Notes under the pieces: model-generated
What the model saw: only the letters and a program-made list of their open reading frames with translations
Told to the model about the DNA's origin: nothing
Database searches by the model: none
In this document: in pieces, positions 1 through 64,000 of the stretch
Layout: each line of letters opens with the position of its first letter
How positions within the stretch are numbered: position 1 is the first letter of the stretch
Position numbers and translations under genes: made by a program
Assembly: GCA_026990595.1 (NCBI GenBank)
Contig: JALXCZ010000011.1
Coordinates: 25,312-89,311, forward strand
DNA length: 64,000 nt
From: Sulfurovum sp.
GTDB taxonomy: Bacteria > Campylobacterota > Campylobacteria > Campylobacterales > Sulfurovaceae
Direction: 5' to 3'

Positions 1-2
1 AA

Positions 3-341
3 ATATGGTTCATTCTCAGTGATTCGATCGGTCTGGTCTCTTTTAGTATCGGGGGTGCGTTGGTCGCTTTGGAAACCGGGCTCAATATGACAGGGGTGCT
101 TGCCTTGTCATTTATTACAGCAGTTGGTGGCGGGATCGCCAGAGATGTTATTATTAATGAAGTACCTTTTGTTTTTAAAACAGGCTTTTACGGTACCGTT
201 TCACTTTTGACAGGTCTGCTGATCTACCTATTGGATAGGTTCAATATGATACATTTCTATCCCATAGCCATGGTCTTTGTTTTGGGTGTCGGGTTGAGAA
301 TGACCGCCTATTATAAAAAATGGTCTGTCCCTCTTGTTTAG
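3..341 (+). CDS. Trimeric intracellular cation channel (UPF0126/YadS-like) membrane protein, 5' truncated by the window edge
   Basis: Frame open from base 3 (IWFILSDSIGLVSFSIGG...). Contains SDSIGL and TAVGGGIARDVIINEVP motifs typical of UPF0126. Confidence 0.85.
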   Translation: MWFILSDSIGLVSFSIGGALVALETGLNMTGVLALSFITAVGGGIARDVIINEVPFVFKTGFYGTVSLLTGLLIYLLDRFNMIHFYPIAMVFVLGVGLRMTAYYKKWSVPLV

Positions 342-550
342 ATACCTCTTATCATAATACCTACGACTACCGGATCAATATAGAGCGGTTCATATTGCTG
401 TACACGCTCTCTTTTAGCATTGTAAGTGGCATTTTCAATGGTGGTACCGATGATGGCTCCGGGAAGCTCAAAGAGAGAAGGCAGATGACTGGCATCTTTG
501 GAACTGCAGCCTAAAAGAAAAAGAGAAAGAATAAGTAGTATCTGCTTCAT
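338..550 (-). CDS. Small hypothetical lipoprotein
   Basis: MKQILLILSLFLLGC signal peptide with lipobox (Cys15). Start placed at ATG 550; a TGGTATACT -10-like box lies upstream. Confidence 0.65.
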   Translation of the reverse strand: MKQILLILSLFLLGCSSKDASHLPSLFELPGAIIGTTIENATYNAKRERVQQYEPLYIDPVVVGIMIRGI

Positions 551-682
551 AAGAACCAACCTTTTACCTTAGTATACCAAATAAGCATGAACCGGTAGGG
601 TATGCGTATTATTGCAATGCCCCTCATGATATACCTCGGAAGAGAAGCTCATTACAGAGATATTTCTGTCTCTGAAATGATC

Positions 683-1312
683 TTATTTGATGAATTCAAC
701 TACTTCATCAAATGGAAGTCTAAGTTGTTTGGGTTGGGTATTCACTCTGTATCCGAAAGAGACAATGACCGAGACTTGCCATTTGGAAGTATCAAGTTCA
801 AGTATCTCTTCCACTTTCTCTTTTTCAAAGCCTTCCATGGGGCAGGAGTCTATGCCTGTGTATGCTGCTGCTGTCATCATATTTGCCAGGGCAATATAGG
901 TCTGTCTGGCTGTCCAACAGTAAATATTTTCATCTGAACTGAGTGTCTGGCTAAGATGTTTTGAATAGAGTTCAATGTAGCTTTCTATCTGTGCCTGTGG
1001 TAATTCTCGTCTGCCAAAACGTTTTGCCGGAATGCCTGAGTCCGGTTTTACATTTCCTATAGCAGCCAAAATAACCACCAAGTGTGAACAGCTTGTGACC
1101 TGTACCTGATTCCAGCATACAGGACGCAGTTTTTCTTTTAATGATTCGTTGGTGATGACAAGAAACTTCCACCCTTCCATACCGAAAGAGGAGGGGGACT
1201 TTCGTCCTGCTTCTAAAATGTAGTGTATCTCTTCATCGTTAATCTTTTTTGATTCATCAAATATTTTACAAGCATGTCTAAAATCCATGGCTTTGGTGAA
1301 ATTGTTTTGCAT
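683..1312 (-). CDS. NAD(P)H-dependent nitroreductase (NfsB-like)
   Basis: RHACKIFD, SPSSFGMEGWKF, DSCPMEGF and FGYR nitroreductase motifs. Confidence 0.9.
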   Translation of the reverse strand: MQNNFTKAMDFRHACKIFDESKKINDEEIHYILEAGRKSPSSFGMEGWKFLVITNESLKEKLRPVCWNQVQVTSCSHLVVILAAIGNVKPDSGIPAKRFGRRELPQAQIESYIELYSKHLSQTLSSDENIYCWTARQTYIALANMMTAAAYTGIDSCPMEGFEKEKVEEILELDTSKWQVSVIVSFGYRVNTQPKQLRLPFDEVVEFIK

Positions 1313-1370
1313 GTTAATCCTTTAGTTTGTAATATTGAACCTTATCAGTTTATATGCTATTATGTCAAGA

Positions 1371-1407
1371 ACTAACCAAAAAGGTATATACATACCAAAA
1401 GGATACT
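1371..1407. promoter_or_regulatory. Candidate HxlR-family operator (two ACC-A4/5-GG boxes)
   Basis: ACTAACCAAAAAGGTATA and ACATACCAAAAGGATACT in tandem between the divergent nitroreductase and HxlR genes. Confidence 0.35.
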
Positions 1408-1408
1408 A

Positions 1409-1759
1409 ATGAAGATAAAATATGATGGCAAAGAGTATACATGTTCTTTTGGTTTTGCCCTTGATATGGTCTCTGGAAAGTGGAAAGGGCTTATACTTTG
1501 GTACCTGAGAGAAGAAACTTTACGCTATGGTGAAATTCGTAAAAAATTAGATGGTATTACACAAAAAATGTTGACACAAACGCTGAGAGATTTGGAAAAG
1601 CACCAGCTTATTACAAGAAAAGTATACCCTGTAGTACCTCCGAAAGTTGAATATACCATTACAGAACACGGGTTAAAACTTATACCTATTTTTGAACAAA
1701 TGGTGGAATGGGGTAATGATGTAGGTGCACAACTTGGTGAGGTATTGGAGTGTGATTAG
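1409..1759 (+). CDS. HxlR-family winged-helix transcriptional regulator
   Basis: GKWKGLILWYL, ITQKMLTQTLRDLE and VPPKVEYTIT motifs. Confidence 0.92.
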   Translation: MKIKYDGKEYTCSFGFALDMVSGKWKGLILWYLREETLRYGEIRKKLDGITQKMLTQTLRDLEKHQLITRKVYPVVPPKVEYTITEHGLKLIPIFEQMVEWGNDVGAQLGEVLECD

Positions 1760-1802
1760 AATGTGGTATACTTATGGGTATCACCTATTATTAGAGGTTC
1801 CC

Positions 1803-1837
1803 TTATAGAACTCTCTGAATTCTAGGTTATTCAGAGG
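1803..1837. repeat. AT-rich intergenic palindrome, family E, copy 1
   Basis: TTATAGAACTCTCTGAATTCTAGGTTATTCAGAGG closely matches the reverse complement of 35300-35342. Confidence 0.6.
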
Positions 1838-1857
1838 AAATACACACAGGAGTGATA

Positions 1858-2385
1858 ATGAAATATATATTATTGGTAATATTAAGTATCACATTAGTGC
1901 TGGCGGAAGGTTTCACACTAAAAAGCAGTGACTTTGGCGGTCAGCTTGCGAAAGTGCAGGAGTTCAATGGTTTTGGGTGCAGTGGACAGAATATCTCACC
2001 GGGACTTTCTTGGAGCGGTGCGCCCAAAGGAACAAAAAGTTTTGCAGTGACCCTGTACGACCCGGATGCTCCTACAGGAAGCGGATGGTGGCACTGGATC
2101 GTGGTGAATATTCCTGCAAATGTCACTTTGCTTCCTACGGGTGCTTCAGGCAAAGCAATGCCCAAAGGAGTGTTGGAGATCATCAACGACTATGGTACTG
2201 CAGGATTTGGCGGTGCCTGTCCTCCCAAAGGTGACAAACCGCATCGTTACATTTTTACCGTTTATGCCTTGGATGTGGAGAAGCTTGATGTTAAAGGTGA
2301 TACCAATGATCCTGTAGTAGGGTACTATATCAATGCACATACCTTGTCCAAGGCTTCATTGATTTCCTATTACGGAAGGCAGTAG
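1858..2385 (+). CDS. YbhB/YbcL family (PEBP/Raf kinase inhibitor-like) periplasmic protein
   Basis: Signal peptide; YDPDAPTGSGWWHW and GACPPKGDKPHRYIFTVYALD motifs. RBS CAGGAG before ATG 1858. Confidence 0.92.
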   Translation: MKYILLVILSITLVLAEGFTLKSSDFGGQLAKVQEFNGFGCSGQNISPGLSWSGAPKGTKSFAVTLYDPDAPTGSGWWHWIVVNIPANVTLLPTGASGKAMPKGVLEIINDYGTAGFGGACPPKGDKPHRYIFTVYALDVEKLDVKGDTNDPVVGYYINAHTLSKASLISYYGRQ

Positions 2386-2425
2386 CAGGGGTTTTGTATC
2401 TGTGGAAGGTATGATGATACAGTAA

Positions 2426-2890
2426 TCAGAGGGTGCCGTTCTCTACCTTTTCTATAAGATCTGTCAGACATCTTTCTATCATAGTATATACATTTTCAAT
2501 ACCTTCATCAAAGGTATCGAAAAAGTAAGGGTCAGGAACATCTGCACCTAAATAATCTGCAAACTCACCTAAAAGATAGACATTGCGAAAGCCCAGTGTC
2601 TCTAGTTTCTTTTTATTGTCTGCATCCATTGCTACCACAAGATCAAAAATATTTTTATCGGTTCTTTTTACCTGTCTTGCACGCAGTTTGGAGATGTCAA
2701 CATGATGCATATGGGCTATTTTTATGGAGTCGGCACAGGGTACTTCTCCTTCATGCCAACTGCTTGTGCCTGCCGAGTCTATTTCAAATTTCAGGTTTTT
2801 TGTTTTGGAAATCTCTTTGGCAATGCCTTCAGCCAACGGACTGCGGCAAATGTTGCCCAAACAGACAAACAAGATCTTGATTTGTGACAT
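2426..2890 (-). CDS. Low-molecular-weight protein-tyrosine phosphatase
   Basis: VCLGNICRSPLAE P-loop and DVPDPYF motif. Confidence 0.93.
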   Translation of the reverse strand: MSQIKILFVCLGNICRSPLAEGIAKEISKTKNLKFEIDSAGTSSWHEGEVPCADSIKIAHMHHVDISKLRARQVKRTDKNIFDLVVAMDADNKKKLETLGFRNVYLLGEFADYLGADVPDPYFFDTFDEGIENVYTMIERCLTDLIEKVENGTL

Positions 2891-2955
2891 TTTCTACCTT
2901 TTACCTTTACTGAAAAAAATTATGGTTACAATAGCAAAAAAACTTGGATAGCTTG

Positions 2956-3972
2956 ATGAAAATTTTTCTTATAGTATTATTTCTTCTTACCCTTTCAGTA
3001 CAGGCTAAAGATTATACCAAAAATGCCAATACAGTCATATTCATTGATAAGGTCAGTAAAGCCTATGGTTTTAAAAAAGCATATCTTGAAGCACTTTTTT
3101 CAGATGTAAAAATACAGAAACGTCCGCTTGCTTTTTTTCGTCCGAGAAAAAAAATCAAACGTACACCAGAGCAGATAGCAAGACTGAAAAAACTGTATCC
3201 GAAATATGGAGCATGGGACAGATATGCCAGACTGAAGGTCAATCCGAGCCGAGTAGAACAGGGTGTGAGATTTATTCAAAGGTATCGCAAAACGTTTGAT
3301 GAAGTGGAGAAGAGGTTTGGTGTGCCCAAGGAGTATATTACAGCGATCATAGGCATAGAAACAGTCTATGGAGGACATGTGGGGAAGTATCCTGTATTTG
3401 ATACACTGACGACACTGGCTTTTGAGAAAAACCGCAGAAACAGGTTTTTTAAAAAACAGCTTCAAAAGTTCATACATTTAGCCTATACACAGAAATTTGA
3501 TCCAAAAGATGTCTACGGATCGTATGCCGGAGCTATAGGCTTGGGACAGTTTATGCCGAGCAATTATGAAGCATATGGTGTGGATTTTAACGGTGACGGA
3601 CGGATCACACTGCAAAAAGCCGAAGATGCCATTGCCAGTATTGCAAACTATTTTAAAAAGAACGGCTGGAGAAGAGGTGAACCGGTAGCAACACGGGTAA
3701 GTTATAAAGGGTTAAGATTCAAAGGCTACAGAACAGGCTATAAAAAATCCTATACCCGTGAGCAGCTCACAGGAATAACACCAAAAGATGGAAAGTGGGG
3801 GTATCACGGGAAAGTAAGGTTGATAAAACTCAATAAAAAGGCGTATGATGAACTTTGGTACGGAACAAAGAATTTCTTTGTGATCACCCGTTATAACCAT
3901 AGTGCCTATTATGCCATGGCAGTGCATCAACTGGCTACAAAAATAAGAGAGAAACTAAACCATGAAAATTAA
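2956..3972 (+). CDS. mltB: Lytic murein transglycosylase B family
   Basis: AIIGIETVYG catalytic region, GSYAGAIGLGQFMPSNY, VDFNGDG and ITRYNHS motifs; N-terminal signal peptide. Confidence 0.88.
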   Translation: MKIFLIVLFLLTLSVQAKDYTKNANTVIFIDKVSKAYGFKKAYLEALFSDVKIQKRPLAFFRPRKKIKRTPEQIARLKKLYPKYGAWDRYARLKVNPSRVEQGVRFIQRYRKTFDEVEKRFGVPKEYITAIIGIETVYGGHVGKYPVFDTLTTLAFEKNRRNRFFKKQLQKFIHLAYTQKFDPKDVYGSYAGAIGLGQFMPSNYEAYGVDFNGDGRITLQKAEDAIASIANYFKKNGWRRGEPVATRVSYKGLRFKGYRTGYKKSYTREQLTGITPKDGKWGYHGKVRLIKLNKKAYDELWYGTKNFFVITRYNHSAYYAMAVHQLATKIREKLNHEN

Positions 3973-4423
3973 TGTGATCATCATCGACAAGAAAGGCAAA
4001 GACAAACTCTATGCAGGGCTTATAGAACACTATATAAAAATAGCAAAACCTTTTGCCAAAGTAGAAGTGATAGAACTTTTTGACAAAGAAATAGCCAAAG
4101 CACATGATATTTCTTCTCAAGCAGCTCAAAGATCTTATACAAAAGCCTTGGAAAAATATTTGAAATCCGGTGTAAATATAGCTTTAGATCCTTCGTCAAA
4201 AGAGGTTGATAGTCATGATTTTGCAAAATTGCTTAAGGATAGCGTCACTGTAAATTTCTTCATTGGCGGTGCATACGGCTTTGAGAGGGGTTTTTTGCGT
4301 CAATGTAATAATGCCGTATCATTTGGTAAAATAACGCTTTCACATAAACTAGTGAAGGTTGTTTTATTGGAGCAGATATTCAGAGGGCTTACAATTAACA
4401 ATAATCATCCATACCATAAGTAG
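3962..4423 (+). CDS. rlmH: 23S rRNA (pseudouridine1915-N3)-methyltransferase
   Basis: FFIGGAYGF, LSHKLVKVVLLEQIFRG and HPYHK motifs. Confidence 0.93.
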   Translation: MKINVIIIDKKGKDKLYAGLIEHYIKIAKPFAKVEVIELFDKEIAKAHDISSQAAQRSYTKALEKYLKSGVNIALDPSSKEVDSHDFAKLLKDSVTVNFFIGGAYGFERGFLRQCNNAVSFGKITLSHKLVKVVLLEQIFRGLTINNNHPYHK

Positions 4424-4526
4424 ATGTTCTACTTATTCTTGCCAAAGGCAAAGCTTTAGTGATTGAATTTGCTATGAGCTTTACTTAATAGCAAGTGAGA
4501 AACTTAATAATAACAGGAAGAAGTAA

Positions 4527-4883
4527 ATGCTTACAAAAAAAGAATTAGAAGAGTTTGAACAAAAGTTATCTGAAAGAAAAATACAGATTGAAAAAAACCT
4601 TACAGGTACAACGCTTGAATTGGAAGAGATGAGAGACCTTGATCTGAGTGATGAAGGTGATCATGCCGCCGCATCTGCGGAAACGATCGTAGATAGTGCG
4701 ATTTTAGTACAACAGCGTAAAGAATTAAACGAAATTGAACTTGCTTTAGATAAAATAAAAAAAGGGACTTACGGTATTTGTGAAATGTGTGAAGAGCCTA
4801 TAGGCAAAGCACGTCTAGAAGTGAAGAATTTTGCACGTTTCTGTATTACATGCCGGGAGATCAACGAAAAAGAACAGAACTAA
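4527..4883 (+). CDS. dksA: RNA polymerase-binding protein DksA
   Basis: DEGD coiled-coil tip and CEMC...C-x2-C zinc finger. Confidence 0.9.
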   Translation: MLTKKELEEFEQKLSERKIQIEKNLTGTTLELEEMRDLDLSDEGDHAAASAETIVDSAILVQQRKELNEIELALDKIKKGTYGICEMCEEPIGKARLEVKNFARFCITCREINEKEQN

Positions 4884-4893
4884 AGGAGCTAAA

Positions 4894-5922
4894 ATGAGAT
4901 TGGGTCTATATATTTTTGCAGCACTGACACTGAGTGTTATTATCGGTGCATTTGCCTATACCATCAATCCAAACAATTATGTCGTAGAGATCATGGGTAT
5001 TAACTTCAATTTCCCGGTAGCGGTCTGGTTAATATTACCAATGTTGCTTTTACTGGCTTTTACGATCGTGCATATGCTTTTTTACAGTCTAAAAAGTTAT
5101 TTTAAACTTAAAAAATGGCAAAGAGATGCAGCAACTTTGGATGATGCCCTTTACTGGTCATTGGTCAATGAGCCCAAAGAACAGAAATATGCGATAACAG
5201 AGATCGCCAGTTCGGCAGCTTTGTTGGGAAAATCCTCTCTTAATGTCCTTGATAATGTTGAAGGGCTTAGTCCAAGATTGGCAAAAGTATTGAATATTAT
5301 CAATAAAATTAAAAATGGTGAGTTCATAGACCTTAAAGAACATAAAATGGCAAAGGTTTTCAATGAGGGGAATCCGCTTTTAATACAAAACAGACTCAAC
5401 CGTTTGGAATCGGATGAAAAATTTGTTGAGGAAGTGATGAAATCTTCCTCTTCTTATTCCGATATGGTACGAGGGCAGGCACTGGAGATCTTTGCGCGCA
5501 AGGAGACATTTTTCAAAGCACGTAAATATGCAAAAGTATTTGATGTAAAGAACTTTATGGTGATGCTTGAAAGAGTGAACCATGAAGAAGAAATGGGGCT
5601 TACCAGTGAAATTTTAAATGATTTTGTCTCTACCCTGAAGCTGGCATGCAGTGATTTTGTCAAGATTGCAGACGTAACAAAAAAGCAGTTCACACCTGAT
5701 GAGAACTTAGCACTTTTTAAACAGTATCAGACAGACAATCCTAAAGCGCAGAATGCCTATCTTTATCTTCTATTCGAATATGAGCTTTTAGATGCTGTGG
5801 CGGCTTACCTTGAAGAGCATGAAGAGAGTGAATTTGTTAAATTCAGAGCACTTTATGAGCTTAAAAAAGAGCATAAGAACTATAAATTAGAAGACCTTAT
5901 CGATACTGATTCTATTTGCTAG
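4894..5922 (+). CDS. Conserved membrane-anchored hypothetical protein (two N-terminal TM helices, helical C-terminal domain)
   Basis: ATG 4894 after AAGGAG. Hydrophobic N-terminus; lies between dksA and dus. Confidence 0.75.
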   Translation: MRLGLYIFAALTLSVIIGAFAYTINPNNYVVEIMGINFNFPVAVWLILPMLLLLAFTIVHMLFYSLKSYFKLKKWQRDAATLDDALYWSLVNEPKEQKYAITEIASSAALLGKSSLNVLDNVEGLSPRLAKVLNIINKIKNGEFIDLKEHKMAKVFNEGNPLLIQNRLNRLESDEKFVEEVMKSSSSYSDMVRGQALEIFARKETFFKARKYAKVFDVKNFMVMLERVNHEEEMGLTSEILNDFVSTLKLACSDFVKIADVTKKQFTPDENLALFKQYQTDNPKAQNAYLYLLFEYELLDAVAAYLEEHEESEFVKFRALYELKKEHKNYKLEDLIDTDSIC

Positions 5923-5935
5923 TTGCCTCGAATAA

Positions 5936-6895
5936 GTGATGCCTAAACTAGATTTTTCAAAACCCATTTATGCTTTAGCCCCGCTTGCGGGCTTTACAGA
6001 TCTTCCTTTTCGTTCAGTTGTCAAGAAATTTGGAGTTGATCTCACTGTCAGTGAGATGATCAGCTCCAATGCGCTTGCCCATAACTCTAAAAAAACCCAT
6101 AAAATGCTGGAAAAAAGTGAACTTGAATCCCCTTATTCTATACAGATCGCAGGTTCAGATCTGGACGTTATTAAGCGTGCGGTAGATATCATTAACAAAA
6201 AAGACGGGGTAGATGTTATTGATCTGAATTGTGGTTGTCCTGCACCCAAGGTGGTCAATAACCTACAAGGCTCTTCACTCCTTACCGATCTTGATCAGAT
6301 GGGAAAAGTAATAGAGACTATTAAAAAATACTCCAATAAAGAGTATACTTCTGTAAAAATGCGATTGGGCTTCAATGAAAAGAATCATATGCAGATTTCA
6401 AAAATCATTGAAGATGCAGGAGCAGATTTTCTTGCTGTGCATGGGCGTACCCGTGCAGGTAAATATAAAGCGGCAGTGGATTATGATGCGATCGCCGAAA
6501 TAAAATCCAATGTAACTATTCCTGTCATCGCAAATGGTGATATTGATTCTGTAGAGAAAGCAAAATGGGTATTGGAATACACCAAAGCAGACGGTATTAT
6601 GATAGGACGCGCAGCTGTAGGGAATCCGTGGATATTCCATCAGATAAAAACAGGAGAAGAGCAAGTCGATACAGAGCTTATGAGAAGAGTGGTACTGGAG
6701 CATTTTGACCAGATGACAGCACATTATGGTGACTACGGAGCCATTATGTTCCGTAAGCATTTGCATACCTACTCAAAAGCTGGTTATCAAGGTGCTTCAG
6801 CTTTTAGAAATGAAGTGAATACTATTTCTGATGCTGCAAAAATGAGGGAGACGGTTTACAGCTTCTTTTCTCAAGAGATTTTTAAAAAGATTTGA
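5936..6895 (+). CDS. dusB: tRNA-dihydrouridine synthase
   Basis: LAPLAGFTD, DLNCGCP, VHGRTR and GIMIGRAAVGNPW motifs. Confidence 0.9.
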   Translation: MMPKLDFSKPIYALAPLAGFTDLPFRSVVKKFGVDLTVSEMISSNALAHNSKKTHKMLEKSELESPYSIQIAGSDLDVIKRAVDIINKKDGVDVIDLNCGCPAPKVVNNLQGSSLLTDLDQMGKVIETIKKYSNKEYTSVKMRLGFNEKNHMQISKIIEDAGADFLAVHGRTRAGKYKAAVDYDAIAEIKSNVTIPVIANGDIDSVEKAKWVLEYTKADGIMIGRAAVGNPWIFHQIKTGEEQVDTELMRRVVLEHFDQMTAHYGDYGAIMFRKHLHTYSKAGYQGASAFRNEVNTISDAAKMRETVYSFFSQEIFKKI

Positions 6896-6960
6896 TATAT
6901 ATCAAATCTTTTAAACCAAGGTTATATTATAATCCCGCAATTTATTTATAAAGGTCAATC

Positions 6961-7380
6961 ATGACATATCTTATTATCCATACTATCCACCTTTTTGCAG
7001 CATTTATCTATGGTGGGTTTCTCATTGTAGACAATCTTTTTTTAGTTCATATCAAAGAGGCATTTTCTGCTGAAGAACATACAAAGATACGTGAATCTTT
7101 TATGAAATATGTTCGTAAAGTGGTACCACCGAGTCTTATTGTTGCAGTAGTTACCGGGCTTTATCTTATCTCTCAGATCTATGGTCCCATAGGCAAAGAG
7201 GGACTCAGTACCTTTCAAATGATCCTTGGACTGAAAGCATTTTTAGGTATCTGGCTTGGATTACGCGGTGGCTTGCAGGTTTATTTCAAAATACAGCCGT
7301 TTGTCTTTAAAAGTCATGTGCTGCCTTTTGCTTTTGTTATTACCATTATTTTCCTCTCTCAGTTTATGTGGATTCAGTAG
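6961..7380 (+). CDS. Hypothetical 4-TM membrane protein (CopD/DUF4149-like)
   Basis: IHTIHLFAAFIYGG first helix; four hydrophobic segments. Confidence 0.65.
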   Translation: MTYLIIHTIHLFAAFIYGGFLIVDNLFLVHIKEAFSAEEHTKIRESFMKYVRKVVPPSLIVAVVTGLYLISQIYGPIGKEGLSTFQMILGLKAFLGIWLGLRGGLQVYFKIQPFVFKSHVLPFAFVITIIFLSQFMWIQ

Positions 7381-7387
7381 CAAATCA

Positions 7388-7396
7388 TGCTATAAT
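7388..7396 (+). promoter_or_regulatory. Extended -10 promoter box
   Basis: TGCTATAAT 28 nt upstream of the tauE start. Confidence 0.6.
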
Positions 7397-7424
7397 TCCA
7401 AATTAATTTTTTGGAGTATAGCAG

Positions 7425-8165
7425 ATGATCATAGAGTTGTTACTGGTAGGTATCTTTATCGGTACTATGTCAGGTTTTTTTGGTATAGGTGGAGGAATGA
7501 TACTTGTGCCTATTCTTCTTGCACTTGGCTTTGAGATCAAAGATGCGATCGGTATCTCTATTGTACAGATGGTTTTTAGCTCTGTATTTGGTTCATTCCT
7601 GAATTGGAGAAAAGGTTCTCTCATTGTAGAAGAGGGTATTTTTGTGGGTATAGGCGGATTTTTTGGTGGGTATATTGGTGGGAAAGTCACCCATCTTGTA
7701 TCTGATCAAGTCTTGCAAATTCTTTTTCTCGGACTTTTGCTCTATTCACTTGTCAGACTCTTCTTTTCCAAGCACCATACTGATGATACACAGACAAAAA
7801 CATTGAACAAAGGTTTACTTTTTGTTATAGGCTCTGGTATCGGTATCTTCTCTATTGCTTTGGGGATTGGTGGATCAGTGATCTTAACGCCTCTTTTGGT
7901 AGGATTGCTGCATTATCCCATTAAAAAAGCAGTCAGTGCAGGATTGTTTTTTGTTGTATTCTCCTCTATAGCAGGTTTGATAAGTAGATTAAGTACAGGA
8001 ATGATCGATTTTAACAATGGTCTGATTGTCGCAATAGCTTCTTTAGTAGGGGTGGGCTTTGGTATATGGCTTAAAGAGTATGTAAAAGACAACCATCATA
8101 AAATGGCACTTTTGGTGCTCTATCTGCTTGCAACTCTGATGCTTGTTAAGAAAATGTGGTTTTGA
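7425..8165 (+). CDS. Sulfite exporter TauE/SafE family protein
   Basis: GFFGIGGGMILVP and the repeat LGIGGSVILTP; about 8 TM segments. Confidence 0.88.
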   Translation: MIIELLLVGIFIGTMSGFFGIGGGMILVPILLALGFEIKDAIGISIVQMVFSSVFGSFLNWRKGSLIVEEGIFVGIGGFFGGYIGGKVTHLVSDQVLQILFLGLLLYSLVRLFFSKHHTDDTQTKTLNKGLLFVIGSGIGIFSIALGIGGSVILTPLLVGLLHYPIKKAVSAGLFFVVFSSIAGLISRLSTGMIDFNNGLIVAIASLVGVGFGIWLKEYVKDNHHKMALLVLYLLATLMLVKKMWF

Positions 8166-8192
8166 TAAAGAAAATAGAAGTTTGGAGAATGA

Positions 8193-11015
8193 ATGGCAGT
8201 TAAAAAAGATATGATACATGTCTACGGGGCAAAAGAAAATAATTTAAAAAATATAGATATCAGTATTCCTAAAAACAAACTGGTAGTGATCACCGGAATT
8301 TCGGGAAGTGGTAAATCCACTTTGGCTTTTTCTACACTTTATGCTGAGGGACAGAGACGTTATATTGAGTCATTATCGTCCTATGCACGTCAGTTTCTTG
8401 GGCGTGTAGGTAAACCGGAAGTGGATAAAATAGAGGGACTTACACCTGCTATTGCGATTGATCAAAAAACCACTTCTAAAAATCCACGTTCAACGGTAGG
8501 TACGATCACAGAGATCTATGACTACTTACGTTTACTGTTTGCACGTGTTGGAGAACAGCATTGTCACCAGTGTGGCAAGCCTATTTCATCAATGAGTGCA
8601 AGTGATATTATTGAAGAGGTACTTAAGCTGCCTGAAGGTGCGAAACTTGTCATTATGGCACCGCTTGTCAAAGAGAAAAAGGGTACCTTTGCAGATATGC
8701 TGGAGTCGCTTCGTCACAAAGGGTATGTTAGAGCCATGATAGACGGAGTGATGGTACGTCTGGATGATGAGATAGAACTTTCCAAAACCAAGAAACATAC
8801 CATTAAAGTAGTTGTGGACAGGGTAGTGGTCAAAGAGGATAGCCGTGACCGTATTGGACAGGATGTAGAGAAGGCACTTAAAGAGAGCTACGGTGAGATG
8901 GAGATAGAGGTGCTCAACTATGAGGAACTGGAGCTTGACAGACAACACTGGCACTACTCGGAACATTTGGCATGTTTTGACTGTAAACTCAGTTTTGAAC
9001 CTTTGGAGCCTGTAAGTTTTTCATTCAACTCACCAAAGGGTGCCTGTCCTGCCTGTGACGGGCTGGGGATCCGTTATGCGATAGACTTGAAAAAGGTGAT
9101 TGATCAGGAATTGAGTATTGACAAAGGTGCTGTAAAGATCATGTATGGCTTTAACAAGAGTTACTATACAAAGTTCCTTAATGCTTTCTGTGAACAGAAC
9201 GATATTGACATTAAAGTACCTTACGGGGAACTGCCTGCACATCAGCAAAAGGCGATACTCTACGGTATAGGCGGTACCGTTGACTTTACTTGGAAACGCC
9301 ATAAACTCAAACGTGAGTGGCCCGGTGTGGTGAAATTTGCACATGACATGTTTAAAGATGAGAAAGATCTTTCTGAATATATGACAGAGAAAGTCTGTGA
9401 CAAGTGTGAAGGACATAGGCTCAGACCCCGTTCTTTGGCAGTGAAAATAGAAGGGAAGAATATTGCAGATATCATCGATATGCCTATTGAAAAAAGTTAT
9501 GCCTACTTTGCAGATGAGAAGAGCTTTTCACATTTGAGTGATCAGCAGAAGATGATAGCAGAGTCGATCCTTAAAGAGCTTCATGAGAGACTTTTTTTCC
9601 TCTATGATGTAGGATTAGGCTATATTACACTTAATCGTGATGCACGTACCATTTCCGGAGGAGAAGCACAGCGCATCCGTATTGCTTCACAGATAGGAAG
9701 TGGACTTACAGGGGTCATGTATGTACTGGATGAACCCAGTATCGGACTCCATGAAAGAGATACGATGAAGCTGATACGAACACTTAATTCACTCAAAGAG
9801 AAAGGAAATTCGGTTATTGTTGTCGAACATGACAGAGAAACTATTTCCGCAGCGGATTACATAGTGGATATAGGTCCGGGAGCAGGAGCATATGGCGGAG
9901 AGATCGTTTTTTCCGGAGATGCAAAGAAGTTGGCAAAGGCAAAAACACTCACAGCAGACTATATGTACGGGAGAAAAGATATTACGTATTCTCATGACAA
10001 GTCTCAAAAAGAGTGGATAGAGATCAAAAATGTTACCATCAATAATATTCAAAAACTCAATGCAAAGATCCCCTTACATAATTTTGTCTGTGTGACAGGC
10101 GTGAGTGGAAGTGGAAAGAGCTCTCTGATTTTGCAAACATTGCTTCCTGTAGCCAGAGAACTGCTTAACCGTGCAAAAAAGGTCAATAAAGTAGATGGCG
10201 TAGAGATCACAGGACTTGAAAAACTTGATAAAGTGATCTATCTTGATCAAAGCCCTATAGGACGTACACCACGCTCCAATCCTGCTACCTATACAGGCAT
10301 CATGGATGAGATACGTAAACTTTTTGCACAAACCAAAGAAGCTGAACTCCGTGGCTACAAGATAGGGCGTTTTTCTTTCAATGTCAAGGGCGGACGCTGT
10401 GAGAAATGCCAAGGTGACGGACAGATCAAGATAGAGATGCACTTCCTTCCCGATGTATTGGTCAAGTGTGATGCCTGTGATGGTACACGCTACAATGCTC
10501 AGACAAGAGAAGTACTCTATAAAGGCAAATCTATTGCAGATGTATTAGCAATGAGTGTAGGGGAGGCGTTGGAATTCTTTAAAGCTATTCCCTCTATTGC
10601 TGCAAAGCTAAAAACTTTAACAGATGTGGGGCTTGACTATATTACTTTGGGACAGAATGCTACGACCCTTTCAGGTGGAGAAGCACAACGCATCAAGCTG
10701 AGCAAAGAGCTCAGCCGTAAGGATACAGGTAAAACACTTTATATTCTGGATGAGCCGACCACAGGACTTCACTTTGCAGATGTTGACAGACTCACAGGTG
10801 TATTGCATCATCTTGTTGAACTGGGTAATTCTGTTGTGGTTATAGAGCATAACCTTGATATGGTAAAAAATGCAGACTATATCATAGATATGGGACCAGA
10901 AGGCGGAAATAAAGGAGGGCTTATTATTGCAACAGGATCACCTGAGAAGTTGGCAAACGAATATAAAAAAACAGGCTCTTATACGGGTAAGTATTTAGCT
11001 AAAGAGTTAGTATAG
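8193..11015 (+). CDS. uvrA: Excinuclease ABC subunit A
   Basis: Two Walker A motifs (GISGSGKS, GVSGSGKS), zinc fingers and LSGGEAQRI signature. Confidence 0.98.
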   Translation: MAVKKDMIHVYGAKENNLKNIDISIPKNKLVVITGISGSGKSTLAFSTLYAEGQRRYIESLSSYARQFLGRVGKPEVDKIEGLTPAIAIDQKTTSKNPRSTVGTITEIYDYLRLLFARVGEQHCHQCGKPISSMSASDIIEEVLKLPEGAKLVIMAPLVKEKKGTFADMLESLRHKGYVRAMIDGVMVRLDDEIELSKTKKHTIKVVVDRVVVKEDSRDRIGQDVEKALKESYGEMEIEVLNYEELELDRQHWHYSEHLACFDCKLSFEPLEPVSFSFNSPKGACPACDGLGIRYAIDLKKVIDQELSIDKGAVKIMYGFNKSYYTKFLNAFCEQNDIDIKVPYGELPAHQQKAILYGIGGTVDFTWKRHKLKREWPGVVKFAHDMFKDEKDLSEYMTEKVCDKCEGHRLRPRSLAVKIEGKNIADIIDMPIEKSYAYFADEKSFSHLSDQQKMIAESILKELHERLFFLYDVGLGYITLNRDARTISGGEAQRIRIASQIGSGLTGVMYVLDEPSIGLHERDTMKLIRTLNSLKEKGNSVIVVEHDRETISAADYIVDIGPGAGAYGGEIVFSGDAKKLAKAKTLTADYMYGRKDITYSHDKSQKEWIEIKNVTINNIQKLNAKIPLHNFVCVTGVSGSGKSSLILQTLLPVARELLNRAKKVNKVDGVEITGLEKLDKVIYLDQSPIGRTPRSNPATYTGIMDEIRKLFAQTKEAELRGYKIGRFSFNVKGGRCEKCQGDGQIKIEMHFLPDVLVKCDACDGTRYNAQTREVLYKGKSIADVLAMSVGEALEFFKAIPSIAAKLKTLTDVGLDYITLGQNATTLSGGEAQRIKLSKELSRKDTGKTLYILDEPTTGLHFADVDRLTGVLHHLVELGNSVVVIEHNLDMVKNADYIIDMGPEGGNKGGLIIATGSPEKLANEYKKTGSYTGKYLAKELV

Positions 11016-11085
11016 TTTTTTAGGGGAGGGTGTTTTATTTTGCTTTGTAAAATTAAATAGGCTAAGAAGACCCATCTTTTGATTC

Positions 11086-11110
11086 CTTTGAAATAATGCA
11101 TTATTCAAAG
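11086..11110. terminator. Palindrome between convergent genes, probable bidirectional terminator
   Basis: CTTTGAAATAATGCATTATTCAAAG is a near-perfect inverted repeat. Confidence 0.45.
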
Positions 11111-11146
11111 AAAGTTTATAGTCAAAATGTCCAGAAAAAACAGGAG

Positions 11147-11533
11147 TCAGGGTCTACGAAATTCTTTATTTCTGCCTTTACGGCTATTTTCTACACTGAA
11201 AGAGATGGCACTTTTAATGATAAACAGTAAAGCAAGTCCGGCAAGTATTTCGTAGCCGATAGCCCATGTCAAAATAAAAGAGGACTCTTCATTAAGTGAG
11301 AGGAACAGTTCCTGTTTTCCTTCTGCTACATAGAAAAAGAGGAAAAGAAGACCGGCTATATAAGGTAATGTAATGAAATAGATCACTAAAAATATTTTTT
11401 CAAAACCGTCTGGAAAAAAAAGAGGGGTATCATCAAAAGTCACTTCTTTTTCGGTAAACTTTTTTGCTGATTTACTATATTTTTTTTCTATGGTATAGTT
11501 AATGTTTTCTGTACCGATATTATGCGTGTTCAT
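11147..11533 (-). CDS. Hypothetical 2-TM membrane protein downstream of the riboswitch
   Basis: GAGGA RBS ahead of ATG 11533 (the ORF extends to ATG 11551). Two hydrophobic helices and a basic C-terminal tail. Confidence 0.75.
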   Translation of the reverse strand: MNTHNIGTENINYTIEKKYSKSAKKFTEKEVTFDDTPLFFPDGFEKIFLVIYFITLPYIAGLLFLFFYVAEGKQELFLSLNEESSFILTWAIGYEILAGLALLFIIKSAISFSVENSRKGRNKEFRRP

Positions 11534-11599
11534 TATAAAGTTTTTCCTCATTTGTGTAACTTAAACATGTATTCGAATCAATAGCTATTTAAGTATTTG

Positions 11600-11675
11600 T
11601 TTGAGTAACTCGGCGGTCTTTCGAGAGATCCGTAGCTTTCCGTCCCTACTTTGCAGTAAGTTTGGCTTTTATCAT
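11600..11675 (-). ncRNA. Cyclic di-GMP-I (GEMM) riboswitch aptamer
   Basis: Minus strand reads AAAAGCCAAAC-TTACT-GCAA-AGTAG-GGACGGAAAGC-TACGGATCTCTCGAAAGACCGCCGAGTTAC. This has the GEMM hallmarks: AAAC, a P2 stem with a GNRA loop, GGACG(C/G)AAAGC, and a P3 ending GACNGCCGRGTTAC. It lies in a 5' leader. Confidence 0.82.
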
Positions 11676-11683
11676 AATAATTA

Positions 11684-11692
11684 ATAATAGCA
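11684..11692 (-). promoter_or_regulatory. Extended -10-like box for the riboswitch transcript
   Basis: TGCTATTAT on the minus strand about 10 nt upstream of the aptamer. Confidence 0.5.
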
Positions 11693-11792
11693 TAGTTAGA
11701 TTTAAAGTTCTCTATATTCTCTCGATCCGTATTAATTCAGAGTGCTTTCTAACAAAGAATAGGTTAAAATAAACAAAAAATCAGGTTCTCCA

Positions 11793-14486
11793 TTGAAAAC
11801 AATCACCATCATAGACACATTCGGCTTCTTCTTTCGTTCTTATTTTGCACTTCCTCCTCTACGTAACTCTGAGGGGTTCCCTACTGGATTACTTACAGGG
11901 TTTGTAAATCTTGTAGACACATTACGTCGTGACCACAGTACGGACTATTTGGTTTTTGCCTTAGATGCAAAAGGAAAAACATTTCGTAATGAGATGTTTC
12001 CTGAATATAAAGATAACCGTGATGAAGCACCGGAAGATTTGAAAAAGCAACTTCCTGTTGCTATTGAGTGGATAGAACAGATGGGCTTTGCAAATTTAAC
12101 ACGTGAGGGTTACGAAGCAGATGATATCATCGCTACGGTGACTAAGTTTGCACGTGAAAAAAACTTAAAAGTATGTATCGTCTCACATGATAAAGATCTG
12201 TATCAATTGATTGATGATGGTGAAGTGGTGATATATGATGCAGTCAAGCGCCAAGAGGTAGATGAAGAAGCATGTATTGCCAAATTTGGGGTACATCCAA
12301 AAGACTTTATCAATTTTCAGGCACTTCTTGGTGACAGTTCAGACAATGTTCCTGGTGTTAAAGGCATAGGAAAAGTAGGTGCAGCAAAACTGATTAATAA
12401 ATATCATACCCTTGAAGCCATCTATGAGGACATAGAGAATGCAGGAACACCACGTATCCAAAAACTTCTTTTAGAAGGAAAAGAGATGGCATTTCTATCG
12501 CGTGATTTAGTGCGTATGAGTGACAGTGTATTTGCTGATATAGATGTAGAGAGTTTTGTTTTTGAAGACAAAAACTATCTCTCCTGTCTGCTTGAAGAGT
12601 TTGAACAGTATGAGATGAAACAAGCTATACGTAAAGCCAAAGTAGGGATGGAAGAGGCAGACTGTGAACGTGAATATGTGGAACCTGTCAAACCAAGCCT
12701 TACTTTTAAAGCAATTACTTTAGACACAAAAGAGAAACTTAACAGTGTTATTGATGAAATAGAGGCAGATACTATTGTTGCGTTCGATACGGAAACGACC
12801 GGACTTAATACCAAAACAGCAAAAATGGTTGGTTTCAGTTTCTGTATCGAAAGTGATAAAGCCTACTATGTACCTATAGGGCACAGCTATTTGGGTGTGG
12901 AGGATCAAGTAGCACTAGAAGATGCACTTTTGGCACTTAAAAAGCTTCTTAAACATAGGGTCGTAGGACAAAATCTAAAATTTGATTTCTCATTACTCTA
13001 CAATCAATACAATTTTGAAGAAATGATACCCTATGCCGATACAATGATCATGGCTTGGCTGAGTGATCCCGGAAGTAAGGTCGGGCTGGATACTTTGGCA
13101 AAGAAGTTCTTCAAGTATGAGATGAAACCGTTTAAAGCTATGGTTAAGAAGGGGGAGAATTTCTCTCATGTTGATATATCTGATGCCACCTTCTATGCGG
13201 CAGAAGATGCATGGATGACTTATCTGCTGTACGGCGCAATAAAAAAGAAGATGGAGTTAGGATCTTTGACACATTTGTTGAAAGAAGCGAAAAATGTGGA
13301 ATATCCATTCATTAATGTGTTGATCCGAATGGAGCAGTTGGGCATTAAGGTAGACCAATCCAAACTGCAAACACTGCAAAAAACACTTAGTACAGATCTA
13401 AGCAGCTTGACACAGGAGATATATGCGTTAGCAGGAAGTGAATTCAATATACGCTCTACGCAGCAGTTGGGTGTAATACTCTTTCAGCAGATAGGACTCA
13501 AAGGTGGTAAAAAGACCAAAACAGGTTACAGTACCAATGAAGCAGTGCTTCAATCCTTGAAGCATGAACATGAGATCATTCCAAAGATACTTGAATATAG
13601 AGAGTACCAGAAGATCCTCTCTACCTATGTGGATCCACTTTTAAAACTGGCAAAGCAGGATGAAAAGAGCCGTATCTACACGTCCTTTATTCAGACAGGT
13701 ACAGCCACGGGCCGCTTGAGTTCCAAAGACCCGAATCTGCAGAATATTCCGGTACGTTCTGCTTTGGGCCGCTCGGTAAGAGAAGCATTTATTGCCAAAG
13801 AAGGATATAAACTGGTCAGTATTGACTATTCCCAAATAGAGTTGCGACTGCTTGCCCATTTCTCACAGGATGCAGCACTGCTTGAAGCTTTTCAACACGG
13901 TGTCGATATTCACCTGGCTACTTCTACCATACTCTTTGGAGAAGAACAGGCGAAAGAGAAAAGAAATTTTGCAAAATCTGTGAACTTTGGATTACTCTAC
14001 GGCATGGGACCGAAAAAACTCTCTGATGAACTGGGTATCAGTTCTTCTGAAGCAAAAGAGATCATTAGCAACTATTTTGCTTCTTTCCCCACTGTTAAAA
14101 GCTTTTTGGAAGGTATTCAGGAACGGGTAAAGATAGATGGTTATGTAGAAACCATTCTTAAACGCAGACGTATTTTTGACTATGAGTCTGCTAACGGTAT
14201 GCAAAAGGCTGCTTTCATGCGTGAATCGGTCAATACCGTGTTTCAAGGATCAGCAGCTGACCTTATAAAACTTTCTATGAATCAGATAGATTCTATGATA
14301 AGAGAAGAGGAGTTGGATACCCATATGCTCCTTCAGATCCATGATGAACTCATTTTTGAGGTTAAAAAGGAAAAAGTTGAGGAGATCAGTAGACGTTTTG
14401 TGCATATCATGGAAAATGTGTTGGAACTTGATGTGCCTTTGGAGTGCTCAGTGAGTGTCGGAGACTCTTGGGGTGAATTAAAGTAG
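11793..14486 (+). CDS. polA: DNA polymerase I
   Basis: 5'-3' exonuclease (EADDII, GDSSDNVPGV), 3'-5' exonuclease DTETTG, and polymerase motifs DYSQIELR and LQIHDEL. Confidence 0.98.
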   Translation: MKTITIIDTFGFFFRSYFALPPLRNSEGFPTGLLTGFVNLVDTLRRDHSTDYLVFALDAKGKTFRNEMFPEYKDNRDEAPEDLKKQLPVAIEWIEQMGFANLTREGYEADDIIATVTKFAREKNLKVCIVSHDKDLYQLIDDGEVVIYDAVKRQEVDEEACIAKFGVHPKDFINFQALLGDSSDNVPGVKGIGKVGAAKLINKYHTLEAIYEDIENAGTPRIQKLLLEGKEMAFLSRDLVRMSDSVFADIDVESFVFEDKNYLSCLLEEFEQYEMKQAIRKAKVGMEEADCEREYVEPVKPSLTFKAITLDTKEKLNSVIDEIEADTIVAFDTETTGLNTKTAKMVGFSFCIESDKAYYVPIGHSYLGVEDQVALEDALLALKKLLKHRVVGQNLKFDFSLLYNQYNFEEMIPYADTMIMAWLSDPGSKVGLDTLAKKFFKYEMKPFKAMVKKGENFSHVDISDATFYAAEDAWMTYLLYGAIKKKMELGSLTHLLKEAKNVEYPFINVLIRMEQLGIKVDQSKLQTLQKTLSTDLSSLTQEIYALAGSEFNIRSTQQLGVILFQQIGLKGGKKTKTGYSTNEAVLQSLKHEHEIIPKILEYREYQKILSTYVDPLLKLAKQDEKSRIYTSFIQTGTATGRLSSKDPNLQNIPVRSALGRSVREAFIAKEGYKLVSIDYSQIELRLLAHFSQDAALLEAFQHGVDIHLATSTILFGEEQAKEKRNFAKSVNFGLLYGMGPKKLSDELGISSSEAKEIISNYFASFPTVKSFLEGIQERVKIDGYVETILKRRRIFDYESANGMQKAAFMRESVNTVFQGSAADLIKLSMNQIDSMIREEELDTHMLLQIHDELIFEVKKEKVEEISRRFVHIMENVLELDVPLECSVSVGDSWGELK

Positions 14487-14490
14487 TAAC

Positions 14491-14520
14491 ATTGAAGCCT
14501 TCGAATTCAGAGGGTTCAAT
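14491..14520. repeat. Short palindrome related to family E; probable terminator
   Basis: ATTGAAGCCTTCGAATTCAGAGGGTTCAAT shares ATTCAGAGG(GTTC) with the 1803 and 35300 elements. Confidence 0.4.
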
Positions 14521-14584
14521 TAGCATTTCATTAACAAACATTGGTTACAATCGCCTTTATTAAATGACAAAGGGGTTTTAAACC

Positions 14585-17500
14585 ATGTTAAAACGACTAT
14601 TATCCATGAAAATGGCTGTGCTGGTCATGTTCATTTTTGGTGTTGCTATAGGGACTGCAACATTTATAGAGAATGATTACGGTACACAGACGGCCAGAGC
14701 ACTCATCTACAAAGCAAAATGGTTTGAGTTCTTTTTGGCATATTTTATACTTATTCTGACCTATCAGATATTTAAATACAAAACCTATAAAACAAAATTC
14801 CCTGTATTTTTATTTCACTTTTCCTTTATTGTCATCGCGTTTGGTGCACTGATTACCCGTTATGTCGGATATGAGGGGATCATGCATATTCGAGAAGGTC
14901 AGGCAACGAATTTAATGGTTTCCGATGTGAAGACACTACAGGTATTTGCAGGCAGTAAAGAAGCAAATGCTTCTTTAGAAAAACCACTTTATTTTTCAAC
15001 GATGACATCTAACCGTCTCTCTGAAAATCTTAAAGTAGGTGACAAAACCGTACATCTCTCTCTGGTCAAATATATGCCTACTGCAGAAGAAGAGATTGCC
15101 TATGATCCTCATGGAAAAACATTGTTGGAATTAAAAGTCTCAGCAGGCGGACAAGGGAAAATACATTTTTTTGAACCGGGAAGTATTAAAGATTTTGGTA
15201 GTTTCTACATTGCTTATAACCGAAAAGCGATTCCTACAGATAAACCTGCGTTTGAAATTACGGGACAACCTGATGCCTTAACGGTACGTTTTCCATTTAT
15301 TCTGGAGACACTCAAAATGGATACCAAAAAGAGTGCCCAACTTGCAGCAGGAGATAATAATTTAAGTAAAAGAACATTGTACCGTTTTGGAAATAATGCA
15401 GTGGTACTCAAAGATATTCATGAAAAATCAATCCTTAAAACAGTTTCTCATGATCTTAAAACCAAACCGGGGAAACCTGAGTTCATACAGCTTAAAGTAA
15501 GTGTGGGGGATCAAAGCAAGATCGTAACATTTAAGCCGAGAAAAGGGCAAACAGGTGATTTGAAAAAAGTAACTTTGAATGGTGTTGAGGTGCAGCTTCG
15601 TATTGGTGCAAAAGTGATTCAACTGCCTTTTTCTATTAAACTTAAAGATTTTCAATTGGAGCGTTATCCGGGTTCTATGACACCTGCTTCATATGCGAGT
15701 GAAGTGGAACTTATAGACAAAGAACAAAATATCACTATGCCATACAGGATTTATATGAACCATATTTTAGACCATAGAAACTACAGACTCTTCCAATCGT
15801 CATATGATCCTGATGAAAAAGGTACGGTACTCTCTGTTAACCATGATCCTGGAACTTTGCCTACCTACATTGGATATCTGTTACTTGCTATAGGGATGCT
15901 TTGGAGTCTGTTTATTCCAAATGGAAGATTCCAGAAACTACTTAAAGGTGCGAGAAAACTACAGGGGAGTACGGCTGTTGCTGTGCTTTTGATGCTGTTT
16001 GCTGTGATGCCTCAGCATATGTATGCTGCTATGCCACACTTAGATACCAAAGTAATTAAAGAGATGAAAGCTTTTAGTCCAGAGCACTGTCGTAAATTCG
16101 GTATGCTTGCTGTGCAGGACAATATGGGGCGTATGAAACCTATGGATACGGTAGCACATGATGTCATTTCAAAAATTACGGTAAAAACAAAACCGTTTGG
16201 GTTGGAACCGATACAGATATATTTAGGAATGATACTGGAACCTGAACTTTATCAGAATGTGCCTATGATCAAAATAGGACATAAGAAAATTGCACTTGAG
16301 CTCGGATTGCCTAAAAATACTGAGTATGCAAAATTTACAGATTTCTTCAGTGCAAAAGACAATGGGTATAAACTTTTTAAACAGATCACTGAAGCAAGTA
16401 GAAAAAAACCTCTTGAGAAGACGCAGTATGACAAAGAACTGATCAAAGTGGATGAAAGAGTGAATGTTGCTTATATGGTTTATCAGGGTACATTGATGCG
16501 GATCTATCCTAAACCACACGATGCGAACAATAAATGGTTTTCTCCTATGGATGCGATGAAACAGTTTGATCCTAAAGATGCTAAAAATGTAAAAATGAGT
16601 ATTTCTGCGTACTTCATGATGGTAGCACAAGGGCTGAAAACAGGAAAGTGGGAATATGCCGATACAGCACTTAAAGGTATTCAGAAATTCCAGAAGAAAT
16701 ATGGTGCTGCAGTACTCCCAAGCCAAAAGCATATTGAGATGGAGATTTGGTACAATAAATTAGGACTCTTTAGTAAACTTTTTCCTCTTTATCTGACACT
16801 GGGAATGATCTTGTTGATCTTCGCATTTATTCATGTGATGAAACCAAGTTTCTCGATGAAGTGGATCATGCGTATTTCTTGGAGTGTATTGATATTTGGT
16901 TTTATTGTACATATTACAGGGATGGGTATCCGTTGGTATATTGCAGGACATGCTCCATGGTCCAATGCTTATGAATCTATTGTATTCATCGCAGCGGCTA
17001 CCGTATTTGCAGGGATAATTCTTGCCAGAAATTCGCCGTTTGCACTAGCGGGAACAGCACTTTTGGCAGGCTTTACGATGTTGGTTGCGCATATGAACTT
17101 TATCAACCCGGAGATCACCAATCTGGTACCGGTACTTAAATCCTACTGGCTGATGATCCATGTGGCAACGATCATCTCTGGAGATGGTTTCCTTGGACTC
17201 GGATCGATCCTTTCTTTAATGGTATTGATCCTTTTCATCTTGCGTGGTAAAAAGGGAAATGCAAATATTGATCGTTCTATTAGAGAGTTGAGTAATCTTT
17301 CTGAAATGGGACTTATCATTGGACTAATGTTGCTTACTATAGGTAACTTCCTGGGTGGTGTCTGGGCAAATGAGAGTTGGGGACGCTACTGGGGTTGGGA
17401 TTCAAAAGAGACCTGGGCGGCAGTGACCATTCTTATCTATGCTACGGTACTGCATCTTCGGTTTATCCCGGCAATGAAGTCAACATTCATTTACAATGTT

Positions 17501-17680
17501 GCAGCTACCTGGGCATATTCGAGTGTACTTATGACCTATTTTGGTGTCAATTATTATCTGTCAGGATTGCACTCTTATGCTGCCGGTGATCCGGTACCTA
17601 TTCCTGTATGGATCTACTATGCGGTTGCAGGGTTGTTTATTTTAACACTTTTAGCTGCAAGAAACAGAAAACTCTCCTAA
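14585..17680 (+). CDS. ccsA: Fused system II cytochrome c synthase CcsBA (ResB + CcsA)
   Basis: ResB-type FQSSYDPDEKGTVLSVNHDPG, GHAPWSNAYES and WWD-domain WANESWGRYWGWDSKE; HSYA at the C-terminus. Confidence 0.9.
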   Translation: MLKRLLSMKMAVLVMFIFGVAIGTATFIENDYGTQTARALIYKAKWFEFFLAYFILILTYQIFKYKTYKTKFPVFLFHFSFIVIAFGALITRYVGYEGIMHIREGQATNLMVSDVKTLQVFAGSKEANASLEKPLYFSTMTSNRLSENLKVGDKTVHLSLVKYMPTAEEEIAYDPHGKTLLELKVSAGGQGKIHFFEPGSIKDFGSFYIAYNRKAIPTDKPAFEITGQPDALTVRFPFILETLKMDTKKSAQLAAGDNNLSKRTLYRFGNNAVVLKDIHEKSILKTVSHDLKTKPGKPEFIQLKVSVGDQSKIVTFKPRKGQTGDLKKVTLNGVEVQLRIGAKVIQLPFSIKLKDFQLERYPGSMTPASYASEVELIDKEQNITMPYRIYMNHILDHRNYRLFQSSYDPDEKGTVLSVNHDPGTLPTYIGYLLLAIGMLWSLFIPNGRFQKLLKGARKLQGSTAVAVLLMLFAVMPQHMYAAMPHLDTKVIKEMKAFSPEHCRKFGMLAVQDNMGRMKPMDTVAHDVISKITVKTKPFGLEPIQIYLGMILEPELYQNVPMIKIGHKKIALELGLPKNTEYAKFTDFFSAKDNGYKLFKQITEASRKKPLEKTQYDKELIKVDERVNVAYMVYQGTLMRIYPKPHDANNKWFSPMDAMKQFDPKDAKNVKMSISAYFMMVAQGLKTGKWEYADTALKGIQKFQKKYGAAVLPSQKHIEMEIWYNKLGLFSKLFPLYLTLGMILLIFAFIHVMKPSFSMKWIMRISWSVLIFGFIVHITGMGIRWYIAGHAPWSNAYESIVFIAAATVFAGIILARNSPFALAGTALLAGFTMLVAHMNFINPEITNLVPVLKSYWLMIHVATIISGDGFLGLGSILSLMVLILFILRGKKGNANIDRSIRELSNLSEMGLIIGLMLLTIGNFLGGVWANESWGRYWGWDSKETWAAVTILIYATVLHLRFIPAMKSTFIYNVAATWAYSSVLMTYFGVNYYLSGLHSYAAGDPVPIPVWIYYAVAGLFILTLLAARNRKLS

Positions 17681-17803
17681 ATTATTAGAGGTTTCCTAAA
17701 GTATTTTTCTTCAAAAGGAGAAAAGTGTATTTTCTTATATTTTAAGCGGTAACTCTATTTTCTTATATTATAATTTTTTATCTCGACATATAAAGGAAAA
17801 AGA

Positions 17804-18235
17804 ATGTTAGAAGAGTTTAAAAAGTTTCTCATTAAGGGAAATATGGTAGATATGGCGGTAGGTTTCATCTTTGGTAGTGCTTTTGCAACAGTGGTGAAAT
17901 CATTGGTAGACAATGTGATTATGCCTCCGGTAGGTTTGTTGCTGGGGAAAGTAGATTTTTCTCAATTATTTATCCCTTTAGATGGTAATTCATATAATAC
18001 ATTGGCGGCTGCTGAAAAAGTGGGTGCACCAATTATTAAATATGGTGCAACGATCAATGATATTATTTCATTTATCATTTTAGGTTTTGTTGTGTTTATG
18101 TTTATCAAAGCATACAACAAAATGAAAGAACCAGAAGCTGAAGCAGCACCTACAACTAAAGTATGTAGTGAGTGTGCAATGGAGATACCAATAGACGCTA
18201 AAAAATGTGGATATTGTGGAAATATAAACGTATAG
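17804..18235 (+). CDS. mscL: Large-conductance mechanosensitive channel with C-terminal zinc-ribbon-like tail
   Basis: EFKKFLIKGNMVDMAVGFIFG; tail CSEC...CGYC. Confidence 0.92.
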   Translation: MLEEFKKFLIKGNMVDMAVGFIFGSAFATVVKSLVDNVIMPPVGLLLGKVDFSQLFIPLDGNSYNTLAAAEKVGAPIIKYGATINDIISFIILGFVVFMFIKAYNKMKEPEAEAAPTTKVCSECAMEIPIDAKKCGYCGNINV

Positions 18236-18250
18236 ATATGTCACAATTTT

Positions 18251-18274
18251 AAACAAGGCTTTAAAGCCTTGTTT
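18251..18274. terminator. Bidirectional terminator
   Basis: Perfect 24-bp palindrome AAACAAGGCTTTAAAGCCTTGTTT between convergent mscL and tcdA. Confidence 0.65.
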
Positions 18275-18275
18275 T

Positions 18276-18911
18276 TTACTTCACAATACTTTTTATCACT
18301 TCAGAACAAATAGTCAATCCAAAAGCACCTGTTACTCCCACAAAAGAACCTTTCTCTTTACATTTGTCCTCTTCGGGTGAGAATACCACTGTGAAATTCC
18401 TGTCAAATTTTGCTTTTTTAAGCTCATTGCGTATTTTACGTGCAAGTGCATCACCGTGGGTTTTCCAGATCGAGGCTACTTCTATTTTGTTCGTCTCAAA
18501 ACGTTTGGCTGAACCTACGGACATAATGAGTTTTTTATAGCATTTCTTTGCAACTTCTATTTTGACTTTGGTGGTGTCGGCTGCATCGATAATGATGTCG
18601 TAAGGCTCAAAATCAAAGTTTTCTACCCATGCCATACTCATCTTTTGATGAATGGTTTGTATACCGGGGTAGAGTTTAGACAAGCTTTCTATTTTACATT
18701 CTCCCACTGCATCAGAACCTATCTGTCTATTGCGGTTGGTTTCATCAAAAGTATCATAATCCAGTATGGTGATGTGGTGTACACCGGAGCGATAGAGGCA
18801 GTCCAGAGCATAAGAGCCGACTCCGCCGACTCCGAGTATAAGTATTTTGGCTTTTTGTATTTTCTCAAAGTTCTCTTCTCCAAAGAGTATTCTACAGCGT
18901 TCAAATCTCAT
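18276..18911 (-). CDS. tcdA: tRNA threonylcarbamoyladenosine dehydratase (ThiF/E1-like)
   Basis: GVGGVGS, DTFDETNRNRQ, THGDALARKIR and GSFVGVTGAFG motifs. Confidence 0.82.
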   Translation of the reverse strand: MRFERCRILFGEENFEKIQKAKILILGVGGVGSYALDCLYRSGVHHITILDYDTFDETNRNRQIGSDAVGECKIESLSKLYPGIQTIHQKMSMAWVENFDFEPYDIIIDAADTTKVKIEVAKKCYKKLIMSVGSAKRFETNKIEVASIWKTHGDALARKIRNELKKAKFDRNFTVVFSPEEDKCKEKGSFVGVTGAFGLTICSEVIKSIVK

Positions 18912-18916
18912 CTATG

Positions 18917-19702
18917 CTACAGCCACGTGTCAAGATCTTTAATGTCATTATAAGAGGTCATATCCAACTGTACCGGGGTGACCGAGATATAACCGTCATT
19001 CACTGCTTCAAAGTCGGTAATATGCCCTTTTGTCTCCATCCAACCGAGTTCGGGAAGTCCTATCCAGTAGTATTCTTTGCCTCTGGGATTATAGTGTACC
19101 TCTGCATTGTGTGCATAAAGACGATTCCCTGCACGGGTAACTTTAAAGCCTTTACAGGACTCTGTCGGGATAGGAGGGATGTTGACATTAAGAAATTTGC
19201 GAGGGGGGAGTGGGAAATCTTCTTTAAAGATCTTTTCTACCAGAGTGACAATGCTTTTCTGTGCCAATGCATAACCGTACTCATCGATACTCTTGCCATG
19301 TTCTGCATAGACCTGGGAGATAGCAATGGCAGGGATGCCTTGCAGTACGGCTTCCATCGCAGCTGAGGCAGTACCTGAATAGGTAATGTCCTCTCCCATA
19401 TTTGAGCCTATATTGATACCGGAAATAACAATATCCGGTTTATTCTCTTTAAAGAGTTTATTCAGAGCTAAAAAAATACAGTCCGAAGGTGTTCCATCAT
19501 CTAGTTTGTAAAAATCTTTTTCCAGTGCAATAAAATTCAGAGGTCTGGTAAGTGTCAATGAATGGCCGCAAGCCGATTTTTCTGTGCTAGGAGCGACAAC
19601 TGTAACATGCCCTAAGGGTTGAAGTGCCTCAATCAGTGCTGTTAAGCCTTTTGATTCATAACTGTCATCATTAGTAATAAGTATTTTTTTACGATTAGGC
19701 AT
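18917..19702 (-). CDS. surE: 5'/3'-nucleotidase SurE
   Basis: ILITNDD, GTPSDC and SGINIGSNMGED...YSGTASAAME motifs. Confidence 0.95.
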   Translation of the reverse strand: MPNRKKILITNDDSYESKGLTALIEALQPLGHVTVVAPSTEKSACGHSLTLTRPLNFIALEKDFYKLDDGTPSDCIFLALNKLFKENKPDIVISGINIGSNMGEDITYSGTASAAMEAVLQGIPAIAISQVYAEHGKSIDEYGYALAQKSIVTLVEKIFKEDFPLPPRKFLNVNIPPIPTESCKGFKVTRAGNRLYAHNAEVHYNPRGKEYYWIGLPELGWMETKGHITDFEAVNDGYISVTPVQLDMTSYNDIKDLDTWL

Positions 19703-19818
19703 ATCGTGACTCCCTGCATTGAAATGTATTTTTTAGCATTAAAATTCTTTGATAAATATAATTTTGAAGTTAAGACTTCAGTCCCACTTATTATGGATAA
19801 GTGTTATTATAACCTTTT

Positions 19819-19827
19819 TGCTATAAT
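19819..19827 (+). promoter_or_regulatory. Extended -10 promoter box of greA
   Basis: TGCTATAAT 32 nt upstream of greA. Confidence 0.6.
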
Positions 19828-19859
19828 ACCTACAATAATAAACCATATAAGGATAAATC

Positions 19860-20348
19860 GTGCAAAAAGAGCCGATGTTAAGAGTCACCTACGTGAAGTT
19901 AAGTGAAGAGTTGGAACAACTTAAAAGTGAAGAACGTGGGAAGATCGCCAAGATCATAGATGAAGCAAGAGAACTGGGTGACCTTAAAGAGAATGCAGAG
20001 TATCATGCAGCTAAGGACAGACAAGGACTGATGGAAGCACGTATTGCAGAGCTTACTGATGTGGTAGGACGTGCACAGGTGATCGAGCCTTCAACTTTGG
20101 CACATGAGAGAGTAAGTTTTGGCTCTACTGTAGAGTTGGTAGATCAGGAAACGGATGAAGAGATAGTCTATACCATCGTAGGAGGACAGGAATCTGATCC
20201 TTCCAAAGGGCTTATCTCTATCCAGTCCCCTATGGCAAGGGTACTTATGGGAAAAGAGGAGGGAGATGAAGTAGAACTTCAGCTTCCCACAGGGAAAAAA
20301 ACATATGATATTGAAGAAGTATCATATGTAGAGATAAAATTAGGATAG
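19860..20348 (+). CDS. greA: Transcription elongation factor GreA
   Basis: ARELGDLKENAEYHAAK and ISIQSPMARVLMGK motifs. Confidence 0.95.
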   Translation: MQKEPMLRVTYVKLSEELEQLKSEERGKIAKIIDEARELGDLKENAEYHAAKDRQGLMEARIAELTDVVGRAQVIEPSTLAHERVSFGSTVELVDQETDEEIVYTIVGGQESDPSKGLISIQSPMARVLMGKEEGDEVELQLPTGKKTYDIEEVSYVEIKLG

Positions 20349-20411
20349 GCTTCGGCAAGCTTAGCCACCGTAGAATATATAAATGATGTTCCCTGAGCTT
20401 TTCGAAGGGAA
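20348..20411. repeat. Inverted doublet of CTGAGCTTGTCGAAG-type REP-like palindromes (family D)
   Basis: 20348-20366 reverse complement GGCTAAGCTTGCCGAAGCC and 20389-20411 TTCCCTGAGCTTTTCGAAGGGAA share a core but have different self-complementary stems. Confidence 0.55.
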
Positions 20412-20426
20412 ATAGATGGAGATAAT

Positions 20427-21434
20427 ATGATAAAAGTAGGAATTGTAGGTGCAAGTGGGTACACTGGCTTGGAACTGGTAAAAATGCTAGTGAACCATCA
20501 TGGTTTCCAGCTTACCTATTTGGCGACTACACAAGGTGGCATGACTGTTGAAGAGTTGCATCCTTCGTTAGCAGATGTACTCTCTTTACCTGTGGAGAAA
20601 GCAGATGTAAATACAGTGGTAGCACGTTGTGAGCTTGTCTTTTTGGCATTGCCACATAAGGCTTCTATGGGGTTTGCGAAACAACTTTTGGAAAAAGGTG
20701 TAAAAGTGGTTGACCTTTCGGCAGACTATCGTCTAGACTTGGAAGCCTATGAAGCAAACTATTGTCCACATGAGGACAAAGAGCATTTAGATACTTCTGT
20801 CTATGCGCTTATAGAGTACTACCGTGAAGCACTCAAAAAGACAAACCTGGCAGCAGGACCGGGGTGTTACCCAACGGCGACACTCTTAGGTATCTTGCCA
20901 TTCATTCCATACTTAGATGAAAACAGTCCACTTTTTGTAGATGCCAAGTCAGGTGTCAGTGGAGCAGGGAAGAAGCTTACCGATATAAATACCTTTGTCA
21001 ATGTCAATGAAAACATTTTTGCCTATAATCCGCTTAAGCACCGTCATGCACCAGAGATTGCAGAGAAGATAGAGAAGGTACATGGTGTGAAAATGAACGT
21101 AAATTTTGTACCGCATCTTATTCCTGCAACACGTGGTGAGTTGGTGTCAGTGTACGGTGTACTAAAAGAGGACATCGATCCATTGGCGATACTCAAAGAA
21201 CACTATAAAAATGACCCGTTCATACGTATAAGGGAAACACCCGTAGACATTAAAAGTACAGCAGGGACACATTTTTGTGACATCTTTGCGGCTAAAAATG
21301 GCAATGCATTGTTTGTCAGTTCGGCGATTGATAACCTATTACGTGGGGCATCATCGCAGGCATTGGCAGCAGCCAATCTGATGTGCGGATATGATGAGGG
21401 GATGGGACTGCCAACCATTCCATATATGCCATAA
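20427..21434 (+). CDS. argC: N-acetyl-gamma-glutamyl-phosphate reductase
   Basis: GASGYTG, GPGCYPT, SGVSGAG and IDNLLRGASSQA motifs. Confidence 0.96.
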   Translation: MIKVGIVGASGYTGLELVKMLVNHHGFQLTYLATTQGGMTVEELHPSLADVLSLPVEKADVNTVVARCELVFLALPHKASMGFAKQLLEKGVKVVDLSADYRLDLEAYEANYCPHEDKEHLDTSVYALIEYYREALKKTNLAAGPGCYPTATLLGILPFIPYLDENSPLFVDAKSGVSGAGKKLTDINTFVNVNENIFAYNPLKHRHAPEIAEKIEKVHGVKMNVNFVPHLIPATRGELVSVYGVLKEDIDPLAILKEHYKNDPFIRIRETPVDIKSTAGTHFCDIFAAKNGNALFVSSAIDNLLRGASSQALAAANLMCGYDEGMGLPTIPYMP

Positions 21435-21438
21435 ATAT

Positions 21439-21508
21439 GTAGGGTGTTGTACCCTTACAACACCAAATCAATAATTATAAAAGGTGTTGTGAGGGCACAA
21501 CACCCTAC
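21439..21508. repeat. REPIN-like inverted pair of 26-bp GTAG REPs (family A), copy 1
   Basis: GTAGGGTGTTGTACCCTTACAACACC (21439-21464) and inverted GTAGGGTGTTGTGCCCTCACAACACC (21483-21508). Confidence 0.85.
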
Positions 21509-21519
21509 GAAGGACATAA

Positions 21520-22206
21520 TTGATCTACGAAATCAAAGAAAATGCCATTTTCATAGCTGACTCCCACTACCCGCATCATGGCGATGCTTTCCTGAAAATA
21601 TTACAAAGGTTAGAGGGTGGAGAGATTCAAACCCCGCAACTCTTTTTAATGGGTGATAACTTTGATCTGCTCTTTGGACATAATGACTACATTCAAACCT
21701 TTTCAGCGGAAGCCATAGCCATTTTACAGAGACTTTCTCAAAAGATAGAAGTACATTATTTTGAAGGAAACCATGACTTCTGTCTTAAAGACATATTTAC
21801 AAATATGAATGTCTATGACAGGGATGTTCAGCCTATGATGTTCAAACTGGATGACAGAAAAGTTGCCATCTCTCATGGTGACAAATATGTGACAGGCTTG
21901 GGGTATGATCTTTATTGCAGGATACTGCGAAACAAAACCATGCTGACACTACTTAAACCTTTTGAAAAAGCCATCATTGATGACCGTATAAAAAAACTCT
22001 CTAAAAAAGAGATCTGTCATAACTTTAAGAACTTTGAAAAGAGGGTAGAGGAGATACTCAAACATTATGAAGATGCAGACCTTGTCATAGAAGGGCATTT
22101 CCATCAGTCCAGGATTATAGGCAAATATATCTCTTTACCCTCTTTGGCATGTCAGGGTATGGTTGCGGTCATACAAGAGGGTAAAATGGTGTTTAAAACA
22201 CTTTAA
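21520..22206 (+). CDS. lpxH: UDP-2,3-diacylglucosamine diphosphatase (LpxH-like metallophosphoesterase)
   Basis: IADSH, LMGDNFD, EGNHD, SHGD and EGHFH motifs. Confidence 0.82.
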   Translation: MIYEIKENAIFIADSHYPHHGDAFLKILQRLEGGEIQTPQLFLMGDNFDLLFGHNDYIQTFSAEAIAILQRLSQKIEVHYFEGNHDFCLKDIFTNMNVYDRDVQPMMFKLDDRKVAISHGDKYVTGLGYDLYCRILRNKTMLTLLKPFEKAIIDDRIKKLSKKEICHNFKNFEKRVEEILKHYEDADLVIEGHFHQSRIIGKYISLPSLACQGMVAVIQEGKMVFKTL

Positions 22207-22628
22207 TGACCTATATCACACTCTTTTTGGTTGCTTTTGGAGCAGCCACATTTCTACCGCTTGGCAGTGAAGCACTGTATTTGTATGATCTTGAAGCAGG
22301 CTACAGCTTTTTTTTCTTATGGCTTTTTGCATCTATGGGCAATACTTTAGGCTCAGTACTTAATTACTGGCTGGGACTTAAAGGTGAGGTATATCTCAAG
22401 AGAAAAGGGTATCTTTCCGGCAGAAAAATGCGAAAAGCAAAAGAAGTTTTCGACAGATTCGGAGGGGTGACGTTGCTTTTATCATGGGTGCCGGTGATCG
22501 GTGATCCTTTGACCTTTATCGCAGGTGTACTGCGTTACAGATTTATGTGGTTCATTATGATCGTCTTTGCAGCCAAAGCAACACGCTATGCAGTGATTGG
22601 GTTTCTCTTACAGAGCATGTCTGGATAA
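22206..22628 (+). CDS. YqaA/DedA (VTT) family membrane protein
   Basis: ATFLPLGSE, GNTLGSVLNYWLG and LSWVPVIGDPLT motifs. Confidence 0.88.
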   Translation: MTYITLFLVAFGAATFLPLGSEALYLYDLEAGYSFFFLWLFASMGNTLGSVLNYWLGLKGEVYLKRKGYLSGRKMRKAKEVFDRFGGVTLLLSWVPVIGDPLTFIAGVLRYRFMWFIMIVFAAKATRYAVIGFLLQSMSG

Positions 22629-22726
22629 AAGACTCAAAAGAGTATTTTAGAACGGACTTAAGCGTGGATAAATAAGAAATTTTATTTTTAAGTTATAATA
22701 ACGCATTTGTAGAAAAAGGAGTTTTA

Positions 22727-23389
22727 ATGCATATTTCAGAGTATGATTTTGACGTAATGAAAGTAATAAAAGAAGGATTTCGCCGTATAGAAGGGGTAAA
22801 ACAGCCTTTTGTATTGGCATTTCTTATTTACGTTGCAGCGGCTATTGTGACACAGACAGTATTGAATTTATTTTTTCCTTCTTCTGCAGAAAACCCCAAT
22901 CTGGTCAATTCACAGATTGTAAGTATATTAAGTTACCCGGTACTTATACCTTTGATGACCGGTATCATGATGATGGCAGTTAAATATGCAAGAAATGAGC
23001 CTGTGGAACCCAGATCTATTTTTGACTATTACGCCATAACAGGAAAACTCGCATTGGCAGGACTTTTGGTTTATATTATGACCGTGATCGGATTTTTGTT
23101 GCTGATTCTCCCCGGTATTTACCTTAGTGTCGCATATGTATTTACACTCCCGCTTATGGCAGATAAAGGTTTGGGTATTTGGGATGCTATGGAGCTTTCA
23201 CGTAAGACGGCAACAAAACAGTGGTTTAAGATAGCTGCTGTCATAGGGATATTGAGTATTGCTTTCGTATTAGGTTTTTTTGCATTTGGCATAGGGCTTA
23301 TCTGGGCTATCCCACTCTTTTTTGTCACACTGTATGGAATACTTTATCCTATGATATTTAATGAAGTGGAGGAGCAGAGAGGAATATGA
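22727..23389 (+). CDS. Hypothetical membrane protein (DUF975-like)
   Basis: GFLLLILPGIYLSVAY and AMELSRK patterns; several TM helices. Confidence 0.65.
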   Translation: MHISEYDFDVMKVIKEGFRRIEGVKQPFVLAFLIYVAAAIVTQTVLNLFFPSSAENPNLVNSQIVSILSYPVLIPLMTGIMMMAVKYARNEPVEPRSIFDYYAITGKLALAGLLVYIMTVIGFLLLILPGIYLSVAYVFTLPLMADKGLGIWDAMELSRKTATKQWFKIAAVIGILSIAFVLGFFAFGIGLIWAIPLFFVTLYGILYPMIFNEVEEQRGI

Positions 23390-23419
23390 CGCCATCCTGC
23401 GTGCTTATTGCATTTTACA

Positions 23420-23746
23420 TTAATGAAAGGGGTGACAATCCCCAATAGTGTTACAGGTGCTGAAAGTATCACAACCTGCAGTACAATCTGAACATGTATC
23501 AAGATTATCTTTCTTTTTGTTTTTTTGTTTTTTCTGTATCTCTTCCGCAGCGAAACTACATCTGTCAAACTGTTCTTTGATGAGTGGAAACGCAGAGAAG
23601 AGTCCATGCTCTGCTATGGCTATTTTGGCATACTGAGAACAGGAGTCCTCCCCTGTGTAAACTCTGTAGGCACAGCAGTAGCCTTTGTATGGGGAGAGGT
23701 AGCGCTGGTAGAGTGTGATGGTATGGATGGAGAGTTTGGTTAGCAT
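23420..23746 (-). CDS. YidD-like (membrane protein insertion efficiency factor family) Cys-rich protein
   Basis: ITLYQRYLSPYKGYCCAY...SCSQYA...HG matches the YidD pattern; Cys-rich acidic tail. Confidence 0.65.
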   Translation of the reverse strand: MLTKLSIHTITLYQRYLSPYKGYCCAYRVYTGEDSCSQYAKIAIAEHGLFSAFPLIKEQFDRCSFAAEEIQKKQKNKKKDNLDTCSDCTAGCDTFSTCNTIGDCHPFH

Positions 23747-23747
23747 T

Positions 23748-24668
23748 CTAACCTATCAGCTCCGCACACAGATCAAATCTATTATGTGTCATCAAATGCA
23801 CCTTCCCGTGCGCTTCCATCACATCATCAAAAATACGCTTGGAAAGTCTGAAGCCTACTTCACGTTCTTTTTGTGCACCATCCATAGCTGCCAAGTTCAT
23901 CTCGTCGATGATCTCTTTGGGTACATTGATGCCTGGGACTTTGTCGTCTATGAAGTTGGCAGTTCTGGCAGCCACTATGGGGAACTGTCCCAAGACGATC
24001 TGTGCCTCTTTGGCTGTCTCTCTGATGCTCATGGTTTTTGCTTCTTCAAAGATTTCCAAGACTGCTTTGGCATTCTCCAGAGTGTACACAGGCTGGGTGA
24101 TAATGGCTCTGGCACCGTAGTCAAGCTTTTTGATCATACGTTTTTGAAGCTGTTTCATATCTTTGGCATACGAGTTACTCACGGCAAAAGGGTAAATGGG
24201 TCTTGGTGCAGGGTTGAGGGGTTTGTTGCTGTAGTCCACACCGTTGTTCAAGTGGTAGATGATGCTTAAAAGCAGGGTAGAGTCACGCTCCAGTACCCCT
24301 TTGACCTCCGGTTGGTCTGAGTATTTCGCTGGGTCACCCGTAAGTGCCAGAATGCAACGCAGATCAAAGTCATTGGCACCGAGCAGGGTAGACTGCAAAG
24401 AGAGCTTGTTCTTGTCTCTCATACTCATTGTAGCAATCACTGGTTTGCCGAAGGTCTGCTGTACCTTAATAGCAGAGAGAACGCCGCTCATTTTGAGTTT
24501 TGCCAAAGGGTTGTCCGTACAGGAGAAACCGGAGACCTTCTTATGAAGTTTATATTTTTTAATATCTTTCAATATCTGATCAATTGAAGCCCCATGAGGC
24601 GGGTTGATCTCAACAGTGATGAACTTTTTTGTCTTGTTACATAAAAAATCACAGAACTCTTCAAACAT
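23748..24668 (-). CDS. metF: Methylenetetrahydrofolate reductase family protein
   Basis: TVEINPP, TDNPLA, RDKNKLSLQS, LALTGDP and AIITQPVY motifs. Start placed at ATG 24668. Confidence 0.78.
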   Translation of the reverse strand: MFEEFCDFLCNKTKKFITVEINPPHGASIDQILKDIKKYKLHKKVSGFSCTDNPLAKLKMSGVLSAIKVQQTFGKPVIATMSMRDKNKLSLQSTLLGANDFDLRCILALTGDPAKYSDQPEVKGVLERDSTLLLSIIYHLNNGVDYSNKPLNPAPRPIYPFAVSNSYAKDMKQLQKRMIKKLDYGARAIITQPVYTLENAKAVLEIFEEAKTMSIRETAKEAQIVLGQFPIVAARTANFIDDKVPGINVPKEIIDEMNLAAMDGAQKEREVGFRLSKRIFDDVMEAHGKVHLMTHNRFDLCAELIG

Positions 24669-24729
24669 AAATATACTCTTTATAGGTTTATTAGATATAA
24701 TTTTACCCAAATAAACCATAGAGGTATAT

Positions 24730-25356
24730 GTGATGAAAAAACTGGCAGTATTTGATTTTGACTCTACACTTATGGATGGTGAGACCATTGACTTTTTAGC
24801 CGCACCGCTGGGACTTGAAGAACAGGTGGCTTCCATTACCGAACGTGCCATGGCAGGAGAGCTTGATTTTTTCAAATCTCTTGTAAGCAGAGTGGCACTC
24901 CTTGAAGGACTGCAAAAGGCTAAAGTGGATGCCATCTGTGCCGATCTGCCTATGATGCCGGGAGCAGCCGAAGTGGTAGCAGGGCTTAAGGAAAAAGGTT
25001 ACACAGTCGTATGTTTCTCGGGAGGGTTCAGAAATGCAACCAAACCGGTGTGTGAAAAGCTGGGAGTGGATGCAGACTTTTCAAACTTCCTGCATGATGA
25101 GAACGGTATACTCACCGGGCGTGTCGGCGGAGAGATGATGTACAGTGAAGCCAAAGGCGATATGATCGTCCGCATGCAGAAACTTTTAGGCATAGGCAGG
25201 GAAGATACACTGGTTGTAGGTGACGGTGCCAATGACCTGAGTATGTTCGCACATGCGGACATGCGTGTGGCATTTTGTGCCAAAGAGGTACTCAAGGAAG
25301 CAGCAACACATTGTGTCGATGTGAAGGATCTCAGAGAGATATTGAAAATTGTATGA
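24730..25356 (+). CDS. serB: Phosphoserine phosphatase
   Basis: FDFDSTL, FSGGF and VGDGANDLSM HAD motifs. Confidence 0.93.
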   Translation: MMKKLAVFDFDSTLMDGETIDFLAAPLGLEEQVASITERAMAGELDFFKSLVSRVALLEGLQKAKVDAICADLPMMPGAAEVVAGLKEKGYTVVCFSGGFRNATKPVCEKLGVDADFSNFLHDENGILTGRVGGEMMYSEAKGDMIVRMQKLLGIGREDTLVVGDGANDLSMFAHADMRVAFCAKEVLKEAATHCVDVKDLREILKIV

Positions 25357-25371
25357 TTTTAAAGAGAATGA

Positions 25372-27135
25372 ATGAAAAACCAATGTAGCATAAAAGGTAT
25401 TGTACAGCAACTCTTACAACATAAAAAAGAGTTGATCTTCGGTAATATGATTGCCATTCTTGCAACACTTCTTGTCGTGACTATTCCACTTTTTATTCCT
25501 ATTATGGTGGATGAACTTCTTTTAGGGAAAGACCATCATTTTATTTCATTCATTTCCAAATATATCTGGCAGACCGATACCAAAGGGTATGTACTGGGTA
25601 TCTTGGTTGTTATTCTGCTCTTACGCTTGATAAGTACGTTACTATCGGTAGTACAGACAAAAATATTTGTTTCAATATCAAAAAATATTACTTTTAAAAT
25701 GAGAGAGTCTCTGCTACGGCATCTTAAACATGTTTCACTTAAAGAGTATGAAATGATGCGGGTAGGGGCAGTCACTTCCAAACTGGTGACCGATGTGGAG
25801 ACTATAGACGGTTTTGTCAGTTCTACCATCTCCAAACTGATCGTTGCAGTACTTATACTCATTTTTTCTGCTGTGGTACTGCTATGGATACACTGGCAGT
25901 TGGCACTGTTCATCCTGTTTACCAATCCGATCGTGGTACTCTTTACCGTGAGACTCTCCCGAAACATTGGAAAACTCAAAAAAGAGGAGAACAAAGCCAT
26001 AGAGATGTTCCAGTCTTCACTGACGGAAACACTTGAACTCTTTCATCAGATACGTGCTGCCAATAAGGAGGAATACTTTTTTAAGCAGAGTGAGCACAAA
26101 GCAAAAGAACTCAAAGAACACTCGGTGAACTACGGCTACAGAAGTGATGCTGCCATAAAGTTCTCTTATCTTGTTTTTCTCTCAGGGTATGAGATATTCA
26201 GGGCAGTCAGTATTTTGGCTGTGGCATACAGTGACCTGAGTGTGGGACTGATGCTTGCCATCTTCTCCTACCTTTGGGTCATGGTCTCTCCTACGCAGGA
26301 TATCATTAACTTTCAGTATGTGCTTGCTACAGCAAAAGCAGCGTGTAAGCGTATCAACTCTGTTTTTGAAATGGAACAGGAGCCTCAAATAGAGCAGAGA
26401 AAAAATCCGTTTGAAGGCAGTGAAGCCATAGAAATAAAAGTGGTTAACCTCTCCTTTTCCTACCTTAAAGATAAACCAATATTAGAAAATATTAACATGA
26501 AAATAGAGAAGGCATGCAAGGTAGCAATAGTAGGTGCAAGTGGGAGTGGAAAGACAACATTGGCAAATATTCTTGTCGGGTTCTACCCGTTGAATGAGGG
26601 AGAGATATTTTACGGTGATGTCTCCAACAGGAATCTGAAACTTTCAACAATACGTGAAAATATTCACCTTATCTTGCAACATCCTAAACTCTTTAATGAT
26701 ACAATGCGTTTTAATCTGACACTGGGTAACATGTACAGTGATAAACAGATCAAAGAAGCACTGCATATAGCACAGCTTGATGATGTCATAGCGCACTTGG
26801 ATAAAGGACTTGATACCCTTGTCGGAAAAGACGGGATCAAGCTCAGCGGCGGACAGAGACAGAGAGTTGCCATAGCCAGAATGGTACTGAGCAACCCTAA
26901 AGTGGTCATCTTTGATGAATCGACTTCAGCTTTGGATGTGCATACGGAAGCAAAACTCTTTGAAGCGTTACACAGCTTTTTGGAGAATAAAACGGTCATT
27001 ACCATTGCACACAGGCTCAGTACTATTCAAAGTGCTGAGTTTATTTATGTGTTGGAAGACGGGAAAGTAGTGGACAGCGGTTCTCCCAAAGAGCTGCTTT
27101 CAAAAGATGAGAGTTATTTCAGCTCGATGATATAA
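25372..27135 (+). CDS. ABC exporter, fused permease/ATPase (MsbA-like type IV)
   Basis: N-terminal TM domain; GASGSGKT, LSGGQRQR and DESTSALD motifs. Confidence 0.92.
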   Translation: MKNQCSIKGIVQQLLQHKKELIFGNMIAILATLLVVTIPLFIPIMVDELLLGKDHHFISFISKYIWQTDTKGYVLGILVVILLLRLISTLLSVVQTKIFVSISKNITFKMRESLLRHLKHVSLKEYEMMRVGAVTSKLVTDVETIDGFVSSTISKLIVAVLILIFSAVVLLWIHWQLALFILFTNPIVVLFTVRLSRNIGKLKKEENKAIEMFQSSLTETLELFHQIRAANKEEYFFKQSEHKAKELKEHSVNYGYRSDAAIKFSYLVFLSGYEIFRAVSILAVAYSDLSVGLMLAIFSYLWVMVSPTQDIINFQYVLATAKAACKRINSVFEMEQEPQIEQRKNPFEGSEAIEIKVVNLSFSYLKDKPILENINMKIEKACKVAIVGASGSGKTTLANILVGFYPLNEGEIFYGDVSNRNLKLSTIRENIHLILQHPKLFNDTMRFNLTLGNMYSDKQIKEALHIAQLDDVIAHLDKGLDTLVGKDGIKLSGGQRQRVAIARMVLSNPKVVIFDESTSALDVHTEAKLFEALHSFLENKTVITIAHRLSTIQSAEFIYVLEDGKVVDSGSPKELLSKDESYFSSMI

Positions 27136-27149
27136 AGTAAGGTAGAATA

Positions 27150-27806
27150 ATGTTAAATTATATAAAAAACATCTTTGATCTTAAAAAAATACTTAAAGTA
27201 TTTTTATATGCCACACTTCCTGGACTGATCTTTTATGTAGTCTCGTTTATGATCATGAAAAGAAACGGATACTACACAATGGAGATTATTAGAGATTTTG
27301 CACAAATTGTAGATGAATCCAGTTTTCTAGGATTTCTTTCTAGTATAGGTACATGGTTGTGGGTGTCTGCAGCGGCTATAGCCTTCTTTGGCTTTATGAT
27401 GGTGAAGTCCCCTCCAGGTTATAAACATAGAGAGTTACTTTTTTTATTGGGACTTTTCTCTTTTCTTCTGGCTTTTGATGATTTTTTTATGATACATGAC
27501 CGATATATTGATCAGAATATCTGTTATGGTATCTATGCATTTTTAGCGATAGCGTTATTGGTACGGCATTATAAAACAATTATTACTGTAAATGGTTTTG
27601 CATTTTTGTTTGCAGGTACATTATTGGCATTGTCTATTTTTACAGATTTAATTCAAGATTATCTTCCGTTTAAGTATTCCAATACTCAAATAGTTGAAGA
27701 AGGTTTTAAATTTACCGGTGGAGCAACATGGCTATTCTTTGTCTCTCTTGTAGCTTCTTATACGTTTACAGATAAAACAACACAAAAAAAGAAAAAGAAG
27801 AAATAA
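27150..27806 (+). CDS. Hypothetical polytopic membrane protein
   Basis: About 6-7 TM helices; [11 protein letters not shown] and VEEGFKF motifs. Confidence 0.7.
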
Positions 27807-27807
27807 T

Positions 27808-28572
27808 TTGGATATTTTTCAAGCAATTATCATGGGGATTATCGAAGGGTTTACAGAGTTTCTGCCCATCTCGTCTACAGGGCATATGATCGTGGCTTCT
27901 GAGTTTTTAGGATTACCGCAGGATGCAGCCAACAAAGCCTATGAAGTGATCATCCAGTTTGCTGCAATCTTGGCAGTGATACTCATTTATAAAGAGAAGA
28001 TCACTTTTAAAAAGATAGACCTTTGGATGAAGCTTCTGGCAGCATTCATGCCGTTAGCGATCGTCGGCTTTATTTTTAAAGATCAGATCAAGGCACTCTT
28101 CAGTGTAGAGATCGTAGCGTGGATGTTCATTATCGGCGGGATCGTTTTTTTGGTGGTTGAACATTTTTACAAGGAGCAGCCTCACCATATAAAAGAGGTA
28201 GAAAAAGTCAGCTATAAGCAGGCAATGCTGATAGGCTTTGCACAGCTTTTCTCTTTCATTCCCGGAACCAGCCGTTCCGGAGCTACCATCATCGGTGGTC
28301 TTTTGGCAGGACTGGACAGAAAAACATCTTCCGACTTCTCTTTTTTACTGGCGATCCCTGTGATGGGAGCAGTAAGCGGGTATGACCTGTTAAAGCATTA
28401 CCATGAATTTGCAGGTGTGAACTGGAATGCTTATGTGGTAGGGTTTGTGGTTGCGTTTGTGGTTGCTTATATCACAGTCAAACTTTTTCTTGTATTTATT
28501 CAGAAATTCTCTTTTGTACCTTTTGGTATCTATAGGATCATTTTTGGGATATTGTTGTTGATGGTGATGTAG
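27808..28572 (+). CDS. uppP: Undecaprenyl-diphosphate phosphatase
   Basis: [14 protein letters not shown] and [10 protein letters not shown] motifs. Confidence 0.96.
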
Positions 28573-28627
28573 GGACAGACCTATGTGTCTGCCCTCTGAC
28601 TGGGGCAACACATGGGTTGACCCCTAC
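28569..28627. repeat. REPIN-like inverted pair of 26-bp GTAG REPs (family B)
   Basis: GTAGGGACAGACCTATGTGTCTGCCC (28569-28594, overlapping the uppP stop) and inverted GTAGGGGTCAACCCATGTGTTGCCCC (28602-28627). Confidence 0.75.
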
Positions 28628-28743
28628 GCAGAATTGAATTTATAGAGCTTCTTATGAGAGCCTCCATTAAGTTCAAAACAATTTTTTGGACAAATTTATG
28701 ATATAGGGGCAGAATCCATTTTTGCCCATGTCAAAGGCAAAAT

Positions 28744-30126
28744 ATGAAATTTAATACATTTGATTTTCACCGTGATATTGCAAAAGGTGTGAAAATAGCA
28801 GGCTTTAAAGAACCAAGTCCTATTCAGGAGATGGCTATACCGATCATCGCTAACGGCAGTGATATGGTAGGACAGGCACACACAGGAACAGGTAAAACAG
28901 CAGCTTTTGGACTGCCGATGATGGATAAACTTGCACGTGGTGAGATAGAGAGAGCATTGGTCATTACACCAACCAGAGAACTTGCGACACAGGTGGCAGA
29001 TGAACTGTATCATCTGGGTCGTTTTGCAGGGATCAGAACATTGACCGTCTATGGTGGTGTAGGATACGGTCGTCAGATCGCACTGATCCATAAGGGAGTA
29101 CAGATCGTAGTGGCAACACCCGGACGATTGAAAGACCTTTACAAAAAAGGGAAGATCGATGTCTTTAATCCCGAGATCGTAGTACTGGATGAAGCAGATG
29201 AAATGCTTGATATGGGTTTTCTCGAAGAGATCAAAGAAATATTTGAATACATTCCGCAAAACCGTCAGACACTGCTTTTCTCTGCAACGATGCCTGAGCC
29301 CATCAAGGAACTTGCAAAACACATTTTATATCAACCTGAATTCATCTCAGTAGTAGGTGATGAAGAGACAACCAACAATGTAATAGAACAGCGCTACTAT
29401 GTGATCAATGAAAATCAGAGGGATGAAGCGATCGTTAAACTGCTTGAGACGGAAAAAACCAATAAATGTATTATTTTCTGCCGTATGAAAAGAGAAGTAG
29501 ACAGGCTTACAGAATATCTGCAGGCATTAGGTTTCAATGCAGCAGGCTTGCATGGAGATCTTGAACAGATGGATAGAGAAACGATCATCAAGGCTTACAG
29601 AAGAGGGCAGACAAAGATCATGGTAGCTACCGATGTGGCTGCCCGTGGGCTTGATGTTAAAGATGTGACACATGTCTTTAACTACCATATCCCGTTTGAT
29701 CCCCAGTCTTACGTGCACCGTATCGGTCGTACAGGACGTGCAGGTAAAAGCGGTCAGGCGATCACGCTGGTGACGACGGAAGAGTTCAGGGAGTTGCAGC
29801 GTATTCAAAAAGAGGTGGGAGCAGAGATGCGGTTGGCTACACTTCAGGGAGGAGATGGACTTGATGAAACAGCACTTGAATATCTGGCAGACCAGATTAG
29901 AGATATGCCTGTACACAATGAAGCACAATCACTCATTTCCTATATGGGTGATATGGACAAAGAATTGCTTTTAGAGAAGCTGATTTCCTGCTTCGTTGAG
30001 AAGGAACAACACAATGTCGGTTCACAGATCGGTTTTGATCAGCATACTGTAGATGAGATGCTGCAAAGCTATGTGAGTGATCAAAAAGCTACACGAAATA
30101 ACAATCGCAGAAAAAAGAGAAGATAA
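28744..30126 (+). CDS. DEAD-box RNA helicase
   Basis: Q motif, AHTGTGKT, PTRELA, DEAD, SAT and HRIGRTGRAG. Confidence 0.95.
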   Translation: MKFNTFDFHRDIAKGVKIAGFKEPSPIQEMAIPIIANGSDMVGQAHTGTGKTAAFGLPMMDKLARGEIERALVITPTRELATQVADELYHLGRFAGIRTLTVYGGVGYGRQIALIHKGVQIVVATPGRLKDLYKKGKIDVFNPEIVVLDEADEMLDMGFLEEIKEIFEYIPQNRQTLLFSATMPEPIKELAKHILYQPEFISVVGDEETTNNVIEQRYYVINENQRDEAIVKLLETEKTNKCIIFCRMKREVDRLTEYLQALGFNAAGLHGDLEQMDRETIIKAYRRGQTKIMVATDVAARGLDVKDVTHVFNYHIPFDPQSYVHRIGRTGRAGKSGQAITLVTTEEFRELQRIQKEVGAEMRLATLQGGDGLDETALEYLADQIRDMPVHNEAQSLISYMGDMDKELLLEKLISCFVEKEQHNVGSQIGFDQHTVDEMLQSYVSDQKATRNNNRRKKRR

Positions 30127-30195
30127 TCTCCTCTTTTTACCTAACCCAAAGCAAAACAATTTTAAAATTTGGAAACTATAATTAAAGGTGTCCAT

Positions 30196-30435
30196 ATGGA
30201 AATTGATATAGTAGGTGAAAGCCTAAAATTCATGGTACTTGGGATGTTGATCGTCTTCGTATTCCTCGTAGTACTTGTTCAGATAATGAAGCTTCAGGCT
30301 AAAATTATCAATAAATACTTTCCGGAGAAAGCACCTGCTGTGCCTACCCAGACAACTACACAAGCTACAGACAATGCACATCATGTTGCAGCCATTGTCG
30401 CAGCTATTTCAGAATTTCGTAAAAATAAATCGTAA
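30196..30435 (+). CDS. oadG: Na+-translocating decarboxylase gamma subunit
   Basis: GMLIVFVFLVVL single TM, Pro/Thr linker and HHVAAIVAAI. Start placed at ATG 30196. Confidence 0.85.
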   Translation: MEIDIVGESLKFMVLGMLIVFVFLVVLVQIMKLQAKIINKYFPEKAPAVPTQTTTQATDNAHHVAAIVAAISEFRKNKS

Positions 30436-30449
30436 ACAAGGTAACTTAA

Positions 30450-32234
30450 ATGGCTAAAAAATATATTGATGTAATGGATACGACTTTTAGAGACGGATTT
30501 CAATCTGTCTTTGGCGGTCGTGTACTTATGGATGATTTTTTTCCTGCAGTGGAAGCAGCGAAAAAAGCAGGTATTACTCACTTTGAGTTCGGTGGCGGTG
30601 CAAGATTCCAGTCTCTCTACTTCTATCTTCAGGAAGATGCATTTAAAATGATGGATGGTTTCAGGGAGATCGTCGGTCCGGATGCGAATCTTCAGGTACT
30701 TTCACGCGGTATTAACACAGTGATGTTGGACACGGGAAGCCGTGAGATGATAGAACTGTTTGCGAAAATGTTCAAAAAGCATGGTACAACAACCGTACGT
30801 AATTTTGATGCACTTAATGATGTGAACAATCTTGCATTCTCTGCAGAAATGATCAAAAAACATGGGTTGAACCATGAAGCAGTTGTGACCATGATGGATC
30901 TTCCTCCAGGGTGTAAAGGTGCGCATGATGTGGCTTTTTATGAAAAGACACTTAGAAATATTTTAGACAGTGGTATCGCATTTGACAGTGTATGTTTTAA
31001 AGATGCGTCAGGTACAGCAAATCCGCACAAAGTGTATGAAACGATTGCAATGGCAAGAAAACTGCTTGGAGAAAGTGTCCATTTAAGACTGCATACACAT
31101 GAAACAGCAGGTGTTTCTGTAGCTTCTTATCTTGCAGCACTTGAAGCGGGAGCGAACGGTATCGATATGGCAGCATCACCGGTAAGTGGTGGTACATCAC
31201 AGCCGGATATCCTTACAATGCTTCATGCGACAAAAGGAACGAATTATAATCTTGGTGATCTTAAACTTGATAAAGTCCTTAAGTATGAAGAACGACTTAA
31301 AGAGTGTTTGGCTGAGTATATGATTCCACCTGAGGCAACACAGGTATCACCGCTTATTCCATTTTCACCTATGCCTGGTGGAGCATTGACTGCGAATACT
31401 CAGATGATGAGAGATTCCGGAGACCTTGATAAATTTGATGAAGTGATCGCTGCGATGAAAGAAGTGGTTGAACGCGGTGGTTACGGAACTTCTGTAACAC
31501 CTGTGAGCCAATTCTACTGGCAGCAGGCGTACGCGAATGTGATGTTTGGTCCGTGGAAACAGATCGCTCCTGGATATGGACGTATGGTACTTGGTTACTT
31601 CGGTAAAACACCGGTTGAAGCAGATAAAGAGATTATGGAGCTTGCGAGTCAAAAACTAAAACTTGATCCGACAAATGAAAATCCTTTGGATATCGCAGAC
31701 AGAGATGAGACAAAATCTATTGCACATTGGACAAAAATACTGGAAGATGAAGGTCTTGAAACAACAGATGAAAATATCTTTATTGCAGGTGCATGTGACC
31801 AGAAAGGTATTGCGTTCTTGAAGGGTGAAGGTCCTCTTATGGTAAGAAAAGGTAAAAATAATAACAGTGGAGAAGCAGAAATGGCAGGAAATTATACAGT
31901 AGTAGTAGATGGTAAACAATACAGCGTACAGGTAGCAGAAGGTGAGGGTGATATTCAGATCGCACCTGCAGCAACAGCAGCAGCTCCTGTAGAAGCAGCG
32001 GCAGCACCAAGCGGTGCAGGCAGCATAGAGATCCATTCTCAAACACCGGGAAATGTTTGGAAGATCATAAAAAACCCGGGTGATTCAGTAGCAGAAGGAG
32101 AGGTGATCATGATCCTTGAAGCAATGAAGATGGAGATCGATATTGCAGCACCACAGGCAGGAAAGATAGCTTCTATTAACGTTAATGTCAATGATGCTGT
32201 TGCTGATGCACAACTGTTAGCCACAATGGAGTAA
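30450..32234 (+). CDS. oadA: Oxaloacetate decarboxylase alpha / pyruvate carboxylase B-type carboxyltransferase with biotinyl domain
   Basis: [23 protein letters not shown] and VTPVSQ motifs; biotinylation site EAMKME. Confidence 0.88.
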
Positions 32235-32236
32235 GT

Positions 32237-33568
32237 ATGAAATTCAAACATCTTTTACTCTCAGTGTTGTTTGCCTTTACGGCACTCACATCAGCCGTGC
32301 AGGCAGGCGGGCATGAAGAACCTGCTGCTCAGGCACAGCATGAACAAAAAGTGTATGTTGAAAAATCAGTTTCGCAACTTTTAGGCAGTTTTTTTGAAAC
32401 AACAGGATTGAATGCCATCATTAACCCTTCTCATGAAAAAATTGATGTTGCGGGAGAAAAAATAGATGGAGCATGGTACAAAAGCTATGGTACAGTGATC
32501 ATGTTCATCATTATTTTCCTTCTTTTCTATCTTGCTGTAGCGAAAGGATTTGAACCGCTTCTGCTTTTACCTATTGCTTTTGGTGGTCTTCTTGCCAATA
32601 TACCCATAGCACATATGACGGGTCCTCATGGTATGCTAGGTATTATTTATAATATGGGTATTGCCAATGAGTTCTTTCCTTTGCTTATCTTTATGGGTGT
32701 AGGAGCAATGACAGATTTCGGTCCGCTGCTTTCCAATCCTAAAACAGCACTGCTCGGTGGTGCTGCGCAGTTCGGTATCTTTGGGTCTTTGGTCGGAGCG
32801 GCCATGCTTTCCCAATATACAGGTATGGTGGACTTTACACTTAAACAATGTTCTGCGATCTCTATTATTGGTGGTGCAGATGGACCTACGTCTATTTTTA
32901 TTGCAACGGCATTGGCTCCTGAGCTTTTGGGAACGATCGCGGTTGCAGCATATTCCTATATGGCATTGGTTCCGGTAATACAACCACCGATAATGAGAGC
33001 ACTTACAACAAAAGAAGAGCGTCAGATCGTTATGAAAACAACCAGAAAGGTTAATCCTATTGAAAAATTGGTTTTTCCTTTGGTGATTATTATGATGATC
33101 GCATTGGTTCTTCCTGATGCTGCACCGCTTATGGGAGCCTTTGCCTTTGGTAACTTTGCCAAAGAGTCAGGAGTAGTTGATAGACTTTCCAATGAGATGC
33201 AAAACTCATTGATCAATATTGTAACCATTTTCCTCGGCTTGGGTGTTGGTTCCAAGTTACAGGCAGATTCATTCTTGGTTGCTGAGACTTTGGGGATTAT
33301 GATCATTGGTCTTTTAGCATTTGCTGCAGGTACTGCTGCAGGTGTGCTGATGGCAAAAGTGATGAATAAGTTTTCCAAAGAGCCTATTAATCCGCTGATC
33401 GGAGCGGCAGGTGTTTCTGCGGTTCCGATGGCAGCAAGGGTTGCAAGTAAAGTTGGTTCAGAAGAAAAGCCTGGTAACATCTTACTTATGCATGCAATGG
33501 GACCTAATGTTGCCGGTGTTATCGGTTCAGCTGTTGCAGCAGGTATTCTGTTGTCGATCTTTAAATAG
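32237..33568 (+). CDS. oadB: Na+-translocating decarboxylase beta subunit
   Basis: [29 protein letters not shown] and [10 protein letters not shown] motifs. Confidence 0.93.
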
Positions 33569-33574
33569 ACTGTG

Positions 33575-33588
33575 CTCCCTTTTGGGAG
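33575..33588 (+). terminator. Hairpin after oadB
   Basis: CTCCC-TTTT-GGGAG. Confidence 0.4.
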
Positions 33589-33665
33589 TATAAATTAGAA
33601 AATACTAAACGGTTTTCTAATTTATGCTTTGGCATGAATAAAATTAAAGTACAAAAGAGGATACA

Positions 33666-35255
33666 ATGAGTACCAAAACGCCCAACGGACTTGCTAAATT
33701 AGGATTAAAAGATATCGGTAATATCTATTATAATTTAAGTTATGACGAGTTGCAAGCGCATGAAGTAAACAGTGGGGAATGTAAGATCTCTACATCAGGC
33801 ACAGCAATGTGTGATACAGGTATCTTCACAGGACGTAGTCCAAAAGATAAATATTTTGTCGATCAGGAGCCGTCCAACAAGCATATTGCCTGGGGTGATG
33901 TGAACAAGCCGATCAAAAAAGAGATATATGATGACCTTTTGGATATTACGCTGTCACAGCTTTCAGGGAAAAATCTTTATATTAATGATGTATATACTGG
34001 AGCATCTGAAGCAAGTAAACGTTCTATACGTTTTATTTCTGAAGTAGCATGGCAGGCACATTTTGTGAAAAATATGTTTATTCGTCCTACGGAGGAAGAA
34101 TTAGAAACCTTTGAACCGGATTTTACTGTTTATAATGCATGTAAGACAGTGGATGAAAAATATAAAGAGCATGGACTCAACTCTGATGTATATGTAGTTT
34201 TTAATATTGAAGATAATATTTCTATTATCGGAGGTACCTGGTATGGTGGAGAGTTAAAAAAAGGTATCTTTTCCATGATGAACTATTGGTTGCCGCTTGA
34301 GGGAAAACTCTCTATGCACTGTTCTGCGAATGTAGGAAAAGAAGACGATGTTTGTCTTTTCTTTGGACTTTCCGGCACAGGGAAGACCACACTTTCGACT
34401 GACCCTAACAGAGCACTTATCGGAGATGATGAACATGGTTGGGATGACCATGGTGTCTTTAATTTTGAAGGTGGATGCTATGCCAAGGTAATCAATCTTG
34501 ACCCTAAGTCAGAACCGGAGATCTATGGTGCTATCAGCAAAGGTGCCCTCTTGGAGAATGTTGTTGCAGATGAGACAGGAAAGGTAGACTATTCTGACAG
34601 TTCAAAAACAGAAAATACCCGTGTTTCCTACCCAATTGAACATATTAAAAATCATAAAGCTGATCTTCAGGCTGGACATCCTAAGAATATCATTTTCCTT
34701 TCTGCAGATGCTTTTGGTGTACTGCCTCCGGTAAGCAAACTGACCAAAGAACAGGCAATGTATTATTTCCTAAGCGGATATACAGCAAAAGTAGCAGGAA
34801 CAGAGAGAGGGATCACCGAGCCGGTTGCAACTTTCTCGGCATGTTTTGGAGAAGCTTTTCTTCCACTTCACCCAACTGTCTATGCAGAGCTTCTTGGTAA
34901 AAAAATCGATGAACACGGGGTCAATGTTTATCTTGTTAACACGGGATGGACAGGTGGAGCTTACGGTGTAGGAAAACGTATGAGTATTAAAAATACCAGA
35001 GCATGTATTGACGGTATTCTGAGTGGAGCCATTTTAAACTCTGAATTTGATACATTAGATACTTTTAACCTTCAAATCCCTAAAACACTTGAAGGGGTAG
35101 ACACTGAAGTACTCAATCCTAGAAATACATGGGAAAACAAAGTAGAATATGATGCCAATTTGGCAAAATTGGCTAAAATGTTCCAAGAGAATTTTCACCG
35201 TTATGATGACAAAGGCGGAGAGTTTGATTTTGCTTCGGCAGGACCACAACTCTAA
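33666..35255 (+). CDS. pckA: Phosphoenolpyruvate carboxykinase (ATP)
   Basis: [27 protein letters not shown] and NFEGGCYAK motifs. Confidence 0.97.
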
Positions 35256-35258
35256 CTG

Positions 35259-35296
35259 ATCTGCTGTGCCATGATTGTATGGTACAGTAGATTTTA
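35259..35296 (+). terminator. Intrinsic terminator of pckA
   Basis: ATCTGCTGTGCCAT-GATTGT-ATGGTACAGTAGAT stem followed by TTT. Confidence 0.55.
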
Positions 35297-35299
35297 TTC

Positions 35300-35342
35300 T
35301 TATAGAACCCTCTGAATAACCTAGACATTCAAAGGGTTCTAT
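35300..35342. repeat. AT-rich intergenic palindrome, family E, copy 2
   Basis: TTATAGAACCCTCTGAATAACCTAGACATTCAAAGGGTTCTAT; similar to 1803-1837. Confidence 0.6.
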
Positions 35343-35408
35343 TTTATCATTTTATTCTCCAAGCAATTCAAAATCTAATTTTTTATATTTTTTTAAGCCT
35401 AAGAAGCC

Positions 35409-35432
35409 TATAATTAACTAACCAGTTAATTA
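35409..35432 (+). promoter_or_regulatory. -10 box plus probable TetR autoregulatory operator
   Basis: TATAAT overlapping the perfect inverted repeat TAATTAACT-AACC-AGTTAATTA immediately before the tetR RBS. Confidence 0.65.
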
Positions 35433-35444
35433 ATTAGGAGTACT

Positions 35445-36086
35445 ATGCCAAAAAAGATACACAAAAGAGATGCCCAAGTCTCAAAAGCATTGATCATTAC
35501 CAATGCAATACAACTATTTTCCCAAAAGGGCTATGCCTCTGCCTCTATGGATGATTTGGCTAAGATGTGTGGGCTCAACAAAGCGATGGTCTTTTACTAT
35601 TTCAAAAATAAAAAAGGACTTTATGAAGCGGTTATGACGCAAGTACTCGAAGAGATACAGCAGAAGATATTGAAGGAAAATGAAAAATATACCAAGCCAA
35701 TTGAGGAGTTGGAGAGTTTTATCCGTACCTATGCTAAATTTGCCTGTTCTCATCCTTATCTTCCGGCATTGTTGCTTAAAGAACTCAGTGACAGTGGGGC
35801 AGTATTTCCCGAAATGCTTTTTACATCAATGCGTCAGCTTTTTGCACTTTTTAGTGATATTTTGAAACGTGGAGAAGAAAAAGGGTGTTTTCACGATACG
35901 ATGCCTATGATACTCTACTTCATGGTGCTTGGCACACTCAATCTTATCGTAACGACCAAACCGTTAAGGGAAGAAGCAGCCCAAAAAGAGGATATCCTGC
36001 TTGATACCTGTGCAGAGTGTGATATAGACCAGATCGCAGATTATCTTATAGAGAAGATGAAACAGATGTTAAAGGAGAAGAAGTGA
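35445..36086 (+). CDS. TetR/AcrR family transcriptional regulator
   Basis: AIQLFSQKGYASASMDDLAKMCGLNKAMVFYYFKNK helix-turn-helix. Confidence 0.93.
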   Translation: MPKKIHKRDAQVSKALIITNAIQLFSQKGYASASMDDLAKMCGLNKAMVFYYFKNKKGLYEAVMTQVLEEIQQKILKENEKYTKPIEELESFIRTYAKFACSHPYLPALLLKELSDSGAVFPEMLFTSMRQLFALFSDILKRGEEKGCFHDTMPMILYFMVLGTLNLIVTTKPLREEAAQKEDILLDTCAECDIDQIADYLIEKMKQMLKEKK

Positions 36087-37348
36087 AATTGAAATGGAGT
36101 ATAGTGTTACTGTGTATAGGGCAATTTACCTACGCTACAACAGTAACCACCTTGTTAAAAGGGGTAGATAAGAGACCACAGAGTATGATCGATGAGCTTG
36201 ATGTACAACAGGCATCTTTAGGAATAAAAAAGATTACAGACAAATTGATGCCAACATTGGACGGATTTGCCGGATATGAGGTCTATAATCGTCCTTCTTC
36301 ACTTCGCCCGGTACTTCCAAGTGAGATGAAAGATTCGAAAGCTGCACTTCCTTTTAGTAAGGATATTTCACGTGCAGGGCTTAAGTTCTCCTGGCCGATC
36401 TTTGTCAAATCACTTTATACTCTTAAAGAAAAAGCTACTTTAATGCAACTTGCCAGTAAAGATAAAAGAAGACTGAGCCGTATTCAAAGAGAAGCTCAGG
36501 TAGTTGGTGCTGTTGCCTATTTGCATTATATGGAAGCATTGCATCAGGCACTCAAAGTTAAAGAGCACTCCATAAGGGCAACCAGAAGAAAGGTAGCACT
36601 GATGGTTAAAGAGGGTAGAGTGGCACAGAGCCAATTACTTACACTTGATGCGAAGATCAATGATTTGAAAATGAATATTATTGGTATAGAGCAGCAAAAG
36701 AATATACTTAAGGCAACGATTGAAACACTGACAGGTATTTCATTAAGGCATAGTGTGATGCTGCATCAAAAAAGAACGGTTAAAAAAGGTGCTATTTTTG
36801 CTTTGGCACCACTTAAAAAAAGACTCAAAGCAGCACAAATGGGTGTCAAAGCTGCCAAAGAACGTTATTATCCAAGTATTGCAATGAAAGGTTCCTATAC
36901 TCTCTCCAGAGCGGATGCCTACAATAATGATGAGTCGGTAAATACAAGGTATGGTTCTGTAGGAATGTATGTCAATGTACCACTCTATGACAGTAGCCGC
37001 TCTACAGGGGTGGAAGAGGCCAAACTCAATTATCTCAAAAGCAAATCGACAATTGATGATACAAAAGAGCGTTTAGCGGTTAAAGCCAAAGAACTCAGAC
37101 GTGAAATTGTACTGCTAAAACGTACACACATGCTGGCAAAAAAGAATGTAGCACACCAAAGATCTATTTTAAAGATCGCTAAAGTTTCTTTAGAGAATGA
37201 AGTGATCACGCAGGAGGAGTATTTACGTTATGAAGATGCCCTTGCAAATGCAAAGGCAACCCTCTATCAAAGTGAAGCCAAAAAGTGGCAGGATATTGCC
37301 CAACTTGCCGTCATCTACGGAAATGATTTGAAAAGGATTGTAAAATGA
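36083..37348 (+). CDS. TolC-family outer membrane efflux protein
   Basis: Signal peptide, OEP repeats (YYPSIAM, VNVPLYD), operon position. Confidence 0.85.
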   Translation: MKLKWSIVLLCIGQFTYATTVTTLLKGVDKRPQSMIDELDVQQASLGIKKITDKLMPTLDGFAGYEVYNRPSSLRPVLPSEMKDSKAALPFSKDISRAGLKFSWPIFVKSLYTLKEKATLMQLASKDKRRLSRIQREAQVVGAVAYLHYMEALHQALKVKEHSIRATRRKVALMVKEGRVAQSQLLTLDAKINDLKMNIIGIEQQKNILKATIETLTGISLRHSVMLHQKRTVKKGAIFALAPLKKRLKAAQMGVKAAKERYYPSIAMKGSYTLSRADAYNNDESVNTRYGSVGMYVNVPLYDSSRSTGVEEAKLNYLKSKSTIDDTKERLAVKAKELRREIVLLKRTHMLAKKNVAHQRSILKIAKVSLENEVITQEEYLRYEDALANAKATLYQSEAKKWQDIAQLAVIYGNDLKRIVK

Positions 37349-38358
37349 TAAAAAAAATAGTTAAAGTACTACTGATACTCTTGGTGATCGCTGCTATGGT
37401 CATAGGAGGTATAAAGGTTATCAAAGCCAAAAGAGCCAAGGAGGCATCGACCCCTAAGGTAAAAATTTATCCTATTGTGGCAAAAACAATGATACCAAAA
37501 GTCTCTGAAGTCACATTGACACTGCCCTATCTTGCACAGGCACGGAATGAGCAGGATGTAGCCCTTTCTTCACGTATTGCGTCACGTGTTGAGAAGATCG
37601 TCAAAAGTGGAAGCAGGGTTAAAAAAGGGGATATTGTTGCAACACTCGATATTACAGATCTGACAGCGAATATTCAGGCTCTGAAAATATCGCTGGCTAA
37701 CTTGCTTAAAAGCCATAAACGTACAAATGCACTATATAGAGTAAAAGGGGCCTCAATTGAACAGCTGCAGAAAGAGCAGTCGCAGATTGCTTCTATTAGA
37801 GCCAAACTTAAATCAGCACAAAACCAACTTAGCTATGCGACCATTACTACACCTATTGATGGAGTCATCGCCAAAACAATGGCGGCGAAAGGTGATGTGA
37901 CCATGCCGGGTAAACCATTGCTGCAGATCAGTGCGGAGAGCGGGTTTAGTCTTCTGATACGTACACCGCAGGATACTACACCAAAATCAGTGCAGTATCA
38001 AGGTAAATCCTATTCGTTGCATCCGCTTGGCAGTACTCTGCGAGGACTAAAAGAATATAAAGCTTATATTGATAAAAGTAAGAATATTAGTGCAGGAGAA
38101 CGTGTGGAAGTGGATGTCGTTATCTTTGAAGGACGTGCAACAAAACTTCCATTTGATGCCATTCTTAACCGCGAAGATAAAAGCTATGTACTGCTTGCAG
38201 ACAACAACCGTACGGTTGCCAAAGAGATACACATTGTTCAAAGTGCGGAGCAGGGTGTAGTTATTTCAGATGATCTCTCAGGCAAAAGTATTGTGGTAGC
38301 AAAACCTGATATACTGCTGAAATTGACCAGTGGATATCCTTTCAAAGCAAAGGAGTAA
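37345..38358 (+). CDS. RND periplasmic adaptor (membrane fusion protein)
   Basis: N-terminal TM, GSRVKKGDIVATLD lipoyl half and ITTPIDGVI. Confidence 0.88.
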   Translation: MIKKIVKVLLILLVIAAMVIGGIKVIKAKRAKEASTPKVKIYPIVAKTMIPKVSEVTLTLPYLAQARNEQDVALSSRIASRVEKIVKSGSRVKKGDIVATLDITDLTANIQALKISLANLLKSHKRTNALYRVKGASIEQLQKEQSQIASIRAKLKSAQNQLSYATITTPIDGVIAKTMAAKGDVTMPGKPLLQISAESGFSLLIRTPQDTTPKSVQYQGKSYSLHPLGSTLRGLKEYKAYIDKSKNISAGERVEVDVVIFEGRATKLPFDAILNREDKSYVLLADNNRTVAKEIHIVQSAEQGVVISDDLSGKSIVVAKPDILLKLTSGYPFKAKE

Positions 38359-38361
38359 TAG

Positions 38362-41300
38362 ATGTTTGATTTTTTCTATAAAAGGTCTTACTTACTTTAT
38401 TCACTTATCGCTGCCTTTTTTGTGATGGGGATCATTGCTCTGGCGACACTGCCAAAGAACCTTTTCCCTGATGCTAATCCACCACAGGTCATTGTTATTA
38501 CAAATGTCCCTGGTGCAACGGCACAGGTAGCAGCCTCAACAGTTTCCAAGCCGATTGAACAAGAAATCTCTCGTCTAGGACTGGTGACTGATGTCAGCTC
38601 TGTTAATGTTGCTAACTACTCCATTGTCAAAGCGGACTTTGGTTACAAAAAAGGTTTAAATGCTGCTGCAGTTGATGTTGCCAATGCCCTGAGTATCGTC
38701 AGAGCAAAATTGCCAAAAGGAACAAACCCTGCTATCTATACAGCCGGAGATTTCACCCTTCCGGTTGATGTCATTGCCATGAGTCCGAAGAACAATTCGA
38801 TTACATTGGCAGATATTCGAAAGATTGCTGACAGTTTCATTAAACCTGAATTACTGAGCAATAAAAGTATTGGAAATGTAGAAGTCTTTGGTGGGTATGA
38901 GAGTGCTATCAATATTGAAGTCGACCCTTTCAAAGCCAAAAAATATAATGTTAATTTTGAGGCTATTGCCAAAGCTATCGGGATACTTGATCGTGATATG
39001 CCTATTGGTTTCATTAAAGGAAAAAATGATTTCTATACGGTCACTTTTTACGGGGAAAAAGATAATATTTTGAGTCTAAAACAACTTCAAATTATGCCAA
39101 ATGTTCGTCTAAGTGATATAGCTGATGTAAAATGGAGCTATAAAAAAAGAACAAGCGGATATATTGGAAATGGTGCGGATGCTGTCGCTCTGGCGGTACA
39201 ACGTGCGCCCGGAGGCAGTGTACTTGATGTTTCAAAAGCTGCACGTGCACAGATGAAGCTACTTGAAGCAAAATATCCAAATATTCGTTTTGAGATATCC
39301 GATACACAGCGTGACCTTATCGAGCAGGCAAATGACAATATGCTTGAAGCCTTACGTGATGCTATTATCTATACACTGTTGGTTATTATGCTCTTTTTAG
39401 GGAACTTCCGTGCTATTGTTGCTGCGGGTCTTTCCATCCCCATGGTTTTCTTCTCTACTATGGCGATTATTTGGCTAACCGGAGGTGAGCTTAATATTGT
39501 TATTTACACCGCTATTATACTTGCACTGGGAATGTTGACAGATGATGCGGTAGTGGTACTTGAAAATATTGAAAGGCATTTGAGTGAGGGGCATGAAAAG
39601 CTTGAAGATGCCATCGTTAAAGGGACCAAAGAAGTACTCAACCCTGTCTTTGCGGGTACCATAGCAACGATTGCTATTCTTTTCCCATTGATGTTTGTTG
39701 GCGGTTTTCCTCAAAAAATATTCAAACCTCTTATTGAAACACTTATCATTGCATTGTTGGTGAGTTATTTCCTTTCCATTACTTTCATTCCGTCTCTCTC
39801 CAAGTGGCTTTATAAAAATGGGGTAGGCAAAACAAAAGTTGAAGAGGGGTTTGAGTGGTTATACCAAAAGACTATTGGTCGTCTGGTTGGACCATATGTT
39901 GGGATTATCAGATTCTCTAATGGAAAGTTCTGGTTTTTAAGAAGAATGATGTTGACAATAGGTGTGATTATGGTATTGGCATTGAGCATGAAAAATATTA
40001 TGCCAACTATTGGTAAAGATGCTATGCCTCCGATGGATACAGGGATCATTAAAGCACAGATTGCTTTCAGTGCCAATGAAACCGTAGAGAGTGCCGAGCG
40101 TAAACTTCAACCGTTCCTTGCATGGTTAGACAAGCAAAAATGGATCAAAATGAGTTCGGTTGCATTCGGAACGGAACCGGGAGTACTCAGTCTGGGGTCA
40201 GGTAATCTACCTGCTGAAGCGACTATTACTATTAATGCAGTCAATCGTTTTAAAAGGAAGCAGACTATGTGGCAGCTTGAAGATGTCATACGGGACAAAC
40301 TTTCTAAGACGGAGGGACTTAAACGTAATGATGTCTTCGATTTTGGGGCAACCGCACTCTCTTCCATCAAAGCAACGGTTGACGCGAGACTCAGTTCACC
40401 ATACGTGGATGGTCTTCCTGCTGCATCACACAAAGTTGCCAAAGCCATTGAAAAAGTCAAAGGGCTGACTTCAGTCTCTACCAGCTGGGATAAAGACTTT
40501 ATGGAAGTAGAACTTGACATTGATGAGAACAAAGCACTCAGCTATGGTCTTACACCATACCAGATTGCGATGCAGATGCCGATCAAAGGGCAGGTGGTCG
40601 GACTTAATGCCAACTTCCAGTCAATGAATACGCAGGTTGTGAGACTCTATCTTAAAGGTAAGTTTTCGCAGAATATTGAGACATTGAGGCTACTGCCTAT
40701 TACCACACCAAATGGAGAAATACCACTTGGACAGATAGCTACACTCAAACGTCACCTGACCTTTGCAAAGATTGAGCGAGACAAAATGCTCTACAGTGTC
40801 GATGTCAATGGATACCGCGCAAAACGACCTGTCACGCATTTGACCGATGATGCTGTAGCTGCACTCAAAGATGCCAATATCACGGATATCCAGATCGATC
40901 AGACAGGAGATATTGCACAGATAAATGACAGTTTTAAACGTATGCTGAAAGCCATTGGACTGGGTGTGATCATCCTTATTATGACACTGATAGCGATTTA
41001 TAAATCTGTACGTATGGCATTCATTATGATTTTGGTACTGCCACTATCGCTTATCGGCGCGGCATGGGGTATGCTTCTCTTTGACAAGCCAAGTTGTATG
41101 CCAAGTCTTTTGGGAATACTATTACTCTTTGGGATCATTATTAAAAATGCGGTACTGCTCATTGACTTCTATCAGGCATACCGGAAAGAGGGTGAGAGTC
41201 CGTTTGAGAGTGCACAGGAAGCAGTACGTGTACGTTTCCGTCCGGTGATGATGACGGCATTTGGTACCATTGCAGGTATGATACCTATTGCGTTGGAACA

Positions 41301-41469
41301 GGCAGTCGGACTTGAACGTCTCTCACCGTTGGCAGATGTTGCTATTGGTGGGCTGCTTGTCGGTACGCTGCTGACATTGGTGTATGTACCAATGTACGCG
41401 TATATTTTTGACAAAGGAAACAAGAAAAGCAACCCGCTTGAGAAAGTGGAAGAAGCTATCATTTCATAA
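38362..41469 (+). CDS. RND efflux permease (AcrB/AcrD/AcrF superfamily)
   Basis: 1035 aa; GMLTDDAVVVLEN, GIIIKNAVLL and RFRPVMMTA proton-relay motifs. Confidence 0.93.
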   Translation: MFDFFYKRSYLLYSLIAAFFVMGIIALATLPKNLFPDANPPQVIVITNVPGATAQVAASTVSKPIEQEISRLGLVTDVSSVNVANYSIVKADFGYKKGLNAAAVDVANALSIVRAKLPKGTNPAIYTAGDFTLPVDVIAMSPKNNSITLADIRKIADSFIKPELLSNKSIGNVEVFGGYESAINIEVDPFKAKKYNVNFEAIAKAIGILDRDMPIGFIKGKNDFYTVTFYGEKDNILSLKQLQIMPNVRLSDIADVKWSYKKRTSGYIGNGADAVALAVQRAPGGSVLDVSKAARAQMKLLEAKYPNIRFEISDTQRDLIEQANDNMLEALRDAIIYTLLVIMLFLGNFRAIVAAGLSIPMVFFSTMAIIWLTGGELNIVIYTAIILALGMLTDDAVVVLENIERHLSEGHEKLEDAIVKGTKEVLNPVFAGTIATIAILFPLMFVGGFPQKIFKPLIETLIIALLVSYFLSITFIPSLSKWLYKNGVGKTKVEEGFEWLYQKTIGRLVGPYVGIIRFSNGKFWFLRRMMLTIGVIMVLALSMKNIMPTIGKDAMPPMDTGIIKAQIAFSANETVESAERKLQPFLAWLDKQKWIKMSSVAFGTEPGVLSLGSGNLPAEATITINAVNRFKRKQTMWQLEDVIRDKLSKTEGLKRNDVFDFGATALSSIKATVDARLSSPYVDGLPAASHKVAKAIEKVKGLTSVSTSWDKDFMEVELDIDENKALSYGLTPYQIAMQMPIKGQVVGLNANFQSMNTQVVRLYLKGKFSQNIETLRLLPITTPNGEIPLGQIATLKRHLTFAKIERDKMLYSVDVNGYRAKRPVTHLTDDAVAALKDANITDIQIDQTGDIAQINDSFKRMLKAIGLGVIILIMTLIAIYKSVRMAFIMILVLPLSLIGAAWGMLLFDKPSCMPSLLGILLLFGIIIKNAVLLIDFYQAYRKEGESPFESAQEAVRVRFRPVMMTAFGTIAGMIPIALEQAVGLERLSPLADVAIGGLLVGTLLTLVYVPMYAYIFDKGNKKSNPLEKVEEAIIS

Positions 41470-41478
41470 GGAAAATAA

Positions 41479-42102
41479 TTGAAATTACAGTATGCAGGTC
41501 CAAAACCGATTATATCGCAACATGGTATTTTTTTCAAAAATGGAAAAGAAGATAAATACATCTATCTTAAAATGGCAGTAAATGTATTGCTTGCCATTGA
41601 CAAAGATTACAACAGGCAAGATAAATATGAAACATACATAGAAGATCATACTAATTTGACAGATGAAAGACTTTTGGAAATATCAGCAATATATGAGCCA
41701 AATCTTGAGGAACATGTTGAGAATGAAGAAAAACAGTATGAGAAACATATTGATACAATGATCGAAGAAGTTAAGCATACATTATTTACAGAAGAAGAAA
41801 AATCTATCTGGATAAATAATATCAATATTATGAGACCCTATATGATACAAAGAGAGATAAACAAATTGTATTATATTCATTGTATTAAAGCTATCAAAGA
41901 GATAATACATAAAGAAGGGATCAACGAGATTGATATTGACTTCAGTTTGCAACATTTGCATATTCTGGAATCCATTGCAGGTAATTTGGAATACGGAACA
42001 AAATCAATTCCCACTATGATAAAAATAAATCCTAACAAAGATGGAAGAATGATGGCACGTTTATACATCAATCGACGTGAAGAAAATAGGAAAGAATATT
42101 AA
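41479..42102 (+). CDS. Hypothetical soluble acidic protein
   Basis: 207-aa ORF with AAGGA RBS and TTG start; abuts the next gene. Confidence 0.7.
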   Translation: MKLQYAGPKPIISQHGIFFKNGKEDKYIYLKMAVNVLLAIDKDYNRQDKYETYIEDHTNLTDERLLEISAIYEPNLEEHVENEEKQYEKHIDTMIEEVKHTLFTEEEKSIWINNINIMRPYMIQREINKLYYIHCIKAIKEIIHKEGINEIDIDFSLQHLHILESIAGNLEYGTKSIPTMIKINPNKDGRMMARLYINRREENRKEY

Positions 42103-42851
42103 TGAATAGTTTACAGATGAAAATAAAAGAGTTCTTTACATACGGTGAAAAAGTACCTGGCTATGAGGTACCTGTACTTAATGAAAGAGAAGCGCGTGCT
42201 GCAGCAGCCATTTTGTTCGTGGGTGCTTTTCTGGGGCTGGCGAACGGTGTAATGCTTGGAACAGCTGTCTTTTCCGAATATTTCGTAACCTTCTTTGCGA
42301 TCGATTTCACCATGCGTATCATTCAGCCACGATATGCTCCCAGTCTGATGTTGGGGCGTTTTTTCGTACAGAACCAGAAGCCTGAGTATGTTGGAGCGGC
42401 ACAGAAACGTTTTGCCTGGACATTAGGTTTTATATTGGCATGGCCGATGTTCTACTATCTGGTTATCGATTTTCAGCCCAATCCGCTGAAAGTCCTCGTC
42501 TGTCTCATTTGTATGGCACTGCTCTTTTTTGAAGCGGCCTTTTCCATCTGTCTGGGGTGTAAGATCTTTGGTCTGATCAAAAAACAGGATCCAAAGTATT
42601 GTCCCGGCGGAATATGTGAAATGAATATCAAGGAGCCTATTCAGAGATTTTCTCCGGTTCAGAAAGTGATTCTTGTAATGACTTTTCTTATTATGGGGTA
42701 TGGTACATATGCCTACTTTACCAAACTACCTGATAGAACCATCTTTGTCAAAAAAATGAAAATGCTTATGATGAATCAAGCAGAACTTGATGCCATGACA
42801 AAAGCAAAAGAGAAGGCGGAAGAGGATGCATTTTTTAATGATGATGAGTAA
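42102..42851 (+). CDS. DUF4395 family membrane protein
   Basis: LNEREARAAA, PEYVGAAQKRFAWTLG and FEAAFSICLGCKIF motifs. Confidence 0.75.
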   Translation: MNSLQMKIKEFFTYGEKVPGYEVPVLNEREARAAAAILFVGAFLGLANGVMLGTAVFSEYFVTFFAIDFTMRIIQPRYAPSLMLGRFFVQNQKPEYVGAAQKRFAWTLGFILAWPMFYYLVIDFQPNPLKVLVCLICMALLFFEAAFSICLGCKIFGLIKKQDPKYCPGGICEMNIKEPIQRFSPVQKVILVMTFLIMGYGTYAYFTKLPDRTIFVKKMKMLMMNQAELDAMTKAKEKAEEDAFFNDDE

Positions 42852-42898
42852 TTTAAAAGTTGTTTTTATATATTAAATTATAACCTGAATAATATATA

Positions 42899-42918
42899 AT
42901 ATCAAGATATATTGATAT
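42899..42918 (+). promoter_or_regulatory. ArsR/SmtB-type operator candidate
   Basis: Perfect inverted repeat ATATCAA-GATATA-TTGATAT (contains ATCAA-N6-TTGAT) overlapping a TATAAT, 48 nt upstream of the permease. Confidence 0.55.
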
Positions 42919-42966
42919 GTTAAATTTTTTATGTTATACTCTTGTAATCTTATTAAAAGGGTATGG

Positions 42967-43914
42967 ATGTGGAAAGAAGCAATAGATTACTTAACCTTTG
43001 ATATGCTTGGGCTGACCGGAAGGGTTAACGAGACGGTCAACTTTTTCATTTACGATACGGTCAAGATCCTCTTTTTGCTGATTGTCATCATCTTTGTCGT
43101 CTCCTATTTGAGAACACACTTCAACACGGAGTACGTCAGGGCACATTTGCAGGGCAAGTCTGAGCTTTACGGCAATGTGCTGGCCGCACTCTTCGGCATC
43201 ATTACGCCGTTTTGTTCCTGCTCTGCCATTCCGCTGTTCCTGGGCTTTCTGCAGGCGCGCATCCCGCTGGGGGTGACTTTTTCCTACCTCATCTCTGCGC
43301 CAATGAACAACGAAGTCGCCATCGCGCTGCTCTTTACGCTTTTTGGCTGGAAGATCACGGCGATTTACATCGCTTTCGGGCTCTTTGTGGCGATCGTCGG
43401 AGGATTTGTCATCGGCAGGTTCAACCTTGAAAAGTATGTGCTCATCCCTGTTAAGCCCATCGATACCAAACTCGAAGCTGGAGAAGTGAAGATGAGCGCC
43501 AAAGCACGTGCCAAAGAAGCATGGAACTATACTTGGGATATCTTCAAACAGATTTGGCTCTATGTACTTGTGGGAGTTGGCATCGGTGCATTCATTCACG
43601 GCTATGTGCTTGCGGACTTCATCGCCAAATATGCCGGCGGTGACAACTGGTACGGGGTGCCGCTGGCGGTCATCCTCGGTGTTCCGATGTACTCCAACGC
43701 TGCAGGTGTGATGCCGCTGGTGGAAGTACTGACCCAGAAAGGGATGCTGCTTGGAACAGCGTTGAGTTTCATGATGGCCATCACGGCTCTGAGCCTTCCC
43801 GAAGCGATGATACTGAAAAAAATACTGCATACCAGACTCATAGCGCTCTTTTTCGGTATTGTCAGTGCAGGTATTATTTGTATCGGGTATCTGTTCAACT
43901 ATATTTTAATGTAA
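42967..43914 (+). CDS. DUF318/ArsP-like permease
   Basis: TPFCSCSAIP, SAPMNNE, GVPMYSNAAG and ALSLPE motifs. Start placed at ATG 42967. Confidence 0.88.
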   Translation: MWKEAIDYLTFDMLGLTGRVNETVNFFIYDTVKILFLLIVIIFVVSYLRTHFNTEYVRAHLQGKSELYGNVLAALFGIITPFCSCSAIPLFLGFLQARIPLGVTFSYLISAPMNNEVAIALLFTLFGWKITAIYIAFGLFVAIVGGFVIGRFNLEKYVLIPVKPIDTKLEAGEVKMSAKARAKEAWNYTWDIFKQIWLYVLVGVGIGAFIHGYVLADFIAKYAGGDNWYGVPLAVILGVPMYSNAAGVMPLVEVLTQKGMLLGTALSFMMAITALSLPEAMILKKILHTRLIALFFGIVSAGIICIGYLFNYILM

Positions 43915-43927
43915 AAAAGGAAAAGAA

Positions 43928-44090
43928 ATGGACAGTGAAAAAGAACCGATGTTGAAGACAACCCCTTCTTTACTGCAATTGACCTGGGCTTTTTTTATCA
44001 TCGGATTGACGGCATACAGTGTGGCTATGCTGCAACAGCTAAAACACTTGTTGTAGGCCGAAAATGGCTCTCGCAAAATTCGATTTTATG
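43928..44090 (+). pseudogene. Truncated, frameshifted N-terminal fragment resembling a chromate transporter (ChrA)
   Basis: MDSEKEPMLKTTPSLLQLTWAFFIIGLTAYSVAMLQQLKHLL* (stop 44054-44056). A shifted frame continues VGRKWLSQ, as in the first ChrA helix plus KWLS motif. Confidence 0.55.
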
Positions 44091-44132
44091 ATTTGAAACG
44101 GTGGCATACAGAAAATGAATGAGGAGAAAAAA

Positions 44133-44381
44133 ATGAAAATAGAAATTTTGGGAACGGGATGCACAAAGTGTGTGGCTCTTGAAAAAGTCGTAGAACAGGC
44201 AGTCGCCAAAGTAGGCGGTTTTCACCAGATCGAAAAAGTCGATGACATTATGGAGATCATGAAGTACAATGTGGTTAGTACACCGGGGCTTGTCCTGGAC
44301 GGAAAAGTCGTTTCGACCGGCAAGCTGCTTTCTGTCGAGGAAGTGGTCAAGCTCATAGAGGAAGCACAGAAGCATGCTTAG
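44133..44381 (+). CDS. Small redox-active disulfide protein (MTH895-type thioredoxin family)
   Basis: MKIEILGTGCTKC and STPGLVLDGKV; GAGGAG RBS before ATG 44133. Confidence 0.88.
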   Translation: MKIEILGTGCTKCVALEKVVEQAVAKVGGFHQIEKVDDIMEIMKYNVVSTPGLVLDGKVVSTGKLLSVEEVVKLIEEAQKHA

Positions 44382-45090
44382 GAAAATAGGGCTTGCAGCA
44401 ATGGCGGGTACAGTACTTCTGGCGGCACAGCAGCATCTCAATATTGACGATGCCTTTTATGAAAATGTTGTCAGGAACGCCCCCAACGCACGTCCGGTAT
44501 GGGTGAAAGATACCGACAGTGCGATGGGGCGCTACAACCGCTACCCCAAGCAGCTCGACATCAGGACGCTTGCACGTGCGCACGGGCATCTCTGCGACGG
44601 GCTGGTGCTGGCCTATGTGGAGCTTTCCAACACACTGCCGAAACTCTTTTCTGATGGTGTGATCGACCGGACTGATCTTCGGGTGGTCGCCAAGAACAGC
44701 CCCTGTCTGGTCGACACTTCCGCACTGATGAGCGGTGCGAGAATCAATCACCGGACACTCTCTCTGGACAACAGTCTCGGCGGTGCTTTCATCGTTCAGC
44801 GTATCTCCACAGGGGAAACTTACAGAGTAGAACTGGCTGATAAAAGTTTCATCAGGTCCCTCAAGGCAAAAGAGGCAGAGATCAAAAAGAAGCAGAAAAT
44901 GCACCTGACGGTCACGCCGCAGGATATTGACGAACTGGAAGCACTGGCATTCGAAGCCATGAAACATATGCTCAACACCGATCCGAAAAAATTCCTGAAA
45001 ATCACGAAGCTGAAAAACTATGACTACCGTTTTAACCTGGACGATATCGGATCCCGAAGCGATGTCATCAACAAAAACGTCGGCAGGTAG
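44374..45090 (+). CDS. Exported FmdE-family protein
   Basis: Signal peptide; AHGHLCDG metal motif and NSPCLVD. Confidence 0.78.
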   Translation: MLRKIGLAAMAGTVLLAAQQHLNIDDAFYENVVRNAPNARPVWVKDTDSAMGRYNRYPKQLDIRTLARAHGHLCDGLVLAYVELSNTLPKLFSDGVIDRTDLRVVAKNSPCLVDTSALMSGARINHRTLSLDNSLGGAFIVQRISTGETYRVELADKSFIRSLKAKEAEIKKKQKMHLTVTPQDIDELEALAFEAMKHMLNTDPKKFLKITKLKNYDYRFNLDDIGSRSDVINKNVGR

Positions 45091-45097
45091 AGAGCAC

Positions 45098-45799
45098 ATG
45101 CAGCCGTTCATTACCCATTTGCTTGAGTCCAATTCCTGGCTGGTCTTTGCAGGAGCGTTCTTCTCCGGCAGCATTACGGCTGCGGCTCCCTGTTCACTGG
45201 TAGCGGTACCGTTGCTTGTAGGAAGTGCGGTTGCCCTGAACAAAGACCTTGAAGGCAGAAAAAAAGTGCTCTATACCTACGCGTTCACAGCACTTTTTGC
45301 TTTAGGTGTAGCGGTAAGCTTTTCCATTTTGGGGCTGGTCGTGGCAAAGTTCGGAGGCTTTTTCTCCATTGCACCGCTGTGGGCCTACCTTACCGCCGGT
45401 ACGCTGAGCATTCTCATCGCTCTGTATGCCTTCGGCTATTTGGGAGAGGTCGATAAATCGGCTATCATCCACAGGCTAATACGCTACAGACTTTTCGGCG
45501 GTTTACTCATCGGTCTGATCTTCGGACTGGTCAGTACACCCTGTGCCTCGGCACCGCTTTTTGCCATTGTCTCTCTGGCGGGAAGCAGCGGGTATTTGTA
45601 TGCTTATGGGCTTATTCTACTTTTTGCATTGGGTCATTCTCTATTACTTCTTGCTGCAGGTGTTTCGGTTGGATTTGCGCAAAGCATCACTTCAAGTAGC
45701 ACTATGGTAAAAATTTCGGACTGGCTTAACAAGGGGTTTGCCCTTTTGTTAATCGGGTTTGGAATTTACTTTTTCTATGAAGCTTATGTACAGCTTTAG
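45098..45799 (+). CDS. ccdA: CcdA/DsbD-type transmembrane thiol-disulfide electron transporter
   Basis: AAAPCSL and VSTPCASAPL conserved Pro-Cys pair; about 6 TM. Start placed at ATG 45098. Confidence 0.82.
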   Translation: MQPFITHLLESNSWLVFAGAFFSGSITAAAPCSLVAVPLLVGSAVALNKDLEGRKKVLYTYAFTALFALGVAVSFSILGLVVAKFGGFFSIAPLWAYLTAGTLSILIALYAFGYLGEVDKSAIIHRLIRYRLFGGLLIGLIFGLVSTPCASAPLFAIVSLAGSSGYLYAYGLILLFALGHSLLLLAAGVSVGFAQSITSSSTMVKISDWLNKGFALLLIGFGIYFFYEAYVQL

Positions 45800-45904
45800 A
45801 AGACTTAAAATAACAGAATTGGTTGTAAATTATATAAATCAATGCTTAATTTAAAAATGGATAGAAATTGACATTTTTTAAGAAATAATTAAAAAATATA
45901 CAGA

Positions 45905-45934
45905 TATAATTAACTAACCAGTTGGTTAATTATA
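45905..45934 (+). promoter_or_regulatory. -10 box plus TetR-like operator
   Basis: TATAATTAAC-TAACCAGTTG-GTTAATTATA inverted repeat. The first 19 bp are identical to 35409-35427. Confidence 0.6.
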
Positions 45935-45960
45935 AATAATTTAAAGTAAAGGATTGTGAT

Positions 45961-46848
45961 ATGAGTGGTCATCACCATAAAGTAAGCGGTAAGAACCTTT
46001 TCTGGACAATCGTTCTTAATATAATTATCACCCTCTCGCAGATCGTAGGAGGGATCATCTCTGGGTCGTTGGCACTGCTGAGTGATGCGATGCACAACTT
46101 CAGTGATGTGCTTGCGCTCGTCATTGCGTATGCTGCCAACCGTATGGCGGCACGCCCCAATGATGTGCAGCGGACATTTGGCTACAAACGTGCCGAGATT
46201 CTCGCCGCACTCTTTAACGCTTCGGTGCTCATCGGTATTGCTGTGTTTCTTATTGTCGAAGCATTCCACAAGTTCTACCATCCCGAACCCATCAACTCGG
46301 TATGGGTCATAGTACTTGGTGCACTTAGTATCGTGCTCAATACAGCAAGTGTCCTACTTATCAAAGAGGATTCACATGAGAGTATGAACGTCAAAGCCGC
46401 CTATCTGCACCTACTGACCGATGTGATGACCTCCATTGCCGTTGTGCTTGGTGGTGTACTGATGTACTACTTCGGTATTTTCTGGATTGATCCGCTCATC
46501 TCTGCGCTTATAGCGCTATATCTCATATGGGCATCGTTCGGGCTGGTGAAAGAGAGTAGTGCAATTTTGATGCAGTTCACACCGGAGGGCATTGATATAA
46601 ATCATATTGTTGATAGTATTGAAGCAGAGCCGGAGATTGAAAATGTCCATCATATCCACATTTGGAAACTGGATGACCACCAGATAAACCTTGAAGCACA
46701 TTTGGATTTTTGTGAAGATGTCACACTCTCTGTATCAAATGCTGTGATTGATAGAATTGAGAAAAAATTACATGATACCTTTGAAATTGAACATATCACA
46801 TTTCAATGTGAGTACAACAGAGATGATAAAAAAGAAATCATAATTTAA
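45961..46848 (+). CDS. Cation diffusion facilitator (CzcD-like Zn/Co/Cd exporter)
   Basis: SLALLSDAMHNFSD, TFGYKRAE, AYLHLLTD and HHIHIW motifs. Confidence 0.93.
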   Translation: MSGHHHKVSGKNLFWTIVLNIIITLSQIVGGIISGSLALLSDAMHNFSDVLALVIAYAANRMAARPNDVQRTFGYKRAEILAALFNASVLIGIAVFLIVEAFHKFYHPEPINSVWVIVLGALSIVLNTASVLLIKEDSHESMNVKAAYLHLLTDVMTSIAVVLGGVLMYYFGIFWIDPLISALIALYLIWASFGLVKESSAILMQFTPEGIDINHIVDSIEAEPEIENVHHIHIWKLDDHQINLEAHLDFCEDVTLSVSNAVIDRIEKKLHDTFEIEHITFQCEYNRDDKKEIII

Positions 46849-46857
46849 AGGAATCAT

Positions 46858-47682
46858 ATGAAAAAAAAGATTGTATTAACATTCATAATAACAGTGTTCA
46901 GTATGGCTGGGGAATATCCTCAGGGAAAATTGGGAGAGGTGGTAAAACTTGGAGAAGATATAGTCAATCATACCGATACCAATACTCTCTCTAAGCCATA
47001 TGTACGTAGCCAACTGCAATGTTCAAATTGTCATAGAAAAAAAGGTGCAGACAGCAGAGCTGGAACAGCAAAGACCATTGGTACATTTGTAGGAACATCT
47101 ACCTCTTTTCCTGCCTACTCGAAACGACATAAAGATATTATCAGCCTGCAAAACAGGATTGATGGTTGTTTTTTACGATGTATGAATGGTACAAAATCGG
47201 TGGTTAATACAAAGGTGGGGATTGCTGTAGAGAGTTATATTACCTGGCTTTCAACGGGTATGCCGGTAAAAATGAGTTCAAAAGCTCCACGAACACCTTT
47301 AAAAATAGAGATGTGGAGCAAAAGCAGAAAGAAGTTTATTGCTTTGTTTAAAAAAACAACCCATCAAAATTATCTGAGTGGCAAGGCACTTTATGTCAAA
47401 GAGTGTGCTTCTTGTCATGGGGATGATGGTCAGGGAAAAGGCACTTTCCCTCCACTATGGGGGAGTACAAGTTACACGGCTGATGGAAGTATGGCAAAAC
47501 TTCCTAATGCTGCTACATGGATTGAGGATAATATGCCACTGAACAATACACATCTTACAGACCAACAGACTGCTGATATTACCCTGTATATCAATGCACA
47601 GCCTAGACCGGAGTATAGAGGCTTTAAGGTAGAGGACAATTTTAAAAAATTGGGTCTTGACTTGGAAAAAATAAAAAATTAA
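46858..47682 (+). CDS. tsdA: Diheme c-type cytochrome, TsdA (thiosulfate dehydrogenase/tetrathionate reductase)-like
   Basis: Signal peptide; CSNCH and CASCH heme sites; RIDGCFLRCMNG (TsdA RxxxCFxRSMNG), PPLWG and NMP. Confidence 0.7.
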   Translation: MKKKIVLTFIITVFSMAGEYPQGKLGEVVKLGEDIVNHTDTNTLSKPYVRSQLQCSNCHRKKGADSRAGTAKTIGTFVGTSTSFPAYSKRHKDIISLQNRIDGCFLRCMNGTKSVVNTKVGIAVESYITWLSTGMPVKMSSKAPRTPLKIEMWSKSRKKFIALFKKTTHQNYLSGKALYVKECASCHGDDGQGKGTFPPLWGSTSYTADGSMAKLPNAATWIEDNMPLNNTHLTDQQTADITLYINAQPRPEYRGFKVEDNFKKLGLDLEKIKN

Positions 47683-47693
47683 TAAGGAACACA

Positions 47694-48083
47694 ATGAAAG
47701 AAGTAGATTTTGATACATATTTAAAAAGTTTTGATTACGATGAACGTCAAAAAATGAAGATACAGATGCCTGAACTCTTTGAGCTCTATGCCAAAGGTGA
47801 AGCACAGGTGATAGATATCCGTTTTGATGAAGAGTATGAAGCGTGGCATATCGGATTTGGAGATCACATTCCTCTCAATGAACTTCCGAACAGACTGGAT
47901 GAAATAGACAAAAACAAGACTATTGTTACCATGTGCCCGCACTATGACAGGGCAGAGATCGCACGGCTGTTTTTGAAACTCAAAGGTTACAATGCCCGCT
48001 ATCTTACAGACGGAATGTTAAAAGTTGTGGATTATCTCCGAGGAGATAAAGCCAGAGATTATATGAATAAAATTAAAGGATAA
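47694..48083 (+). CDS. Single-domain rhodanese (sulfurtransferase)
   Basis: IDIR...HI...IP and active-site loop CPHYDR. Confidence 0.85.
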   Translation: MKEVDFDTYLKSFDYDERQKMKIQMPELFELYAKGEAQVIDIRFDEEYEAWHIGFGDHIPLNELPNRLDEIDKNKTIVTMCPHYDRAEIARLFLKLKGYNARYLTDGMLKVVDYLRGDKARDYMNKIKG

Positions 48084-48086
48084 AAA

Positions 48087-49049
48087 ATGCAAAGACGTAA
48101 TTTTCTTAAAGGTGCTGCATTGGCAGCAGGTTCCATGGCTATTTTGCCTACGATAGTTAATGCGAGTATAGTTAAACCAGCAAAAGGTGAAAAAATTCCT
48201 TCAGGAGCAGTAACGCTTTATATAGAATGTCGTATTTTACCTAAATTTAAAAATGATTTATTGCAAAAAATAAATGAATATACAAAAGTGCTCAATAAGA
48301 AAAAAGGATTTTTATCGCTTTCTCTTAAAAATATGGTGGGTGATTCAACAATGGTACACAATTACCCTACAGCCTTAAAAGGTGTCTTAAGTTCTGCCTA
48401 TTTTGATGCAAGTAAAGAGGGGAGTATGCCATTATTTTATTCTCTTTTTATTCGTTTTGAGAATTATCAAGATTTGATGGCATCGAAAACAACACAATGG
48501 TTTGCAAAAGTTATTGCAAAATATGGAACACTCAGCAAAAATTACCATGAGGGTGTTTATAAAACTGTTGCAGCGGGTGATAGAGAACATATATATACAA
48601 CACAAGCAGAGATACAAAAGTTCTTAAAAAATCAAAAAGATAAACCTACAAACAGATACCTGACAGTAAATAATCATGTTGGTATTTTTACAAAGGATGC
48701 CAAGATATTTAATCAAAAAAGTACATCACTTTTAAAAGTTGCCCAAAATACTTTTCGTCCTGCAAAAGGAGATTATGATTATAATCCAAAATTTCCGGTA
48801 GGAATCCCAGGCTCTTATCAAAACTTGCATTATAGAAAAGCCATTGCAACAGAAATTTTACAAAGTGCTTTTTCCGATGGAGATAAAACACATTACTTGT
48901 TCCATGGTGTTTGGGAGAGTCTTTATGACCATGAAAACTCCCATATTGATCCTCGTTTTAGAGCAGATGTGATGAAAATTTTTCCATATATTATTGATGG
49001 ACCAGTTGAACCATTTTATGAAACTATTATTTTAAATAATCATATTTAG
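48087..49049 (+). CDS. Tat-exported protein with two alpha/beta-barrel-type halves, sulfur oxygenase reductase (SOR)-like
   Basis: RRNFLK Tat motif. C-terminal WESLYDHENSH...IIDGPVEPFYETI resembles the SOR iron-binding region WKDWKDHEEMH...MIWGPWEPIYEII. Confidence 0.65.
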   Translation: MQRRNFLKGAALAAGSMAILPTIVNASIVKPAKGEKIPSGAVTLYIECRILPKFKNDLLQKINEYTKVLNKKKGFLSLSLKNMVGDSTMVHNYPTALKGVLSSAYFDASKEGSMPLFYSLFIRFENYQDLMASKTTQWFAKVIAKYGTLSKNYHEGVYKTVAAGDREHIYTTQAEIQKFLKNQKDKPTNRYLTVNNHVGIFTKDAKIFNQKSTSLLKVAQNTFRPAKGDYDYNPKFPVGIPGSYQNLHYRKAIATEILQSAFSDGDKTHYLFHGVWESLYDHENSHIDPRFRADVMKIFPYIIDGPVEPFYETIILNNHI

Positions 49050-49129
49050 TAGATATATAATTGATACAAAAGATTATTAGTAGTGATAAATAGAGACCAT
49101 ATAAAAATTCGAAATTAAAGGATAAGCTA

Positions 49130-49492
49130 ATGCAAAATTTTATAAAAAATGTAATCCCAAGTGAAATGAGTACTATGCGTATTGAGCTTGATGAGTTTAT
49201 TGAACTCTATAATGAGGGGAAATGTGAACTTGTCGATGTACGCGTAGCGATGGAGATAAAGGTATGGCAGGTGAATTTTGGTTTGAAAATCCCTGCACCA
49301 GAGCTTCCTGATCGTCTGGATGAACTACCCAAAGATAAGCTCCTTGTTGTAGCTTGTCCTAAAAATGACAGATCCAATATGGCAAGGACATGGCTTGCTG
49401 CACAGGGATATAATGTAAAATATCTCAGTGGTGGTCTTTTGGGGCTTATGGATTATCTTAAAGGTGGTAAAGCAAAAGCTTTAAAGGTATAG
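49130..49492 (+). CDS. Single-domain rhodanese (paralog of 47694)
   Basis: VDVR, ELPDRLDELPKDK and active-site loop CPKNDR. Confidence 0.85.
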   Translation: MQNFIKNVIPSEMSTMRIELDEFIELYNEGKCELVDVRVAMEIKVWQVNFGLKIPAPELPDRLDELPKDKLLVVACPKNDRSNMARTWLAAQGYNVKYLSGGLLGLMDYLKGGKAKALKV

Positions 49493-49494
49493 GC

Positions 49495-50247
49495 ATGAGC
49501 CCTGAACTCATACATTATACCATCTACTTTTTTCTCACACTTGGGCTCTCGACACTCTTTTCAATGGGTGGAGTTGGTTCGGCTATTGGGCTTGTACCTA
49601 TCTTTTCTATGATGGGAATGCCTATCAATTTGGCAAAAGCCATTGGGCTTTTTATTAACTCTGCTTCTACGATCACTGCTTCATTTATGAACTTCTTTCG
49701 TGGGGTTTTAGATATAAAATTCGCCATCCCGCTTATCATTTCGATTATGATCGCCACGCCTATAGGGGCATGGATGAGCCAGTATGTACAAAAAGAGGTG
49801 GTCGAGTGGATACTGGTGGTATTTTTGCTTGTCAGTGCCGTGCTGCTGCTCTTTAGCAACCGCGAAACGAAAGTAGTGTATGACAAAGCATGGGTGCTGT
49901 ATGTCATTGGTTCTGTAGTAGGGCTTATCTCTGGAACAATCGGTGTAGGCGGAGGATCGCTAATTATGCCGCTGCTTATTCTGCTCGGTTTCGATGCGAA
50001 AAAAGCAGCCTATGCCATCAGCTTCGTGATTCCGTTCTCAACACTGGGTGCCTTTGCAACATATCTTTCGTTTGTAGATATGGACTGGGTACTGCTTGGT
50101 GTGGTCACGATTGCTGCCATTATCGGCGGGTATGTGGGTGATTTTATCATGCATTACCGTCTGACACCGCAGCAGGTGAAAAAACTCATTGCAGTTGTAC
50201 TGTTGTTGCTGAGCGTAAAAATGATATACAAACTTTTAGGAGTATAA
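49495..50247 (+). CDS. Sulfite exporter TauE/SafE family protein
   Basis: MGGVGSAIGLVP and the repeat GTIGVGGGSLIMP; about 8 TM. Confidence 0.87.
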   Translation: MSPELIHYTIYFFLTLGLSTLFSMGGVGSAIGLVPIFSMMGMPINLAKAIGLFINSASTITASFMNFFRGVLDIKFAIPLIISIMIATPIGAWMSQYVQKEVVEWILVVFLLVSAVLLLFSNRETKVVYDKAWVLYVIGSVVGLISGTIGVGGGSLIMPLLILLGFDAKKAAYAISFVIPFSTLGAFATYLSFVDMDWVLLGVVTIAAIIGGYVGDFIMHYRLTPQQVKKLIAVVLLLLSVKMIYKLLGV

Positions 50248-50248
50248 A

Positions 50249-50494
50249 ATGGTACATATTATGAAAAAAATAGCAGACTGGATTGTGGAAAATGAAAAGA
50301 AAGAGGCGACAGACTGCTCCATTCCTGATGAAGTTATTGATGAGTGGCTAGAGACTATAAAAGAGCATAAAACGCATATTCATACAAAAGATGCATCTCA
50401 TCCTCAGCAGCTTGAAATGTTAGAAGATCTTGAAAAAAAAGTTAAAGAAATTGAAGATATTCGTAAGAAAAAGTGTCACACAAACATCAAATGA
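50249..50494 (+). CDS. Small hypothetical helical protein
   Basis: 81-aa ORF tightly packed between tauE and the porin gene. Confidence 0.6.
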   Translation: MVHIMKKIADWIVENEKKEATDCSIPDEVIDEWLETIKEHKTHIHTKDASHPQQLEMLEDLEKKVKEIEDIRKKKCHTNIK

Positions 50495-51810
50495 AAAAAA
50501 GAGTAAGTATTTTTTTTCTGCTATCTATATCATCACATAGTCTCTTCGCTAAAGATTTTTCTTTGATAGGAGATATAAGAGAGCGTTTTGAAACACTTGA
50601 TGGTATGAATAAAAAAGCCTATGGAAATACAGCATTACTTATAGGCAATCCAAATGACAGGCTTCTTGTCAGTCGTATGCAGCTTGGATTTGGTTATCAG
50701 GTATCTTCTACAGTCAAACTTAATGTGCTGGGATATTATGCAAGTGTTTATGGATGGTCACTCAGATATAACGATTTTAGAAAGATAAGTGGGTATAAAA
50801 ATTACATGATAGATCCGCAGGAGGATCTTGATTTTGCTAAATTGAATATAGAAGTTCAAACACTTTTTGGTATTCACGGGCTTTCAACCAAGATCGGGCG
50901 ACAGTCAAATCGTTATGGAGATAAACGTATTTTGGGCCCTGGAAACTGGGGGAACTCGTATGGATGGCTGTGGGATCTTGCCAAAGTATCTTACAAATTT
51001 GATGACAATTTCATTGATGTGTTCTACGGTCAGACAAAAGACAAAGACAAGCACCGTCTCTCTTTGTTCAGAAAGCATGTTTATGCGGGAGCAGGTATAT
51101 ATTCACACTTTAAAACAGAGGCAAACGGAGCCATAGAACCGTTTGTCATTTATAAAGATGGTTTATATACAGGAGTGGGTAACGGACAAAATACGGAAAA
51201 GAGCTATACTTATGGTGTAAGAGCCTACGATACCGACCTTTTTTGTTTTAATTACGATCTTACGTATGCAAAAGCAGACGGGACCATCAAAACAAAGGAT
51301 TATGATGCCTACGGCTATGCGGCGAAGATCGGATATCGGTTCAAGTCTGTTGCCTGGAAGCCGAATTTCGTTGTTGGGCAGATCTATGCCAGTGGGGATG
51401 ATGATCCTAATGATAACATTGTCAAAACCTTCCGAACACCGTTCGGCGGTACGGACGGTTCTCTGTACGGACGTATGGATATCATGAGATGGAGCAACCT
51501 TGTCGAAAATGTGCTTGAGCTGCATCTTTATCCGAAGGAAAATATGCACCTGAAACTTTCTTACCATGATTTTTCACTGTCAGATGCTAACGATGCATGG
51601 ACGTATTATAAAAAATACAATATCAACGGAAACCATGATGATGAATTGGGACAAGAGTATGATGTCGAATTCAAGTGGAAATATGCAAAAGATTTGGAGT
51701 TTCAAGCTATTTATGCCTACTTTGATGCCGGTGCTTTTGTGACAAAGAATGTCTTGGACAATAATGCCCAAAGAGTATTTTTACAGGTTAAATATACTTT
51801 AAAAAATTAA
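50491..51810 (+). CDS. Alginate-export-family outer membrane beta-barrel porin
   Basis: Signal peptide from ATG 50491; GDIRERFE, IGRQ...YGDKRILG, YASGDDDP and terminal FLQVKYTL. Confidence 0.8.
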   Translation: MKKRVSIFFLLSISSHSLFAKDFSLIGDIRERFETLDGMNKKAYGNTALLIGNPNDRLLVSRMQLGFGYQVSSTVKLNVLGYYASVYGWSLRYNDFRKISGYKNYMIDPQEDLDFAKLNIEVQTLFGIHGLSTKIGRQSNRYGDKRILGPGNWGNSYGWLWDLAKVSYKFDDNFIDVFYGQTKDKDKHRLSLFRKHVYAGAGIYSHFKTEANGAIEPFVIYKDGLYTGVGNGQNTEKSYTYGVRAYDTDLFCFNYDLTYAKADGTIKTKDYDAYGYAAKIGYRFKSVAWKPNFVVGQIYASGDDDPNDNIVKTFRTPFGGTDGSLYGRMDIMRWSNLVENVLELHLYPKENMHLKLSYHDFSLSDANDAWTYYKKYNINGNHDDELGQEYDVEFKWKYAKDLEFQAIYAYFDAGAFVTKNVLDNNAQRVFLQVKYTLKN

Positions 51811-51843
51811 AAAAATACTATAATATCAGAGGAAAGGAATTTT

Positions 51844-52167
51844 ATGCAGGATATACTCACTTTCAATACATTTATCACACAGGATGTATTGATATTTTTT
51901 TATTATATCGGCGCGGTGCTTATGCCTGTTGTCTTGTATGTGTTCAAAGATTACCTAATAGCACATCTCTCTTTTGTAAAAAAGATCAATGATAAACTGC
52001 ATACGTTTTACGCTTCTTTCTCTTCCAATGGAAAAATCATCTTTTGGATGATGTTCTCCACCATGTTTTTGTGTATGGAACTGTGTTGGCGTATGATGTT
52101 TGAAGCGATGATAGGATATTTTGATATACATGAATACCTTTATCAGATTACTAAGCAGATAAAATAG
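51844..52167 (+). CDS. DUF4282-like membrane protein
   Basis: DILTFNTFIT...FFYYIG and ELCWRMMFE patterns. Confidence 0.6.
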   Translation: MQDILTFNTFITQDVLIFFYYIGAVLMPVVLYVFKDYLIAHLSFVKKINDKLHTFYASFSSNGKIIFWMMFSTMFLCMELCWRMMFEAMIGYFDIHEYLYQITKQIK

Positions 52168-52181
52168 ACAGGAAAAAAATA

Positions 52182-52565
52182 ATGAAAAAAATAGTTGTAT
52201 TAGTTATTGTTTTACTTACCTACAATCTTTATGCCGCCGATAGACCGATGTTGCAAGAGACAGCTTTTGCGGAAGTCTCAAAACAGATAGGTACAGGCAA
52301 AGCCATATTTCTTGAAGTGGGTTCCGACAGCTGTCGAAGCTGTCGGGTCATGGGGAAACTGCTCTACACGGTCAGACAGGAACATCCGGCATACCCCATC
52401 TACTTTGTCAATGTTAAAAAGGAGCGAGAAGCCGCTTTCAAACTGAAAATACAGATGATCCCGACACAGATCGTACTTGACGGTAAAGGCAGAGAAGTTT
52501 TCCGACATGTCGGTATCTTGAGCCCGGATGAATTGAATGCCCTTCTGGAGAAATATATACAATGA
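52182..52565 (+). CDS. Exported thioredoxin-family protein
   Basis: Signal peptide; CRSC CxxC motif; cis-Pro motif IPTQ. Confidence 0.85.
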   Translation: MKKIVVLVIVLLTYNLYAADRPMLQETAFAEVSKQIGTGKAIFLEVGSDSCRSCRVMGKLLYTVRQEHPAYPIYFVNVKKEREAAFKLKIQMIPTQIVLDGKGREVFRHVGILSPDELNALLEKYIQ

Positions 52566-52879
52566 TGAATGAAGCCTGTCACAGCATGCAGCACGGCGAA
52601 GTACTCAATGCAGAAAAAACGGAATATCCGTTTTTTCATGCTGTACTCTACGGAGACAAAGTTTCAACGGCAAAGTTTTCCAAACGGCTGAGCTGTGCTA
52701 TCAAACACTTGCCTTTGCGTGTAGAATTCAGATATGAATATGACACATTGAAAGCAGTTGAAAAAGGTGTGATGAAAGACCCGACACTGGTACTAGATGG
52801 AGAGATATTTCTCGAAGGACTTGTACAGGCTGAAAGCATAACAGAAGCATTTGAAAAAGTGCTTCTAGAGAAGGAGTAG
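52562..52879 (+). CDS. MTH895-like thioredoxin-fold protein lacking CxxC
   Basis: DPTLVLDGEIFLEG matches TPGLVLDGKVVSTG of the 44133 protein. Confidence 0.6.
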   Translation: MMNEACHSMQHGEVLNAEKTEYPFFHAVLYGDKVSTAKFSKRLSCAIKHLPLRVEFRYEYDTLKAVEKGVMKDPTLVLDGEIFLEGLVQAESITEAFEKVLLEKE

Positions 52880-52880
52880 T

Positions 52881-53459
52881 ATGTTAACAAAATTTATGCA
52901 AAGAGAAAACCGTTTTATACACAGTGAAAAAATGGCTTTTCTTATTTTGCCTATGGTGTTGATACCATTACTTCTGGAACTGGCATTACATAGTATAAAA
53001 CCTGAATGGTTTGCCTTGCACCGTGAGCAGATACTCATTGCAAATATTCTTTATATTGTCATCGCCCGTTTTGCTATGCTTGATACGGCAGTCTATATTT
53101 TCAGTCGTACAAAGAATCATGTACACCTTGCGTTGGTACAAATTGTACTTCTTTATTTGGAAGTTACTGTGATAACTATTGTGTACTATGCCGCTGTATT
53201 TAACATATTTGATGTTTTTTCCCTTTTTCACTTGAGTGCACAGTTTAGCCCCCAAAATCTTACTGCCATTCATGAACATAGTTTTGTTACTTCTATGTAT
53301 ATCTCAACTGTGACCTTTACTACATTAGGTTCAGGAGACTGGATACCCCAGACGCTTCCGGCCATGATTGCAGTTATCTCTGAAGTTATCTTGGGTGTGG
53401 TACAGGGTGGTGTTTTTGTTGCTATTGTTATTTATGCACATCAAAATAAAGGTAAGTAA
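52881..53459 (+). CDS. Potassium channel (pore-loop) family membrane protein
   Basis: Pore helix and filter YISTVTFTTLGSGD followed by an inner helix. Confidence 0.75.
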   Translation: MLTKFMQRENRFIHSEKMAFLILPMVLIPLLLELALHSIKPEWFALHREQILIANILYIVIARFAMLDTAVYIFSRTKNHVHLALVQIVLLYLEVTVITIVYYAAVFNIFDVFSLFHLSAQFSPQNLTAIHEHSFVTSMYISTVTFTTLGSGDWIPQTLPAMIAVISEVILGVVQGGVFVAIVIYAHQNKGK

Positions 53460-53485
53460 TGGTAGATAATAAATTCATATTAAGT

Positions 53486-53504
53486 TCATATTGCAGCAGT
53501 ATGA
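53486..53504. promoter_or_regulatory. Candidate operator upstream of the second TolC operon
   Basis: TCATATTGC-A-GCAGTATGA, a 9-bp inverted repeat with one mismatch. Confidence 0.3.
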
Positions 53505-53533
53505 TTTCACTAGAAATTCTATAAAGGGATGAT

Positions 53534-54808
53534 TTGAAATATATGGTAAAACAATATTTAAAAAAATCGGTACTTCTTTTATCTCTGTTGGGTATGCAAG
53601 AGCTATATGCCCATACACTGACACTGCGAACAGCCATAGACAGTACGTTGGCACATCATCCGGATGTAAAAACATTTATACTACGCATACAGCAGGCAGA
53701 GCAGGGTTATAATGCAGCCTATGCCGACTATCTTCCTCAAGTTGATCTTTCGGCTACGTATGCTCCAACGCAAACATTTGCGCTTCCTGTTAACGGTAGT
53801 TTTCATACAGTGAATGAAAGAAGCTTGCATGCCGGAGTTACTCTGCATCAGAAAGTATGGGATTTTTCCAAGACTTCTTCCCTTGTTGATGCGAGCAAGA
53901 TAGATACAGATATTGCCAAACTTTCACTGGATGAGGTAAAAGCACTGTTAGGCTATAAAGTGAAATCACTTTATGCACTTCTGGTTGTGCAGCGTGAAGC
54001 GATTGTTGTCAGAAGCCAAGACCTTAAAGCAAAAAAAGCATTCTATGCACAGGCAAAGGCGTTAGTCAAACAGGGGCTTAAGACCCATGCTGATGCCAAC
54101 CGCTTTCTCTCTGCTGTGTATGCAGCAAAAGACAGTCTTGCTATCGCCAGAGCCGCTTTTGAAAAAGCAAAGATCTCTCTTTCTCTCTATATGGGCAGAG
54201 AGATCCATACTTCTGTTAAACTCCAAAGCAAAGCCTTGAAGCAGAAATACACAGTACATAAAAATACGGAACGCAAAGTGCTTGCACATAATTACAAAGT
54301 GAAAAAAGATCGACTGAATATCCATAAGAACCGTTTGCTACACAAGTCTGCGAAATCTGCACATTTCGGGAGTATTGACCTTGTCGCATCTTATGACCGT
54401 TTTGATACTCTGAACCAATATAACTCCGATTATGTAGGGGTGAATTACAATGTCTCTCTTTATAGCGGAGGAAGATTGGGTGCACTGGAGCAGAAAGCAC
54501 ATATAGCTACAATGATCGCACAGGAGCAGGAAGCTTCAGATACCTTGGCACTGAAAGAAGAGTTGCGTGCCTTGTTGACAGATATTAAACGTTACAGTCA
54601 AACGATCAGGGCAAAAAAAGTACAGGTAACTTCAGCAAAAAGTGCACAAAGAGAGTTGAGGGCACGATATAAAGAGGGATTGGCTACATATATAGAAGTA
54701 CTGGATAGTACTTCAGCTGTATTAAATGCACAATTGGGTGTATTGGAAGCCTATTATTCCCGTAGTTTGGCTATAGATAGAATTGAATATTTAAAAGGAA
54801 AGATCTAA
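53534..54808 (+). CDS. TolC-family outer membrane protein
   Basis: Signal peptide; DYLPQVDLSA, VSLYSGG and RYKEGLATYIEVLD OEP motifs. Confidence 0.88.
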   Translation: MKYMVKQYLKKSVLLLSLLGMQELYAHTLTLRTAIDSTLAHHPDVKTFILRIQQAEQGYNAAYADYLPQVDLSATYAPTQTFALPVNGSFHTVNERSLHAGVTLHQKVWDFSKTSSLVDASKIDTDIAKLSLDEVKALLGYKVKSLYALLVVQREAIVVRSQDLKAKKAFYAQAKALVKQGLKTHADANRFLSAVYAAKDSLAIARAAFEKAKISLSLYMGREIHTSVKLQSKALKQKYTVHKNTERKVLAHNYKVKKDRLNIHKNRLLHKSAKSAHFGSIDLVASYDRFDTLNQYNSDYVGVNYNVSLYSGGRLGALEQKAHIATMIAQEQEASDTLALKEELRALLTDIKRYSQTIRAKKVQVTSAKSAQRELRARYKEGLATYIEVLDSTSAVLNAQLGVLEAYYSRSLAIDRIEYLKGKI

Positions 54809-55947
54809 TGCAAAAATTATTGAAGTATATGCTTGTTGCTGTGTTGCTTTTATTGGGGGGAATACTTTTTTATAAAAAAATATACATTCCCAAAAGCACT
54901 TATGAGACAGCTATTTCCAAAAAAGGTGATCTCTCTGTTGAAGTGTTTGGCATTGGGAATGTGGGAGCAAAGTACATATACAGTATTACCGCACAGACCG
55001 GAGGAAAAATACTTTCTATTTTGACTGATGAAGGGAAATGGGTTAAAAAAGGAGATCTGCTGATCACCATAGACAGTGTAGATATTCCTCAGCTTATTGA
55101 TGAAGCAAACCTATCTATGCGAAAATCCAATTTGGAATGGGTTGCAAGCAAGAAAGAGTTGAAGAGCCTCTTTGCACAGAAACACTTGGCACAGATCACC
55201 TATGACCGCTATGTAAAGCTTAAAAAACAGTCGTTTGTATCCAAAGCAGAGTATGACAAAGCCAAAGCTGATCTTGATGTGATCGAAGCACAAATATCAG
55301 TAACAAATGCACATATTAGATCAGCCAAAATGGAAGTAGAAAGAACACAAAAAGCAGTAGAAGCCCTCAAGCAAAAACTTGCACGCTATAAGATATATGC
55401 ACCAGTTGACGGAGTTGTTATCGCACGTAGTGCCCAGGTAGCACAGACCGTACTGCCTTCACAGCCTATTTTAAAAATTGTGGATCCCAAAGATGTATGG
55501 GTCAATGCATACATAGATGAAAAGATAAGTGGCAGTGTCAAAGTAGGAGAAAAAGCGAATATTACCTTGCGTTCTCAATATGAAAAATATTTCAAAGGTA
55601 CTGTAAAAAGGATCGTTGCACAGAGTGATGCTGTAACCCAGGAGAGAGAAGTAAATGTAGCTTTTGACACCTTACCCATGCCATTTTACATCAATGAACA
55701 GGCAGAAGTGCGTATTGCTTCGAAGACCTATAAAGATGTGGTTAAAGTACCACTGAAGGCTTTGGCTTACTATAAAGAAAAAACAGGTGTCTGGACAGAG
55801 GACTCTGGGAAAGCACATTTTGTACCGGTAAAAGTACTGGGCAGAGGACATAGTGAGGCTGCAATAACAGGATTAGCTAACCATACTAAAATATTGATTG
55901 GTTCAGAAAAGAAAAAACCCCTTAAAGAGGGTGTGGACGTACACTGA
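54808..55947 (+). CDS. Periplasmic adaptor (MacA-like)
   Basis: N-terminal TM; GKWVKKGDLL and IYAPVDGVV motifs. Confidence 0.87.
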   Translation: MQKLLKYMLVAVLLLLGGILFYKKIYIPKSTYETAISKKGDLSVEVFGIGNVGAKYIYSITAQTGGKILSILTDEGKWVKKGDLLITIDSVDIPQLIDEANLSMRKSNLEWVASKKELKSLFAQKHLAQITYDRYVKLKKQSFVSKAEYDKAKADLDVIEAQISVTNAHIRSAKMEVERTQKAVEALKQKLARYKIYAPVDGVVIARSAQVAQTVLPSQPILKIVDPKDVWVNAYIDEKISGSVKVGEKANITLRSQYEKYFKGTVKRIVAQSDAVTQEREVNVAFDTLPMPFYINEQAEVRIASKTYKDVVKVPLKALAYYKEKTGVWTEDSGKAHFVPVKVLGRGHSEAAITGLANHTKILIGSEKKKPLKEGVDVH

Positions 55948-57092
55948 TGATCAATCTTGCCAAAAAAGATATTGCCCATACACTAGGAAAGTTTATTGTG
56001 ACTTCCATGGGGGTTGGAATGCTTTTGGGTATTGTGCTCATTATGATCGGTGTTTACAGGGGAATGATCATTGATGCCAAGGTTCTTTTGGATGATCTCA
56101 AAATTGACCTCTGGGTAGTACAGGAAAATACACTCGGACCCTTTGCCGAGCCTTCACGGCTGCATGAAGATCTTAAAAATACTATTAAAGCTACAGATGG
56201 AGTTGCAAAATCAGAAGGACTGACCTTTCAAAATCTGCAATTGCCTCTAAACGGGAGTGAAGTGAGGGTTTTTGCTGTCGGGTTTGATCCTTTTGGTGAG
56301 ATCGACCCTGTCAACAAGGAAAGACTTGTTGAGGGCAGAGGATTGCAGCGTAGTCACTATGAAATGGTTGTTACAGATAAAACAGGTTTCAAGCTTGGTG
56401 AAAAAGTACTGTTGGGAAGAGATCTTTATAGGGTTGTAGGTATCACACACGGTACGGTTTCATCGGGAGGTGATCCTTTAGTGTATCTAAGTCTAAAAGA
56501 TGCACAGGAGTTGCAGTTTCTTTATTCAAATTCACGGACAAGAAATGACAGGGAAAGAGGTATAAAAGCATTGAATTCACATATGATCAATGCTGTTGTT
56601 GCAACAGTCAAAAAAGGTTACAACGTGGATCATGTAGCCAATGAAATACGGCAATGGAAACATAAAAGTGTCTATACTGCAAAGGAAGAGAAAACACTTC
56701 TGACAAAAAATCTCATCAAGATGGCTTCCAAACAGATTGGGATGTTTACCGTGATACTGGTGGTGGTATCGACGATTATTATTGCACTTATTATTTATAC
56801 AATGACGTTGGAAAAGATCAAAGAAATTGCTATTATGAAGCTGATTGGCTTACCCAACAGTATGATCATTAAAATGATCGTACAGGAGACACTGCTTATG
56901 GGAGTATTGGCATTCATGTTTGCTAATATCTTTGCCCATCTCATCTACAGCAAATTTCCAAAGCGGGTAGTGTTGGAGATGCCCGATGCATGGATGCTCT
57001 TTGTTGTTGTGATCGCCGCTTCTATTCTTGCTTCGCTGGCAGGTATTCGTAAAGTGATCAAAGCTGATCCCGCATCGGCAATAGGAGGCTGA
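55947..57092 (+). CDS. ABC transporter permease (MacB/FtsX-like)
   Basis: One TM, a periplasmic domain, then three TM; EKIKEIAIMKLIG motif. Confidence 0.87.
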   Translation: MINLAKKDIAHTLGKFIVTSMGVGMLLGIVLIMIGVYRGMIIDAKVLLDDLKIDLWVVQENTLGPFAEPSRLHEDLKNTIKATDGVAKSEGLTFQNLQLPLNGSEVRVFAVGFDPFGEIDPVNKERLVEGRGLQRSHYEMVVTDKTGFKLGEKVLLGRDLYRVVGITHGTVSSGGDPLVYLSLKDAQELQFLYSNSRTRNDRERGIKALNSHMINAVVATVKKGYNVDHVANEIRQWKHKSVYTAKEEKTLLTKNLIKMASKQIGMFTVILVVVSTIIIALIIYTMTLEKIKEIAIMKLIGLPNSMIIKMIVQETLLMGVLAFMFANIFAHLIYSKFPKRVVLEMPDAWMLFVVVIAASILASLAGIRKVIKADPASAIGG

Positions 57093-57093
57093 T

Positions 57094-57798
57094 ATGGCAG
57101 AAAATGCAATACGCGTAGAAGGGCTGTATAAACATTTTGGAGAGGGTGATACCTTGGTACGTGTTATTGAGGGTGCGGATTTTCAAGTCGACAAGGGTGA
57201 GCTGGTTGCTCTTATTGCACCAAGCGGTGCAGGTAAAACAACGTTATTAATGATGATAGGTTGTGTTGAAGAGCCGACAAGTGGTGCAATCTGGCTGGGA
57301 GAGGAAAAAGTTTATGACAATAAATGGCTGACCAAAGAGACCCGTAGAATACGTCGTGAAAAGATAGGATTTATTTTTCAGGCACACTATCTTATTCCTT
57401 TTTTGAATGTTATTGAGAATGTCACACTTGTGCCACAAACTAACGGTGTATCAGAAGAAGAAGCTCATAAAGAGGCGATGGCACTTCTGGATTATTTCGA
57501 TATTGCAGATAAGGCAAAGAGTATGCCCAGTTCTCTTTCAGGAGGGCAGAACCAACGTGTCGCAATTGCCAGAGCATTGGCAAACAAGCCGGAGATCATT
57601 CTGGCAGATGAACCTACCGCAGCACTGGATATTAAGCGGTCAGTCGATGTGGTGAAAATGCTCAAGAAGATAGCACTAGACCAAAAAGTAGCTGTCATTA
57701 TGGTTACACATGATGAAGCAATGCTCCCTTTGTGTGATCGTATCTTGAAAATAGAGAATAAAAAAGTAGTTTCTGTTAAAGATACAAAGATCATGTAA
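57094..57798 (+). CDS. ABC transporter ATP-binding protein (LolD/MacB-type)
   Basis: APSGAGKTT, LSGGQNQRVAIARAL and ADEPT motifs. Confidence 0.93.
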   Translation: MAENAIRVEGLYKHFGEGDTLVRVIEGADFQVDKGELVALIAPSGAGKTTLLMMIGCVEEPTSGAIWLGEEKVYDNKWLTKETRRIRREKIGFIFQAHYLIPFLNVIENVTLVPQTNGVSEEEAHKEAMALLDYFDIADKAKSMPSSLSGGQNQRVAIARALANKPEIILADEPTAALDIKRSVDVVKMLKKIALDQKVAVIMVTHDEAMLPLCDRILKIENKKVVSVKDTKIM

Positions 57799-57886
57799 AG
57801 TGAATACATACTGAGATAAAATATCTATTAATTATTATATAAGCTATCTATAGTATAGTGTCAAAAATATTTTAAAGGAAACAACT

Positions 57887-58066
57887 ATGGATGTCAATAA
57901 GATCAGAAAAGTATGTAGACCATTTAGAATCGTATTGGGTTCGGCACTTATCGGTTATGGTGTATATAGCGGTAACCAATGGTTTTACCTTGGAGCTATC
58001 CCACTTATTGCGGGACTTACTAACTTCTGTCCACTCTGTATCATTACTAAAAAGTGTGATGTATAA
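57887..58066 (+). CDS. DUF2892 (YgaP-like) small membrane protein, absent from the ORF track
   Basis: Hand translation: MDVNKIRKVCRPFRIVLGSALIGYGVYSGNQWFYLGAIPLIAGLTNFCPLCIITKKCDV*. AAAGGA RBS; R-x2-G and FCPL motifs. Confidence 0.75.
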   Translation: MDVNKIRKVCRPFRIVLGSALIGYGVYSGNQWFYLGAIPLIAGLTNFCPLCIITKKCDV

Positions 58067-58176
58067 TATTTAAAATAAGGGGATCTCAACCCTTTATTGT
58101 CTTGAAATATTTCTCTTATTCCTATATTCAATAAATTCAAGTATAATGCTACAAAATAACTATTAGGGGGAACAGT

Positions 58177-59505
58177 ATGGATAAACTTACACAATATTTA
58201 AATGCACATTCGCATGATGAACTGCACCCCTCGGAGATAGCAAATCTTCTTAAAGATCTTAATGAAAAGAATTTTGATGAAGCGGTTCAAGCTATTCCAA
58301 AAGAGCTTATTGCAGATGTAGCACTTGAACTGCCTGACAGATATTTTGAAGATGTTGTTGAATCTTTTACCCCTGAAGAGATCGCTGAATCTGTATCTGA
58401 ATTGGAGTCTGATGACCAGACAGACTTTATTCAGGAACTTGAAGAGGTTGATACGAATATTGCCAAAGAGGTTTTTGATCAGCTGGATAAAGAAGACCAG
58501 AAAGATATTCTTCAACTGAAGCAGTATGACGAAAATGAAGCCGGTGCCTATATGCAGGTGGAAGTCTACACGGCAAAGCTGGATCAGACCGTCAATGATG
58601 TCATTAAAGAGTTTGCCGAGTTAAGAAGAAAAGATGAGCTTGAAAATGTCAATTATCTTTTTGTGACAGATAAGAAAAATATACTGAGGTATGGTGTCGG
58701 ACTGGATAATCTGCTTGTCTTTGATTTTGACAAAACACTGCAGGAGAACATAGAAAAGAATCCTGAAAAATATAAGCCGGTTGTTGGTCATGATCATGAT
58801 GATATTAAAGAGGTTGTTAAAAAGTTCCATGAATATGATCTGAATTCTATGCCGATAGTAGATGACTATGATGTTTTGCTTGGGCGTATTACTTCAGATG
58901 ATATTTATGATGTTATCAGCGAACATGCAACCGATCAGATGTATAACCTCGCCGGAGTTAGTGATGATGCAGAAGAAGATGATGATCTGTTCAAAGCTGG
59001 TAAAGCACGGGCAATATGGCTTGGTATCAACCTGATTACTGCGATCGCTGCTTCTTTGGTCATAGGCATCTTTGAAGGTACGATACAGTCCTATGTAGCA
59101 CTTGCTGTTCTTATGCCTATTGTAGCTTCTATGGGAGGAAATGCCGGTACACAAAGTTTGACGGTTGTTGTGCGTCAGCTTGCTTTGGGAGAGATTGCCA
59201 AAAACGATGCGTATCGTACCATTAAAAAAGAGGTGATACTCTCCCTTGTAAATGGATTTATTTTTGCTATAATCATAGGTATTATTGCTGCTTTGTGGTT
59301 TGATAAGGGGATGCTTGGTGTTGTGATTGCACTTTCGATGGTCATTAACCTCTTCAGTGCAGGTTTTTTTGGTTCAATGATCCCGTTGTTGCTTAAAAAA
59401 TTCAATATTGATCCGGCTATCGGAAGTACAGTTATTTTGACTACGATCACGGATGTTGTGGGATTTTTCAGTTTTCTCGGTCTGGCAACCCTCATTTTAC
59501 TTTAA
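58177..59505 (+). CDS. mgtE: Magnesium transporter MgtE
   Basis: Acidic N-domain, CBS pair, SMGGNAGTQ and DPAIGSTVILTTITDV. Confidence 0.93.
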   Translation: MDKLTQYLNAHSHDELHPSEIANLLKDLNEKNFDEAVQAIPKELIADVALELPDRYFEDVVESFTPEEIAESVSELESDDQTDFIQELEEVDTNIAKEVFDQLDKEDQKDILQLKQYDENEAGAYMQVEVYTAKLDQTVNDVIKEFAELRRKDELENVNYLFVTDKKNILRYGVGLDNLLVFDFDKTLQENIEKNPEKYKPVVGHDHDDIKEVVKKFHEYDLNSMPIVDDYDVLLGRITSDDIYDVISEHATDQMYNLAGVSDDAEEDDDLFKAGKARAIWLGINLITAIAASLVIGIFEGTIQSYVALAVLMPIVASMGGNAGTQSLTVVVRQLALGEIAKNDAYRTIKKEVILSLVNGFIFAIIIGIIAALWFDKGMLGVVIALSMVINLFSAGFFGSMIPLLLKKFNIDPAIGSTVILTTITDVVGFFSFLGLATLILL

Positions 59506-59523
59506 AAGGATAGTTTTACTTTA

Positions 59524-60576
59524 ATGGACTTGTTAATTTTATATTTTTTAGCCGCAGTGGTTATTTCGTTTATCTGCTCTGTTTTGGAGTCAGTATTGCT
59601 TTCTGTCAATATGCCTTATATCTCTGTATTGGAAAAAGAGAAACCAAAAGCAGGGGAGTTACTTAAAGCGCATAAAACCAATATCAATAAATCTATCGCC
59701 TCCATACTCATTTTGAATACTATCGCCAATACTTTGGGTGCTGCAGCAGTAGGTGCTCAGGCAGAGCATGTCTTTGGCTCAAGTGCTGTATTTTGGGTTT
59801 CGGTAGTATTGACTTTTGCTATTTTATTTTTTGCAGAAATTATTCCTAAAACCATAGGAGCGACATACTGGAAACAGTTGGCACCTATAGCAGCCTACGT
59901 GATTCGTTTTTTTATATGGATTACCTATCCGATCATTCTTATGACTCTTTTTGTAACCAATCGTATCAAAAAAGATGATGAAGGTATGAGCCTTACACGT
60001 GAAGAGCTCATCGAGTCTACTCTCATGAGTGAAGATGAGGGTGTACTTGATGAACAGGAGTCAGATGTTATCGAAAATATTTTGATGCTAGACAGTATTA
60101 AGATAGAAGAAATACTCACACCTAGAACAGTCGTTTTTGCCCTTGATGGCAACAGAAGTATTAAAGATATTGTAGAGAATGAACCTGCTATTTTTAAATT
60201 CTCACGTGTACCTGTATTTGCTGAAAGCATTGAAAACATTACTGGTATTGTGATGGCAAAGAAAATCTTTAAACAAGCGCTACAAGACGATACAGTAACT
60301 CTCAATAGCATACAAAAAGACATCTATAAAATCAATGAAAATATCCCTGTTTCTATGGCATTAGACCTATTCATCAAGAAGAAAGAGCATATGTTTCTTG
60401 TACAGGACTCTTACGACCAAACAGAGGGCATCGTGACACTTGAAGACTGTGTTGAGACCATCTTGGGTGTAGAGATAATGGATGAGAGCGACTCTCATGC
60501 AGATATGCGTGAAGTAGCCAAACAGAAGATGAAGCTCAATCGTCGTCTTGAAAAATCGGATTTGAATTTAGATTGA
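59524..60576 (+). CDS. CNNM/CorB (DUF21 + CBS) metal transport protein
   Basis: SFICSVLESVLLS, AEIIPKTIG, LTPR and GIVTLEDCVE motifs. Confidence 0.88.
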   Translation: MDLLILYFLAAVVISFICSVLESVLLSVNMPYISVLEKEKPKAGELLKAHKTNINKSIASILILNTIANTLGAAAVGAQAEHVFGSSAVFWVSVVLTFAILFFAEIIPKTIGATYWKQLAPIAAYVIRFFIWITYPIILMTLFVTNRIKKDDEGMSLTREELIESTLMSEDEGVLDEQESDVIENILMLDSIKIEEILTPRTVVFALDGNRSIKDIVENEPAIFKFSRVPVFAESIENITGIVMAKKIFKQALQDDTVTLNSIQKDIYKINENIPVSMALDLFIKKKEHMFLVQDSYDQTEGIVTLEDCVETILGVEIMDESDSHADMREVAKQKMKLNRRLEKSDLNLD

Positions 60577-60606
60577 TATTGGATATGTTCTGATGGTTCA
60601 AAATTC

Positions 60607-60709
60607 GTAGGGTGTTGTACCCTTACAACACCATAAATATGAATGATGAAAAAATTAGATTTTATATAGACGTTTGAAGTGTTGGTGTTGTCATGGGACA
60701 ACACCCTAC
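60607..60709. repeat. REPIN-like inverted pair of 26-bp GTAG REPs (family A), copy 2
   Basis: 60607-60632 is identical to 21439-21464. Inverted partner GTAGGGTGTTGTCCCATGACAACACC at 60684-60709. Confidence 0.85.
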
Positions 60710-60760
60710 GAAAGTTTAAATTTGTGTTAGTATTTGGTATTTTTTCTGGTATGTATTTAA

Positions 60761-60839
60761 GTATGTGTTACCACCAAGGACGGATGGGAACAAGATAAAC
60801 TTTTTCTAGTTTCCATCCGTCCTCAGTGGGAATGCATAC
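60761..60839. repeat. 35-bp imperfect inverted repeat pair (family C, GTATGCATTCCCAC-type)
   Basis: 60761-60795 versus the reverse complement of 60805-60839: 28/35 identical. Confidence 0.7.
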
Positions 60840-60994
60840 GAAAATTCAAAAAACATGACAATATGCCATATTTTTATACTCTCTAGTTTTTCTAAACTAT
60901 AATACAGAAAAAAAGATAAAACTATGGGAATGAGCTAAATTATACATACTACGAAAATTCGCTACAATACAAAAAACATTCATCAAGGCTACCT

Positions 60995-62359
60995 ATGGCA
61001 GATAAAACCCACGAAAATACAACATCTTTAGCCACACTAGGACTAGACGAAAAGATACTCAAAGCCCTTAAAGACAAAGGCTATGAGTCTGCTACACCCA
61101 TACAAAAAGCACTCATCCCTGCGATGTTTACGCGTGCTGACATTATTGCGGGGGCGCAGACGGGTACGGGGAAGACGGCGGGGTTTACTTTGCCTATACT
61201 TCAGGAACTCTCTCGTAACTTTGTGGAGGGGCAACACTACCCCAAAGCAGTCATCATCGTACCTACACGTGAACTCGCAAAGCAGGTGGAGGCTTCAGTC
61301 GAAGCGTATGGGAAGTATTTGCCACTCAAAAGCATCGTATTGTATGGTGGAGCCAATCTTACTTCTCAGGTGAACAGACTTAAGGCAGGGGTGGATATCA
61401 TCGTTTCTACTTCTGGGCGTTTGTTGGAGCATATTAATCAGAAAAATGTCAATTTGGAGTCTGTGGACTACCTGGTACTTGATGAGGCTGATACCATCTT
61501 GGACATGGGTTTTGTACATGAAGTGAGTAAGATACTTCAGCATCTTCCACAGCGTCGCCAAAATGTACTCATCTCTGCGACACTCTCTGGCTCAGTGAAG
61601 CGTCTGGCAGAGCAGATACTCACTAAGCCTAAACTCATAGAAGTTGACAGTATGGGGACTTCGGCAGATACGGTGGAGCAGATAGTCTACCCTGTAGAGA
61701 AAGAGAAAAAGACAGAGCTTCTTTCTTACCTCATAGGCTCGCGTAACTATCAGCATGTTTTGGTCTTTGTACGTAAAAAAGAGGTGGCAGACGAGGTAAC
61801 AAAAGAGCTTAACCTCTCTGGACTTAAAACAGCAGTCATACATGGGGGCAAAAGCTCAGGAGAGCGTACCAGAGCCTTAGAGGGTTTTAAAGAAGGAAAG
61901 ATACGTGTACTTGTAGCCACAGACATTGCAGCGCGTGGCTTGGATATACCCAACCTAGCAGTGGTCATGAACTACGACATCCCACACGTCACAGGCGACT
62001 ACATACACCGCATAGGGCGCACAGGAAGAGCAGGGGCTAAAGGTTTGGCTATGACGCTCATCTCACCTACTGAGATGGTAGCACTCAAAGATGTAGAAAA
62101 GCTCATGGGCAAAGCTATACCCCAAGAGAAGTTAGAGGGCTATGCGCCTAAAGTAGACGTTAAACAAAAGGGTGCACGTAAAAACCCCAAAGAGCATAAA
62201 AAAGCCGATGGGGCTTTTGGTAAAAAGAAGAAAAAGTCTACGACATTTTCAAGCACCAAGAAGCGTAAGACTACCAAACGTGATGGCTTTAAAGTGTATG
62301 ATGCAGCCAAACCAAAATCAGAAAAAAAAGATAAAAAGTCCAAACGAGGGCGAAAATAA
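60995..62359 (+). CDS. DEAD-box RNA helicase (RhlE-like) with Lys-rich tail
   Basis: AQTGTGKT, PTRELA, DEAD, SAT and HRIGRTGRAG. Confidence 0.94.
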   Translation: MADKTHENTTSLATLGLDEKILKALKDKGYESATPIQKALIPAMFTRADIIAGAQTGTGKTAGFTLPILQELSRNFVEGQHYPKAVIIVPTRELAKQVEASVEAYGKYLPLKSIVLYGGANLTSQVNRLKAGVDIIVSTSGRLLEHINQKNVNLESVDYLVLDEADTILDMGFVHEVSKILQHLPQRRQNVLISATLSGSVKRLAEQILTKPKLIEVDSMGTSADTVEQIVYPVEKEKKTELLSYLIGSRNYQHVLVFVRKKEVADEVTKELNLSGLKTAVIHGGKSSGERTRALEGFKEGKIRVLVATDIAARGLDIPNLAVVMNYDIPHVTGDYIHRIGRTGRAGAKGLAMTLISPTEMVALKDVEKLMGKAIPQEKLEGYAPKVDVKQKGARKNPKEHKKADGAFGKKKKKSTTFSSTKKRKTTKRDGFKVYDAAKPKSEKKDKKSKRGRK

Positions 62360-62417
62360 ATTTCTATTAAGCCTTTTTTGTTATTATGCAGACAAATTTA
62401 AACAAGAAGGATAATCC

Positions 62418-62591
62418 ATGGCAGTACCTGAAGATGTAGGTTGTAGCAATGAAGTGTGTGTTGATGCACCAAAGTGTCAAAGAACAGTCATTTATGAAGA
62501 TGGCACAGCAAGAGAAGTAAAAAGTTTTGGTGGTACCCCGGACAAAGGATGTGGTAAATTTATACCTAGAAAAGATAAAGAAGAGAAATAG
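62418..62591 (+). CDS. Small four-cysteine hypothetical protein, absent from the ORF track
   Basis: Hand translation: MAVPEDVGCSNEVCVDAPKCQRTVIYEDGTAREVKSFGGTPDKGCGKFIPRKDKEEK*. AAGGA RBS. Confidence 0.7.
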   Translation: MAVPEDVGCSNEVCVDAPKCQRTVIYEDGTAREVKSFGGTPDKGCGKFIPRKDKEEK

Positions 62592-63686
62592 TTACTTCTC
62601 CTCTTTTAAAGAAAATTTTCCGATCTCCTCCAAAAATGTTGTAGCATATGATCCTTTGGGCAAGTAAAATTCAACGATGAGTTTTTTACTCTTGGCATCA
62701 TACTCGGTCTCCACTTTTTGTGGCCAGATCCAGGCAAAGCGTCTGTCTCCTTTGAGTGCAGTGAGTTCACTGTCATCATAGGGTTCTTCCAAATGATAGG
62801 CATCTGATTTGGCACGTTCTGCCCGATCTCCACATAATAAACCAGTTGGGCTTAATTTCTTTTGGAAAAAGGCTTGTGAGGCTTGGTACATATCTTTGAC
62901 ATAATTGAGCTTACCATAAGGGTAGGGCATCACTACATCCCCCAAAAAGAGTTTGAAAATCTGGGGTTGTTTAGCCAATACTTTTACCAATTCTTTAGGA
63001 TATTTGAGTTTTTTAGCAGCATCCTCTACACTGTTTGAGCTGATAATAGTTGAGAGTTTGACTCTTTGTCCAAGCCACTTGTTAAAAAGATGGCTTTGGT
63101 AGGCAGAAACAAGGAGCTTTTCTTTGCTCCCTTTAAGCTTTTTACCGCTGATGGCTATCTCTTTTCCCTGAAGGTAGGAACGGCTGTCTTCTCCAAAGCG
63201 TTGGTATCCGTAGTAGTTTGGTATCCCTTTGCTTTGCATCATTTTGGCTGTGGTATTGAAAAACTTTGCATCTTTCTCATTGATTTTGTGCAGAATAATA
63301 GAAAATTGATTTCCTTTTAAATGTCCTATTTTAATGGGAGCCTTGTTGTAGGTACGTTCCAGTATCTCTATTTTCTCTGTGGTAAGATTTTTATTGAGCT
63401 CTTTTTCTCTATTTTTCGGAAGAGAGATATACTGTATGGTAGTGGCATTTTTGTCTTTAAGTCCTGCATAGCCAATGTCACGTTCTTGCAAGCCCGTAGC
63501 TTTTGCCAGTACAGTAATAAGCTTCCAGGTACTCATATCTGTTTTTTTGATCTTGAGTATGAGAAAGTTTCCCGTGCCTGTAAAACTGTAAAGAGGGATC
63601 TCTTCCACGAAAAAACGTTCTATGGTATGTTTAAAGTCGAATTGTAAAGGGGTGTGGGTATAAGCATAATTTTTAATGTGATTCAT
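62592..63686 (-). CDS. truD: tRNA pseudouridine(13) synthase
   Basis: FFVEEIP, YAGLKDKNATTIQY, PNYYGYQRFG and LPKGSYAT motifs. Start placed at ATG 63686. Confidence 0.94.
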   Translation of the reverse strand: MNHIKNYAYTHTPLQFDFKHTIERFFVEEIPLYSFTGTGNFLILKIKKTDMSTWKLITVLAKATGLQERDIGYAGLKDKNATTIQYISLPKNREKELNKNLTTEKIEILERTYNKAPIKIGHLKGNQFSIILHKINEKDAKFFNTTAKMMQSKGIPNYYGYQRFGEDSRSYLQGKEIAISGKKLKGSKEKLLVSAYQSHLFNKWLGQRVKLSTIISSNSVEDAAKKLKYPKELVKVLAKQPQIFKLFLGDVVMPYPYGKLNYVKDMYQASQAFFQKKLSPTGLLCGDRAERAKSDAYHLEEPYDDSELTALKGDRRFAWIWPQKVETEYDAKSKKLIVEFYLPKGSYATTFLEEIGKFSLKEEK

Positions 63687-63693
63687 AAAAGGG

Positions 63694-63702
63694 ATTATAG
63701 CA
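63694..63702 (-). promoter_or_regulatory. Extended -10 box upstream of truD (possible near-leaderless mRNA)
   Basis: TGCTATAAT on the minus strand, 7 nt upstream of the proposed ATG. Confidence 0.5.
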
Positions 63703-63734
63703 GATTGTACAGGCAAAAGCCTATACTGGAAGTT

Positions 63735-63938
63735 TTATTTGATCAGGAATGAGATCTTTGCATTAATTCTGTATTGGACGATCTTGTCTCCATCTACTTT
63801 GGCACTCATATCTACAATATAGATAGACTTGATTCCTTTAATACTTTTACTTGCAGCTTTGACAGCTTTAGCAGTTGCATCTTCCCATGATTTGTTTGAT
63901 TGAGATAATACTTCAATAACTTTTACTACTTTTGACAT
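63735..63938 (-). CDS. Dodecin family protein
   Basis: VKVIEVLSQSNKSWEDA...YRINAKISF; 67 aa. Confidence 0.85.
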   Translation of the reverse strand: MSKVVKVIEVLSQSNKSWEDATAKAVKAASKSIKGIKSIYIVDMSAKVDGDKIVQYRINAKISFLIK

Positions 63939-64000
63939 TTTCTATCCTTTTTTTAAATCTTAGTTTACCTAGTATATCACTTTTTTGCTTAACACAATTT

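Follow-up and report, generated by a model that had tools for sequence, protein, structure and literature searches.

Eight co-directional genes lie on the forward strand between positions 45961 and 51810 of the window, the 64,000-nucleotide stretch of Sulfurovum sp. DNA analysed here. The intergenic distances are 9, 11, 3, 80, 2 and 1 nt, followed by an overlap, and no terminator-like sites were found between the genes in this interval. The genes are real and operon-like. Open reading frame coordinates confirm the gene order and gaps of the original prediction, and its family calls of a CDF, a TsdA, two rhodaneses, a TauE and an alginate-export-type porin hold in family and PDB searches.

45961–46848, + strand: CDF divalent-cation exporter, 295 aa (TIGR01297, 258 bits)
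46858–47682, + strand: TsdA-type dihaem cytochrome c with Sec signal, 274 aa (PDB TsdA 4wq7, E 2e-30)
47694–48083, + strand: rhodanese 1, single domain, without signal peptide, 129 aa (active-site loop C-P-H-Y-D-R)
48087–49049, + strand: CT0912-like protein with Tat signal, 320 aa (PF21931 and PF22087)
49130–49492, + strand: rhodanese 2, single domain, without signal peptide, 120 aa (active-site loop C-P-K-N-D-R)
49495–50247, + strand: TauE/TSUP-family inner-membrane anion permease, 250 aa (PF01925, 137 bits)
50249–50494, + strand: charged protein of 81 aa, without signal peptide or family match
50491–51810 (start revised), + strand: Alginate_exp-type (AlgE-type) outer-membrane beta-barrel porin (Alginate_exp, 120 bits)

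The porin reading frame was first listed as 50473–51810 (445 aa). We consider ATG 50491 the more likely start, because it gives a 4-nt ATGA overlap and a signal peptide, MKKRVSIFFLL; a near-identical assembly, in which the gene is called at 439 aa, agrees. Both rhodaneses have a CX4R loop, the length found in sulfurtransferases, CX5R being that of arsenate reductases. TauE is 90–96% identical in relatives. The 81-aa protein matched no family in our family searches, and its gene comes after that of TauE in Sulfurovum, Sulfurimonas and Nitratifractor.

The protein at 48087–49049 had been described as SOR-like, which holds for its fold and iron-ligand motif. However, it is not matched by the Pfam SOR model and belongs instead to the CT0912-like family (PDB 3gn6, E 8e-57 by sequence). 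CT0912 of Chlorobaculum tepidum (3GN6) shares 40% identity with it, at a Foldseek TM of 0.84–0.91. The CT0912 structure comes from structural genomics and was deposited under a name that calls it an ORFan. The AlphaFold model of the window protein has a pLDDT of 89.7, and SORs (2cb2, 6qpa and others; TM 0.60, E 1e-10) rank directly behind CT0912 itself in Foldseek. When all PDB sequences were searched with a profile, CT0912 and nine SOR sequences were returned and nothing else, the SOR matches being marginal in sequence (E 0.056–0.68; identity about 11%) and consisting of one motif block plus the fold. This block, W-x5-D-H-E-x-x-H...G-P-x-E-P-x-Y-E, falls on the stretch D-H-E-E-M-H and G-P-W-E-P-I-Y-E of Acidianus ambivalens SOR, which we take to be the H86/H90/E114 iron site; an E87D SOR mutant entry among the PDB matches fits that numbering. 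In the profile alignment against the PDB, D-H282-E-x-x-H286...G-P-x-E308-P is placed on the SOR iron triad, and the match takes in the neighbouring, second-sphere Glu.

The motif residues are invariant across 32 diverse family members, and the alignment of these members lacks all three SOR cysteines. Those cysteines are regarded as essential for SOR chemistry, so any substrate and even the reaction type named below are candidates. Like the SORs of A. ambivalens (2CB2) and Halothiobacillus neapolitanus (6QPA), the CT0912-like protein has two ferredoxin-like alpha+beta-barrel domains per chain, but the order is swapped, with the iron-site domain N-terminal in SOR and C-terminal here. SOR is a cytoplasmic, 24-subunit sphere, whereas the CT0912-like protein carries a Tat signal and is predicted to be periplasmic. 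We interpret it as a putative Tat-exported, domain-swapped, cysteine-free SOR homologue with a candidate 2-His-1-carboxylate site, H282/H286/E308. Chlorobaculum tepidum, which carries CT0912, is a strict anaerobe, and this fits poorly with an obligate oxygenase. The literature searched contained nothing on CT0912 or on a SOR-like protein in Sulfurimonas; publications on SOR with twin-arginine export and periplasmic location, as far as excerpts of them show, concern Sulfobacillus, Cupriavidus and Acidithiobacillia. The match to the SOR iron site is new here, as are the gene neighbourhood of the CT0912 family and the operator.

The eight genes had been taken as the whole unit. They are operon-like, but the unit is larger and runs from a TetR-RND operon to a MacB-type pump.

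35409–35433, + strand: operator copy 1, TATAAT running straight into the 20-bp palindrome TTAACTAACCAGTTAATTAA, 12 nt upstream of the tetR start
35445–36086, + strand: tetR (Pfam)
36083–37348, + strand: outer-membrane factor (Pfam)
37345–38358, + strand: membrane-fusion protein (Pfam)
38362–41469, + strand: RND pump (Pfam)
41479–45799, + strand: gene block opening, from 41479, with a 207-aa hypothetical protein and then DUF4395
42931–43914, + strand: ArsP_1-family permease
44115–44381, + strand: MTH895/ArsE-type thioredoxin-like protein
44374–45090, + strand: FmdE-domain protein
ending at 45799, + strand: DsbD-TM protein
45905–45929, + strand: operator copy 2, TATAAT and the palindrome TTAACTAACCAGTTGGTTAA, 32 nt upstream of the CDF start
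51844–57798, + strand: DUF4282 membrane protein, periplasmic thioredoxin, thioredoxin-3-like protein, ion-channel protein and TolC-HlyD-MacB-ABC efflux genes

In Nitratifractor salsuginis and in one same-genus genome, too, the tetR-RND block immediately precedes the module, genes of the 41479–45799 block recur near CT0912-like genes in many lineages, and the 51844–57798 genes are co-linear in relatives. The ArsP_1 permease and its MTH895/ArsE-family partner resemble an ars-type pair, present both upstream in the island and near CT0912-like genes in many lineages, but the island permease scores under the NCBIfam equivalog cut-offs (SaoE, SO_0444). Neither arsR nor arsC was found in the window region examined.

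The 2.05-Mb genome contains just two copies of the operator's 14-mer core, one at the tetR promoter and one at the CDF promoter. In relatives, an identical element lies 6–56 nt ahead of CT0912-like, CDF or rhodanese genes, and it also precedes an outer-membrane protein gene there. Copy 2 likely serves the eight-gene operon as promoter and operator, and a TetR-family repressor probably controls the island by presumed binding to the common palindromic operator. GC content across the island is a mosaic (0.32 to 0.52), and gene content and order differ among relatives, as they might if accessory genes had accumulated by accident in a variable region and formed no functional unit. We consider such an accident very improbable, given an operator that is present only twice in this genome and is conserved ahead of these gene families elsewhere, tight spacing with overlapping stop and start codons, and the occurrence of the same families near divergent CT0912-like genes of lineages that are unrelated and rich in GC.

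Sulfurovum, Sulfurimonas and Nitratifractor share a recurring association of the SOR-like gene with both rhodaneses, TauE, the 81-aa protein, the porin and CDF. Since other genera have most of the same set, its gene order, judged from sequence comparison, exceeds chance. One other genome of the genus carries the cluster but lacks the SOR-like gene. The CT0912-like family is rare and patchy: 9 carriers were counted among 401 Campylobacterota genomes and 2 among 400 Gammaproteobacteria genomes, the present genome is the one carrier among seven same-genus genomes of the 401-genome sample, and a search of 1.84 billion proteins yielded only 49 matching clusters at 50% identity. Most of the known carriers oxidise sulfur or come from sulfidic habitats (Chlorobaculum, Thiothrix, vent Campylobacterota).

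Around CT0912-like genes in 69 dereplicated groups (lineages), CDF was the commonest partner (16 groups), followed by Trx3 (13), AhpD/CMD (12), ArsP (11), MFP (10), rhodanese (9) and TauE (8); OsmC, peroxiredoxin, MerR, P-type ATPase and VIT1 were further neighbours. In one lineage (L074), a rhodanese-rhodanese-TauE-small protein cassette is joined to a CT0912-like gene 42% identical to that of the window, and CT0912-like genes stand with CDF, rhodanese, TauE or ArsP on contigs of 56–63% GC as well. The divergent gene in the same cassette and the GC-rich contigs point to functional linkage, not merely shared descent. The partners proposed for the SOR-like gene in the original prediction fared differently: rhodanese, TauE and porin are linked to it in three genera, but TsdA is unlinked outside this species, and gene order is variable.

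TsdA has two CxxCH motifs and, in comparison with PDB TsdA, a Cys axial ligand, where RIDGCF pairs with RIGDCF, and the haem-2 Met, where N-M pairs with K-M. It thus keeps the Cys-ligated haem 1 and haem-2 Met of TsdA from Allochromatium and Campylobacter, and the Asn before the haem-2 Met is presumably as in Campylobacter TsdA. No other lineage examined has TsdA next to its SOR-like gene. Homologues 82%, 74% and 65% identical each stand alone among housekeeping genes, and elsewhere the TsdA clade is unlinked or in another arrangement. The near-identical assembly also has TsdA within the operon. A second TsdA is encoded elsewhere in the genome, plus soxYZA. Predicted as part of the module, TsdA is, on these comparisons, a lineage-specific local addition, not a fixed operon member.

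These patterns bear on the original reading of the genes as a complete route across both membranes, distinct from Sox or Sqr. Such a self-contained dissimilatory route would comprise porin entry, periplasmic oxidation by the SOR-like protein and TsdA, transport of the product by TauE and cytoplasmic rhodaneses, and would yield energy independently of Sox/Sqr. The predicted locations of the parts fit, as do the SOR-like fold and iron-ligand motif, the place of TsdA in the same operon and the position of Thiothrix CT0912-like genes beside soxYZAX. Archaeal SOR pathways, which hand thiosulfate to a thiosulfate-oxidising enzyme, count in the same direction: in Acidianus, SOR is followed by thiosulfate oxidation to tetrathionate, and the present species likewise brings a SOR-type protein together with a thiosulfate/tetrathionate enzyme. 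However, this pairing is confined to the present species, close TsdA homologues are solitary, and TsdA is the sole electron-transfer partner encoded. SOR itself conserves no energy, the same-genus cluster exists without the SOR-like gene, and the steadiest partners are efflux and thiol-redox genes. Because the family is rare and patchy, and sox genes and a second TsdA are already in the genome, we regard a self-contained pathway as quite unlikely. The conserved set does cover all compartments, but the proposed route includes a non-conserved TsdA and leaves CDF unexplained.

We give about an even chance to a different explanation, in which a mosaic, horizontally mobile island of ~22 kb (35.4–57.8 kb), with the eight genes as its central operon, serves vent bacteria as an accessory sulfur and metal stress module (protection or homeostasis), not main energy-yielding sulfur oxidation. 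By predicted location, the conserved set spans the outer membrane (porin), periplasm (SOR homologue), inner membrane (TauE) and cytoplasm (rhodaneses), and it is accompanied by RND and MacB pumps, an ArsP-type permease plus the thioredoxin-like protein paired with it, and a DsbD-TM/thioredoxin pair. The putative iron enzyme of the periplasm would, under microoxic conditions, convert zero-valent or sulfane sulfur (candidate substrates are polysulfide, dissolved S0 and carrier-bound persulfide) to soluble oxyanions, either sulfite or thiosulfate. TauE would move the resulting anion over the inner membrane, in one direction or the other, and cytoplasmic rhodaneses would handle it. CDF and the pumps would export the thiophilic metals that accompany vent sulfide, and the TsdA copy added in this species could interconvert thiosulfate and tetrathionate.

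The Staphylococcus aureus cst operon, with CstR-controlled tauE, cstA, cstB and sqr, serves sulfide and persulfide detoxification. The Sulfurovum module resembles it in its repressor control, which is predicted here, and in combining a TauE-family permease with rhodanese-type sulfurtransferases. Unlike cst, it is without persulfide dioxygenase or SQR, has TetR instead of a CsoR-type regulator, and adds a periplasmic SOR homologue, a porin, CDF and efflux pumps.

A purely metal or metalloid role fits many neighbourhoods (ars operon, MerR, P-type ATPase) as well as a sulfur and metal stress module does. The island would then confer metal or metalloid resistance without sulfur catalysis, the CT0912-like protein being periplasmic and metal-binding or metal/metalloid-oxidising, with thiol-based metalloid handling by rhodaneses and thioredoxins and TauE as an unrelated anion permease. 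The CT0912-like gene of Sulfurimonas sp. HSL1-2 lies between arsP and thioredoxin in a run that starts with arsR and arsC, that of a cyanobacterium adjoins MerR-thioredoxin-ArsP, and in Thiothrix ars genes are adjacent. CDF, ArsP, Trx3, MerR, P-type ATPase and VIT1 are common neighbours, and the invariant His, Glu and Asp could make a metal-binding site. Nevertheless, the motif match is specific to the SOR catalytic iron site, including its second-sphere Glu, carriers come mostly from sulfur-oxidising or sulfidic settings, and both rhodaneses keep CX4R, not CX5R, loops. Thiothrix winogradskyi also has three tandem CT0912-like copies beside porin, soxYZAX, rhodanese, metallo-beta-lactamase and YeeE-type genes, a sox linkage that argues for sulfur. 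We view the purely metal or metalloid role as possible but rather doubtful.

Published expression data touch both metal and sulfur responses and offer leads in favour of the sulfur and metal stress module. A Nitratiruptor trio of permease, thioredoxin and arsC, only presumed orthologous to island genes, is induced by Cd and Cu (PMC10092412), which also favours the metal or metalloid role. In Sulfurovum indicum, two adjacent rhodaneses and an RND pump, whose orthology is likewise only presumed, were up 2.4–2.8-fold on S0 versus thiosulfate (PMC10045233, Table S2).

Eight genes occupy 45961-51810, and the original prediction took them for a candidate undescribed sulfur-handling module that could form a route across both membranes. 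The eight plus-strand ORFs and their claimed spacing match the ORF listing exactly, and the CDF, TsdA, two rhodanese, TauE and porin calls are borne out by family-model or PDB-sequence matches.

45961-46848, plus strand: CDF; TIGR01297 at 258 bits against a cut-off of 82, PF16916 (ZT_dimer) at 46.6 bits
46858-47682, plus strand: dihaem cytochrome c of TsdA type; match to Allochromatium TsdA structures, E 2e-30
47694-48083, plus strand: single-domain rhodanese 1 (Rhd1); PF00581, the two rhodaneses at 47 and 34 bits
48087-49049, plus strand: SOR-like (CT0912-like) gene, 320 aa
49130-49492, plus strand: single-domain rhodanese 2 (Rhd2); PF00581, scores as for rhodanese 1
49495-50247, plus strand: TauE/TSUP permease; PF01925 at 136.7 bits, model positions 2-237 of 237
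50249-50494, plus strand: small gene, 81 aa; no family match
50473-51810 as listed, plus strand: beta-barrel porin, called by the Alginate_exp family

The CDF assignment holds at the TIGR01297 family level only, as its score falls below the ZitB and DmeF equivalog cut-offs. Likewise, the rhodaneses scored below the cut-offs for both GlpE and PspE, and these names were rejected. Their C-P-x-x-D-R loop, a six-residue loop with the catalytic Cys, is invariant across eight orthologues of both paralogues. The true start of the porin is probably the ATG at 50491, because it creates an ATGA overlap with the small gene, leaves a normal signal peptide and is the start called in a near-identical assembly.

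The fourth gene had been predicted to encode a SOR-like protein. By Pfam, its product combines an ABM-like domain (PF21931, 156 bits) and a CT0912-like_C domain (PF22087, 291 bits; cut-offs of 27) with a Tat signal. It is 40% identical to Chlorobaculum tepidum CT0912, a 2009 structural-genomics entry (PDB 3gn6) whose deposited name terms it an ORFan, and matches that structure both in sequence (E 8e-57) and in fold (Foldseek TM 0.84-0.91). When an AlphaFold model of the protein (pLDDT 89.7, with an alignment input of 32 homologues) was compared with the PDB, SORs ranked next after CT0912, aligning at full length over ~340 columns (TM 0.59-0.60, E 1e-10), and tandem ABM monooxygenases ranked after SORs at TM about 0.5. 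The two-domain ferredoxin-like alpha+beta-barrel fold of SOR is thus predicted for the window protein. A family profile searched against all PDB sequences recovered CT0912 and nine SOR sequences (E 0.056-0.68 for the SORs) and no others. In the profile alignment, the family stretch HGvWesvyDHEnsH...GPvEPFYe lies opposite SOR FWKDWKDHEEMH...GPWEPIYE, which we take to hold H86, H90 and E114, the iron ligands of SOR, together with E87 of its second sphere; an E87D mutant entry among the profile matches agrees with this numbering. H282, E283, H286 and E308 are invariant across the CT0912-like family and align with the SOR block D-H-E-E-M-H...G-P-W-E-P, and H282, H286 and E308 make up a putative His-x3-His plus Glu mononuclear non-haem iron site, located in the other domain than in SOR. 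A second, weak segment aligned the family's N-terminal domain with SOR residues 159-205, so the domain order is swapped relative to SOR.

Other features separate the two groups. SORs have an essential active-site cysteine (persulfide) and two further conserved cysteines, whereas the CT0912-like family has no conserved cysteine, the lone Cys of the window protein (C48) being Phe in most relatives, and therefore lacks all three. SORs (PF07682) are also cytoplasmic, whereas the window protein has no PF07682 match and is exported. Without the cysteines or the Pfam match, its identification as a canonical SOR was rejected. The family is small and tightly conserved: it accounts for 49 clusters (50% identity) in a set of 1.84 billion proteins, and no relatives outside it were found in that set at E 0.001. 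We conclude that the protein is CT0912-like, a remote, permuted, exported relative of SOR and not a SOR. The "SOR" label is nevertheless justified by the fold ranking, the SOR-only profile matches and the iron-site block, so the predicted likeness stands for fold and iron-ligand motif and fails for Pfam family, cysteines and domain order.

Much of the gene set recurs in relatives. Close relatives, all of them metagenome-assembled and bearing the labels Sulfurovum, Sulfurimonas and Nitratifractor, carry the SOR-like gene together with Rhd1, Rhd2, TauE, the 81-aa gene, porin and CDF, usually in the order SOR-like, (CDF), Rhd1, Rhd2, TauE, small, porin. One same-sample contig bears the tag hydrothermal vent metagenome. 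The complete genome of Sulfurimonas autotrophica has porin, CDF, VIT1, SOR-like, NhaP, Rhd, FmdE, Rhd, TauE, small, small, and that of Nitratifractor salsuginis has TetR, OMF, MFP, RND and, a few genes on, Rhd, Rhd, DUF4282, SOR-like, TauE, small, ChrA, CDF, with CMD, DsbD-TM and Trx farther along. The linkage goes beyond vertical descent: at locus L074, Rhd1 (89%), Rhd2 (82%), TauE (90%) and the small gene come immediately after a SOR-like gene that shares only 42% identity with that of the window, and contigs of 56-63% GC hold SOR-like with CDF, a Rhd1-like gene (66% identical), TauE, ArsP and the ArsE-type thioredoxin Trx3. The SOR-like gene is itself dispensable to the cluster, as a same-genus genome lacks it and yet keeps TetR, OMF, MFP, RND, DUF4395, CDF, Rhd1, Rhd2, TauE, small, porin and DUF4282.

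TsdA shows a different pattern. Its residues mark the window cytochrome as a genuine TsdA-type protein: it has a hydrophobic N-terminus and two haem sites (CSNCH and CASCH), its Cys axial ligand of haem 1 falls in RIDGCF opposite RIGDCF of Allochromatium TsdA, and its haem 2 Met falls in D-N-M-P opposite H-K-M-P. The Asn before this Met also occurs in Campylobacter jejuni TsdA. A conserved place for TsdA in the module did not survive the neighbourhood survey, in which no TsdA was found near the SOR-like gene in any other lineage examined. The arrangement with TsdA recurs only in the near-identical assembly, one of eight other genomes carrying the SOR-like gene has a close TsdA homologue (on a separate contig), and homologues 82%, 74% and 65% identical are solitary amid housekeeping genes. 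A related island, at locus L125 (166-8982), has a different arrangement, with the order RND, HD, NhaP, Trx3b, TsdA, 75-aa gene, Pyr_redox, ion channel, with TsdA 85% and RND 86% identical to those of the window. TsdA is therefore a variable passenger of the SOR-like neighbourhood. The window's own genome encodes a second TsdA (45% identical) on another contig (C32, 17.8-27.9 kb), with homologues of soxY, soxZ and soxA about 8 kb away. Contig C44 has one more soxY homologue, and contig C4 has a second TauE, at 44% identity.

A shared putative operator points to probable co-regulation. An element of TATAAT with a 20-bp palindrome directly behind it occurs at 35409, 12 nt ahead of tetR, and at 45905, 32 nt ahead of CDF, and its 14-nt core has no further copy in the 2.05-Mb genome. 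In relatives, at least 10 loci have the element 6-56 nt upstream of their SOR-like gene, and it also precedes CDF, the first S. autotrophica rhodanese and a gene for an outer-membrane protein. We interpret this as a probable TetR regulon of RND pump, CDF, SOR-like gene and rhodanese-TauE cassette. Given the lone copy before CDF, the genes for CDF, TsdA, Rhd1 and the SOR-like protein are predicted to form a single transcript, which probably includes the remaining genes. No terminator-like sites were seen within the eight-gene cluster. Its sole sizeable gap (80 nt, 49050-49129) contains TATATAATTGATAC, which faintly resembles the TATAAT-plus-operator element, and may act as an internal promoter driving Rhd2, TauE, the small gene and porin. 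At four loci (L002, L004, L012 and L041), a gene for a ~325-aa outer-membrane protein lies just upstream of the SOR-like gene, with its own operator copy in L012 and L041. TetR (35445-36086) contains three cysteines besides a C-terminal Cys-x-x-Cys motif (T-C-A-E-C). A same-genus orthologue conserves all of them, but the C-terminal motif is missing from Nitratifractor TetR. This motif could form a redox, persulfide or metal sensing site.

The typical company of the SOR-like gene is stress-related. We collected 101 loci (80 from a metagenome scan), translated and clustered all ORFs, and dereplicated at 90% identity to 69 groups, of which 36 had flanks of 4 kb or more. The most frequent neighbours were CDF (16 groups), ArsE-type thioredoxin (13), AhpD/CMD-like proteins (12), ArsP permease (11), a second thioredoxin-like protein (11), membrane-fusion protein (10), rhodanese (9) and TauE (8). 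Next came DsbD-TM, DUF4282, periplasmic thioredoxin, RND, FmdE, MacB, DUF2202 and OsmC; VIT1, peroxiredoxin, MerR, ArsC and P-type ATPase also ranked below TauE. Of the co-occurrences expected in the original prediction, those with rhodanese, TauE and (in close relatives) porin were thus found, and that with TsdA was not. Some settings clearly concern metals or metalloids: the SOR-like gene of Sulfurimonas sp. HSL1-2 (L021, 6316-9227) sits within an operon of arsR, arsC, arsP, the gene itself and thioredoxin, and that of a cyanobacterium adjoins MerR, thioredoxin and ArsP. A purely metal or metalloid function is on this evidence a serious rival, which we rate as rather unlikely. The strongest sulfur link of the family is in Thiothrix winogradskyi (L018, 6876-9996), where three tandem CT0912-like paralogues have an ars/ACR3/gapdh-MFS arsenic cluster on one side and porin, soxYZAX, rhodanese, metallo-beta-lactamase and YeeE-type genes on the other. 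The family's distribution is patchy, with carriers among 9 of 401 Campylobacterota genomes (in that sample, one of seven of the window's genus, namely the window's own) and 2 of 400 Gammaproteobacteria genomes, the Thiothrix genome that served as a centre being counted.

Together, these patterns preserve the idea of a conserved, probably co-regulated sulfur-handling core, which recurs in relatives, and correct its scope, which was too narrow. The unit, a mosaic island, extends from tetR (35.4 kb) as far as a MacB-type pump (57.8 kb), and the constant partners of the core are exporters and thiol-redox proteins; the core is accessory in a genome that already has Sox. The originally proposed route, read as a dissimilatory sulfur pathway, is improbable given TsdA as a variable passenger, a dispensable SOR-like gene, stress-type neighbours, a patchy family and the presence of Sox. 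Because of these partners, the accessory status and Sox, we favor protection or homeostasis against reactive sulfur and thiophilic metals, a role to which we give about an even chance. Under such a protective role, a putative iron-dependent step in the periplasm would convert sulfane or zero-valent sulfur to oxyanions, TauE would carry the resulting anion, the rhodaneses would handle sulfur chemistry in the cytoplasm, and TsdA would work on thiosulfate. The island is distinct from a cst-type reactive-sulfur detoxification operon, which places persulfide dioxygenase and SQR beside TauE and rhodanese; no Lactamase_B or SQR-type genes occur among the island genes, and this identification was rejected.

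A bolder reading, which we regard as doubtful, is that CT0912-like proteins are new periplasmic, cysteine-independent, SOR-type non-haem-iron sulfur oxygenases, switched by TetR together with rhodaneses, TauE, porin and CDF, that oxidise zero-valent or sulfane sulfur outside the cytoplasm. The missing SOR cysteines and the occurrence of the family in a strict anaerobe argue against SOR-type oxygenase chemistry. If true, the bolder reading would mean an unrecognised route of S0/polysulfide turnover common to vent Campylobacterota, green sulfur bacteria, Thiothrix and some cyanobacteria.

All of the domain families and the CT0912 structure were already known. The searchable literature yielded nothing on CT0912 or on a SOR-like protein in Sulfurimonas, nor did it yield the family's SOR iron-site match in the absence of cysteines and with the domains swapped, its export by Tat, the recurring neighbourhood of its genes or the shared putative TetR operator. 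Judging by titles and abstracts, work joining SOR, twin-arginine and periplasmic concerns Sulfobacillus, Cupriavidus and Acidithiobacillia. A SOR relative that is exported, retains the iron site and lacks the cysteines would be a concrete candidate enzyme for the activation and handling of zero-valent sulfur outside the cytoplasm in neutrophilic sulfur oxidisers. The CT0912 structure, which dates from 2009, gains its first lead to a function from these results. The shared putative operator would define a small regulon tying sulfur-handling genes to metal export and efflux, and could show how vent bacteria handle sulfide and thiophilic metals jointly. Should the protein turn out to be a metal-stress factor and nothing more, the gain is a modest one in annotation. 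Two published expression data sets provide leads. In Nitratiruptor SB155-2, Cd and Cu induce a permease, thioredoxin and arsC trio (PMC10092412), whose correspondence to island genes is putative. Sulfurovum indicum expresses a pair of adjacent rhodaneses, the hypothetical gene beside them and an RND efflux operon 2.4-2.8-fold more on S0 than on thiosulfate (PMC10045233, Table S2), and this rhodanese pair is a putative counterpart of the module rhodaneses. No Rhd1 homologue was found at E 1e-10 in the single-contig same-genus genomes of our sample.

Island GC ranges from 0.32 to 0.52. At 43000-45500 (ArsP, thioredoxin, FmdE, DsbD-TM) it is 0.46-0.52, compared with 0.32-0.42 in flanking genes, a jump suggesting assembly from pieces of different origin. 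The best NCBIfam match of the ArsP-family permease was SaoE, found in the literature only in a selenoprotein preprint; the score was far under the cut-off and the name was dropped. Within 44374-45799, the FmdE ORF (end 45090) and the listed DsbD-TM ORF (start 45020) overlap by 71 nt, and the true DsbD-TM start is probably downstream of 45090, as the near-identical assembly calls a protein of 233 aa.
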